DNA of 64,000 nt from NCBI GenBank assembly GCA_038087875.1, contig CM075990.1, positions 3,784,001 through 3,848,000 on the forward strand. The letters run 5' to 3'. Positions 1 to 64,000 of the stretch are shown piece after piece. The DNA is from Malacoraja senta (taxonomy: Eukaryota). Below the pieces are notes generated by a model that worked only from the letters and a program-made list of their open reading frames with translations, was not told the origin of the DNA and did no database searches. The position numbers and the translations under genes were made by a program. Each line of letters begins with the position of its first letter. The stretch's first letter is position 1.

Positions 1-507
1 GTCAGCGGAAAGACTACACATGATTACAATCAAGCCAAAATAGACCCAAAATGCTGGAGTAACCCAGCGGGGCAGGCAGCATCTCTGGAGAGAAGGAAGG
101 GAGACATTTCGGGTCGAGACCCTTCTTCAGACTCGACCCAATACACACCCATTCAGCAATCTGAAGCAGGGTCTCGACCCGAAACGTCACCCATTCCTTC
201 TCTCCAGAGATGCTGCCTGTCCCGCTGAGTTACTCCATCTTTTTGTATCTATCTTCGGTACAAACCAGCATCCGCAGTTCCTTCCCGCACATTACAATCG
301 AGCCGTTCACAGTGTACAGATACATGATAAAGGGAATAAAGTGAATCTGTTAGAGTAGAGATTTAAAAGAGTGGAGCGATTGAAATGCGTGATTGCATAT
401 CCACCATGCCCGAAGAGTCGCCTGGGCTGGGCACCATCTAGCCTGGTGAGCTTTTATGTTCTCCCTTTGACCACGTGGGTTTTCTCCAGGTGCCCTGGTT
501 TCCTGTG

Positions 508-950
508 TACAGAGAGGATTTACGAGGATGTTGCCAGGACTCAAGATAGAGGGAGCGGTTTTTCCTTGCTGCGCAGGAGGATGAGTGATCTTACAGAAGC
601 ATATAAAATAGTGAGAGGAATAGACGCACAGAGTCTCGTGGCCAGAGTAGGGGAATCGAGAACCAGGGGACATAGGTTTAAGGTGAGGGGAGAAAGATTT
701 AATAGGAACCTGAGGGGTAACTTTTCCACACAAATGATGGTGGGTGAATGGAATGAGCTGCCAGAGGAGGTAGTTGAGGCAGGGACCATCGCAATGTTTA
801 AGAAACAGTTACGACAGGTACATGGATAAGACAGGTTTGGAGGGATATGGGGCAAACGCAAGCAAATGGGTCTAGTGTAGATGGGACATGTTGGTTGGTG
901 TGGGCAAGTTGGGCCGAAGGGCCTGTTTCCACGTTGTTCTATGACTCTAT
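508..950 (+). mobile_element. CR1 3' fragment
   Basis: ESRTRGHRFKVRG...NFSTQ...WNELPEEVVEA; tail ctatgact. Confidence 0.85.
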
Positions 951-1954
951 CTACGACTAAGAGCATATAAATGGAGTCCTGCTGAGGAGATGATTGAGGA
1001 CCGCAATCACCTCGTGCTCTGGGATTTAGTAGCATTACTGGCGTCCCACGAGCGGAGTCAGCTGATGACCACACTCTGGTGTCCCCCCAACCTCCGGCAT
1101 TCCGGAAAACAACCTCCTCTTCCCCTCCAATTCACGGCAATACAATCAGCAACGTACTTGTTGACACTTCTCAGGATCAGCATGTCTATCGATTCGAGGC
1201 ACAAAAAGCTGGAGTAACTCAGCGGGACAGGCAGCTTCTCTGGAAAGAAGGAATAGGTAACATTTTGTGTCGAGACCCTTCTTCAGACAGAGTCAGGGGA
1301 GAAGGAGATACAGATAAGGAAGTGTAAGGTGTGAAAACGAGGGAAAGGGGATGGAGAGCAAGGAACATGTAGTATAGATCATTGTTAGAAGGTAGCAACA
1401 AAGCAGAAGGTGAAAATGAAGAAGCGTCTCGACCCGAAACGTCACCCGTTCCTTCTCTCCAGAAATGCTGCCTGTCCCGCTGAGTTAAGCCCTTGTCCCA
1501 CTTACGTGTCCTTGGCATGCTAATTACGCGACCTCATGATCGCGTTGAGGCGATGCTCCCACGAAGGTCGCGCGCAATTTCATGCGCCCGCACAACCGTC
1601 TGGAGCGCGTGACGTCATTTGAAGATGGGCACAAAATGTTGGAGTAACTCAGCGGGACCGGCAGCATCTCTGGAAAGAAGCAATGGGTGATGTTTCGTGT
1701 CGAGACTCTTCTTCAGTCTGAAAGAAGGGTCTTGACCCGAAACGTCACCCATTCCTTCTCTCCAGAGATGCTGCCGGTCCCGTAGAGTTACTCCAACATT
1801 TTGTGTCTATCTTCAATTTTCTTAGCCCCGCTCTTTTTTTTTTTTTTTTTTCCGTAAATGTTTTTTACAAGGAAATGTACAATTTCCGTAAATGTACAAT
1901 TTACAAGGAAGGGTAGAAAGCTCACACAATTTAAAAAACATTTACACAAAACTA

Positions 1955-4900
1955 TCAAATTAAAATATTAACATTTTTATCTATAATATATTCAACCTCC
2001 TGCGGTGACCAGCGTTCACAGAAGGCCTCCACAGTCCCCGTGGACACCGCGTGTTCCCTCTCTAGGGACACGCGGGAACGGACGAAACCCCGGAAAAGGG
2101 GCAGGCAGCCGACCGCTGTGCGGCCATCGACCGCCCGCTGCCTGGACCCGCGAATGGCCATCTTGGCCAGGCCCAGGAGCAGACCGACAGGGAGACCCCC
2201 TCCTCCCTCCCGACCCTCCCCCCTCTGTACCGGGTGCCCATAGATTAATAGCGTTGGACTAAAATGTAGCCAAAACTTGAGGAGCAGCCCTTTCAGATAC
2301 TCGAACAGGGGCTGCAACCTCTCGCACTCTATATACACGTGGAACACGGTCTCTTCCTCACCGCAGAAATGACACGCAGGGGAAGAGTCCGTGAACCGGC
2401 TCAAGTACCTATTACAGGCCACGGCTTTGTGCAAAACTCTCCACCCCAGGTCCCCGATGTAAAGGGGGAGGACTCCCTTGTAGAGAGACCTCCACTGGGG
2501 ACCGCTCCCCTCGTCAGGTGGTAACACGGACCGCCAGGGTGTGTCTGGACGGAAGACGAGAGCGAGGAAGTGGAGAGTGTGCAAGAGCAGCCTGTACAGT
2601 ACTCGCCTCTCCGCGCCACGGAATGGCACACTGGGCATCTCAGAAAGGCGGCTCATGTTGCATGGGGCCGGCTCTCGGGGAGGGTCCCGGGCCATGGGCC
2701 CTATGAACAATTCCGACTGAGCGGGGGTAAGCTCGTCCGGAATCGCTCCATGCACACGCCTCTCCTCGACACCCACCGTCACAGCCACGACACCCCCCTC
2801 CCCCTGAGGAGCAGGGCCCTGGCTGAAGGTGACCAAATTCCTGGCCTTCAGGAGTTCACGGTAAAAGCCAGGCAACTCCCGCCTAGCGCGTCGACTCATG
2901 CCCGCTACCGGGAGCCGGGAGCCCTCCTGAAGGCACCGCCCCTGACGGAAAAAGTACGTCGCCAGCACGTGCCATTTAGGAGGGTAGTCCGAGTAGACGT
3001 ACCTCCGCAGGGTCTGAGTCGGAGAGTCGCCCGCTGGGACGATGTCAGGCCAGTGTCTCTTAGGGGCTGTAGTTATAAACCAGCAGTGGTGGTCCTCTCT
3101 GCTCTGTAACCGGATGGTCCACTATGGTCCCATCCTCTTATNNNNNNNNNNNNNNNNNNNNNNNNNNNNNNNNNNNNNNNNNNNNNNNNNNNNNNNNNNN
3201 NNNNNNNNNNNNNNNNNNNNNNNNNNNNNNNNNNNNNNNNNNNNNNNNNNNNNNNNNNNNNNNNNNNNNNNNNNNNNNNNNNNNNNNNNNNNNNNNNNNN
3301 NNNNNNNNNNNNNNNNNNNNNNNNNNNNNNNNNNNNNNNNNACTACAGCCCTTCCCCGGTAAGAGAGCACACCAAGTAGGCCTGACCAACGTCCCAGCCG
3401 GGCGACCACTTTCGCCTCCAGCTCCTGCCAGTTCGCCGGTCACCCCATCTCAGCGGGACTCAGGTAGACCCCCAGATAGAGGAGGTGCGTGGTACTCCAC
3501 GCAAAACCTGCCATCTCCTCCGGCAGGGAGCCCACCTGCCACCCACCCACCAAGGGACCAGAACACTTCCCCCAGTTGACCCTGGCGGAAGATGCAGCCG
3601 AGAAAACCTGCTGGCACTCACGCATCCTCCGCAGGTCAACAGGGTCGGTGAACATCAGAAGGACATCATCGGCGTAGGCCGAGAGAACCACCTCCATCCT
3701 CGGCCCCGGTAAAGCCAGGCCTGTCAACCGCCTCCGGAGAAGGCACAGGAAAGGCTCGACACAGATGGAATACAGCTGGCCGGACATGGGACATCCCTGA
3801 CGAACCCCCCTCCCAAAGGGAATGGGGGCCAACAAAGAGCCGTTGACCTTAACAAGGCATTCTGCAGCAGTATATAACAGTCGGACCCAGGCCACAAAAT
3901 GCGGTCCAAATCCGAACACCTGCAGAGTCCCAAGAAGGTAGTCGTGCTCCACCCTGTCAAACGCCTTCTCCTGGTCGAGGGAGAGAAAGGCGACCGACTG
4001 ACCAGCCCCCTGGGACAGATGGATCAGGTCCCGGAGCAGATGGATATTGTCCTGGATGGAGCGGCCCGGGACTGTGTACGACTGGTCAGGGTGGATCACC
4101 TGGGACAGCACGGGACCCAGGCGATTCGCCAATGCCCGTGCAAAGACTTTATAGTCCGTGCTGAGGAGAGAGACCGGGCGCCAGTTCTTCAAAAGGCGAA
4201 GATCACCCTTCTTGGGCAGCAGGACAACAACTGCCCTGCGCCAAGAGAAAGGCATCTCCCCGGTCGCCAGGCTCTCCCCCAGGACCTTCATATAGTCACC
4301 CCCCAGGACATCCCAGAAGGCTCTAAGGTACTCCACAGTCAGCCCATCCAGCCCTGGAGACTTGCCCCTCCTGAGCTGGTGCAGGGCAACAGTCAACTCC
4401 TCCAGAGTTAGGGGATCATCCAGGTGTTCAGCCACATCATTGCACACTACGGGTAAGCCCTCCCACAGGACTTCTTTCGCATCCCCACTCGATGTGCCAG
4501 CCGAGAACAGAGTCCTGTAGAACTACCGAACTGAGGCACCAATGCTCTCTGGATCTGTGACAGAGGAGCCATCATCCGCAAGCAACTCTACAAGCTGCCT
4601 GCGGGCTCCTCGCCCCTTCTCCAGAGAAAAGAAAAAGGGGGAGGCGCGGTCCAGGTCGTGCAACATCTGGACTCGCGACCTCCCATACGCACCCCGGGAC
4701 CTCCTAAGCTGCAAGTCCCCTCAGTGCTCCCTTCTTCTCCTGGTATTCCTCCCACTCACACGAAGCCCCACCAGTCTGATCCAGACGAGCCTCCGAGTCG
4801 AGCAACTCTCTCTCAAGCCGTCCGATCTCGGATTCCAGCCCCTTGGTCGACCCCCTCGCATAGTCCTGGCAAAACTGACGGACGTAGACCTTCCCCACGT

Positions 4901-5746
4901 CCCACCACTGCCTTAGGGAAAGGAAACGCCCCTGCCTCTCTCTCCACCTCGCCCAGAACTGCCTGAATGAATCCCGGAATCGGCAATCCTCCAACAGCTG
5001 GCTATTAAAATGCCAGTACGCGGACCCTGCCCGTGTGCGTGTCGGGATAAAATCCACTCGCACCAGGCAATGGTCCGAGCATGGCGCCGGCTGCATGGAG
5101 GCCGTCGAAACACAGGAGACATAGGCCTTGGACACGTATAAATGATCAATACGGGAACCACCACCCTCAAACCTGTACGAGAAGGCGTTAGAGTCGGGAT
5201 GGAAATTCCGCCAAGCATCTACCAGCTCAAAAGAGTCCACCATCTCCCTCAAAGTCTTCACTGCTCCCGGGTCACGCTGAACGCCAGAGCGATCTCTTGT
5301 CTCGAGGGCACAATTAAAATCTCCCCCAAGGAAAACACACTCCCCACGGTCGATAGTATTCAACAACGTGGTCACTTCCCTTGTTAAGCGCGTCTGCATT
5401 GCGCCGATCTTGGGGGCGTACACATTAACGAAGTGTAATGGCACGCCATCCAAGCGCAAGGCCAGATACAGCAAACAGCCTGGTACAACCTCCTGCACTT
5501 TGAGGATCTCTGGCTGGAAAGACGGGGCCAACAAGAAGGCTACTCTACTCGATTTGGAGCTAAGATGACTCATGTAGACCCCCCCTTCCCACTCCAGGAG
5601 CCATGTGGGTTCATAACTAGCCACAGTGTGTGTTTCCTGCAGGAAGCTCACCGCATACCTCCTGTCCCTGAGCACTGAGAGATGGTGAAACCTACGGAGA
5701 GACCCCTGCCCCCATTGATATTCAGGCTGGCTATAGTGAGCTTCAT
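1955..5746 (-). pseudogene. Tx1-like ORF2 (APE endonuclease + reverse transcriptase + Zn finger), several frameshifts/stops
   Basis: Start MKLTIASLNING at 5746. APE motifs LQETH, NVYAP, GGDFN, SDHC; RT motifs KSPGLDG, WRPVSLL, DQEKAFD, GVRQGCP, YADD; C-terminal CHFC...HVYIEC. Confidence 0.9.
3142..3341. other. Assembly gap (200 N) inside Tx1 ORF2
   Basis: Run of N. Confidence 0.99.
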
Positions 5747-7842
5747 TTTGAAAGTACACTAGATCTTTTACCCCTCCCCGGTGATGGGTCGGAGCCGCCC
5801 CTACCCTTCTTCCCTCTCTTTAGGGTCTTAAAAAGCTCTTGGAACTGGCGCCTCTCATTTCTTACTAGCCCCGCCTCATTCCCCTTCTTCTGAAGGATGG
5901 CATGAATGGACTGCATGGGCGCCATCAGGTCCGACCAGCGGTCAACAGCCAAATCCACCTTATTCCTACTCCCTCTAGTTTCCTTTAAGAACTTCCGAAG
6001 TTCCCAGACTTCGACAAGTCGAGACACGGGGCCACGGGTGGAGCAGTCCGTCAACTCACTGTCAACGTACTCCGCGTACCCTTCCTCCTCGCACTCAATG
6101 TCCGAGCCCGAGTCCAGAAGGTTACTACTCTCATCCGCCTCGCTCACCCCTCCCTGTGAGGTGGGCATTCCAGCCACATCACACAGTCCCTCCTCTGTCA
6201 CCATCCCACCCCCAGGATCAGTGACAGGGGCAGGTACCAGTGCCTCTGACCGCGGCAAGCTATCTGACAATTTGCCAGTCTCCTGCACGCTCCCATCGCC
6301 CTCTGTAACCGGATTGGGAACAGTGAAGTCAGAGCAAGTCTCCGGGCCTTGCTGTAAGCGGGTCTGTCTGGAGTCCGACCTAAGGACACGATCCAAAACG
6401 ATCTTGCCCTCCTCCGCACCCAGGGTATCCGCCCCTGCACCGTCACCCAGAGAGTCCCCGTCCCCCACCACCAGGTGAATCCCCCCACTGTGGCCCTCAG
6501 GGGCCGATGTTACTGGAGTCTCCCCTGCTCCCTCAACCAGTGGGGCATCACACCCCTCAACTGGGCTTGTAGCCTCAACGGGGAGCTCATGCTGGGGACC
6601 CACCCCCTCACCCAAGTCCCCCCCTTCAGGCTGCCCCTGGTCATCCACTAAGCTAGCAGACGTGTTTTCTGGGGGAACAGCCCCCAAGAGCAATATATCT
6701 CCACTCTCAGGTGGTCCCAGACCTACAGAGGCATCCTCCCCCTCAGAGGAAACGTGCCCTGGGTACCCCACCTCAACAGGAGGGGAAGGCTCCCCTTCAG
6801 GTTGCCCCTGAACTTCAGGGCCCTTCTCTGTATCGGAGGACCCATGCCTCCTCCTCTTCGAAGCACTGGCGTACGGTGGTACGGTGAGCTCCATTGTAGA
6901 AGCCTCTACCTCCACACTACCGTCTATCTCAGAGGCGAGCATGAAATTATCTGCTGCCTGGGGACCCGCTTGGAGGTGATCATCTTCTAGGGGACCCGCC
7001 TGGAGATGTTTCTTCTTTTTCTTGACTTTCCTCCCCTGCTGATGCTCCCAAACCTTCCCATCCACCCTACGCACTTCTCCGGCATCCACCGCCACAGGTA
7101 CGGGACATGGGGGTGGTGGGGGGATAGGGGTTGGGGGTAGGGGAGTAAAGCCTTCACGGGCCACCGTGATAAAACCAGCAGCCCCAGATGGGCCTGTAGT
7201 GCTTTCCCGTGCCATCGTGGTTGAACTGGCAGCCCGGGTCCTGGGACAATTCTTGCGAAAATGCCCCACCTTTTTGCAAGTGTGACAACGCACTTGGCCC
7301 GCATTCCAGAACACGCGATAGGAGAAATCATCCACCTCCACCTCAAAACTCCCCTCCGTGTCCGTCCCCTATGCCAACTGTATATACACGCGACGCTTGA
7401 ACGTATATATATGCTGCATCTCAGGATCGTCAAACCTGTACAACAGTTTGGTGAGCCCTGACCGCACCTCCCCCAGCTTCCTTACATGTGGGAGCAGGAA
7501 CGCATCCGGAACAAGTGGGAACGTTGGACAGAATGACCGGGAAAACGGGACCCCCCATGGGTCCACCGCCGCAAAAATCCCCCCTGCTGTTACCCCCCTT
7601 TCCAGAGCCAGAGCCACCGCCTGTTCAGTCTTTAGTATAACCACAACCTTCCCACTGACCACCGCGCCCGAGACGATGGCTTTCTTGCCAACAGTCTCAC
7701 CCAACGCATCTAGAAAGGCCTTTAAGGGCAGGTTGCTCTTCATGTACATTTTTACACCATATGTGCGCCCCATCAACTCGTGGCCCTCAGTCTCGGAGAC
7801 TGCTGACCGTGCAGCAGCTGCATAACTCTGAGGGGCCGCCAT
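5743..7842 (-). pseudogene. Tx1-like ORF1 (gag-like, zinc knuckle), frameshifted near 7370
   Basis: Starts MAAPQSYAAAA. ORF pieces 7369-7968 and 5743-7341; contains CHTCKKVGHFRKNC followed by a long acidic/Pro-rich region. Confidence 0.85.
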
Positions 7843-9289
7843 CTTTAGGGCGTGGCACAACACACAAAGTATCAGTAGTTTATATCCAAAGCAGTCTTTC
7901 TGCTGTTGCTGCACCTCCACTCTTTTCCAGCAGTTAAATAGTCTTGTGAAGGCTTTCTTGATAAGCAACAGAAGCAGTCTCCTCCTGATAAGATAGGAAT
8001 GTCCGTGCCAATCCTCCCCATCGTCAAAAATGGAGCTTCCTTATGCTTCTTCCTCAGGTCTCCGGCGCCTCCCCAGCTTCAACGAAATCCAAGGCACTGT
8101 TGCCGTTCTTACCCAGCCCACCTGGACCGGGCAAGTCGGTGTAGGAGGGAGCTTTCCGATGTTACTGACCACAAACACCACTCAAGACTCAGCTCCCACT
8201 CGTTCAAGTGTAACTTGGCCTTCCGCCAGCCACTGCCGCTCCTACGACTTTCCAGATACACGGACAAATCCTCCCTAATTAGAGGAATCTTTGAACAAAG
8301 AAAGTCTCTGCAGATCGACAAAGCTCTGAACTGCAAAGTCTGACTGCTTTTGTTTCTCCCCGCCAAACAAAACCTTCCGAAAAGTTCATCCAATCCTCCC
8401 CGCCAGCAGAACAGCTCCTCACCTGGCCCCGCTCTGGGAGTAGAAGTGGGAGCGGATCCGGATCCGCAACGGCCGTGAGTCCCAGGCCGAGTTCGGCGAT
8501 CGTTTGCCTGCTTCTTCTGCTGTTGAGGGTGAGACGTTGCGTCGCGCCGGGGTCTTGGGCCTGTCCCACTTTGGCCGTCAGTTACGCGACAGGCCGTTGG
8601 CGCGCGAAGATTTCGGAGCGCCGCGCGATGTCGCGCACAACTCCATACCCCTCCGCGCTTCTTAGTGGGACCGGCCCCGCGCGGCCACACGATGCCCGTG
8701 TGCCTCAACGCGACGACGAGGTCGCGTAATTTGCGTGCCAAGGACACGTAAGTGGGACAGGCCCATTTTGTGCCTAGAATCGATAGACATGCTGATCCTG
8801 AGAATGCCAACAAGTAATTGGTGATAGGTAGCAGGTTGTCACATTGCAGCACCAATAATACTTTCTGCCTTTAGAGGTGTTGGCTGCACTGGCTGCGATC
8901 AGTGAGAACTCATGAATAATGGAGGATGCAGAGTGGCTTCATATTACCAGTAACAAGGAACTCTTTCAGCTGTCAGGGTTGATTCAGTGAATAGTGTTGC
9001 TTACTAATTATATACATTTCAAGATTATAATGCATTAAATTGCATGTCCTGTTCAACCACTGATGAAGGCATTGCGTTACATCCCAATCTCACTGGGCAA
9101 GCACATAAACATCAGCATGTACATTCAGCTTCAATCTGAAGGAACTGCAGATGCTGGTTTAAACCGCAGATAGACACAAAAAGCTGGAGTAACTCTGCGG
9201 GACGGGCAGCATCTCTGGAGAGAAAGAATGGGTGACGTTTCGGCTCGAGACCCTTCTTCAGACCGGATCATCTTGCAACCCCAGAATGG

Positions 9290-9750
9290 GGGGCGCATCA
9301 CAGCACGGTTTGGCAACAGCTCCGGCCTAGACCGCAAGAAATGGCAGAGAATTGTGTTCGCAGCCCAGACCATCGCACAAACCAACCTCCCTTCCATTGA
9401 CTACGTCTACACCTCACGCTGCCTCGGCAAAACCACCAGCATAATCAAGGACCAGTCGCACCTTGGCCACTCTCTCTCTTTTCCCCTCTCCCATCAGGCA
9501 AGAGGTACAGAAGTGTGAAAACGCACATGTCCAGATTTAGGGACAGTTTCTTCCCAGCTGTTATCATCAATTGAACCATCCTACCAACAACTAGAGAGCA
9601 GTCCTGAGCTACGATCTACCTCATTGGAGATCCTCAGTCCATCTTGGACTTTACTGGCTTTATCTTGCACTAAACGTTATTCATGTTATTCCCCTTTATC
9701 ATCTATCTTTACACTGTGGATGGCTCGATTGTAATCATGTATTGTCTTTT
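9290..9750 (+). mobile_element. Rex/Babar-derived 3' fragment; its tail recurs about ten times in the window
   Basis: FGNSSGLDRKKWQRIV..AQTI...LPSI...RCLGK..SIIKD, followed by the tail ...ggctcgattgtaatcatgtattgtc. Confidence 0.72.
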
Positions 9751-10740
9751 AAGGTGCGAGGGGAAAGCAACTCAACGGGACAGGCAGCATCTCCGAAGAG
9801 AAGGAATGGGTGACGTTTCGGGACGAGACCCTTCAAACTGATGTCAGGGGAGAGGGAGATACATAGATAAGGAAGTGTCAGGTGTGAAAACAGTGAAATT
9901 TGAGTTGCCAGACAGCCATACTAAGTGAAAAGCAACGATACCATTTAACACAATTTAACATAAGCATCCACCATAGTGGAATCCACATTCCTCACTGTGA
10001 TGGAAGGCAATAAAGTTCAATCATCTTCCTCCTTTGTTCACCCCTGGTGGTCAAGTCCTTTGATCCCTCAGCAGTCGGTCCGATGTCCGAAGCCCTCGCG
10101 TCAGGATGATGGAAACTCCGGCGTCGGGACGGATCGGAACACTGGAACGGAGCATGGAGCTCCCAAGTCGGCCTCTTCTTACCGGAGACCGCGGGCTTCA
10201 TGGTGTTAAAGTCCACAGGACCCCGCGGTCGGAGCGCTTTCGCTGGCGATCCTCGGCAAAGGATCGCCCGCTCCGCGATGGTAAGTCCGCGTCGCGCCCG
10301 CGGCTTGAAGCTCCTGCCCAGTCCCCTGGAAAGGCCGCACCGCTCCACGTTCTTTGGCCGCAGGAGGGGGCGGAGATGCGACATGAAAAAAAATCGCATC
10401 TCCGTCGAGGTAAGTGGCTGAAAATGAGGTAAGTTTATTGTCACATGTCCAGTGAAAAGCTCTCGTTGTGTGCTAACCAGTCAGTGGAATACATGATTAC
10501 AATCGAGCCGTCCACAGTGTATAGATACATGATAAAGGGAACGACATGAATAATGTTTAGTGCAAGATTAAGCCAGAAAACTCCATCCTCCGCTCTACGA
10601 CGAGATACATGATAAAGGGAACGACATCCCACCAACATCCTCTCTCACTGCTCCCCCTCTGTAATTCCACCTGCTCTCCTAGTTTCACACCTTACACTTC
10701 CTTATCTCTGTATCTCCCTCTCCCCTGACATCAGTCTGAA

Positions 10741-11193
10741 GGGTCTCGTCCCGAAACGTCACCCATTCCTTCTCTTCAGAGACGCTGCCGGTCCCGCTGA
10801 GTTACTCCAGCATTTTGTGTCTATCTTCAATTTTCTTGGCCCCGCTCTGGGAGTAGAAGAGGGTGCGGATCCGGACCGCAACAGCCGTGAGCCCCAGGCT
10901 GAGTTCGGCGATCGTTGGCTGCTTCTGTTGCTGTTGGAGGTGAGACGTTGCGTCACGCCGGGGTCTTGGGCCTGTCCCACTTTGGCCGTCAGTTACGCGA
11001 CAGGCTGGTGGCGCGCGAAGATTTTGTTTGCTGCAAAATTTCGGAGCACCGCGTGATATCCCGCACAACTCCATACACCTCCGCGCTTCTCAGTGGGACC
11101 GGCCCCGCACGGCCACACAATGCCCGTGCGCCTCAACGCGACGACGAGGTTGCGTAATTTGCGTGCCAAGGACAAGTAAGTGGGACAGGGCCT
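10741..11193. mobile_element. MITE family A, right half only
   Basis: Colinear with about 16890-17349; ends gggacagggcct+TAA. Confidence 0.8.
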
Positions 11194-12355
11194 TAAGGAA
11201 TGAGGTTTCTCCCCTCTGAGTCATAACTGATGCTGTGAACTACGTGTCAGAATTTGACGAGATTCTCAGTGCAGAATGGCTGTGAGCTTCGCACCGACGG
11301 CTGGCAATGGGCACTGCTCATTCCTGGCATCACTTGGCAAATCTTGGACGTGCTGGCACTAAATCAGGAGCGTTTACTTTGAAGAATCAGTTCAGAGCTG
11401 TACGGGGCAAGATACAGTGAGGATCAGAGCATGGGAATTATGTAAGGGAGTACATTTCAATGGGAAGAAAGTGAGGGAGGTTGGGTTGGATTTATCAATG
11501 ATCTGGCACAGACACAATGGGTCAAATGGTCTTCCTTTGTGCTTCAGTCTCACTGGCAGCTATTTTTGACAGGGCAATGAATTTCACGCTGCGATATTCC
11601 AACGTGGACAAAAACGCAGATTTTCCAAAGTGTGCTGCCAACCATCCGCACATCCCGCCAGCAATATCAGGTTAGAAACATAGAAAAGAGGTGCAGGAGT
11701 ACACCATTCGGCCCTTCGAGCCAGCACCGCCATTCAATATGATCAGTGTGCTTTCCATGGTGATCTGTAACTTGTTACTGAGGGGAGGATCTCGTTTGAC
11801 AAGTTGTGAACCGGGTGAACTCAAAACCTACGGTAAATACAACCAGAAACCCTGGAGGTAGAAGTTTCATGTCAGAATTATATTGAAAACATCTGCTTAA
11901 ACGTTGGCAGTTCCAAGGAGTCTCTAAGAGACAGAATGGGCCCTTTTAGTTCTTGACCCATTATTTCCCAAGGCATCTGCAGTAGTAAGGTAGGACACAT
12001 CTACTAAGGCAAGGAGACACTTATTCAGTATAACTGCCTCACAGTTTTTTCACTTACAGCGTGGAGTTTTGGCCCTTTGGCCCATCTAGTCCATGCCGAC
12101 TAACGATCACTCCATATACTAGTTCTATCCTACACATTAGGGACAATGTACAGAAGCCAATTAACCTACAAACCTAGCATTCCTTTGGAGTGTGCAGGAA
12201 TCCGGAGCACCCAGAGCCAGGATCGAACCCGTGTCTCCGGCGCTGTGAGACAGCAAGTCTACCGCTGCGCCACCGTGCCGCCCTGGTGTCCACGTCGTGC
12301 TCCTCAACGGTTCAGCGGCTCCTTATTGTCACGCTTGCGCGGCACAACCCACACG

Positions 12356-12690
12356 GGCGGCGCGGTGACGCAGCGATAGAGTTCCTGCCTTACAGTGCCA
12401 GAGACCCGGGTTCAATACTGACTACGTGTGCTGTCTGTACAGAGTTTGTACGTTCTCCCCGTGGGTTTTCGTTTGTACGTTCTCCCCGTGTCCCGCGTGG
12501 GTTTTCTCCGGAATCTCCGGTTTCCTCCCACATTACAAAGACGTGCAGGTTTGTAGGTTAATAGGCTTGGTGTCATTGTAAATCGTCACCTAGCGTGTGG
12601 AAGATAGCGTTAATGTGCAAGGATCGCTGGTCGGCATGGACTCGGTGGGCCGAAGGGCCTGTTTGCGCCTTGTACTGAACAAAAAACTAA
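12356..12690 (+). mobile_element. tRNA-derived V-SINE (HE1-like)
   Basis: A/B-box head, V domain gagtttgtacgttctccccgtg...ttcctcccaca, CR1-type tail gggccgaagggcctgttt. Confidence 0.8.
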
Positions 12691-13721
12691 ATGCACACTT
12701 GCTATATTTTGTTCTCCTTTGCATCTCTGCAGGAGCATGTTGCTAGGACTCAAGATTCCACTTGCGTTAAAGTGGAGGAAAGAAGAGAGTGGACGGACGT
12801 AAGGACCTGAGTTGAGCTACTAATGTCTGCAGCTCTTTCTCTTCCACTCAGCCGCGGCCCCTGCTGTTGGAGGAGCTCCCACTCCTCTATGCTTTCAGCA
12901 TCCCACGGAGGGGAGGATGTTTTACCGACTGTAAATGCTGGCGTGTGGAAGCAGGGACTGCAGATGCTGGTTTAAACTGAAGATAGACACAAAAAGTAAC
13001 TCAGCGGGACAGGCAGCATCTATGGAGAGAAGGAATGGGTGACATTTCAGGTTGAGATCCTTCTTCAGACTGTGAGCCTGAGTTCAACTGGTAGCAGGGC
13101 TGAGATCGCCCGCTGACTCACTTGGGTCTCCTGCAGAGAAATTTCTATTAATATAACTGAAACACAATCCAGGGAGCTGAGGATATCGGATTCAGATGTG
13201 TTTATTGTTACATACACTGACGGGCCAGAATGCAGGAAGGAGGTTTAGAGGGAGACGGGCCAAACGAAGGCAATTGGAACTGGTGTCGATGGGACATGTT
13301 GGCAGGCACAGGCAAGTTGGGCTGAAGGGCATGTTTCCACACTGTACGAGATTCTATGGCTCTATGAGATAGGGAACTGACATAGCACTAGACAATAAAG
13401 ATAGACGCAAAATGCTGGAGTAACTCAGCGGGACAGGCAGCATCCCTGGAGAGAAGGAATGGGTGACGTTTCAGGTCGAGACCCTTCTTCAGACTGCCAA
13501 GACAATAACCTCTCCCTCATGTTCAGCGAGATGAAGGAGATAGTTATTGACATCAGGATGAATGGTGGAGCACCACTGACTCCGTCTATACCACATGCTG
13601 CCTCGGGAAAGTAGCCAACATAATCAAAGTGTGTCGGAATGAACTGCAGATGCTGGTTTACTCCACAGATAGACACAAAATGCTGGAGTAACTCAGCGGG
13701 TCAGGTAACTCTGGAGAGAAG

Positions 13722-13765
13722 GAATAGGTGACGTTTCGGGTCAGGACCCTTCTTCAGACCCACCC
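13722..13765 (-). ncRNA. Minimal type-I hammerhead ribozyme motif (best-formed copy)
   Basis: Minus strand: gggtgggt-CTGAAGA-a-gggtc-ct-gaccc-GAAACGTC-acctattc. Helix II is perfect, helix I about 8 bp with G-U pairs, helix III the palindrome ACGT. Confidence 0.7.
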
Positions 13766-14094
13766 TGCCCATTCCTTCTTCCCCCTGTTCCTGTCCAGCA
13801 GAAGGTACAGAAACTTGAACACGCACCACCAGACTCAGAAACAGCTTCCTCCACCGCTGTTATCAGGCATTAAATATAGCTAGCGTGAAATAAGAAGATT
13901 GTGCAAGATTGTAGTGCAATCAGAATCAGTACAAAACAATATTAAAGTATAATGACAGAGTTAATGAATGAGGTAGAGTTACGTGTTAAAGTACCCAGCA
14001 GCATTTCTGGGAAATGGATGTTATTGGTTCAGGAATTGAATAGCAGTGCGGACAAAATTCTTCCTAAGTCTGAATGTCCGGGTTTTCTGGCTAA

Positions 14095-14460
14095 GGTCAT
14101 AAGTGATAGGAGCAGAATTAGGCCATTCGGCCCATCAAGTCTGCTCCACCATTCAATCATGGCTGATCTGTCTCTCCCTCCTAACCCCATTCTCCTGCCT
14201 TCTCCCCATAACCCCTGACACCCGTTCTAATCAAGAATCTATCTATCTCCGCCTTAAAAATATCCATTGACTTGGCCTCCACAGCCTTCTGTGGCAAAGA
14301 ATTCCACCGATTCACCACCCTATGACTAAGGAAATTCCTCCTCATCTCCTTCCTCAAGGAACGTCCTTTAATTCTGAGGCTGTGACTTCTGGTCCTGGAC
14401 TCTCCCACGAGTGGAAACATGCTCTCCACATCCGCTCTGTCCAAGCCTCTCACTATTCGA
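14095..14460 (-). mobile_element. CR1 3' fragment (cttatga-tail subfamily)
   Basis: GLDRADVESMFPLVGESRTRSHSLRIKG. Confidence 0.85.
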
Positions 14461-14464
14461 TAAG

Positions 14465-14832
14465 GCCGCCTGGGTCAAGACGAGATGGAGAGACCAGTGG
14501 AAGTTAGCGGAACCATCTAGGCTACACCATTACATCAATGTCCCCATGGACGTCCCTGGCCAGGACCTGCCCCGAAATCAGTGGACAACCCTCAACCGCT
14601 TGAGGACAGGCATCAGACGCTATGGAGTAGCGATGAAGAAGTGGGGCCTCGTGGACAGCGCCTCTTGCGAGTGTGGGGACCCAACACAGACAGTGGAGCA
14701 CATAGTCACCAGTTGCCCCAAACACCGGCCACCGAATGGTGAACGAGGTCTGATTGACCTGGACGATGACACGTTGGCCTGGCTCGCCTCAACGGAGCTG
14801 CAGGTCTAAAAGACAAACGACAGAAGAAGAAG
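14465..14832 (+). mobile_element. 3' fragment of an I-group (Vingi/Ingi-like) LINE
   Basis: WTTLNRLRTG...KWGL..SASCECG...QTVEHIVTSCP, then a stop and a (gaa)n tail; 13-bp TSD actattcg(a/g)taag. Confidence 0.65.
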
Positions 14833-14885
14833 ACTATTCGGTAAGTGTATCCTGTATCTTGTAACTTCCTGTATCTTCTCCCAGG

Positions 14886-15645
14886 CTATAGAGTCATACA
14901 GTGTGGAAACAGCTCTTTGGCCCAACTTGTCCCAGCTACACTAGTCCCACCAGCCAGCATTTGGTCCATATCCCTCAAAACCTGTCCTGTCCATGTTTAT
15001 TGTCTAACTGTTTCTTAAATGTTGGGATAGTCCCAGCCTCAACTGCCTCCTCCGGCCGCTTGTTCCATACACCCACCATCCTTTGTGTGAAAAAGTTACC
15101 CCTCAGATTCCTATTAAATCTTTTCCCCTTCACCTTAAACCTATGTCCTCTGGTCCTCGATTCACCTACTCTGTGCATCGACCGATCTATTCCTCTCATG
15201 ATTTTATACACCTCGATAAGATCACCCCTCACCCTCTCGCACTCCAGGGAGTATTGAGAGGAATATTGAAACATATAAGGTTGTTAAGGGTTTGGACACG
15301 CTAGAGGCAGGAAACATGTTCCCGATGTTGGGAGAGTCCAGAACCAGGGGCCACAGTTTAAGAATAAGGGGTAAGCCATTTAGAACGGAGACGAGGAAAC
15401 ACTTTTTCACACAGAGAGTTGTGAGTCTGTGGAATTCTCTGCCTCAGAGGGCGGTGGAGGCCGGTTCTCTGGATACTTTCAAGAGAGAGCTAGATAGGGC
15501 TCTTAAAGATAGCGGAGTCAGGGGATATGTGGAGAAGGCAGGAACGGAGTACTGATTGGGGATGATTAGCCACGATCACATTGAATGGCGGTGCTGGCTC
15601 GAAGGGCCGAATGGCCTACTCCTGCACCTATTGTGTATTGTCTAT
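14886..15645. mobile_element. Two CR1 3' fragments in opposite orientation
   Basis: ORFs 14975-15274(-) and 15292-15555(+) carry the CR1 C-terminal motif. Confidence 0.82.
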
Positions 15646-15990
15646 TGGAGTCCCAGCCTACTCAACCTCTCCCTATAGCTCAGACCCTCTAGTCCTGGCA
15701 ACATCCTCGTAAGGTGGAAGAGAGGTGAAGGAATGACCAGGGCAGTGGGCATCCGTGCCCACTGGAGGTGTGGCCTTCCTGTTGCAACACACCGTGACGA
15801 TGGGCTGGATGGGAGGAAGTGATGAGGCTGTGATGGACTGGGCTGTGTCCACTACAGGTTCAGGCAGCCAAGAGCAGAGTGGTTGCCAGACCAGGCTGAG
15901 ATGCATCCCGTCAGAATACTTTATATAGTCCATCTGTAGAGATTTGAGAAGCTGCTTGTGGATATACCTCACCTTCTCAAATGGTACAAC

Positions 15991-16640
15991 ACGATACGAT
16001 AGAACTTTATTTATCTCGGGAGGGAAATCGATCTGCCAATAGTCATAAAACAAAGTTACATGAAACATGAAATTAAAGTGACGAGTGGAAAGGATTGGGG
16101 ATGTGCATAGGTTGGTGAGGGGGGGGGTGGGAGTCAGTCTCAGTCTACCCCATGACATAAGGGGGAGGAGTTGTACAGTTTGATAGCCACAGGGAAGAAG
16201 GATCTCCTGTGGCGTTCTGTGCTGCATCTTGGTGGAACCAGTCTGTTGCTGAAGGTGCTCCTCAGGTTGACCAGTGCGTCATTGAGGGGGTGAGCTGTAT
16301 TGTCCAGGATGCTCCGCAGTTTGAGGAGCATCCTCCCCTCCAGGACCACCTCCCATGAATCCAACTCCGCTCCCAGGATGCAGCCAGCCTTCCTGATGCG
16401 CTTGCTAATTCTGTTGGCATCCGCGGCCTTCGCCCTGCTGCCCCAGCACACAACAGCGAAGAAGATGGCACTGGATACCACTGGATTGGTAGAACATCTG
16501 CAGCATCTTACTGCAGATGCTGAAGGAGCGGAGCCTTCTCAAAAAGTACAGCCGGCCCTGTCCCTTCTTGTGCAGGGCCTCAGCGCTCCTGGACCGGTCC
16601 AGTTTACTGTCCAGGTAAACCCCAAGGTATTTGTACTCCT
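15991..16640 (-). mobile_element. Rex1-like LINE 3' fragment
   Basis: VVCWG...SILDNTAHPL...RCSTERHRRSFFPVAIKLYN. Confidence 0.82.
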
Positions 16641-16668
16641 TGGTAAACGCCTAAGAAAGCAACCCTAA

Positions 16669-17349
16669 AGGGCCTGTCCCACTTACGTGTCCTTGGCACG
16701 CAAATTACGTTGAGTCGCGACGGTCCCGCGAAGGTCGCGCGCGACTTCATTCGACCGCACAGCCGTCTGGAGAGCGTGACGTCATTTGAAGATGGACACA
16801 AAGCTGGAGTAACTCAGCGGGACCGGCAGCATCTCTGGAGAGAAGCAATGGGCGATGTTTCGTGTCGAGACTCTTCTTCAGTCTGAAAAGAAGGGTCTTG
16901 ACCCGAAACATCACCCATTGCTTCTCTCCAGAGATGCTGCCGGTCCCGCTGAGTTACTCCTGCATTTTGTGTCTATCTTCAATTTTCTTGGCCCCGCTCT
17001 GGGAGTAGGAGTGGGGGCGGATCCGGATCCGCAACGGCCGTGAGCCCCAGGCCGAGTTCGGCGATCGTTCGCCCGCTTCTGCTGCTGTTGAAGGTGAGAC
17101 GTTGCGTCGCGCCAGGGTCTTGGGCCTGTCCCACTTTGGCCGTCAGTTCCGCGACAGACCGTTGGCGCGCGAAGATTTCGTTCGTTACAAAAATTTCAGG
17201 AGCCCCGCGCGATGTCGCGCACAACTACGTACCCCTCCGCGTTTCTCAGTGGGACCGGCCCCGCGCGGCCACACGATGCCCGTGCGCCTCAACGCGACCA
17301 CGAGGTCGCGTAATTTGCGTGCCAAGGACACGTAATTGGGACAGGCCCT
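16669..17349. mobile_element. TIR MITE family A, intact copy (Harbinger- or Crypton-like)
   Basis: agggcctgtcccact...gggacaggccct with TAA on both sides; internal Penelope-derived palindrome; CpG-rich. Confidence 0.88.
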
Positions 17350-19004
17350 TAATGCATCAACACAAAGCGATAAGGCTAGGGCGCTAATGTTATGTTATGT
17401 TATGACTGGTTCAGAAATTTAATCTGTTGACCGTCACTATAGCAGCTCCGTTGATTAGTTTAGTTTAGTTCATTGCTACGTGTCCCAAGGTACAATGAAA
17501 AGGTTTTCGTTGCGTGCTAACCAGTCAGCGGAAAGACAATACATGATTACAATCGAGCCGTCCACAGTGTACAGATACAGGATTAAGGGAATGACGTCTA
17601 TTGCAAGATAATGTCCATAAAGTCCAATTAAAGGTAGTCCATTGGGTCTCCAATGAGGTAGATAGTAGCTCTGGACTGCTCCCTAGTTGTTGGTAGGATG
17701 GTTCAGTTGCCTGATAATAGCTGAGAAGAAACTGTCCCTGAATCTGGAGGTGTGCGTTTTCACACTTGTCTTCTGGAATTTAGAAGGATGAGAGGGTATC
17801 TTATAGAAATATATTAAGTTCTTAAGGGATTGAACAGGCTAGATGCAAGAAACAAAATCCCCATGTTGGGGGAGTCCAGAACCAGGAGTCACAGTTTAAG
17901 AATTTTGGACTGAGATGAGGAAAAACATTTTCACCCAGAGAGTTGTGAATTGTGGAATTATCTGCCACAGAAGGCAGTGGAGGCCAATTCACTGGATGTT
18001 TTCAAGAGTTAGATTTAGCTCCCAGGGCTAACGGAATCAAGGGATGTGGGGAGAAAGCAGGAACGGGATACTGATTTTTGATGATCATATTTAATGGCGG
18101 TACTGGCTCGATGGGCCGAATGGCCTACTCTTGTACCTATTTTCTATGTTTCTATGGCAGGAGATGGGAGGGGAGGTGAGGGAGTGAGTGAGGGGAGGGT
18201 TGTGTTCAACTCCTCGCTTCCGTAAGTCAACAGCCAACTCTGCCATCTTGTTGATGTCAAGAGCTAAGTTGGTGTCCTGACACCATGACACAGAGTTCTC
18301 TGTCTCTTTCGTGTTCACCGTCTCAGAGTTGCTGTTGTTGATCGGGCCGACAACAGTGGTATCATAGAGGAACTTGAAAGAACAAGCTGCCAGTGTACTT
18401 GGCCACGCAGTCAGGGGTGAACAAGGAGCAGAGCAAGGAGACTGGGCACCTAATCCTGAGGTGGAAAAAAGGTCATGACCAATTCTAATGTGTAGGAAGG
18501 AAATGCAGATGCTGGTTTATACCGAAGGTAGACACAAAATGCTGGAGGAACTCAGCGGGTCAGACATCATCTCTGGAGGGAAGGAATAGTCGGAAGGACT
18601 GCAGGAAGAAGGGTTCCGACTCGAAACGCCACCTTTTCCTTCTCTCCAGAGATGCTGCCTGACCAGCTGAGTTACTCCAGCATTTGTGTCTATCTATGAC
18701 CAATACTAACTTTGTTTATTTGCTCGAGATTCCAGCGCTTGCAGTTCCTGGTTATGTGTATCCTGTACCTTGTACCTTGTATCTTCACCCAGAAGGTGAT
18801 AGAGTCGTAGAGTCATAGAGTGAGAGAGCATGGAAACAGGCCCTTCGGCCCAACATTCCCACACCGGGGACCAAGTTAATAAACGCAACTTTTGCTCAGT
18901 TAACCCCAGGATGGTGTTCATGTCCCAGTGTCCGATGGAGACGTGGTGTTCATGTCCCAGTGTCCGGTGGAGACGTCGGTTTGAATCCCATGCCAGAGCA
19001 TGGG

Positions 19005-19300
19005 ATATCTTTTGGCCATCCAGTGTTCAGGGGAGTGGGGAGAGCAGAGGATGGTTTGCTCCTGGGCCAGGGCAAGCTGGCCATTTGTGGGACACAGCGC
19101 CAGGCAGAAGAAGGTTCCGCTCAAGCCGAGTGCCTGACCCTTTTCCGGGGGTTACTACGTCCGTGCCCGGGTGGCCCTTGAGAAAGAGCACGGGATGCCC
19201 GCGGCCACCAGTGGTGATTCCGGGACCGCTGGGCACCGCGGGGGGGGGGGGGGTTCAATGCATCCTAGACCAGGACTGTAATGCAGGCATTTAATTTAAT
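19005..19300 (+). mobile_element. Degenerate 3' fragment of a second Tx1-like element
   Basis: FGHPVFRGVGRAEDGLLLGQGKLAI...CLTLFRG aligns by eye with the C-terminus of the 1955-2968 ORF. Confidence 0.75.
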
Positions 19301-19455
19301 TTAGAGACACAGCTCGGAAACAGGCCTTTCGGCCCGCCGAGTCCGCACCAGGCCAATTAACCTACAAACATGTACGCCTTTGGAGTGCGGGAGGAAACTG
19401 AAGATTTCGAAGAAAACCCACGCAGGTCACGGGGAGAAGGTACAAACTCCATACA

Positions 19456-20218
19456 TGTAAATAGCTCGTTCTAAGCTTCCCCCCAGTCTAGTTTCAGTCA
19501 ATAAAATACTGAGTCAAGCACTTGCTCATCTAAACTTTATTTTGGAAAACACAATAACAGTTCCCCACTACTATACCTAACCACCGCGGGTTCGATCCTT
19601 GTATCTGCTTGTCCAAGCCCTCCTAGCCTCGTGCAAGCAGAGACACTCCAGAAGGTCACGCAGTCCCAAGCGTTCTTCCAGAAGATCGACACAGGACCTC
19701 GTGGGAGCTACCTTTTATAGGTCCCCGAACCTTGAGTGGCCGAACCATAAGGGGGTGGTCTCTATACAGTCCAATAACAGATATCGATTAACACAGTACA
19801 TGATAGACATTTCCCTAACCCAATAATACAGTAACTAATACATTGTATTCAAAAGGAGCTTCTGGAAGGAAGCAAACATCGCAACATTAGCCCAGATATT
19901 CAAGAAACCCAGTCAAGCCTCAACACTTAACCCAATCAACATCTAGCAAAGTAAAGCTTTGCAACATTATATACAATGTGTATGTCTGGTTTGCATTTAC
20001 CCAATCCATTGCATGCAATTTACACCTAATTGTAAGAATCTGCAGATGCCCCATTCTTTCCCTGCAACTCTTATCTGGGCTCCAGACAAGCTGGCACAAT
20101 TCTGCAGCTTGTCCCATTTCTGCAGAAGGCACGTTTAAATTGACCAAATGGCCGAGCAGCACAGAAGCCTTTACTCAATTTTAGTGTCCTGGCATCTCCA
20201 ATTTGGCCAGAATTAACA
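19456..20218 (-). mobile_element. Solo LTR inserted in a V-SINE
   Basis: tgtaaat...attaaca termini; 4-bp TSD TACA (19452-55, 20219-22); minus-strand TATAAAA (~19715) and AATAAA (~19540); the SINE resumes on both sides. Confidence 0.75.
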
Positions 20219-23200
20219 TACAGACAGCACCCGAGTTCAGGATCGAACCCGGGTCTCTGGCGCTGTGAGGCAGCAACTCTACCGCTGCGCCGCCATTGAG
20301 TATTTAGTATTAAAACTATTTGGTGAATTTTGTAATATGGTGGTGGGTGCGTTGGTATTGTTTGTTTTGTAAATATTATTATTGGAAATAGTTGAATACA
20401 TTTTGTTTTGATTTTTTAAAAAGAAGCACATTTGCCACAAGAAAACATAGAGATGAGGGAGAATATTTTCATCAATTCACCGTTCTCAATAATAAATTCT
20501 TCATAGATTTCCAGAGACATTTCTGTGGGCAAATATTAGGCCAGAATACATAAGGCAGCAAACCAAGAATGCCACAGGAATACAGTGGACGTGGATTAAA
20601 TTATTATACAATCAGACATTTCTTTTCTGGCTGAACCTGCTCAATGTTTCATACCTGGTTATGGAATTAATGCAGAAAACGTTTCATCATTTCAACAAGT
20701 AGAAACTAGGAACTGCAGATGCTGGTTTATACCGCAGATAGACACAAAATGCCGGAGTAACTCAGCGGGTCAGGCAGCATCTCTGGAAAAAAGGAATCGG
20801 TGGCGTTTCGGGTTGGAACCGTTCTTCAGACTGAAGAAGGGTCCCGACCCGAAATAGCACCTATTTCTTCTCTCCAGAGATGTTGCCTGACCCACTCAGT
20901 TACTCCGGCATTTTGTGTCTATTTAAATGCAAATGCCTTTTTACCAAGGAAAGACCCAAAATGCTGCAATAACTCAATGGGTTCATAAGTTCACAAGTTG
21001 TAGGAGTAGAATTAGGCCCTTCAGCCCATCGAGTCTACTCCGCCATTCAATCATGGCTGATCTCTGCCTCCTAATTCTATTTTCCTACCTTCTCCCCATA
21101 ACCCTTAACACCCGTTCTAATCAAGAATTTGGCTAACTCTGCCTTAAAAAATATCCACTGACTTGGCCTCCACAGCCCTCTGTGGCAATGAGTTCCACAG
21201 AATCACCACCCTCTGACTAGAGAAGTTCCTCCTCACCTCCTTTCTAAAAGAGCGCCCTTTAATTCTGAGGCTATGACCTCTGAAGAAGGGTTCCGTACCT
21301 GAAATGTTACCTATCCATGTTCTCCAGAGATGCTGCCTGACCCGCTGAGCTGCTCCAGCACTTTGTGTCTATGTTTCAACAAGGTGCGTACAGCAGAATA
21401 CTGTCGTTCCTTCTCTTCTCACCCACTTACTCCCTGGGGAATAACAGGGCCTTTCTGATTACATGTGTTTCCCCCATGGTCAGCTGCCTCCCCACAACTG
21501 AGAATGGGGTTAGGAGAGAGAGATAGATCAGCCATGATTGAATGGCAGAATAGACTTGATGGGCCGAATGGCCTAATTCTGCTCCTATCACTTATGACCT
21601 TATGAGCCTGAAAGCCCGGACATTCAGACACAGCAAGAATTTTGTCCGCACAATTCTATCCAGTTCCTGAACCAATAACTTCTGCCACATCACTTTCCCG
21701 GATGTGCTGCCACAGTGCAACACGTAACTCTTTCATTTTCATTCATTTGTCATTGTACGTTGATGGTTTGCACTGATACTGATTGCACTACAATCTTGCA
21801 CCATCCTCTTGTTTTGCACTTGTTATGAGCTTATGAACTACCTGGCACATCCAGAAGCACCCCGTCCCATCTAGCCAACACAACATCCCTTTCTCATTGC
21901 TCCTACCCTTCAAACCTTGCCATGCACGCGCTTGCGATTTCGAAGTGATCTGAAGTGTCCCGATGCTCACTGTGTGTCCGTTCAAACGGTCTAGTGGACT
22001 GGTTTTAAGATACAGCGTGGAGACGTGCCCTTCGGCCCACCGGGTTCATGCCGTTCACTAGTTCCATGTTGTCCCTCTTTTGCAACCCGCCCACTAGGGA
22101 CAATTTACAGAGACCAATTGACCTGCAAACCCGCACGTCTTCAGGTTATGGGAGGGAACCGGAGATCTCAGAGAAAAACCACGCGGCCACGGGGAGAACG
22201 TACAAACTCCGTACAGGCAGCACCCGAGGTCAGGATTGAACCCGGTTTCTGGCGCTGTGAGGCAACAACTCTACCGCTGCGCCACCGTGAGCCGATGGGC
22301 CCAAAGAAAAGCACAACTTGGTGGCACATTGAGGTAGTGGTAGACTCGCTGCCTTATAGCGCCAGTGACCCGGGTTCGATCCTGACCACGGGTGCTATCT
22401 GTATGGAGTTTGTACATTCTTCCCGTGACTTGCGTGGGTTTTCTCCGAGATCTTCGATTCCCTCCCGCACTCCAAAGGCTTACAGGTTTGTAGGTTAATT
22501 GGCTTTAAATGTTAAATTGCCCCTGGTGTGTGTAGGATAGTGTTAGTGTGCGGGGATCGCTGGTCGGCGCGGGCTGAAGAGCCTGTTCCTGTGCTGCATC
22601 TCTAAACTAAACTAAACTAAAGAACTCAAAAACAATTTCAAAGCTGAGTTGTCAATCTACTGCTGGTTGTGATCCAACGAGTTCAAAATTGGGGGCTGCA
22701 GCAGCGGAATATAAATGAGAGGAAGTACAGTTGGGGTGTCCAGTGCTATGGCCAGACACCCCCTTGAGCACTGTCCCAATGCCCAGAGTTGGATACAAAA
22801 TGAGACATTGCTGAATGCTGAACAAAGGCAGCTCAGGACTGGGACACTCTGCCAACGGACTGGGTTACAAAGACAAACTGGAGAAACTTCAGTTTGAAGC
22901 AGTGAACTTCAGAAGGGAACACCGCATGTGAATACTGAAAAGTGAGTTCAGGATTGAAAACGGACGGCCCTTTTCCACGTGCAGAATGCTGAACAGATGC
23001 GATTGTTCCTTGGGTACAACAGCTAAGAAGATAAAATAAAAACCAGAAGAATCAATTTAACAATGTAATGGGCAAAGAACTTTGAAGGGCACGTTGGCAC
23101 CAGGAACATGGCATATCTCTGTGTACTGCCTCAGTGACTTTCGACTTTAGAGATACAGCATGGAAACAGGCCCTTCAGCCCACCGAGTCCGCACGACCAG

Positions 23201-24496
23201 CGATCCCCATACACTAGCACCAGCCTACACACGGGACAATGTAACAACTTACCGAAGCCAATTAACCGACAAACCTGCACGTCTTTGGAATGTGGGAGGA
23301 AACCGGAGCACCTGGAGAAAACCCACAAGGTCACAGGAAGAACGTACAAACTCTGCACAGACAGTCCCCGTGGTCAGGATCAAACTCAGGTCTCTGGCGC
23401 TGTAAGGCGGCAACACTACTGCTGCGCCACCGTGCCGCTGGTGAAGTCTACTCTTCTTACACTACAAATGCTTGTCCTAATCTACAGTATGATTTGACCG
23501 GATTGTCCACCAAATAAAGAATTTCTCGGTACCTAGGCACATGTGACAATAAAGTATCGTTGTAGGAATGAAGATTGAAACATAGAAACATAGAAAATAG
23601 GTGCAGGAGGAGGCCATTCGGCCCTTCGAGCCAGCACCGCCATTCAATGTGATCATGGCTGATCGTCCCCAATCAATAGCCCGTGCCTACCTTCTCCCCA
23701 TATCCCTTGATTCCACTAGCCCCTAGAGCTCTATCTAACTCTCTTTTAAATCCGTCCGGTGATTTGGCCTCCGCTGCCCTCTGTGGCAAAGGCGATATAT
23801 TTCCATGGAGGTCCAAGAGTTTGCAGGCACTGGGATCTTGGGTAAAACGCAAAGGGCTGGAGGAACTCAGCCGGTCAGGCAGCGACTGTGGAGGGACTAG
23901 ACAAGCGATGTTTCAAGTGGGGACCCTTCTTCAGATGGCTCCATATGAAGAGTACCTCAGCAATGAAGCGTTTTGGAACTTGGTGGCGATAAGAAGTGGT
24001 GTGACCTTTTATCAATATGCGCCTTTGTGTTCAATCCTTACAAACTGCAGCACTTAATGAAAACTCCTTTAAATAAAGGTCACGGTGGCACAGCGGTAGA
24101 GTTGCTGCCTTACAGCGTCAGAGATCCGGTTTCAATCCTGACTACGGGTGCAGTCCCTACGGAGTTTGTACGTTCTCCCCGTCAAGTCCAGATACGACCT
24201 TGACAAGGCCAGCAAAAAGGCCAAAAGGGACTTCCGCTCTAAGCTGCAGAACGCGGCTGATGTTTGGCAACTGTGGCGGGGCTTGAATGCCATCACCACC
24301 AACAAGGCAAAATCAGGAGGCTGTCAATATCAGTAAAACCAATGAACCGATTGTGGATTTTGGAAGAGGAAAGATGAGGACCCACAATCCTGTTTATATC
24401 AACGATGGTGGAGAGACTCAAAAACTTCCAATTCCTGGGCGTGCATATTTCCCAAGATCTTTCCTGGACCCAGCACACTGATACAATTATAAATAA

Positions 24497-26061
24497 CCAC
24501 CCGGTGGTTAGGTCACTTACTGTGTGAACCCTTGGCAGTCGGGGGTAGGGTCATGTGACTGGGTAATGGCGGGAGGGAGTTGTCACAAGGTTTAGGGGTG
24601 TGCCCTAGTATAAGTACTGAGTCAGCCTTCCCCCATTCGCGTGTGTGTTGTTCTCTTTACTTCAACAATAAAGATCTCTTTAATTCACCACGCATGGCTT
24701 GTTTATTCACCCGCCATATTGGTGACCCCGACGATCCAAAACAGTCATTTTGGATTTCAATAATGTTTGCCGACAACGATCAATCCCAACAGCCCGAGGT
24801 CGCTGACAATCCAGCCCAGCAGAACGCTGTCTCCCTGAAGCTGACCATGTTCTGGACATCGCAGCCCCAGGTGTGGTTCCAACAAGCCAAGGGCCAGTTC
24901 CACGTTCGCCGCATCACGGCCGATGACACCCGGTGCTACCATGTGGTCGGCACGTTGGATCAGGAGACGGCCGGTCGCCTGGACCCTTACCTACGCACGC
25001 CGCCGGATCAGGACAAATAAGAGGGCCTTGAAGCGCTGCTCTACGGGAGGCCTCAGCAATCGCAAGCCGTCGGAGCTCATGAGCGAGATCCTCACCCACG
25101 TAGATGGGCATCGGCCCTGCCTGCTCTTCAAACACGCCTTCTTGGAGCAGATGCCGGATGATATCCGCCTGCTTCTCGCCAGTGAGGATTCCGCAGACCC
25201 CCTGCTGCTAGCGGAGCGTGCGGACGAGCTGTGGCAAGGCAAGCAGCTCGGTGGCTCGATCGATCGAGTATCGGCGGTGCGATGGAGGGCCCAGAAACCA
25301 GGCCCTGCGTCCACCAGGAGTTCAGCTGCGCCGCCGGTCCCGGGCGACCCCATTAAGGGGAAGTGGTGTTACTACCACCAGCGCTGGGGTCTCGCGGCCC
25401 GTTAGTGCCGCCAGCCATGCTCGTATCCGTGAAATGCCAGGGTCGGCTGCCAGTAGTCGCTGTGGTGGTCGGCCTGAAACATCGCCTCTACATGTGGGAT
25501 CGGCACTCAGGATGACGGTTCCTGGTTGATACGGGTGCGGAGGTTAGCGTTTTACCCCCGGCCGGGGGTGGACACTCGTTCTGGCAAGCGAGGCCTTTGC
25601 TGACGGCAGTCAACGGCAGCTCCGCACGGACGTATGGAGTTTGTGCGGTCCCGCTCATCTTTGGCCCCTGCCATTTTACCTGGACCTTTCTGGTGGCCAA
25701 CGTTTCCCAGCCGTTGCTGGGCGCAGATTTTCCTCCGGGCCCACTCCCTGTTAGTGGATGTGCGGGGACAACGCCTCGTTCATCTACCCTTTCGTTTTCG
25801 TGCCTCCGGTTCTGGGGAGGAGTCCTGTGGCGCCATCCGGTGGTTAGGCCACTTACTATGCGAACCCTTGGCAGTCGGGGATAGGGTCACGTGACTGGGT
25901 AATGGCGGGAGGGAGTTGTCACACGGTTTAGGGGTGTGCCCTAGTATAAGTATTGAGTCCCGGGTCAGCCTTCCCCCATTCGCGTGTGTGTTGTTCTCTT
26001 TACTTCAACAATAAAGATCTCTTTGATTCACCACGCGTGGCTTGCTTATTCGCCCGCCATA
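24497..26061 (+). mobile_element. Internally deleted Ty3/Gypsy LTR retrotransposon, CsRn1-like
   Basis: LTRs at 24497-24718 and 25826-26061; PBS tggtgaccccgacg; PPT tggggaggag. Gag AVSLKL..FW.SQPQVWF and CYYHQRWG..A.*CRQPC (CHCC); protease FLVDTGAEVSVLP; no RT or IN. Confidence 0.88.
24720..24733 (+). promoter_or_regulatory. Primer-binding site complementary to the tRNA-Trp 3' end
   Basis: tggtgaccccgacg immediately after the 5' LTR; the vertebrate tRNA-Trp 3' end is ...CGUCGGGGUCACCA. Confidence 0.85.
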
Positions 26062-27488
26062 TGAGTTACTCCAGCCATTTTGGGTCTAGCCTACAAACCT
26101 GTACATCTTTAGAAAACAATCTAAGTTTGTCTAACCTCTCCTTGTAGCTAATGCCCCCCTAATTAAGGCCGCATTCTGGGAATCTTTCCTTCTCTCCAGA
26201 GATGCTGCCTGTCCCGCTGAGTTACTCCAGCATTTTGTATCTATCTTCAGTTTAAACCAGCATCTGCAGTTACTTCCTACAGGTTTGTAGGCTAATTGGA
26301 TTCGGTAAATTAGCTTCGGTGAAATTGTAAATTGTCCCAAGTGTGTGTAGGATAGTGTTTAGTTTAGTTTAGTTTAGTTTAGAGATACAGCACAGAAAAC
26401 AGGCCCTTTGGCCCACTGGGTCCACGCTGACCAGCGATCCCAGCATATTAACACTATCCTATACTCACTAGGGACAATTATTACATTTACCAAGCCAATT
26501 AACCTACAATCCTTCGCGTCTTTGGAGTGTGGGAGGAAACCGAAGATCCCGGAGAAAACCCACGCAGATCACGGGGAGAACGTACAAACTCCGTACAGAC
26601 AGCACCCGTAGTCGGGATCGAACCCGGGTCTCCGGCGCTGCATTCGCTGTAAGGCAGCAACTCTACCGCTGCGCCACCGTGACCGCCCTAGGGAGTGTTA
26701 GGGAGAGTGTGCGTGCGGGGATCGCTGGTCGGCGCGGACCCGTGTGGGTCGAAGGGCGCGTTTCCGCGCTGTATCTCTAAAACTGAACTGAAACTAAACT
26801 GGAGCTGGAGTGGGATGTTGCATGCACACTGATGCCTCGTCTGTTGTCATTGCTGCTTGCCAAGAGCGCAGGTGGAGAGTCATCACCATTCACAGCTGCA
26901 CAAACTGGGACTGAGAGAGAACGCACTGTTCATCCCCAGAGCAGCGTTAGAGATGCCTGGTGTACAGCATGAGACCATCTGATCCCACTGAACCAGCCTT
27001 AAGTTAGCACTCAGTGCAAGTTGCTGCCAGGTTTTACCTCATTAATAAGCAAGTCAGCCCTGGACAGAATCCACACCGAAAGGTCATTTTTACTCCACAC
27101 CCGTGACCTTCTGGTTGTGACAATAACTTCAGTCATTTCCTCTATCTTTGAAAAAAACTGTTAATTAAAAGTCTGTACCAGCGTGTCGACGTTAGCAATG
27201 TGTGCCGATGTGGCGTGGAGGAAGGAACTGCAGATGCTGGTTTAAATCGAAGATAGGCACAAAAAAAGCTGGAGCAACTCAACGGGACAGGCAGCATCTC
27301 TGGAGAGGAATGGGTGACGTTTCGGGCCGAGTCTAAAGAAGGGTCTCAACCCGAAACGTCACCCATTCCTTCTCGCCAAGGATGCTGCCTGTCCTACTGA
27401 GTTTTGTGTCTATCTTGTGCCAATGCAACAGTGTGTGCTCTTGAGTTTGAGATTAGTTTATTGTCACGTGTACCAAGGTACAGTGTAA

Positions 27489-28070
27489 AGGGCCTGTCCC
27501 ACCAGCATGCGACTGCATGCGGCAAGCGCGACCAAACGTGGTGGCTTGAGGCGTATGGCCTCGCGGGGCCGGTCCCACTTCCAACCGCGGAGCCGTATGG
27601 AGCTGGTCCCGACATCATACTCACCAATCAGCTGGGCAGGAGGCGGGCCGACTGAATTTGGACGTCGCACGGCGTCGGGCCGTTACGTCATCACGCAACG
27701 GCATGCTGGGCGGTGACGTCATCGCGCAACGCCACGCTCTAGGCGTACGCCGTCAAGATGCTGCGTTCGGCGTCAAGACACTGCGTACGGCGTCGAGGAG
27801 GTGCGTACGCCCGTCGAGGCGGTGCGTACGCCCGTCGAGGCAGTGCATACGCCCGTCGAGGCGGTGCGTACGGCCTCAATGCGGCAGCGTACGGCCTCAA
27901 TTGGACAGTGTCAGTTTTTCGGAGCCCCGCGCGGTGTCGGGACCAGCTCCGCACAACTCCATACGGCTCCGGCGATCGAAGTGGGACCGGCCCCGCGAGG
28001 CCGCACGGCTCAAGCGACCACGTTAGGTCGCGCTAGCCGCATGCAGTCGCATGCTCGTGGGACAGGCCCT
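27489..28070. mobile_element. TIR MITE family D with internal 21-bp tandem repeat
   Basis: agggcctgtcccac TIRs; the unit ggcggtgcgtacgcccgtcga is repeated at about 27790-27870; flanks TAA/TTA; interrupts a Rex-type tail. Confidence 0.85.
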
Positions 28071-28958
28071 TTAAGCTTTTGTTGCGTGCTAACCAGTCAG
28101 CAGAAAGACAGTACATGATTACAATCGAGCCGTCCACAGTGTATGGGGACATGATAAAGGGAATAACATGAATAACGTTTAGTGCAAGACAAAGCCAGTA
28201 AAGTCCGATCAAAGGTAGTCCGAGGGTCTCCATTGAGGTAGATAATAGTTCAGGACCGATCTCTAGTTGTTGCTTGAATGGTTCAGTTAATTTGGCCCAC
28301 TAACTCCGCGCCAAACAACGAGTTCTATCCTACACACAAGAGACAATTACAGAAGCCAATTAACCTACAAACCTGCACGCGTTCAGAATGTGTCAGGGTT
28401 GAGGCCGGCTCTTTGGTTTAGTAAGGCAGCATCTCTACTGCTGTGCACTGGAGGGTAATTGGCTTCTGTTAATTGTCCCAAATGTATAAGATAGAACTAG
28501 TGCGGACTCAGTGGACTGAAGGGCCTGTTTCCACGCTGTACCTCTAAACGAAACTCCAGAGTGGTTATATTCTGGAAATCACGGATAAAAATCAGAAACC
28601 TTTGGAAAACACTCTGGCAGCATCCGTGGAGAGAGAAGCAAATGGTGTGGGGTAGAAGAGCCCCTTGGGGCTGAACCGTCCAGCATCTGAAGTTGCTTGT
28701 GTCTACAGATAGAAGACTTGTCTGTGAGGGGGGTGAAGGTCAAGACTGCCAGTGGCAGTGGACTCAGCCGTAAATAAATGATTTTTCAAATTGCAAATGT
28801 TGGAAATCTAAAAGGCAAACAGGAAATGCATGCCAGATAGTATCTGTACACGGAAAAACAGTTGACGTTTCTGCTCCACAATCCTTCAGCATCAATAACA
28901 TTGGCATCAAGCCTGGACTCAGGAGCAGTCAATCTGGAATTAATGGATTGTTCTGAAA

Positions 28959-29557
28959 CTAGTCTGGTTCACCGCTGCCTTTAAGGTAAGGTAATCTCCC
29001 TCTCTCTCTCTCTATCTCTCCCTCTCTCTCTCCCTCTCTCTCTCACTCTATGGCAGCTTTGGCCAGGCCCTCTCATAGATGAACTGAGGCCCAGTCCAAT
29101 TTCAATTTTAGAGGCCCCCAAACAAAGATCAAGCAGAGGCCCATCAATTTTAGAGGACCCCAAATCAAGATCCCTTTGAAGCAGAAGCATGAGGCTCATG
29201 CCAAATGGCACTCGTTGCCCCCCCCCCCCCCCCCACACCATGACAGGGCCCGCCTTTAGCAACCTCTCCTTCAGCTGCCGTTACCATTGGCAACGTCCCA
29301 TTGTGATGTCATTGAGAGCCAATTGTGATTGGTGCACTGTGAGTGGCATTGTGACATCATCATTTGAAGCTGCTGGAAAAAGGCTCTCTGTGAGAAGCGA
29401 TTTTGGTTTTTTTTTTAACTTTAATCGCGAATAACTTTTGAAATAGAGCATGAAATCTGCAGTGAACCTGATGAGGTAGTGGAGGGGAAAAATATGAGTA
29501 AGAATATGCAAAAATTTAAGCATTAGCACGTAGCATTTTGAAGAAGATACAATGAAT

Positions 29558-29602
<45 letters not shown>

Positions 29603-29660
29603 TAGACATGCACACATGTACACACACATACACACAAGATCAGACTTTTATAGGTATAGA
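28959..29660 (-). mobile_element. Possible non-autonomous Helitron-like element with (GACA)n
   Basis: Minus-strand 5'-TC(TATA) and CTAG-3' ends with an internal (gaca)n at 29558-29607; terminal hairpin not evident. Confidence 0.4.
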
Positions 29661-30000
29661 GATACAGCGTGGAAACAGGCCATTCAGCCACTGAGTCGGT
29701 GGGCCAAAGGGCCTGTTTCCAGGCTGTATCTCTAAAGTAAAGTGTTGGGGCCAAGCACAAGATGGAACAGATTCATGAACTTATTATTATTCTAGGAGCA
29801 GTTGGGACGAGAATAAAGCATCTGACAGGCTGTCTTTCCGTACACTAGAAGATCTGGGCAACCTCACCCCACCGCACACACATAGGACTGGTACCTGGAC
29901 TGCGATCTAATCAAGTCAAGAGTGTTTTATTGTCATAGGTCCCAGATAGAACTATGACATTCTTACTTGCAGCATCACCAGAGTACATGCAAACACACAG

Positions 30001-30221
30001 GAAGTAACTGCAGATGCTGGTGTAAACCACAATTACACACAAAATGCTGGAGTAACTCAGCGGGACAGGCAGCGTCTCTGGAGAGAAGGAATGGGTGACG
30101 TTTCGGGTCGCGACCCTTCTTCATACTCTTCAGGGTCACAACCCGGATCGTCACCTATTCCTTCTCTCCAGAGATGCTGCCTGTCCCGCTGAGTTACTCC
30201 AGCATTTTGTGTCTATCTTCA
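30001..30221. repeat. Head-to-head (palindromic) Penelope pLTR pair; others at about 40-290, 18490-18695, 20706-20925, 27215-27420, 58360-58600
   Basis: Inverted arms ...atgctggagtaactcagcgggacaggcagc.../...gctgcctgtcccgctgagttactccagcat... Confidence 0.8.
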
Positions 30222-32919
30222 GTACGTGTAAATATAGTACTCTGTAAACAATATTGTAAATGAGAAAAAAAGTTCAGTGTGTGTACACAGACACAAGCAC
30301 ACGCGCACACACGCATGCATACGTACACACAAAAAGCTAACAATAATAGTGCAACAATAACAATAACAGTCCACGTAGTTCAAATCTTATTTGAGATTGT
30401 AGTGTTTTATAGCCTAATGGATCTATTTGATATATTTCAGTTCCAGAAAGGGATTATGTCACACCAGTGCTACCTATATGTCTGAAGAAGGGTCTCACCC
30501 CAAAACATCACCCATTCCTTCTCTCCAGAGATGCTACATGTCCCGCTGAGGTACTCCAGCTGAGTTACTCCTTGCCTGTCCCGCTAAGTTACTCCAGCAT
30601 TTTGTGTCGATCTTCTGTAGAAGGCAGCGATTAGGGGCGGGCAAGTGGGGTACGTGGAAGAGGAATGGATGTCAATGGGTGGCCTACAGTGAGATTGCAA
30701 TCCAGAGGTGACCAGAGGCTAACCCTCTGGAGGTGCTGCCACTGGACTCACCTACAACTGCTGGTCACCCATTCTCACAGGCCGGAGCCTCGCGGGTGGG
30801 AGGTGGAGCCTCACAAGTCGTCGGAGCCCGCAGCCAACGGCCCCAGGGTCTGCAGAGCCCGCGGCTGGGGCCTGGGTCGGCACCACGGAGGCGTCCAGAG
30901 TGGACGCCACAGCGATAGTGGAGAGGTCGGTGCGGCGGTCGATGATGGCGCCGACTGACGGACGAGGACGGACCACGTGGAAGTGAGGACGCCGCTGCCG
31001 GGGGAAGGAGCAAAGGAGGACCCGGGGTGGGGGGGCCGCCATGAGGAAGGGTGAAGAGAGGGAGAACAAAGGGGAGCCTGGCGCGAGGGTACTTTGTAAC
31101 TTTGTAAGCACCCTTTATGGGCGACTATTTGCATACCTTGGGTATACCAGCAAAGAATTTCACTGTAACCTGTCACGTGACAATAAAGAATTGATTCAGC
31201 CATCCCTCTTCCACTTACCGCGCCTGCCTTCCCCTAACGACTACTTTTCCATACATATGACAATTAATCATAGAAACATTAAAAATAGGTGCAGGAGTAG
31301 GCCATTCGGCCCTTCAATATGATCATGGCTGATCATCCAAAATCAGTATCCCGTTCCTGCCTTCTCCCCATATCCCTTGATTCCGTTAGCCCGAAGAGAT
31401 AAATCTAACTCTCTCTTGAATACATCCAGTGAAAACACTCTTGACTGGACTCTCTCTTGACCATCACCACAGTCTCCTCCCTTTCCTGCCTGGAAATGCT
31501 GCCCTGAATTAGGAACGTGGAACGTTGAGAACAGCACAAGTTCTTTAGCCAGAGGGTGGTGAATCCGTGGAATTGGCTGTGGGGGCCAATTCAAATTGTG
31601 TTTTTAAAGTGGAGATTGATAGACTTAATTAGCACAGGTGTCAGCGGTCATGGGGAGAAGGCTGGAGAATGGGGTTGAGAAGGAAAGAAAGATCAGCCAT
31701 GATGGAATGGTGGAGTAGACTTGATGGGCCGAATGGCCTAATTCTGCTCCTCTAACTTATGAATTTATACAGCCCCCTTGGCCAAACATAATGCAAGACC
31801 ATCCCTTATCTCCCTGCACATAATCCATATCCCTCCATATTCATGACTATTCAATGACCTCAGGATATTTGATAGCTGCTTCTGTGCTACAAACATGCAG
31901 TTCAGTGTTGTTTAGTTCGGTTTAGAGATACAGCGAGGAAATGGGCCCTTCAGCCCACCGAGTCCGCGCCGACCAGCGATCCCCGCACACTAACACTATC
32001 CGACTACACACACTGGGGTCAATTTACAATTTTACCAATTTTGCCAATTAGCCTATAAACCTGTTGGTCTTTGGAGTGTGGGAGGAAACCGGAGCACCTG
32101 GAGAAAACCCACGCAGGTCACGGGGAGAAAGTACAAACTTCATACAGACAGCACCCGTAGTCAGGATCGAACCTGGGTCTCTGGCGCTGTAAGGCAGCAT
32201 CTCTACCGTTGCGCCACCATGCCGCACATGTTGCTTGAACGTTTTACTGTTGGTTTTAATGAAAAACGATGTGACAAAGATCTTCACATTGAAAAACTTA
32301 TCAAGATACAGTGAAGTCCCTTGCCGACCATACCTACCGCATCACAAGTAGCTGCTCTGGGGCAAGACTTCCAAAACGCAGCTCGGCAGGGTCCAGCAGT
32401 TGCTCTTTCATAAGACGAGGCAGACAGGGATGATGTCGGCAAGCCAACTACCAAGACAAGAGGAGGGAGCATGGGGCGAGAGGAAATGCTTCTGCAGCTT
32501 GCTCCAGGGATCCCAAATGATCCTGGGCCAAGAAACAATCAATGCGGAATTCATTGCCTGAAGGTGTGCAGGATTAACCCATGGATGAGTGGTGGAAAGT
32601 GGCCAATGGACAATGAGCGGATTGGTGAAAGCAAACTGGATAACAAGGTCCTCTGGTCTATTGCCAAGATGGCGCCCAATCAGGGCAGCACGGTGGCGCA
32701 GCCTGACGCCATTGACAGCGCCAGAGACCCGGGCTCGACCCTGACTACGGGTGCTGTCTGTACGGAGTCTGTACGTTCTCCCCGTGACCTGCGTGGGTTT
32801 TCTCCCAGAACTTTGTTTTCCTCCCACATCGTAAAGATACACAGGTTTGTAAGTTAATTGGTTTGGTACAAATGTCAAAATTATCCCTAGTGTAGGATAA
32901 TGTAAATGTGCGGGGATAT

Positions 32920-33669
32920 ACCACCAGGGGCGCCGGGGAGATGGCAGCCCTGCCGGCAGCGTGTTCATTTTTTCTTTCTTTTTGTTATTTTTTAGTGCGT
33001 TAAAAGTTTGTTTAATGTTCTTCGGTTTGTTTTATGTGGGGGGAGGGGGGAGGGGATCGGGTGGAAACTTTTTTTCAAGTTCCAGCCTTCCTAGAGATGT
33101 GATCAAATTTCGGGTCACATTCTCCGGGCTCTGTGGCCTACCATCGCTGGAGCTGGAGGCCTCCTCGGACTGTCGTGAGCCCCACCGCGGGGCGCGGACT
33201 TAACATCGGAGCGGATCCCTTGCCTGGGATCGCTCCCACTGTGACCACCGTGGACTTACCATCAAGAGCTCGCAGTCTCGGGAGAGGCTGAGTCGGGAGC
33301 TCCAACGCTGTGGTAGGCTCGACTAGCCCCGACGCGAGGTTCGATCGCCCAGCGCGGTGAAGCTGACATCCCCCGATGCAGGAGCTGATCGCCTCGATGC
33401 GGAGGGCCCAAACGCCGCCGGCTATGGGAGTCAAGATCGTCCCGTCAACGGAGGGCTCGAGGCCCCCGATCGAGGAAGAACAAAAGGAAGGACTTTAACT
33501 TTCTTTTCGCCTTCCATCACAGTGAGGAATGTGTAGGAGTCACTGTGGTGGATGTTCATGTTAAAATGTGTTTTTGAGTGATCTGTTGCTTTTAATTGTA
33601 TGACTGACCTGGCCAGTCAAATTCCTCGTATGTTGCAAAACATACTTGGTGAATAAAGTGTGATTCTGA
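32920..33669 (+). mobile_element. GC-rich non-coding retroelement with Rex/L2-type tail, inserted in a V-SINE (relatives at 35010-35855+ and about 9880-10420-)
   Basis: Shared core gccttcc(a/c)tcacagtg(a/g)g; aataaa and gattct tail; the SINE resumes on both sides. Confidence 0.55.
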
Positions 33670-34179
33670 TCACTAGTCGTTGCCGCGCTGTATCTCTAAA
33701 CGAAACTAAACTCCGGCGACTCTCTGCGTGCTCGTGGAAGTGGATCTGAAATCAAACATGACAATCGCTCCACTCTTTTAAATCTCTACAATGATATATT
33801 CACATTATTCCCTTTATCATGTGTCTGTGCTCTGTGGAAGGCTCGATTGTAATCATGGATTGTCAATCCCCTGACTGGTTATCAGGCAACTGAACTGAAC
33901 CATCCTATCAACAAATAGAGAGCAGTCCTGAGCTACTATCTACCTCATTGGAGACCCTCAAACTATATTTGATCAGACTTTACAGGACTTAATCTTGCAC
34001 TAAACATTATTCCCTTCATCATGTATCTGTACACTGTGGACGGCTCGATTGTAATTATGGATTGGTTTTCCGTTGACTGGTTACCTTGCTAGCACGCAAC
34101 AAAAGCTTTTCATTGTACCTCGGTACATGTGGCAATAAACTAAACTGCTCATCTATGAGCATTGGGAGAGGAGGTAAAG

Positions 34180-34600
34180 AAGATAGGATAGAACTTTGGT
34201 TTGATCTGCCAACTGTGATACAAACACAACATACACAAAATACAAAAGAGATGAAACATGAAATTAAAGTGACGAGTGGAAAGGCTTGAGGGATGTGCAA
34301 TGATTGGGGGGGGGGGTCAGTCTCAGTCTACCCCACGACAGAAGGGGGAGGAGTTGTACAGTTTGATAGCCACAGGGAAGAAGGATCTCCTGTTCTGTCC
34401 TGCATCTTGGTGGAACCAGTCTGTTGCTGAAGGTGCTCCTCAGGTTGACCAGTGTGTCATGGAGGGGGTGAGCTGTATTGTCCAGGATGCTCCGCAGTTT
34501 GAGGAGCATCTTCCCCTCCAAGACCACCTCCCATGAATCCAACTCCAACACCGCCCCCAGGACGGAGCCAGACTTCCTGATGAGTTTGTTGATCCTATTG
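34180..34600 (-). mobile_element. Rex1-like LINE 3' fragment (same family as 15991-16640)
   Basis: KLRSILDNTAHPLHDTLVNLRSTFSNRL. Confidence 0.8.
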
Positions 34601-37600
34601 GGGTCAAGTAACAGACAAAGCAGATCCCCTGGGGTGACGTATTGGTCCGCAGTCTGACTGGATGCAGCAATGTAGAATTTCCTCGTGTCGTGGAATCATA
34701 CAGCAGGGAAACAGGCCCTTCGGCCCAACTCGTCCTTGCCTATCATGCTAGTCCCACCTACATTCGTTTGGTCCATGTCAATTCATTGATTCAATTATAC
34801 TTAAGATAGACACAAAATGCTGGAGTAACTCAGCAGGACAGGCAGCATCTCTGGAGAGAAGGAATGGAGAGAAGAGAAGAAAGGGCGGCATGGTGGCGCA
34901 GCGGCAGAGTTGCTGCCTTACAGAGCTTGCAGTGCCCGAGACCCGGGTTCGATCCCGACTACAGGTACTGTCTGTACGGAGTTTGTACGTTCTCCCCGTG
35001 AACGCATGGGTGGCACCATAGAGTGTGGCAGCCTCGACTGCAGTTGTTCGTTTATCACCCTTTTTTTATTTTTAGTTTGTTAAAAAGTTTTGTTCTGTAG
35101 GCCTTTTAGTCTTTTTTATATGGGGGATGGGGGGGAAGGGGGAAACCGTTTTTTCCAGTCCCTACCTGGTCGAGGATGCGTCCTTCCTCCGAGCCGTATG
35201 TTCGCCCCTTCCACGTGGCCTACCACCTGGATTGGCGCGGCCTTTCCTGCCGGAGACCGCCCAGAGCTTCGAGCTGCAGCTTCAGCGGCGGCGCATCACT
35301 GAGGTTCCATCGCGGAGCGGGCGATGCCTTACCCGGGTCGCCGTGTTGGAGCTGAATTGCCGTGTTGGAGTGCTGTGACTGCCGACTTCAACATCGTGGA
35401 GCTGTGGGGGTCTGTGGAGCGTCCAGCCGCGGCAGCGCTGACTTTAAACACTGCGGAGCCTGGGATCTTTCGCCGAGATCGCCAGTGTTGGAGCTCCGAC
35501 CAGCGAGGCCTGTGGACTTCGGAAGCCGCGGTCTCCGGTAGCAAGGGGCCGTTTCGAAACTCCAAGCCGCTGAAGAGTGTTCTTCCGACGCCGTAGTTCC
35601 ATCATTCCGGCGAGAGGGCCTGAAACATCTGAGGAGGCCTCCATAGGCCCCGACCACGGGTGAACAAGGAGGATGTGGACTGAACTTTGCTGCCTTCCCT
35701 CACAGTGGGAAACGTTGATCCTGCTGTGGGGGGGTGTTTTTTATGTTTAATGTTAAATTCTATAATGTTGTGTTTATTTTATTTGTGTGCTGCATGGTAA
35801 CTCAAATTTCACTGCACCAATTGGTGTATGTGACAACAAATGTCCTTTGTCCTTTCTTCTCCCCAAACTCCAAAGACGTACAGGTATGTAGGTAAATTGG
35901 CTTAGTAGCTGTAAAAACAAAATTGTAGGATAGTGTGTGTAGGATAGTTGAAATACAGCGATCGCCCGGAGAGCCGAAGGGCCTGTTTCCGCGCTGTATC
36001 TTTAAACTAAACTAAACTAAACTAAACTAATTCATTGATTCAATTATACTTAAGATAGACACAGAATGCTGGAGTAATTTAGCGGGACAGGCAGCATCTC
36101 TGGAGAGAAGGAATGGGTGACGTTTCGGGTCGAGACCCTTCTTCAGACTGAAGAACTTTTTATGATCGGTGCTTGGCTTAGACTCGGAGGGCCAAAGGGC
36201 CTGTTCCCTCACTACATCTCTAAACATAAATGGTTGCATTTTAGGTCACTTCTACATACACTCCCCTCTGACCCCCACCCCCCTCATTTTTTCCCCACCT
36301 GCCTCCGCTACCAAAAGTCAGCAAACCAGTTCCACAATTCGCAATGATGTATCACGCCGTCCCCAGCCAACAATCGGCCTATCAGGGAACCGCCCCGCCC
36401 AATGTGCTCAAAACATATAAATTTATTCAGGGATTGGACAGGCTAGATGAGGAAAAATGTTTTTGATGTTGGGGGAGACCAGAACCAGGGGTCACAGTTT
36501 AAGAATAATGGGTAGGCCATTTGAGACAGATGAGGAAAAACCATTTCACCCAAAGAGTTGTGAATCTTTGGAATTCTCTGCCACAGAAGGCAGTGGATGC
36601 CGGTTCACTGGATGTATTCAAGGGAGAGTTAGATGTAGCTCTTGGGGCTAAGGGAATCAAGGGATATGGAGAGAAAGCAGGAACAGGGTACTGATGGTTC
36701 AGCCATGATCATATTGAATGGGAGTGCTGGCTCGAAGGGCCGGATGACCGACTCCTGCACCTATTTTCTATGTTTCTCATGCCATCAGCTGCCAGCTCTG
36801 CCAGATTTGTCCTGATCTTTTCTTGCTTTTCCAGTCCCTTCCCCCCACCCCACCCCACTACGATCAGTCGGAAGAAGTGTCCTCGACCCGAAACGTCACC
36901 CATCCACCTTCTCCAAATATGCTGCCTGACCCGCTGAGTGACTCCAGCACTCTTTATCTTGAACTAAAATGTGGTGAGGCCCTCCATTGATTGCCGTTAT
37001 TTAGGCCCTCACATAAACCCAAACGTGGAAGTTTGGACAAACGGTCTGGTGCTTTCCAGATGGGAGTTCTGCCAAAGAGCTACTCCTGCCCTCTGGAGAA
37101 CTTCCTCGAACGTATCACTGAAGCCATATTAACCTTACATCACAAGCCGTCTCAGTCTCAACAGTTGTCTTGTTTGCCTGTGTCCTTCCCATTCCCATTT
37201 CCCCTAAACCTCTTCCTGCAACCTCCAATCTCACATATTCGAAAATGTCAACAAGGACCTTCATTGTAAAGTAGCAGGGTGCCCCAGTGGGTAGAGTTGC
37301 TGCCTTACAGCGCCAGAGACCCGGGTACGAACCTGGCTGCGGGTGCTGCCTGTGCGGAGTTTGTACGTTCTCCCCGTGGCCTTCATGGGTTTTCTCCGGG
37401 TGCTCCGGTTTCCTCCCACACTCCAAAGATGTAAATAAGTTGGCTTCGGTAAAGATTGTAAATTGTCCCTAATGATCGCTGGTCGGCGTGGACCCGGTTA
37501 GCCGAGGGGTCCAGTTTCTGCACTGTATCTCTACGCTAAACTAAGGGCCTAGACATCAGCAGAGGTCACTACCGACTGCTAAATGACCACTCCAGCTCAG

Positions 37601-39975
37601 CTCCAAAGCAAAATCTGAAAGAGGTTGGCAACTCAAAGCGCCAAGGTGTAGTTCCTGCTGACTGGCGGACCTTTGCATGGCCAGGTGTATCTTTTCTTCC
37701 ACTGCCTCTTCTGTCAGGTGAGGAGTTTCACACTCTCGTATCCGGACAACCGAAGATAGACACAAAATGCTGGAGTAACTCAGCGGGACAGGCAGCATCT
37801 CTGGAGAGAAGGTATGGGTGACACTTCGGGTCGAGACCCTTCTTCAGACATCCAGTCACTAGCTTCCCGAGGTACCGAATGGAGAAATATTGTTCTTCCC
37901 TCCGGCAGATCTCGATGGCTGATGTGATGGGTTTCAAGAGATGGCTCCTGTAGCCATGGTCAGATTTGGAGTCACACAGCACCGAAACAGGCCCTCCAGT
38001 TCCGAGTTTAGTTTATTGCCACGTGCTAACCAGTCAGCGGAAAGACTCTAAATGATTAGTTTATTTAGAGGACAGGTTTGGAGGGATATGGACCAAACGC
38101 GGGCAGGTGGGACTAGTGTAGCTGGGACATGTCGGCCGGTATCGGCAAGTTGGGCCGAAGGTCCTGTTTCCACACTGTATCATTCTATGACTATGACTCT
38201 ATTGAATACATTGAATATATTAGAATACATTATTAGGCCTGGATAGAGTGGATGTGGACAGGAAGTTTCCACTCATGGGAGAGTCTAGGAGCAGAGGCCA
38301 TAGCCTCAGAATTAAAGGACGTTCCTTTTGGAAGGAGATGAGGAGGCATTTCTTTAGTGAAAGGGTGGTGAACCTGTGGAATTCGCCACAGAAGGCCGTG
38401 GAGGCTAAGTCAATGAATATCTTTAAGGCAGAGATGGATAAATTCTTGATTAGTATGGGTGCCAGGGGTTATGGGGAGAAGGCAGCAGCATGAGGTTGAG
38501 AGGGAGTAGACAATAGACAATAGACAATAGGTGCAGGAGTAGGCCATTTGGCCCTTCGAGCCAGCACCGCCATTCAATGTGATCATGGCTGATCATCCCC
38601 AATCAGTGCCCCGTTCATGCCTTCTCCCCATATCCCCTGACTCCGCTATCTTTAAGAGCCCTATCTAGCTCTCTCTTGAAAGCTTTTTTTAAATAATTTT
38701 TTTTATTTTTTTATTTTCTCACCGAGAGTGGTGAAGATAGTGGAAAGATAGATCAGCCATGATTGAATGGCGGGATAGACTTGTTGGGCCGAATGGCCCG
38801 ATTCTGCTCCTCTCACCCAAACTTGTTACGATCGAGCCATCCACAGCGTACAGATACATGACAGAGGGAATAACATGCATGACATTCAGTGCAAGATAAA
38901 GTCCTGTAGGAACCGATCAAAGATAGTCTGGGGGAGCCCAATGAGGTCAATTGTAGCTCAGGACCGCTCTCTCATTGTTGGTGGGATGGTTCAGTTGCCT
39001 GATAACAGCCCAAATCATTTTGCTGACCAATGATCACCACCAGTGTCACCTCGCCTACATTCCCCCAAACCTTTCCTATCCAAGTGTATGTCCACATTAT
39101 TTTAACTGTTGTTACAGGATACGCCTCAAGGAGGGGGTAGTTGATGTATGGGCCGAGCTGCCAGCTCGGCCCATACATCAACTACCCCTCCTTGCAGGTT
39201 CCAATTAGGTTTATTATTGCCATATGTATCGCGAGGTACAGTGAAAAGCTTTATTTTGCAAGCCACCCAAGCACATCAGATGTTGCATATATCAACGCAT
39301 CAAGTCAAACTGAAGTACAATAAATGTAACAGAGAGTGCAGAATACTGGATATTCAGCAGATACAGGGTGCAGAAGATAGTTCTCGGCATTGTAGCTCAC
39401 CGGTTTTATAGGCACAAGTCCAATATCCGCAATGTAGTGGAGTTTTGGACAGTACCCTAGATTAAGGAAGGACTGAAACACGAATTGCTTCTCTCTGCAC
39501 AGATGCTGCCGGGCCCAATGCCGAGTTTTCAGCAGTTTCTGTTCTTATTTCAGCTTCCCAGCATCTGCGGTTAATTTTGATTTTGCTTTTACTGTCCTAA
39601 GTATAATTGGATTATGTTGAGAATTAAATGCTGAACATGCATTTTGATAGTGACTTTTACATCCGCTATTCCCCATTATCACCAGTAATACCTTTGAGGC
39701 ATTGCCACTTTGAGTCATACAGTGTGGAAACAGGCCCTTTGGCCCAACTTGCCCACACCGACCAACACCTGTCTGATCTGCCAACGTTTGACCCATATCC
39801 CTCACATGTCCTATCCATATCCATGTACCTGTCTAAATGTGTTTTAAACATTGTGATAGTACCTGTCCCAACTACCTCCTCTGGCAGTTCGTTCTGTACA
39901 CCCACCACCCTGTGTGTGAAAAGGATACCCCTCAGGTTCAAATTCAATCTCTTCCCCCTCACCTTAACCTATGTC

Positions 39976-40545
39976 CTTCTGCAGTTGTACAGAGCCCTAG
40001 TGAGACCACACCTGGAGTATTGTGTGCAGTTTTGGTCCCCTAATTTGAGGAAGGACATTCTTGCTATTGAGGGAGTGCAGCGTAGGTTTACAAGGTTAAT
40101 TCCTGGGATGGCGGGACTGTCATATGCTGAGAGAATGGAGCAGCTGGGCTTGTACACTCTGGCGTTTAGAAGGATGAGAGGGGATCTCATTGTTAAGGGC
40201 TTGGACACGCTAGAGGCAGGAAACATGTTCCCGATGTTGGGGGAGTCCAGAACCAGGGGCCACAGTTTAAGAATAAGGAGTAAGCCATTGAGAACGGAGA
40301 TGAGGAAACACTTTTTCTCACAGAGAGTGGCGAGTCTGTGGAATTCTCTGCATCAGAGCGCGGTTCTCTGGATGCTTTCAAGAGAGAGCTAGATAGGGCT
40401 CTTAAAAATAGCGGATTCAGGGGATATGGGAGAAGGCAGGAACGGGATACTGATTGGGGATGATCAGCCATGATCACATTGAATGGCGGTGCTGGCTCGA
40501 AGGGTCAAATGGCCTGCTCCTGCACCTATTGTCTATTGTCTATTA
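39976..40545 (+). mobile_element. CR1 3' fragment nested in another CR1
   Basis: LVRPHLEYCVQFWSP...RTRGHSLRI; tgtctat tail. Confidence 0.85.
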
Positions 40546-43119
40546 TCCCCCTGCACTCCTATGAATACTTAGCCTGCTCAACCTCTCCCTATAGCTCAGG
40601 CCCTCAAGTCCTGGCATAATCCTCATATATCTTCTCTGCACCCTTTCATGCTTGACAATGTCTTTCCAATAACATGGTTCCTAGAACTGAACACAATACT
40701 CTAAATGCGGCCTCACCAACGTCTTATATTACTGCAACATGACCTCCCAACGTCTATACTCAATTCTCACTTCTACCAATGCTCAGTGTGTGGGGCACCC
40801 AGTCCAGTTCTTCAAGTCTTATGTACCTACTAAAGAAGGCAGATAGAATGACTGACTCACAGACCACCTTCAGTTTAGTTTAGTTCAGAGATACAGCTGA
40901 AACAGGCCCTGCGGCCCACAGAGTATGCGCCTACCAGCGATCCCCGCACATTAACGCTATCCTACACACACTAGGGACAATTTCTACATTTACCAAGCCA
41001 ATTAACCTACAAACCCGTACATCTTTGGAGTGTGGGAGGAAACCGAAGATCTCGGAGAAAACCCACGCAGGTCACGGGGAGAACGTACAAACTCCGTACA
41101 GACAGCACCCGTAGTCAGGATCGAACCCGGGTCTCCGGCGCTGCATTCGCTGTAAGGCAGCAACTCTACCGCTGCGCCACCGTGACCGCCCTAGGGAGTG
41201 TTAGGGAGAGTGCGTGTGGGGATCGCTGGTCAGCGCGGACTCGTGTGGGCCCACAGAGTATGCGCCTACCAGCGATCCCCGCACATTAACACAATCCTAC
41301 ACACACTTAGGACGATTTACAATTTTCCCAAGCCAATTAACGCACAAACCTTTAGGTCTTTGGAGTGTGGGAGGAAACCGGAGAAAACCCACGCGGTCAC
41401 GGGGAGAACGTACAAACTCTGTACAGACAGCACCTGTAGTCAGGATTGAACCTTGGTCTCTGGCGCTGTAAGATAGCAACTCTACCACTGCGCCGCCGTA
41501 CGCTATCTCTTGCACCATCATGGACTTGTGCTCAAATTGTGCTGATATCTTGTTTTCTTTAGCACACAGTCTTTTTCTTTTCACTATCTTGTCGACTTTA
41601 TGTGTAACCTAAGTAAAATTATTTTTTTGTGCATTGGCTGAGTCTATGCGCCTGTGGTACTGCTGCAAGAACAAGGCTCACATTATGCCCATGAGATAAG
41701 ATATGGTTTACAATGTGCAGGTAAATAAAAGTTGGTCTTGGCATTGTGGCCTGGATAGAGTGGATGTGGAGAGGATGTTTCCACTAGTGGGAGAGTCTAG
41801 GACCAGAGGTCACAGCCTCAGAATTAAAGAACGCTCTTTTAGGAAGGAGATGAGGAGAAATTTCTTTGGTCAGACGGTGGTGAATCTGTGCTATTCTTTG
41901 CCACTGAAGGCTGTGGAGGCCAAATCAGTGGATATTTTTAAGGCAGAGATCGATAGATTCTTGATTCGTACGGGTGTCAGAGGTTATGGGGAGAAGGCAG
42001 GAGAATGGGGTTAAGAGGGAGAGATAGATCAGCCATGACTGAATTGCAGAGTAGACTTGATGGGCCAAATGGCCTAATTCTACTCCGATCACATATGACC
42101 TTATGATCGTACGAACTGAACGGTCCTCTCATCAGCTAGAGTGCGGCCTACCTCATTGGAGGCCTTTGGACCATCTTTAATCAGACATTATCGGACTCCA
42201 ATGTTACAACTTACACTGAATATTGGACTAAATATTAAATATAAATATCCTTTATCTGTGCACTGTGGACGGCTTGATTGTATTGATGTGTAATTTTTTC
42301 TTTGACTGGACAGCAAGCAAACACTGTACCTCAGTACGTGACAAAAACAAAGCAAACTAAACAATACTACTTCATCACCTCTGGTGATCTGCTCTCCGCA
42401 GCCTCCAACCACATAGATCCCCAGACCCGCACGGCCAGCTCCCCCAAGAATAGTTACTCCAGCACTTTGTGTCTATCTTTAGTCTAAACCAGCATCTGCA
42501 GTTCTTTGTTGCGTGCTAACCAGTCAGCAGAAAGACAATACACGATTACAATCAATGCATTTACAGTGTACAGATACATGATAAGGGAATAACGTTTCGT
42601 GCAAGGTAAAGCCAGCAAAGTCGGATCAAGGATAGTCCAAGGGTCAGCAAAAGAGGTGGAAAGTAGTTCAGCATTGTTCTCTGGTTGTGGTAGGATGGGT
42701 TAGGTTTATTATCCACTGAGTTACTCCAGCACTTTATGTCTAGCTTTGGTGTAAGCCAGCATCTGCAGTTCCTCCTTATTATAAACTAGGCTACTTCTGC
42801 ATATGACAAGAAACTCAACAAATGTCTCAGTCAAAAGGCGGTGACTCTGACAGAGTTGTTGGCGGACATGAGATATTGTGCCTGGGTCTCTGGAATAATA
42901 TCTGAGGAAGGATGTGCCAGCTCCGGAGAGGGTCCAGGAATGAGTAGCTTAACATATGTTGAGCGATTAGAAACATAGAAACATAGAAAATAGGTGCAGG
43001 ACAAGCCCATTCGGCCCTTCGAGCCGGCACCACCATTCAATATGATCATGGCTGATCATCTAAAATCAGTACCCCGTTTCTGCTTTCTCCCCATATCCCT
43101 TGATTCCGTTAGTCCTAAG

Positions 43120-43390
43120 CACCTCATATTTCGCTTGGGTAGCTTACACCCCAGTGGTATGAACATTGACTTCTCTAACTTCAAGTGGCCCTTGCTTTCC
43201 CTCCCTCTCTATCCTCTCCCCTTTCCCAATTCTCCCACCAGTCTTACTGTCTCCGACTACATTCTATCTCTGTACCGCCCACTGGCCTGATATCGGTCTG
43301 AAGAAGGGTCTCGACCCAAAACGTGTCCCTTCCTTCTCTCCAGAGATGCTGCCTGTCCCGCTGAGTTACTCAAGCATTCTGTGTCTACCA
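43120..43390 (+). mobile_element. Penelope-like element 3' end (GIY-YIG C-terminus + pLTR with hammerhead motif)
   Basis: HLIFRLGSLHPSGMNIDF followed by ctgaagaagggtctcgacccaaaacg. Confidence 0.75.
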
Positions 43391-43603
43391 AGCTATATCC
43401 AACTCTCTCTTGAAAACATCCAGTGAATTGGCCACCACTGCCTTCTGTGGCAGTGAATTCCACAAATTATTGTCGCCACTGGGCCTGTACTCACTTGTGT
43501 TTAGAAGAATGATGGGGGGGGACCTCATTGAAACATACAGAACAGTGAAAGGCTTGGATACAGTGGATGTGGAGAGGATGTTTCCACTAGTGGGAGAGCC
43601 TGA

Positions 43604-43961
43604 AGCCCCTGTCCCACTGTACGAGGTAATTCAAGAGTTCTCCCGAGTTTTCCCCTGATTCAAACTCGGAGAATGTCCGTAGCGGCTCGTCCAGGAGTTC
43701 GTGGATGTCTCGTAGCGGCTCGTACGAGTAAAAAGTAACAATTTTTTTCATCACTAGTATTTTATTACTCCTGGACATTTTTCACAGTGTTGAATAAACG
43801 TCACGAGTTTACTGGATTTCCCGAGTATCTACCGTTACTCGTACGAGCCGCTACGAGACATCCACGAACTCCTACGGACCCGCTACGGACCTTCTCCGAG
43901 TTCGAATCAGGGGAAAACTCGGGGGAACTCTTGAATTACCTCGTACAGTGGGACAGGCCCT
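43604..43961. mobile_element. TIR MITE family B inside a CR1 fragment
   Basis: TIR ...ctgtcccactgtacgaggtaattcaagagttc; flanks TGA/TTA. Confidence 0.85.
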
Positions 43962-44776
43962 TTAGTCTAGAGGTCATAGCCTCAGAATTAAAGGACTTTC
44001 TTTTAGGAAGGAGATGAGAAAGCATTTCTTTGGTCAGAGGGTGATGAATGTGTGAAATTCTTTGTCACAGAAGGCCGTGGAGGTTGTCAGTGGATATTTT
44101 AAGCAAAGATAGATAGATTCTTGATTAGTACGGGTTATGGGGAGAAGGCAAGAGAATGGGGTTAGGAGGGAGAGATAGATCAGCCACGATTGAATGGCAG
44201 AGTAGACTTGATGGGCCGAATGGCCTAATTCTGCTCCTATTGCTTATGACCTTAATAAGGATCCACTACCGTCCCGGAGCCAGAGGCATGAACGTTACCC
44301 ACTGACTCACTGAGTGGCAGCAATGAGAGGCAGTAAACATATCTCTCCAGTAGCGTACAATAAGTCAGTCTTGGACTTCCACACTGCACAGCCAAGCACT
44401 AATAAAGCCCCATTCATTCACCAGAGACGGTGTAACATTTTAATTGGCGACACACATCCCTTGATCAAGTGTAGCAAGATGCGGGCTAAAGCGAGGACAA
44501 GCCGTCTATGTTGTAATATCTGGTCTGTATGTTTGGATTAGCCAGACCAGTGTGACCCCAACTACACAAACAGTGGCAGAAGCAAGACATTATGGAGAAT
44601 AGTCACAGCTGCCAGAGCATTAGAGTATGCATCCTTTTTGTACATGTTCCAGCACTGGCTTGACTTTCGATTACAAATTTAAAATCACGGCTATTAGTGT
44701 AATATCAGAGCCTTATTAAGGAAAAAATTAACATATACAACATCCTTCATAACATCTGAATGTCCTTTAAGGCGAG

Positions 44777-45082
44777 GGCAGCACGGTGGTGCAGCGGTAG
44801 AGTTGCTGCCTCACAGCGCCAGGGACCCGGGTTCGATCCTGACTAGGGATCCTGTCTGTACGGAGTTTGTACATTCACCCCGTGACCGCGTGGGTTTTCT
44901 CCGGGAGCTCCGGTTTCCTCCCACACTCCAAAGATGTGCAGGTTTGTGGCTTAATTATGTTGGTAAAGTTGTCCCAAGTGTGTGTAGGATAGTGTTAGTG
45001 TGCGGGGATGACTGGTCGGCACGGACTCGGTGGGCCACGGGGACCTGTTTCCACGCTGTATCTCCAAACTAAACTAAACTAA
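44777..45082 (+). mobile_element. V-SINE (HE1-like); about 20 further copies, e.g. 22010-22290-, 22320-22622+, 23140-23437-, 31910-32222-, 37278-37542+, 47613-47914-, 50660-50945+, 54927-55215-, 58625-58925-
   Basis: ggtggtgcagcggtagag (A box), gggttcgatcc (B box), V domain, (taaac)n tail. Confidence 0.82.
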
Positions 45083-45346
45083 GGCAATGGCTGCAGTGTA
45101 GGAAACACACCGTTAAGGTTGTGCAACGTTAGGGGCCACAGACGGTGGTGAGCGGTGGTCCGCCCCTGAGGGACACCATCCTGAAACTAAAGAACCGCAC
45201 GACAAAGACAGACACAAAGTGCTGGAGTAACTCAGCGAGTCAGGCAGCGTCTGTGGTGAAAAAGGATGGGTGACGTTTCAGGTCGAGACCCTTCATCACC
45301 TTCAGACCTTTGTCGTGACCCGAATGGCTGAAGGAATGATGCTTTA

Positions 45347-45745
45347 AGGCCCTGTCACACTTACGTGTCCTTGGCACGCAAATTACGCGACAGGCATCTT
45401 ATGGCCGCGCGGGGCCGGTCCCACTGAGAAGCGCGGAGGGGTATGTAGTTGTGCGCGATATCGCGCGGGGCTCCAAATTTTTTGTAGCGAACGAAATCTT
45501 CGCGCCACCGGCCTGTCGCATAACTGACGGCCAAAGTGGGACAGGCCCAAGACCCTGGCGCGACGCTACGTCTCAACTCCAACAGCAGCAGAAGCAGGCA
45601 GACGATCGCCGAGCTCGGCCTGGGGCTCACGGCCGTTGCGGATCCGGATCCGCCCCCACTTCTACTCCCAGAGCGGGGCCAAGAAAATTGAAGATAGACA
45701 CAAAATGCTGGAGTAACTCAGCGGGACCGGCAGCATCACTGGAGG
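45347..45745. mobile_element. MITE family A, half copy in opposite orientation
   Basis: TTA+aggccctgtcacacttacgtgtcc; reverse-complement match to 16940-17349. Confidence 0.8.
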
Positions 45746-45944
45746 CTCTCCTCGCCGGACCCCCATGCCGCCCCCCCCTCTTCGTCCTCAGTGACCCCCC
45801 CTCCCATCGCCAGCCATCCTTTACGACCTCCGGCCAAATGTCACCCGTCCTTTTCCTCCAGAGATGCTGCCTGGCCCGCTGAGTTATTCCCCCAACACTT
45901 TGCGTCTATCCTGAGACACATGTTTGGCCAGGACATCAGTCACA

Positions 45945-46575
45945 TCAATAGACAATAGGCAATAGATGCAGGAGTAGGCCATTCAGCCCTTCGAGCCAGT
46001 ACCGCCATTCACTGTGATCATGGCTGATCATCCACATTCAGTACCCTGTTCCTGCCTTCTCCCCTAACTCCGCTATCTTTAAGAGCTCTATCTAACTCTC
46101 TCTTGAAAGCATCCAGAGAAATGGCTTCCTCTGCCTTCTGAGGCAGAGAATTCCACAGACTCACCACTCTCTGGGTGAAAAAGTTTTTCCTCACCTCCGT
46201 TCTAAATGGCCTACCCCTTATTCTTAAACTGTGGCCCCTGGTTCTGGACTCCCCCCAACATTGGGAACATGTTTCCTGCCTCTAGCGTGTCCAATCCCTT
46301 AATAATCTTAGATGTTTCAATAAGATACCCTCTCATCCTTCTAAATTCCAGTGCATACAAGCCCAGCCGCTCCATTCTATCAACATATGACAGTCCCGCT
46401 ATCCCGGGAATTAACCTGGTGAACCTACGCTGCACTCCCTCAATAGCAAGAATGTCCTTCCTTAAATTTGGAGACCAAAACTGCACACAATCTGTGGTCT
46501 CACTAGAGCCCTGTACAACTGCAGAAGAACCTCTTTGCTCCTATACTCAACTCCTCTTGTTGTGAAGTCCAACAT
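45945..46575 (-). mobile_element. CR1 3' fragment
   Basis: QFWSPNLRKDILAIEGVQRRFTRLIPG. Confidence 0.85.
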
Positions 46576-48426
46576 CCTTCTAATAGAGCAGGAGTTTAAT
46601 CATCGGGAAGATGGCATCGTCACTGAACCACCAACAAAATAATTTGTACTGGTCTGTGGAGAGGAACTTGAACCAACAAACCACTGAGTCACCGGCAAGA
46701 GTTCCACTTGATGAGTGCAGTTGATGCCTTCCGCTCCCAGAATGTGCGGAGCTCTGAGGAACAACGTTTCGCTTGTTTGTGGCATTCCTTATGTTAACCT
46801 GAAGAATGAGCACCATGCAGGAGGTCCAAAAGCTATCCAGCGATCCAAGCTTTAGCCAAATATTTAGGACCACACATGCTGAATGTCGAGCAGATCCGGT
46901 CAATGGGATGGATTGATGGGCAGAGAGAGGTGCTGAAACAGGAGGTAAACAGACAGCCCCAGGTGATCAAGGAACATCCAATGTTTAACCCAGGCACCAA
47001 TCTGGTCACAGGCGGCTGTGGAGGCCAAGTCAGTGGATATTTTTAAGGCAGAGAAAGATAGATTCTCGATTAGTACGGGCGTCAGAGGTTATGGGGAGAA
47101 GGCAGGAGCATGGGGTTAGGAGGGAGAGGTAGAGTCTGTGGAATTCTCTGCCTCAGAGGGCGGTGGAGGCAAGTTCTCTGGATGCTTTCAAGAGAGAGCT
47201 AGATAGGACTCTTAAAAATAGCGGAGTCAGGGGATATGGGGAGAAGGCAGGAACGGGGTACTGATTGGGGATGATCAGCCATGATCACAATAAATGGCGG
47301 TGCTGGCTCGAAGGGCCGAATGGCCTACTCCTGCACCTATTGTCTCTTGTCTATAGGTCAGCCATGATTGAATGGCGGAGTAGACTTGATGGGCCAAATG
47401 GCCTAATTCTACTCCTATTCCTTACGACCTTATAGAGTCACACAGCATGAAAACAGGCCCTTCAGCCAAACTTATCCACACCAACCAAATTGCCACATCT
47501 ACACCAGTCCCACCTGCCCACTTTAGCACATATGCCTCCAAACCTGTCCTATCCATGTGGAAACAAGGAACTGCAGGTGATGGTTTAAAGGGACAAAGTG
47601 CTGGAGTGCCTTTTAGTTTAGTTTAGTTTAGAGATACAGCACGGAATGAGGCCCTTTGGCCCACCGCGTCCACGCCACCCAGTGATCCCCAAACACTAAT
47701 ACTATCCTACACAGTGGAGACGATTTACAATCTTTACCGAAGCCAAACTGAAAGTCTTTGGTCTGTGGGAGGAAACCGGAGCACCCGGATAAAACCCACA
47801 CAGTCACAAGAAGAATGTGTAGACTACCTACAGACAGCACCCGAGGTCAGTATCGAACCCGGGTCTCTTGCGCTGTGAGGTGGCAACTCTACCCGCTGTG
47901 CCACCGTGCCGCCCTTGAATCTGCCGTGATGGATTCAAATTTTTCTCCTGGGATCATCGTTGCAGATCTCGCCCTGCTGGTCTGCAAAATTAACTGCCCA
48001 ACAGACAGGTTAGGTTATACAGGGCCTCAAGGGAGGGTTTCAATGGCTCCAGTTTGAACGATGCACTTTTGGCAAAATGCACAGCGGAAATCGACCATCA
48101 AGAGGGGATCGACACGTGGTGAACGCAGAGGGGAAGGAGATAGACAGAAAGTGCTGGAGTAACTCAGTAGGTCAGGCAGCATCATGGATGTGTTACATGG
48201 ATGTGTGACGTTTCGGTTCAGGATCCTTCTCCAGGAGAAGACCTCATTACAACCAGTGGCATGGTGGCGCAGCGGTAGAGTTGCTGCCTTACAGCGCTTG
48301 CAGCGCCAGAGACCCAGGTTCAATCCCGACTCCGGGTGCTGTCTGTACGGAGTTTGTACGTTCTCCTACGTGGCATGGGTGGGTTTTCTCCGAGATCTTC
48401 GGTTCCCTCCCACATTCCAAAGATGT

Positions 48427-49296
48427 AGTCAAGTCAAGTGAGTTAATTGTCATGTGTCCCTGATAGGACAATGAAATTCTTGCTTTGCTTCAGCACACAG
48501 AACATAGTAGGCATTGACTACAAAACAGATCAGTGTGTCCATATACCATTATATAAATATATACACACATGAATAAATAAACTGATAAAGTACAGATAAC
48601 AGATAATGGGTTATTAATAATCAGAGTTTTGTCCGAGCCAGGTTTAATAGCCTGATGGCTGTGGGGAAGTAGCTATTCCTGAACCTGGTTGTTGCAGTCT
48701 TCAGGCTCCTGTACCTTCTACCTGAAGGTAGCAGGGAGATGAGTGTGTGGCCAGGATGGTGTGGGTCTTTGATGATACTGCCAGCTTTTTTGAGGCAGCG
48801 ACTGCAATAAATCCCCTCGATGGAAGGGAGGTCAGAGCCGATGATGGACTGGGCAGTGTTTACAACTTTTTGTAGTCTTTTCCTCTCCAGGGCGCTCAAG
48901 TTGCCGAACCAAGCCACGATGCAACCGGTCAGCATGCTCTCTACTGTGCACCTGTAGAAGTTAGAGAGAGTCCTCCTTGACAAACCGACTCTCCGTAATC
49001 TTCTCAGGAAGTAGAGGCGCTGATGAGCTTTCTTGATAATTGCATTAGTGTTCTCGGACCAGGAAAGATCTTCAGAGATGTGCACCCCCAGGAATTTGAA
49101 GCTCTTGACCCTTTCAACCATCGACCCGTTGATATAAACGGGACTGTGGGTCCCCATCCTACACCTTCCAAAGTCCACAATCAGTTCCTTGGTTTTGCTG
49201 GTGTTGAGGGCCAGGTTATTGTGCTGGCACCATATGGACAGTTGCTTGATCTCTCTTCTATACTCTGACTCATCCCCATCAGTGATACGTCCCACA
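48427..49296 (-). mobile_element. Rex1/Babar LINE 3' fragment
   Basis: 224-aa ORF with LNTSKTKELIVDF, FKFLGVHIS, KKAHQRLYFLRRL, RFRNSYFPTAIRLLN; (agtca)n tail. Confidence 0.85.
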
Positions 49297-51314
49297 CCAG
49301 AGGTACAGGTTTATAGACAATAAACAATAGATTAGACAATCGGTGCAGGAGTAGGCCATTCGGCCCTTCGAGCCAGCACCGCCATTCACTGTGATCATGG
49401 CTGATCATCCAGAATCAGTACCCCGTTCCTGCCTTCTCCCCATATCCCTTGATTCCGCTATCTTTAAGAGCTCTATCTAACTCTCTCTTGAAAGCATCCA
49501 GAGAATTGGCCTCCACTGACTGCCTTCTGAGGCAAAGAATTCCACAGATTCACAACTCTCTGGGTGAAAATTGGCTTGGTATAAGTGTAAATCCTCCCTA
49601 GCGTGCGTAGGACAGTGTTAATGTGTGGGGATCGCTGGTGGGCACAGACTTGGTGGGATCGAAGGGTCTGTTTCCGTGCTGTATCTCTAAACTAAATTAA
49701 ACTAAACCTTCCTGAATGAAGAAGATTTTTGGAAATCCTTAGAAATGTAGGGGTTTCTTGCACAAGAAAGGCCCTAACTCACTGGGGACCCCAATGCCTC
49801 AAACCCCACCCAAGGAGATGGTCAGCTCAGCGGCCAACACATCAACAGGGCTACCAAGCCTCAGGGGCTGGGCAGCCACTCTGGGAAAGTGGGTTTGAAC
49901 CCAGGTGCGACGAAAGATAGAAACAAGGAAGCGCAGACGCTGGTTTACGGGGGGGAAAAAGACACAAAGTGCTGGAGTAACTCAGCTGGTCAGGCAGCAT
50001 CTCTGGATCGGTGACGTTTCAAGTCCGGACAACTTCTTGAGGAGAACATTTTCAAGGTCGAATACACTGTAAGATTTTGCAAAATACAGAACTGCAGATG
50101 GTGGTTTACCAAAAAGAGACACAAAGTGCTGGAGTAACTCAGCGGGTCAGGCAGCATCGCTAGAGAACATGGACAGGTGGCTTTCAGGTCTAGGCTGATG
50201 TCGTTGGTGCAAGAAAGCCACACAAGTGAGGTGAAGATGTTTCTTTTGACAAAGAGGGACCCAGCATGGAGGGCTGCCAAAAAAAAGTGAGTCCATTGGG
50301 GACTACACTGAGCACTTTGTAACCCCATATAAGTGGCGACTCTTTGTGTGCTTTGTGTATGGTTTATAAAAGAAAGTTTCACTGTGACATGTCACATGTG
50401 ATAATGAAGTATCAATAATCCAGTGGACGTGTGGCCTGGAATGCCAGCAATGACCCTGGCGACCACTCCCCCACACCCAACAACACCAGATAGCGGGATT
50501 CTTATAGAAATCCATCTGCTGCCGGTGAGCCTTGCAGTGTCCAGTTACGTTGATACCTTTCTGTACGACTTAGCCCAGCAATCTATTCAGTTCTGTGGGA
50601 TAAGTAATGGCCATTCCTTGAGAATACACATAAGCACTCATTGCAGCCGCAAGATCATACAGGTGGCCCAGCGGTAGAGTTGCAGCATTACAGAGCCCGA
50701 GACCCGGGTTCGATCCTAGCTACGGGTGCTTGTCTGTACAGAGTTTGTACGTTCTCCCCGTGACTGCGTGGGTTTTTTCCGGGTGCTCTGGTTTCCTCCC
50801 GCACTCCAAAGCCGTACAGGTTTGTGGGTTAATTGGCTTTGGTAAATTGTGAATTATCCCCAGTGTGCAGGTGAGTGTACAGGTCGGTGCGGACTTGGTG
50901 GGCCGAAGGGCCTGTTTCCGCGCTTGTATCTCTGAAGTCTAAAAGACCATCATCCCCGATCTACACTAGACCCACCTGCCTGCTTTTAACCCACAGCCCT
51001 CAACCCATTACCTGTACAAATGTTTTCTAAACGTTGTGATGGTCCCGGCCTCAACTATCTCCTCCAGCAGCTCGTTCCATACACCCACCACCCTTTGTGT
51101 AAAAAATATGTTTCATTGGTCAAGCATTGGGTAAGGGAGTCAGGCAGTGATGTTGTGGCTCCATTCAGAGTCTGGTGTTCTGTGGTTAAGGGCAGTGGTA
51201 GCTCAATGTTAGACCTTGCCCATGTGAAAAGATAGTGGTTCATAATTATTCCACATACATCATGGCCAGATACTGGGGAAGAACAATGGATCGGGGAGGT
51301 GGATGGCTCTCATC

Positions 51315-51915
51315 GAAACACAGAAAGTAGGTGCTGGCTGGAGTAGGCCATTCGGCCCTTCACGCCAGCACCGCCATTCAATATGATCATGGCTGATCAT
51401 CCAGAATCCTGTACCCCATTCTGCTTTCTCCCCATATCCCTTGATTCCGTTAGCCCAAAGAGCTAAATCTAACTCCCTTGAAAACATCCTGTGAATTGGC
51501 CTCCACTGCCTTCTGTGGCAGAGAATTCCACAGATTCACAACTCTCTGGGTGAAAAGGTATTTCCTCATCTTAGTTCTAAATGGCCTACCGCTTATTCTT
51601 AAACTGTGGCCCCTGGTTCTGGACTCTCCCAACATGGGGAACATTGACGAAGGGTCTGAAGAAGGGTTTCGGCCCAAAACGTTGCCTATCTCCTTCGCTC
51701 CATAGATGCTGCTGCACCCGCTGAGTTTCTCCAGCATTTTTGTGTACCTTTGATTTTCCAGCATCTGCAGTTCCTTCTTTAACAACATGGGGAACATTCT
51801 TCCTGTATCTAGCCTGTCCAATCCCTTAAGAATTGTACATGTTCCTATAAGATCCCCTCTCATCCTTCTAAATTCCAGTGAATATAAGCCCAGTTGATCC
51901 ATTCTTTCATCATAC
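51315..51915 (-). mobile_element. CR1 3' fragment interrupted by a Penelope pLTR unit
   Basis: CR1 C-terminal peptide on both sides of 51646-51782. Confidence 0.82.
51646..51782 (+). mobile_element. Solo Penelope pLTR unit with 16-bp TSD
   Basis: caacatggggaacatt at 51630-45 and 51783-98; the insert begins 10 nt upstream of a hammerhead core. Confidence 0.75.
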
Positions 51916-52724
51916 GTCCTGTTCTACTGATTAATATTTAACTCTAAACCACCGTGTTCAGAGTAAAATCAGATGATTTGCTCATTATCGCGTTGTGGTT
52001 TGTGTGACCTTGTTTTGTACAAATTAGCTGCTGCTTTTCCCAGGCAATAATAGATATCATGCAGCAAAATGTTCACAGATGTCCTAAGACCACGAAGGGA
52101 CTATACAGCTCAAAGTCCTTGGCATCAACCACCACGTCCGTTCGTAAAGCGCCTTTAATGCTTTGTTTGTTTTGTTTAGGTTTAGAGAAAGGCCGGTACG
52201 ACAAAGGGTCTGTTTCCACGCTGTATCTCTGTAGGCCCCGAGAGGGACAGCGCGGAAACAGGCCCTTCGGCCTACCAGGTCTTCGCCGACCAGCGATCCC
52301 CGCACACTAACATTATCCTACACGCACACTAGGGACAATTTACACTTATATCGGCCAATTAACCTACAAACCTGTACATCTTTGGAGTGTGTTTGCAGCT
52401 AAGCATCACAAAACAAAAGCTGATACCCAACAACACAAGAGACAGGCTTGGTTTAAGTAGTAGGTTATAAGCAGCATCATGAAAGGGAAGAGAGAAGTGG
52501 ACAAGATGTCTGTGCTATTGAGGGAGTGCAGCGTAGGTTCACAAGGTTAATTCCCGGGATGGCAGGACTGGCATATGCTGAGAGCATGGAGCGGCTGGGC
52601 TTGTACACTCTGGAATTTAGAAGGATGAGAGGGAATCTTATTGCAACATATAAGATTATTAAGGGTTTGGAGGCAGGAAACATGTTCCCGATGTTGGGGG
52701 CCACAGTTTAAGAATAAGGGGTAA

Positions 52725-53042
52725 AGGGCCTGTCCCACTGTACGAGCTAATTCAAGAGCTCTCCCGAGTTTAAAAAAAAAATCAAACTCGTGGTAAGCAC
52801 GTAGAATGTACGTAGCGGGTACGTCGGAGCTCAGGACGTCTCTTCACGGCTCGTAACGCTAACGGCAAGTACTCGGGAAATGCGGTAAGCTCGGGAAGAC
52901 TCGTGAAGATTTTTCAACATGTTGAAAAATGTCCATGAGAGCCCCGAGTACCTACGAGCGGCTATTACCGTAATTCTCCGAGTTCGAATCAGGGGAAACT
53001 CGGGAGAACTCTTGAATTAGCTTGTACAGTGGGACAGCCCCA
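52725..53042. mobile_element. TIR MITE family B inside a CR1 fragment
   Basis: TIR agggcctgtcccactgtacgagctaattcaagag; flanks TAA/TTA. Confidence 0.85.
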
Positions 53043-55859
53043 TTAGCCATTTAGAACCAAGATGAGGAAACACTTTTTCACACAGAGAGTTGTGAGTCTG
53101 TGGAATTCTCTGCCTCAGAGGGCGGTGGAGGCCGGTTCTCTGGACACTTTCAAGAGAGAACTAGATAGGGCTCTTGAAGATAGCGGAGTCAGGGGATATG
53201 GGGAAAAGGCAGGAACGGGGTACTGATTGTGGATGATCAGCCATGATCACATTGAATGGCGGTGCTGGCTCGAAGGGCCGAATCGCCGACTCCTGCACCT
53301 GTTGTCTATTGTCCAGCACAGTGGCCCAGCTGGTAGGGTTCCTGCCTCACAGCGCGAGAGACCCAGATACAATCCTGTCATTGTGGAGTTTACACGTTCT
53401 CCCTGTGACCGTGTGGGTTTGCTCCGGGTGCTCCAGTTTCCTCCCACATGCCAAATATGTGCAGGTTTGTTGGTTAACTGGCCCTATGTAAAATTGCCCC
53501 TACCTAGTGTGTGGGGAGTGGTCCAGAAAGTGGGATAAGATAGGACTGGTGTGAGCGGGTGAACAATGGTCAGCATGGGCTCAGTGGACGGTGGGACATG
53601 TTTCCATGCTGTTTCTCCAAACTAAATGTTTACGGTCTGGTTACAGGGGGGGGCAAGTCGGATGCGAGGGGCAAGGAGGGCGAACCAGGGTAATGCCTCC
53701 AGCGCCTTCACGGGTCGGCTGCAGGAGGTGCCCCCGGGCCACGAAGATGGCCGGTCGAGCAATGGAGACGGACGTCAGTTCACAGGAACTGCCCTAGTAC
53801 ATCGAGCGCGCGGGCCGACTGGATTTTGAATAATGTCGGCACCCGCATGTGTAATAACTGCAAAAAGACCTTCACTGTCCAGTTGCATCCATGACAACTA
53901 GAGCACCATGACAATTGTGGGCCATACCCATGCAGCACAAAACAGGCCCTTTGGCCCATCCTGCCCAAGCCAACCAAGACAGCATATCTACACTAGTCCC
54001 ACCTGCCCGCGTTTGTCCCATATCCCTCTAAACCTTTCCTCTTATGTATCTGTGCAAATGATTCCTAACGTCCACGTGTATCTAAAGGCCAGGCAGCATC
54101 TGCAATGTCTTGCCACTGTTTGAAAAGTATTTGTAATACCACGGTGCACAAACTCACATGTTCTGACTGTGTGGTCTAAATCTGAACATCTTTCCCATTG
54201 TTTAAATACATTTATACCTCTTGGCAACATTTTTAATCCACCTCGACTCGCTTTCCCACATAGCTTTGGACCATTGCCAATTCACATTTTGACAACAGAT
54301 GTCTTTTGATTAAAGTTATGAACACAGGGGCGCAGCAGTAGAGTTGCCACCTCACAGCACCATAGACCTAAGTTTGATCCTGACTACGGGTGCTGCCGTA
54401 TAGGCAATACACAATAGACAATAGGTGCAGGAGTAGGCCATTTGGCCCTTCGAGCCAGCACCGCCATTCAATGTGATCATGGCTGATCAACCCCAATCAG
54501 TACCCCATTCCTGCCTTCGCCCCATATAGCCTGACTCCGCTATCTTTAAGAGCCCTATCTAGCCCTACAGAGTTTGTACGTTCTCCCCGTGACCGCGTGG
54601 GTTTTCTCCGGGTGCTCCGGTTTCCTCCCACACTCCACAGGTTTGGGGTGAGTTTGTAGATGCATTGGCTTCTGTAAATCGTCCGCAGTGTGTAGGATAG
54701 AACTAATGCAGGGGTGATCGCTGGTTGGCATGGTTGGGCCGAAGGGCTTATTTCCACGCTGCATCCCTAAACTGAACCAAAACTAAACCTAAACCCGATC
54801 CTAAAACCCTAAACCTAAAACTATTGATGAAAATCTCAGGCCCTAGGGCCGATCTCTTTTATCTTCTGCTTCTTCTCCTCCACCCACACTCCTTGGGGTT
54901 TAGCAGCGACTTGCTTCCACTCCAGGTTTTAGTTTAGAGATACAGCACGGAAACAGGCCCTTCGGCCCACCGAGTCCGCGCCGACCAGTGATCCCGGCAC
55001 ATCAACACTATCCTACACACACTAGGGGCAATTTGCACATACACCAAGCCAATTAACCTACAAACCTGTACGTCTTAGGAGTGTGAGAGGAAACCAAAGA
55101 TCTGGGAGAAAACCCACACGGTCACGAAGGGGAACGTACAAACTCCGTCCAGATCGTAGTCGGGATCGAACCCGGGTCTCCGGCGCTGCAAGCGCTGTAA
55201 GGCAGCATCCCTATCGCCCGTGGGATCGGAGGCTATCCATCGTGGGAACCACGGACACTTGCAGAGATGGGGCGGGCAGTGCCCGACAGGGCTGGTGTCT
55301 GGGCAGTGGGTGAAGTTGTGCACCTCTCCGCTGCACCCGTGTGTCCTTGACGCACCACCGTAAAAAAGATGGGCCATGCTTCATCTGTCAAGCATGGTGG
55401 TCTTGTTGCCGCTCCAGTTAGAGTTTGGTGTTTTGACTTAATTGAGGCAATTGACTCTATCATCCATCTAAGGTTACAGGGAGAAGCCAGGAGAATGGGG
55501 TTGAGACAGAAAAATAGATCAGCCATGATTGAATGGCAGAGCAGACTAGATATGCCAACTGGCCTAATTCTGCTTCTATGTCTTATGATCCACCATATCA
55601 ATCCAATTTCCAAATTTGGTAGCAATTGGAAGCTCCTGATTTATGTCGCTCTCTATGTCACGTCATAGAGTCATACAGCACGGAAACAGGCCATGCGGCC
55701 TAACTTGTCCATGCCAAACAGGATATCCCATCTATGCCAGTTCCACCTGTCTGTGTTTGGCTCATATCCTTCTAAGTCTTTCCTATCTGTCCAAATGTAT
55801 TTTAAACGCTGTGATAGCCCCTGCCTCAACCACTTCCTCTGGCAGCTCGTTGCTACACC

Positions 55860-56673
55860 CAGAGGCGGAAAACCCAGGGGGGACAGAGGGGACACGTCCC
55901 CTCCATGTTTTGAGAGGTGGGGGACATCCCCCCCCCCAAGTTTTTGTAATCCGGATTTTAAATCCCGGTGAAATCACCGCTTTCCGCGAGACAGTGGGGG
56001 TGGGACTGCTGATCGAGGGCGCCGATTGGACGAGAGAGACATCGGTCAGCAGGCAATGGGGGCGGGTCATGATGATTCAGCGCAATGATTGGAGGAGGGA
56101 GGAGTAGGGGTGGGACTGAGGATTGAGTGCGGTGATTGGAGGAGGGAGGAGTAGGGGTGGGACTGAGGATTGAGTGCGGTGATTGGAGGAGGGAGACGTG
56201 GCACAGACCTACGCCTCATCCGCAGGCAGGATCGATCCCGGCCGGGTCTCCGGCGCTGTCCTGTCCCCTCCCGAGTACCCCACCCCCCCCCCCAAGGGTG
56301 GCCAGAGAGGTCGGCAGCAAAGATCCTCCGCTATAGGATCTTTGGTCGGTAGTCAGACCGGCGAGGTGCCCCCCAGGCCCACAGCCAGCGCAGAGAAGCA
56401 GCGCTAAACCAGGTCAACTCTGCCTGTCCCGCCAGGTGAGCCTATAGCCTTCCTGGACTGGCGGGAAATATGGCCAGCGCGGAGAAGCAGCGCTGGTATC
56501 CCGTCAGTCCAGACAGGGCTGTAGTTAACCTGGTGAGACAGGCATTGTTGAGCTGCATTTAGCGCTGGATTGAGCCTCCGAAGCCTTGTGTGTGTGTGTG
56601 CGCATGCGCGCGCGGCCGCCAAAAAATTGTGTCCCCCGTCCCCTCCATGTTTTGATAGCGAGTTCCGCTCTTG
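55860..56673. mobile_element. hAT-type non-autonomous element
   Basis: Imperfect TIR cagaggcggaa/ttccgctcttg; perfect 8-bp TSD gctacacc; inserted in a CR1. Confidence 0.8.
56318..56344. mobile_element. 27-bp collapsed hAT MITE nested in the element above
   Basis: caaagatcctccgctataggatctttg with TSD gtcgg(c/t)ag. Confidence 0.7.
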
Positions 56674-57964
56674 GCTACACCCACCGCCCTCTGTGTGAAA
56701 ACATTGCTCCTCAAATTTCTATTAAATCTTTCCCACCCCGCTCAATACCCATGCCCTTTGGTTCTTGATTGCCCAACTCTGGGTAAAGAGCCAGAACTAG
56801 TCTAATATTGGTTAAACCCATTTCCTGCAGCGCAGAGATGGTTCTCACCCTAATAATAGTGATCTTGGCCACAATATTATCACGATTCACAAATTCATAA
56901 CATGCAAGATGAGGATTAATGACAAAAATGACATGCTGGTTTTCCCTTTAATCTGCCGACATTGTAAAGAGAATGGGGCGGCACGGTGGCGCAGCGGTAA
57001 TGTTGCTGCCTGGAGACCAGGGGTTCGATCCCGACTACCGGTGCTGTCTGTACTGAGTCTGTACATTCCTCCTACACTCCAAAAAAATCACAGGTTTGTA
57101 GGTTAATTGGCTTGGGTTTGTATACTTGGTATAAGTGTCAATTGTCCCTAGTGTGTGCAGCACTTGTGTTAATGTGCGGGGATCGCTCGGCGGTGTGGAA
57201 TGGGTGGGCCTTTGTCCTGCCTCTCCTTTCTCCTAGCTGTCACTCCTCCCCCACAATCAGTCTTGAAGAAAGTTCCCAGCCCGAAACGTCACCGATCCAA
57301 AGATGCCCCCTGACCTGCAAAGTTACTCCCGCACTCTGCGTCTTCTTTTGTAAACCAGCATCTGCAGTTCCTTGTTTCTGCATTGTAATGAGGCCCAACT
57401 TACACAAACCAGTGACAAGACATGCTTCTCAGCTGCAGGGCTGCACAGTGTGTGCTGAATATTCAAGCAAGGAAGAATAACAACTTTACAAAGTGGCATA
57501 TTACCGTCTATCTTTTGACCCGCTGAAGGAAGTTGCAATATTTTAGGAAATGTCCTGCCAATAGTTTTAGAATTTGTTAGTTTACACTTGAAATACTTTG
57601 GATTTATGGTAAATATTGGGCTTCGCTATCTTGAGTGTGATGAATGATGGGGACTTAGCTTTATTAACAAAACACAGCTGCACAAGTGAGAATGCAAGTC
57701 TCATGGGCAAAGGTTAATTGAATCTCATGAATGTCTTTTTTTTTTTCCTTGCCCTCCCAAAACTAATTGCAAGTCGAGAAAATGACTTGCTATAAAATAC
57801 AGACAGATGTTGCTTGTACGATCGCTGCTGCAAGAGTTTCTATGGGTGCAAATAAATCAGACGCCTCTCTCCAAGCACCATGCTGCATGAAAGTGCTGGC
57901 TTCTTGAGCTCGGCAAGATGATCTTTGTGTTAATATTCCCACTTCCCAAACCGAGGATTCACAA

Positions 57965-58040
57965 CAAAGATCCTGTAGCATTAGTGTTAGGGTTAGGATT
58001 AGGATTAGGATTAGGGTTAGGCTCCGCTATAGGATCTTTG
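57965..58040. mobile_element. hAT MITE with telomere-like internal repeats
   Basis: TIR caaagatcct(g/a)tagc; TSD attcaca(a/c); inside, ttagtg ttaggg (ttagga)3 ttaggg ttagg. Confidence 0.72.
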
Positions 58041-58428
58041 ATTCACACGGCTAAAAGTAGCAATGGGATATAGGAGAGGCCAAAGGAGACACAAGGAACA
58101 GCAGATGCAGGGCTCCAAAAAAAGACACAAAGTGCCGGAGTAATTCAGCGAGGGTCAGGTAACTTCAAACTGAATGTTAATAGGTGATGTTTTGGTTAAG
58201 GTCCCGTCTTCAGACTCAAGAACATCACCTATTAGCATTGAGTCTGAAGAACTTGAAAAGACACCTTACTTTTGGTCTTCTCTGGAACATGCAGGTCCAG
58301 AACTCTAACCAATTGGCCTTTAACAATAATAAAAATGAACTGCAGATTCTGAATTATACCAAAGATAGACACAAAATGCTGGAGTAACTCAGCAGGTCAG
58401 ACAGCATCTCAGGAGACAATGGAAATGT

Positions 58429-58501
58429 GACGTTTCGGGTCGGGACCCTTCTTCAGATTCAATGTTTATAGGTGACGTTTCGGGTCGGGACCCTTCTTCA
58501 G
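58429..58501 (-). ncRNA. Two tandem minimal hammerhead cores 45 nt apart
   Basis: ctgaagaagggtcccgacccgaaacgtc twice on the minus strand. Confidence 0.6.
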
Positions 58502-59402
58502 TCTCAGTCTGAAGAAAGGTCCTGACCCAAAACGTCATCAAGCCCTGTTCACCAGAGAAACTACCTGACCTGCGGACTTACTCCAGCACCTTGTGTCTTT
58601 TTTAAAATATGGAAAAGACCAGCTTAGTTTAGCTTAGCGATACAGCATGGAAACAGGCCCTTGTCTCATCGAGTCCACACCAACCAACGATCACCCATAC
58701 ACTAGCACTGTCGTACACGCCAGGGACAATTTTGTTTACCAACGCCAATTAACCTACTAACCTGTACGTCTTTGAAATGTGGGAGGAAACCAGAGCACCC
58801 GGTGAAAACCCACACGGTCACAGGGAGAACGTACAAACTGCATACTGACGGCACCTGTAGTCGGGATCGAACCCGTGTTTCAGGTGATGCGAGGCAGCAA
58901 CTCTACCGCTGCGCCCCCGTGCCGCACTAGATCTGTTAATAATGCAACAAAAACATCCGTTCTGATGGAGTTGAACAGCTTAATTCATTAAAGTTCTCCA
59001 TTGGTTTAAGAAATCCCAAGCTTAAACAAGACAACCCTCTTTACTGAAACCAGTCTGAAGAGGGGCCCCAACCTGAAATGCCGCCTATTCATTTTCTCCA
59101 GGGTGTTAATCTCAATGTGTTAATCCAGTACTTTGTGTCTTTTTTTTTTGCAAGCAAGCATCAGCAGTTCCTTGTTTCTACAAACCATCCCTTATAGTAT
59201 TCTGTGCAAGCCACTACATTGTCCACCAGAATTTATAAATTCAAATGTCATAGGAGAGCAATTAGGCCACTTAGCCTGTCAAGTCTACTCTGCCACAACA
59301 CTATAATCCCATGGCTATTCACCACAGTAATATTGTTCGACACTGACCCCTTCAAACCCTCCTGCTAGTCTTTGTTAAGATTCAAGAGTCAAGAGAGAGT
59401 AA

Positions 59403-59702
59403 AGGCCCTGTCCCACTTTCCCGAGTTACTCCCGAGTTTTCCCCTTGATTAGAACTCTGAGAATTATGGTAATAGCCATTCGTAGGTACTTGGGACTATT
59501 TTTTTTAACTCGTGGACATTTTTCAACATGTTGAAAAAACGCCCCACCTTACCTGATGCCCCGAGTTCCTACGGCTGGCATTACGAGCCGCTACGATACA
59601 TCTACGGACTCCTACGGGCTCGCTACCGACATTCCCCGATTTCGAATCAAGGGGAAAACTCAGGAGAGTTCGTGAGTAACTCGGGAAAGTGGGACAGGGC
59701 TT
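59403..59702. mobile_element. TIR MITE family B-related
   Basis: TIR aggccctgtcccactttcccgagttactc; flanks TAA/TTA. Confidence 0.82.
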
Positions 59703-60778
59703 TTAAGAGTTGGTTAATTGTTACAGGTGCAGACAGTGGAAACAGTGACATTCCACACTTGCGATGGCATAACAGGCAAATAATCACAGTGCTCAAGAAT
59801 AGCATAATAAAAAACACAAAAATCAAAAGTTAGAAACCCAATTATTTTTCCAAAAAGCCCAATGTCTTTCGAGCAACCAAGAAAGTTCATCGTGCAGTTA
59901 GTGTTGTGCAGTTAGTGTTGAGCCTGATGGTTGATGGGCAGATGTTCTTGAACCTGGAGGTCACGGTTTTCAGACTCCTATACTTTCAACGTGATGGCAG
60001 AAGTGAAATGAGAGCATGGCCAGGGTGGTGTGGGTCCCTGATGATGCTGGCTGCCTTTTTGAATATTCATACAAGGACACCTGGCCTAGTTCTCGGAACC
60101 ACCACGTTGAGATACTTTGGCCCTCAAGAACCTCACAGTGGTAGAGTTGCTGCCTGATAAACTCACACTCGGTCGGGCGAAGGGCCTGTTCCCACGCTGT
60201 CTCACTAAATAAACTTAAAAATAGATGGCTATTGGCAGTTCCGGTATACGAATCATCCTCCATGGTTGATGTCACTCTTAAATCACTGTTGCACCAGTAC
60301 CAATGACAATAAACAATAGACAATATGTGCAGGAGTTGGCCATTTGGCCCTTCGAGCCAGCACCGCCATTCAATGTGATCATGGCTGATCATCCACAATC
60401 ACTACCCCGTTCCTGCCTTCTCCCCCCTATCCCCTGTCTTCGCTATTTTTAAGAGCCTTATCTAGCTCTCTCTTGAAAGCATCCAGAGAACCTGCCTCCA
60501 CTGCCCTCTCTTGCCCTGTACTGTACTAATGGGTTCTGGTAGAATAAAGGCTGAGCGTATGGGTCAGCAGCCATTGTTCTGGGCCAGTGATCCAGGAACA
60601 GTGGTGAAAATCCACCAAGGCAGCTGGAAATTAGTGCAATTAAATACATTTGCAATTTTTCAAAAATCTGGTTTGGGTCACGTTAACCACGTTTGATTTT
60701 GTTTTTTAAAAAAACACTTGGTTCACTGGCAACCTTTATTGAAGGGGTAAAAAAAAAAATCACAAAGTACAGGAGTAA

Positions 60779-61177
60779 AGGGGCTGTCCCACTGCGGCGA
60801 CCTAATTGGCGAATTTAGGAGAGTTTGAAAAAGTGTCATGATGAAGACCTCCTTTGACTATGTTGAAGACTATCTACAATTACCGTCGACTACCCTCGAT
60901 TACCTACGAATAACATGCCGACCTACTACGATCTACTTCGACTAAACCTACGATCGATTTTTTCCATGGTGACCTTTTTTTACTCGTGGGCATTTTTCAG
61001 CGTGTTGAAAAATACGCCGCGACCTAGCTGAGGCCTCGAGTACGCGGGGACTACTCTCAAGCATGAAAGAGAGTTACAAAGACCTCCTAGGACCTCGTGT
61101 CGACCATGCTGCGAGTATGAGTCGAGGGCAAACTCTACTAAACTCGCCAATTAGGTTGTTACAGTGGTACAGCCCCT
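60779..61177. mobile_element. TIR MITE family C
   Basis: aggggctgtcccactgcggcgacctaattggcga ... tcgccaattaggttgttacagtggtacagcccct; interrupts a Penelope remnant. Confidence 0.8.
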
Positions 61178-61253
61178 CAAGGCAGCATCTCTGGAGAGCA
61201 TGGATAGGTGATGTTTCGGGTTGAGAGCCTTCTTTAGACTATTGTGAACAGGT

Positions 61254-64000
61254 ACATAGATACATAGATACATAGAAAATAGGTGCAGGAGTAGGCCATT
61301 CGGCCATTCAATATGATCATGGCTGATCATCCAACTCAGTATCCCGTACCTGCCTTCTCTCCATACCACCTGATCCCCTTAGCCACAAGGGCCACATCTA
61401 ACTCCCTCTTAAATATAACCAATGAACTGGCCTCAACTACCCTCTGTGGCAGAGAGTTCCAGAGATTCACCACTATCTGTGTGAAAAGGTTTTTCCTCAT
61501 CTCGGTCTTAAAGGATTTCCCCCTTATCCTTAAGCTGTGACCCCTTGTCCTGGACTTCCCCAACATCGGGAACAATCTTCCTGCATCTAGCCTGTCCAAC
61601 CCCATAAGAATTTTGTACGTTTCTATAAGATCCCCTCTCAATCTCCTAAATTCTAGCGAGTATAAGCCAAGTCTATCCAGTCTTTCTTCATATGAAAGTC
61701 CTGACATCCCAGGAATCAGTCTGGTGAACCTTCTCTGCACTCCCTCTATGGCTATAATGTCCTTCCTCAGATTTGGAGACCAAAACTGTACGCAATACTC
61801 CAGGTGTGGTCTCACCAAGACCCTGTACAACTGCAGTAGAACCTCCCTGCTCCTATACTCAAATCCTCTTGCTATGAAGGCCAGCATACCATTCACTTTC
61901 TTCACTGCCTGCTGCACCTGCATGCCTACTTTCAATGACTGGTGTACCATGACACCCAGGTCTCGCTGCATCTCCCCATTTCCTAATCGGCCACCATTTA
62001 GATAATAGTCTGCCTTCCCGCTTTTGCCACCAAAGTGGATAACCTCACATTTATCCACATTATACTGCATCTGCCAAACATTTGCCCACTCACCCAGCCT
62101 ATCCAAGTCACCTTGCAGTCTCCTAGCATCCTCCTCACAGCTAACACTGTCCCCCAGCTTAGTGTCATCTGCAAACTTGGAGATGTTGCTTTCAATTCCC
62201 TCATCCAGTTCATTAATATAAATTGTAAATAGCTGGGGTCCCAGCACTGAGCCTTGCGGTACCCCACTAGTCACTGCCTGCCATTGTGAAAAGGACCCGT
62301 TTACTCCTACTCTTTGCTTCCCGTTTGCCAGCCAGTTCTCTATCCACATCAATACTGAACCCCCAATACCGTGTGATTTAAGTTTGTATCCTAATCTCTT
62401 ATGTGGTACCTTGTCGAAAGCCTTCTGAAAGTCCAGATACAACACATCCACTGGTTCTCCCCTATCCACTCTACTAGTTACATCCTCGAAAAATTCTATA
62501 AGATTCGTCAGACACGATTTACCTTTCGTAAATCCATGCTGACTTTGTCCAATGATTTCACCACTTTCCATATGTGCTGCTATCCCATCTTTAATAACTG
62601 ACTCTAGCAGTTTCCCCACTACCGATGTTAGACTAACTGGTCTGTAATTCCCCGTTTTCTCTCTCCCTCCCTTCTTAAAAAGTGGGGTTACGTTTGCTAC
62701 CCTCCAATCTTCAGGAACTACTCCAGAATCTAAAGAGTTTTGAAAAATTATCACTAATGCATCCACTATTTCTGGAGCTACTTCCTTAAGTACTCTGGGA
62801 TTCAGCCTATCTGGCCCTGGTGATTTATCGGCCTTTAATCCATTCAATTTACCCAACACCACTTCCCGACTAACCTGGATTTCACTCAGTTCCTCCATCT
62901 CCTTTGACCCGCGGCCCCCTGCTATTTCCGGCAGATTATTTATGTCTTCCTTAGTGAAGACGGAACCAAAGTAGTTATTCAATTGGTCTGCCATATCCTT
63001 GTTCCCCATGATCAATTCACCTGTTTCTGACTGCAAGGATCCTACATTTGTTTTAACTAATCTCTTTCTCTTCACATATCTATAAAAACTTTTGCAGTCA
63101 GTTTTTATGTTCCCTGCCAGTTTCCTTTCATAATCTATTTTCCCTTTCCTAATTAAGCCCTTTGTCCTCCTCTGCTGGTCTCTGAATTTCCCCCAGTCGT
63201 CTGGTATGCTGCTTTTTCTGGCTAATTTGTACGCATCATCTTTTGCTTTGATACTATCCCTGATTTCCCTTGTTATCCACGGATGCAATACCTTCCCTGA
63301 TTTCTTCTTTTGCCAAACTGGGATGAACAATTTTTGTAGTTCATCCATGCAGTCTTTAAATGCCTTCCATTGCATATCCACCGTCAACCCTTTTAGAAGT
63401 AATTGCCAGTCAATCTTGGCCAATTCACGTCTCATACCCTCAAAGTTACCTTTCTTTAAGTTCAGAACCGTTGTTTCTGAATTAACAATGTCACTCTCCA
63501 TCCTAATGAAGAACTCAACCATATTATGGTCACTCTTGCCCAAGGGGGCACGCACAACAAGACTGCTAACTAACCCTTCCTCATTACTCAATACCCAGTC
63601 TAGAATAGCCTGCTCTCTCGTTGGTTCCTCTACATGTTGGTTTAGATAACTATCCCGCATACATTCCAAGAAATCCTCTTCCTCAGCACCCCAGCCAATT
63701 TGATTCACCCAATCTATATGTAGATTGAAGTCACCCATTATAACTGTTTTGCCTTTGTTGCACGCATTTCTAATTTCCTGTTTGATGCCATCCCCAACTT
63801 CACTACTACTGCTAGGTGGCCTGCACACAACACCCACCAGCGTTTTCTGCCCCTTAGTGTTTCGCAGCTCTACCCATACCGATTCCACATCCTCCAAGCT
63901 AATGTCCTTCCTTTCCACTGCGTTAATCTCCTCTCTAACCAGCAACGCTACCCCACCTCCTTTTCCTTTCTCTCTATCCCTCCTGAATATTGAATATCCC
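61254..64000 (-). mobile_element. Young CR1 LINE copy
   Basis: ORF2 plus 3' UTR ending in (acatagat)n on +. Confidence 0.93.
61336..63999 (-). CDS. CR1 (HER1-like) LINE ORF2, APE + RT; uninterrupted, 5' end beyond the window
   Basis: 869-aa ORF that stays open to the window edge (GYSIFRRDREKGKGGGVALL). Motifs GDFN, SDHN, KSPGPD, YRPVSLTS, LDFQKAFD, GVPQGSVLGP, KFADDTKL. Confidence 0.95.
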   Translation of the reverse strand, partial: GYSIFRRDREKGKGGGVALLVREEINAVERKDISLEDVESVWVELRNTKGQKTLVGVVCRPPSSSSEVGDGIKQEIRNACNKGKTVIMGDFNLHIDWVNQIGWGAEEEDFLECMRDSYLNQHVEEPTREQAILDWVLSNEEGLVSSLVVRAPLGKSDHNMVEFFIRMESDIVNSETTVLNLKKGNFEGMRRELAKIDWQLLLKGLTVDMQWKAFKDCMDELQKLFIPVWQKKKSGKVLHPWITREIRDSIKAKDDAYKLARKSSIPDDWGKFRDQQRRTKGLIRKGKIDYERKLAGNIKTDCKSFYRYVKRKRLVKTNVGSLQSETGELIMGNKDMADQLNNYFGSVFTKEDINNLPEIAGGRGSKEMEELSEIQVSREVVLGKLNGLKADKSPGPDRLNPRVLKEVAPEIVDALVIIFQNSLDSGVVPEDWRVANVTPLFKKGGREKTGNYRPVSLTSVVGKLLESVIKDGIAAHMESGEIIGQSQHGFTKGKSCLTNLIEFFEDVTSRVDRGEPVDVLYLDFQKAFDKVPHKRLGYKLKSHGIGGSVLMWIENWLANGKQRVGVNGSFSQWQAVTSGVPQGSVLGPQLFTIYINELDEGIESNISKFADDTKLGDSVSCEEDARRLQGDLDRLGEWANVWQMQYNVDKCEVIHFGGKSGKADYYLNGGRLGNGEMQRDLGVMVHQSLKVGMQVQQAVKKVNGMLAFIARGFEYRSREVLLQLYRVLVRPHLEYCVQFWSPNLRKDIIAIEGVQRRFTRLIPGMSGLSYEERLDRLGLYSLEFRRLRGDLIETYKILMGLDRLDAGRLFPMLGKSRTRGHSLRIRGKSFKTEMRKNLFTQIVVNLWNSLPQRVVEASSLVIFKRELDVALVAKGIRWYGEKAGTGY

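Follow-up and report, generated by a model that had tools for sequence, protein, structure and literature searches.

A Tx1L-related LINE nested in a Harbinger-like DNA element of the skate Malacoraja senta, and its probable preference for one insertion site

A LINE family that belongs to the Tx1L sub-lineage and is present in many copies probably has a preferred insertion site near the middle of a non-autonomous DNA element of Harbinger type. The copy described here was found in a 64,000-nucleotide stretch of the Malacoraja senta genome (the window), where a full-length but decayed LINE on the minus strand (1834-8423), bracketed by 11-bp target duplications, is nested in a non-autonomous DNA element of about 680 bp, 345 bp from the left end of the latter.

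The two duplication copies, at the 3' end (1823-1833, tagccccgctc, plus strand) and the 5' end (8424-8434, tggccccgctc, plus strand) of the LINE, are identical at 10 of 11 positions; a 12th, a T, is ambiguous with the tail. After removal of the LINE and one duplication, the host aligns without gaps across the site to all three sister copies in the window. With up to 2 mismatches allowed, the 16-mer spanning the empty site has four matches in the 64-kb window, and each of them is exact (1819, 10833, 16985 and, on the minus strand, 45670), against 0.07 expected, and none of 100 shuffles gave four. The duplications, the restored host and the empty-site 16-mer in the three sisters bear out the nesting proposed in a preliminary description of this DNA. 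The sisters had been called intact, which stands for the site, uninterrupted in all three, but for both ends only in the complete copy of 681 bp at 16669-17349 (plus strand), recognised by alignment and termini and flanked by TAA on both sides; those aligned to the host at 10731-11193 (plus) and 45347-45744 (minus) are without their left ends.

Read along the minus strand from its 3' end, the LINE comprises a poly(A) tail of 18 nt (1834-1851, read directly as a T18 run on the plus strand), a short A/T-rich 3' UTR (1852-1954), ORF2 (1955-5746), ORF1 (5743-7842, 699 codons with a zinc knuckle) and the 5' UTR (7843-8423), which ends at 8423. The stop of ORF1 and the start of ORF2 overlap as ATGA. 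ORF2, traced through Pfam domains in a broken frame, carries an APE endonuclease, a reverse transcriptase (RT) and a C-terminal zinc-binding region: Exo_endo_phos and RVT_1 were matched, zf-RVT fell just below the cut-off (E 1e-5), zf-CCHC gave a weak match below it (E 0.0016), and one of the five pieces compared had no match. The N-terminal part of ORF1 is 88% identical to protein P0173. The Tx1-clade architecture (two ORFs, a CCHC knuckle in ORF1, APE-RT-zinc in ORF2) is present despite private lesions, as are the hallmarks of a poly(A) tail (18 nt) and a target-site duplication (11 bp with one mismatch). The lesions include an internal stop in ORF1 (7369-7371); in ORF2, the frame shifts near 5702 and again near 4717, the RT stretch has three stops, and 200 N (3142-3341) interrupt the reading frame. 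This copy is dead, and decayed after its insertion.

Judged by its termini, the host looks like a non-autonomous element of the PIF/Harbinger type, for which the definition used was a 3-bp TTA/TAA duplication with terminal inverted repeats (PMC3014272), and not like a piggyBac element such as Tx1D. Its ends read AGG inward at a 3-base TWA site, and the base outside the TAA varies. While TAA flanks the intact sister, the composite sits at TTA (left copy at 1485-1487, plus strand), within a high-copy repeat whose uninterrupted copies have TTA there. Empty sites of three related elements likewise comprise 3 bases, but the four related two-ended elements have TAA (in one case TGA) on the left and TTA on the right. 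Two other assignments were considered and rejected. The TTAA duplication and YY-type ends of a Tx1D-like piggyBac element are at odds with the AGG ends and the variable base outside the TAA. The Kolobok/T2-MITE type, described in PMC9587614 and PMC6004289 by a TTAA-specific 4-bp duplication and RR..YY ends, fits as to the RR ends, but TTAA was found on both sides in none of five two-ended copies, and the empty sites have 3 bases.

Both terminal inverted repeats had been described as remaining around the composite. The 58-nt outer repeats (1494-1551 and 8702-8759, 91%) are indeed there, but the left one (1488-1551, plus strand) has one G fewer than the intact sister, which leaves this terminus one base short, and the right one (8702-8764, minus strand) is damaged by a deletion of its last base, the duplication and 7 bases of flank. 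To the left of the LINE, the host has captured a 198-bp palindrome (1619-1816, 95-nt arms, 89%), an inverted dimer of a high-copy repeat which is also found in the complete sister (16786-16982). Its minimal-hammerhead-like core may be of the hammerhead/Penelope type; Rfam gave no match at gathering score within the 64-kb window, this core included. The right half of the host (8435-8764, plus strand) has a G+C content of 65% and a CpG o/e of 1.2, and the terminal motif recurs inside it at 8557 and 8677.

The kinship of the LINE is firmer than had been claimed. The RT shares 61% identity, over 99%, with that of Xenopus laevis Tx1L ORF2 (P14381), as against 47-53% with the teleost and unnamed Tx1 matches in the tree set. 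In an RT tree of 43 rows, built without named L1, Keno, Dewa, Kibi or Koshi sequences, a nine-row group including Tx1L had a support of 100/100, the sampled teleost Tx1 elements falling outside; in the order of branching, the rays come first and are followed by the sturgeon and finally by frog and turtles. The ORF2s of a turtle (P0040), a sturgeon (P0032) and a stingray (P0029), with RT identities of 62%, 64% and 75%, all belong to this group. Thus, of the phylogenetic comparison suggested earlier, the grouping with Tx1L was obtained, but the matches included no named Keno, Dewa or Koshi protein.

In the APE domain, identity between the skate LINE and Tx1L is about 41%, and the hairpin loop between strands betaB5 and betaB6 has 7 residues in the former as against 11 in Tx1L-EN. 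The loop, which was located in 126 of 181 proteins scanned, has 7 residues in five of the six relatives at 55% identity or more (three of these five from one cluster) and 8 in the sixth, and 11 in 10 of 11 relatives at 40-55%. The records of the turtle, sturgeon and stingray Tx1L-like ORF2s name no targets; the turtle and sturgeon proteins retain the 11-residue loop, unlike the skate LINE. As described in PMC1950540, Tx1L-EN nicks almost exclusively its own target in vitro; the difference in loop length means that this specificity is not simply transferable to the skate LINE. Following the nick, the skate LINE has (T)GGG and Tx1L has AGTT. The first nick falls in G+C-rich sequence containing one T only, whereas L1 uses TTTT/AA, a point in favour of targeting.

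The abundance of the family was read from 4 of 23 sequencing runs, further runs with shares below 0.31 being unused, and it is multi-copy in all four. In one of them, of low coverage (X1), the sole contig over position 8391 (216 nt, depth 19.4) aligns to 8237-8450, unbroken at 8423, and ends at the point (8453) from which a path of k=31 would coincide with that of the MITE; the LINE contigs next to it have depths of 27.6 and 28.6. With about 34 million 31-mers in this run, single-copy depth would be at most 0.15-0.29 for a genome of 1-3.5 Gb, so that at least 67-129 LINE copies are estimated to reach the 5' end, a rough bound that assumes k=31, a minimum count of 2 and a whole-genome library and is the only use of summed depths as copy numbers. 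On the same assumptions, the chance that a single locus would be assembled through the junction is 0.4-2%. Many LINE copies therefore probably share this 5' junction with the MITE. The evidence is one contig from one of four runs, among 32 of 23,996 pieces listed; it reaches 27 aligned letters into the MITE, fewer than the 31 required by the bridging rule, and its mean depth also fits a junction at depth 2.

The reading of junctions covered the 5' side of the LINE, 1800-1860 at the 3' side being left out. No joint led from a LINE-internal place to 8424 among 15 of 145 joints listed, nor among 12 of 42 listed joints with letters between, although internal deletions at single-copy level do appear among the joints listed. 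Contigs with a loose end before 8424 are few (42, 49, 44 and 14), and they carry the empty-site consensus at 0.81-0.90 agreement. Copies truncated at their 5' end at exactly this site look scarce. The loose ends listed inside the LINE resemble variants of related subfamilies and are uninformative on flanks. The proposal of a site-specific LINE thus remains likely on the multi-copy appearance of its 5' junction contig, but it is qualified by the lack of a truncated copy at the site among the joints listed and by a loop of 7 instead of 11 residues.

Under the preferred reading, that of targeted insertion, a full-length polyadenylated RNA with both ORFs, whose anatomy is observed, would be expressed, and the APE endonuclease would nick the plus strand just after ...CCCCGCTC(T). 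The freed 3' end would then prime reverse transcription on the poly(A), as is general in target-primed reverse transcription (TPRT); both steps are suggested by the orientation of the LINE and its tail. A second nick 11-12 bp away would account for the observed duplication; that of Tx1L is 23 bp long. Many copies would use the same site, as the junction contig indicates, and an abundant, dispensable host may serve as a safe harbour; the copy seen here decayed afterwards. Harbinger transposase might possibly carry the composite from time to time; a single composite was seen, its right end and outer duplication lost.

A wider version of this scheme, which is doubtful as a whole, holds that vertical inheritance has maintained the Tx1L sub-lineage from the time when rays and bony vertebrates separated, as the branching order of the RT tree would suggest, and that it has stayed in DNA transposons but switched from one host to another. 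In rays it would have moved to a Harbinger-type MITE with a shortening of the endonuclease specificity loop by 4 residues, possibly recognising not sequence alone but the end of the 198-bp palindrome 7 bp from the site, and full-length copies would also have been spread by the host transposase. Here, then, a deletion in the loop would have retargeted an endonuclease in nature.

Unlikely, but the competitor which best survives, is amplification of the composite itself: a Tx1 element would have entered a MITE by chance, and Harbinger transposase would have multiplied the 7.3-kb unit through its terminal repeats, with truncated LINE copies lying elsewhere. Kojima raised and tested this possibility for SINEU-3 (PMC4494074). 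It accounts for a multi-copy full-length junction with no truncated junction among the joints listed. The lowest depths per place are near flat, as for whole units, in runs X15 (5865-8020, about 6,200-9,800) and X17 (6116-8075, about 220-440), and the ages are similar: the LINE diverges by 3.6% from the X1 contigs (144/3,958), the host from the intact sister by 5.6% and 9.1% (pairwise). On the other hand, a chance insertion followed by a large amplification is required, the ends of the composite are damaged with no matching outer duplication, and the lineage has a target-specific member in Tx1L. In X1, moreover, main-path depth drops from 57 to 19 between the 3' and 5' ends of the LINE, as expected from independent truncated insertions.

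It is considerably less probable that a non-specific LINE made an ordinary nested insertion, the X1 contig being the orthologous locus or an assembly path. The window is crowded with nested repeats, MITE family A covering 3.9% of it outside the LINE and related TIR families 7.3%; the small share of family A, on the other hand, speaks for targeting. In contig building, flanks that are unique and of low coverage would presumably be lost as pruned tips, and a path that enters a high-copy repeat would be kept; the endonuclease loop is short and glycine-rich, and 7-residue loops also occur in 15 of the distant (<40%) endonucleases scored. Against this stands the assembly frequency given above, which applies only if the insertion is common to that organism. 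A singleton, the outcome held earlier to refute targeting, is accordingly disfavoured on the strength of the one X1 contig. Least probable of all is that transcription of a master copy began upstream of the LINE, in the CpG-rich right half of the MITE, and left daughters anywhere with a MITE-derived 5' extension, such as is described for SINEU-2B in Mariner-N4_AMi (Kojima 2015). The junction readings are of the 5' side only, but the window copy or an orthologue would have to be the source locus, and the copy has private stops and frameshifts.

Among known systems, the likeness to Tx1L and Tx1D proposed earlier holds as to a LINE of the same RT sub-lineage (61% in RT, 41% in APE), with two ORFs and an APE-RT-zinc region, nested in a non-autonomous element with terminal inverted repeats. 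It does not extend to the host, Harbinger-type in appearance here and, according to PMC4494074, a non-autonomous piggyBac element in Tx1D, nor to specificity, proven biochemically for Tx1L and probable for the skate LINE. A nearer published target analogue is crocodilian Tx1-9_AMi, for which Kojima 2015 (PMC4494074) describes a preferred position some 300 bp inside elements of three Harbinger families, a similar distance from the end; the skate site follows the captured palindrome, and the two are likened by description, not by sequence. The Tx1-Mar/SINEU insertions in Mariner-N4_AMi, described in the same work, likewise find a safe harbour in a non-autonomous DNA transposon that is abundant and close to them in age, and pose the same question of targeting versus hitch-hiking, but with a Mariner host and a Keno-related lineage; targeting by SINEU-3 was shown there by 77 of 88 truncated copies (Kojima 2015, PMC4494074).

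Tx1 elements which target piggyBac, Mariner and Harbinger elements are already published; the skate LINE joins a known habit and, the concept being published for three DNA-transposon superfamilies, the surprise is modest. If targeting is true, the Tx1L habit of living in DNA transposons reaches the cartilaginous fish, and nature provides two endonucleases, about 41% identical, that differ in target and have loops of 7 and 11 residues. This pair would offer a direct test of APE target choice, because experiments on L1-EN retargeting grafted this same loop (PMC1950540). With some hundred or more near-full-length copies per genome, counting could separate targeting from hitch-hiking.

In wider collections, a metagenome peptide scan for the family confirmed none of 80 candidates, a metagenome 19-mer search gave 7 loci, all unrelated beyond the pattern, and two scans of viral contigs for the family gave 0 and 0 of 1. 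Prokaryote genome contigs contained no copy of the family and none of the common repeat; 18 loci in them have RTs that are Tx1-like but distant, at 34-43%. Within the window, a related, older Tx1 fragment lies at 19020-19300, outside this MITE family, which counts against strict targeting.

The Tx1-type LINE on the minus strand at 1834-8423 is nested within a non-autonomous DNA element (MITE family A), and the insertion is real and well formed, as had been proposed in the preliminary description. It is flanked by target duplications (tagccccgctc, 1823-1833, and tggccccgctc, 8424-8434), between which lie a T run of 18 nt and a body of 6.6 kb. Once the LINE and one duplication are removed, the host aligns without gaps across the site to all three uninterrupted sister copies (10731-11193, 16669-17349 and 45347-45744), and the 16-mer spanning the empty site has four occurrences in the window, where 0.07 would be expected; 0 of 100 shuffles gave as many. 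The whole composite (1488-8764) lies between outer inverted repeats that are 58 nt long and 91% complementary.

Read along the minus strand, the LINE begins with a 5' UTR of ~580 bp, after which come ORF1 (7842-5743), which encodes a zinc knuckle, and ORF2, whose start at 5746 overlaps the stop of ORF1 (ATGA); a 3' UTR of 100 bp and a poly(A) tail complete it. APE, RT and zf-RVT domains were found in the LINE. This copy is dead: ORF1 is interrupted by one stop and the RT stretch by three, frameshifts lie near 5702 and 4717, and there is a gap of 200 N. At 7371, 7512, 7550, 5702, 4717 and 3440 the window base disagrees with all four sequencing runs mapped to the region, and thus the lesions at these places are private to this copy. 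In the public run X7 only, depth per place is ~4 times lower between 6485 and 6767, reflecting a subfamily that either ends at 6481-6770 or has a changed ORF1 there.

Judged by its RT, the LINE belongs to the Tx1L sub-lineage, a closer kinship than the preliminary description could know: identity is 61% with Xenopus Tx1L ORF2 (P14381) and 62% with turtle, rising to 64% with sturgeon, 75% with a piece from stingray and 82% with an ENA protein that has no name, while the remaining ingroup rows stand at 46-53%. In an IQ-TREE phylogeny of 43 rows, sampled by choice (35 from protein matches and 7 of 18 contig loci), the window RT groups with the stingray and ENA rows at 99/99, and this group joins Tx1L, sturgeon, turtles and one unnamed row at 100/100, under midpoint rooting only. 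An APE piece has 82% identity to part of a mis-predicted Amblyraja radiata protein, which makes a skate or ray the probable source of the window.

As regards the host, its complete sister (16669-17349) measures 681 bp, with TIRs of 42 nt and TAA at either side. The host's terminal motif recurs in five other short elements, at 27489-28070, 43604-43961, 52725-53042, 59403-59702 and 60779-about 61180; three of them lie in repeats with empty copies in the window, the insertion site being 3 bases, and the four two-ended ones have TAA on the left (TGA in one) and TTA on the right, the middle base of the duplication differing. The host ends read AGG inward. A TTA/TAA duplication has been described for PIF/Harbinger (PMC3014272), and a strict TTAA for Kolobok (PMC9587614, PMC6004289). 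The host would fit PIF/Harbinger better than Kolobok or piggyBac, because of its 3-base site and inward AGG ends. Both TIRs had been said to remain around the composite: both are present, but the left end is one base short, while the right is missing its final base together with the duplication and 7 bases of the adjoining flank.

The composite lies at a TTA of a very common ~100-bp repeat, and a palindrome of 198 bp captured by the host (1619-1816), ending 7 bp ahead of the LINE target duplication, is an inverted dimer of this same repeat. The repeat, often found as such a dimer, has a hammerhead-like core whose pattern matched 20 times; further copies lie at 37-256, 16786-16982, 18524-18695, 20736-20922, 27244-27403, 30034-30221 and 58362-58606, besides many single arms. 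The core, which by motif we take to be minimal-hammerhead and Penelope-like, gave no match in an Rfam search of the window. Minimal-hammerhead, Penelope-like motifs are described in PMC7761336, and the repeat is probably Penelope-related.

The LINE exists in more than one copy. Part of the stretch is present in 20 of 23 public sequencing runs, and in four of them, each a different organism, mapped to 1800-8520, depth was non-zero in 30 of 30 bins; no copy of the family was found in the metagenome, viral and prokaryote contig collections scanned. In run X1, the main-path contigs over the LINE have depths, from 3' to 5', of 57, 53, 43, 34, 46, 29, 28 and 19. The final one (216 nt), the sole X1 contig covering 8391, aligns to 8237-8450, unbroken at 8423, and stops where the 31-mer path would join the high-copy MITE; it is a single contig with 27 letters beyond the junction, versus 31 for the bridging rule, and its mean depth leaves junction depth unfixed. 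With ~34 million 31-mers, single-copy depth is bounded at 0.15-0.29 (genome 1-3.5 Gb; library type not on record); at least 67-129 copies are estimated to extend to the LINE 5' end, and for a single locus the chance of an assembly that crosses the junction would be 0.4-2%. The 5' junction is probably common to many copies, mainly on the basis of this contig, and the insertion is probably part of a multi-copy association.

The proposed site-specific parasitism retains the support of that contig, but scarce joints and loose ends at 8424 count against strict targeting. No LINE-internal place is joined to 8424 among the 15 joints listed (145 in total) nor, with letters between, among the 12 listed (42 in total), and 42, 49, 44 and 14 contigs in the four runs end loose ahead of 8424, with an empty-site consensus. 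Loose ends behind 8423, none among 24 listed of 2,170, are uninformative either way.

In our own judgement of the four explanations, it is reasonably probable that the LINE favours one site within the Harbinger-type element and inserts there by target-primed reverse transcription; it would nick this site specifically, and the element may serve it as safe harbour and carrier. It is unlikely that a single insertion was later multiplied, LINE and host together, by the host's transposase; host and LINE are similar in age (divergence 3.6% for the LINE from X1 contigs, 5.6% and 9.1% for host versus sister), so that age cannot separate this reading from targeted insertion. A chance singleton, set against the X1 estimate for a single locus, is quite improbable. 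With the junction read on its 5' side only, a shared 5' extension derived from a master copy was also weighed and is the least credible.

Target choice is shaped by the betaB5-betaB6 hairpin in L1-EN loop grafts (PMC1950540). This loop, located in 126 of 181 proteins surveyed, has 7 residues in the window LINE, as it does in 5 of the 6 relatives whose identity is at least 55% (8 in the sixth), versus a length of 11 in Tx1L, shared by 10 of the 11 proteins at 40-55%. The lone X1 contig over the loop has one gap only, sited elsewhere, and the short loop is thus the family state. It predicts a target unlike that of Tx1L, which fits the bases after the nick, (T)GGG here versus AGTT in Tx1L; it could equally mean relaxed specificity.

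Kojima 2015 (PMC4494074) describes Tx1L in the piggyBac-type Tx1D, Tx1-Mar in Mariner-N4_AMi and the crocodilian Tx1-9_AMi ~300 bp into Harbinger elements, hitch-hiking being tested there by means of truncated copies; Tx1/Tx1D is cited as a safe-haven case in Cosby 2019 (PMC6719617), and PMC8869645 adds nothing specific to the comparison. The suggested likeness to Tx1L/Tx1D holds for the RT sub-lineage and the apparent way of working, but the host here is Harbinger-like rather than piggyBac-type. The pair would also work like Tx1-9_AMi, a Tx1 LINE inside a Harbinger-type element. A skate or ray Tx1 within a Harbinger element is undescribed in the literature searched; Repbase and Dfam, outside that search, may contain both families.

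Finally, other Tx1-related sequences were encountered. Two RefSeq gene models, P0029 (stingray VWA7-like) and P0162 (skate GPR83), include pieces of this LINE family in the predicted protein, likely as annotation errors. In the window, a degraded fragment from the 3' end of a second Tx1 family (19020-19300, plus strand; 71% to 1996-2185) lies outside the MITE, and a distant RT remnant (61990-63177, minus strand; 23-26% to Tx1 proteins) belongs to another LINE clade. Furthermore, in one bacterial MAG there are several Tx1-like RTs per contig, at spacings of 8-13 kb and with 36-42% identity to the window RT (loci L008, L010-L012, L014, L015, L018-L022 and L024); these contigs probably represent host DNA in which a site-specific LINE is arrayed in tandem.
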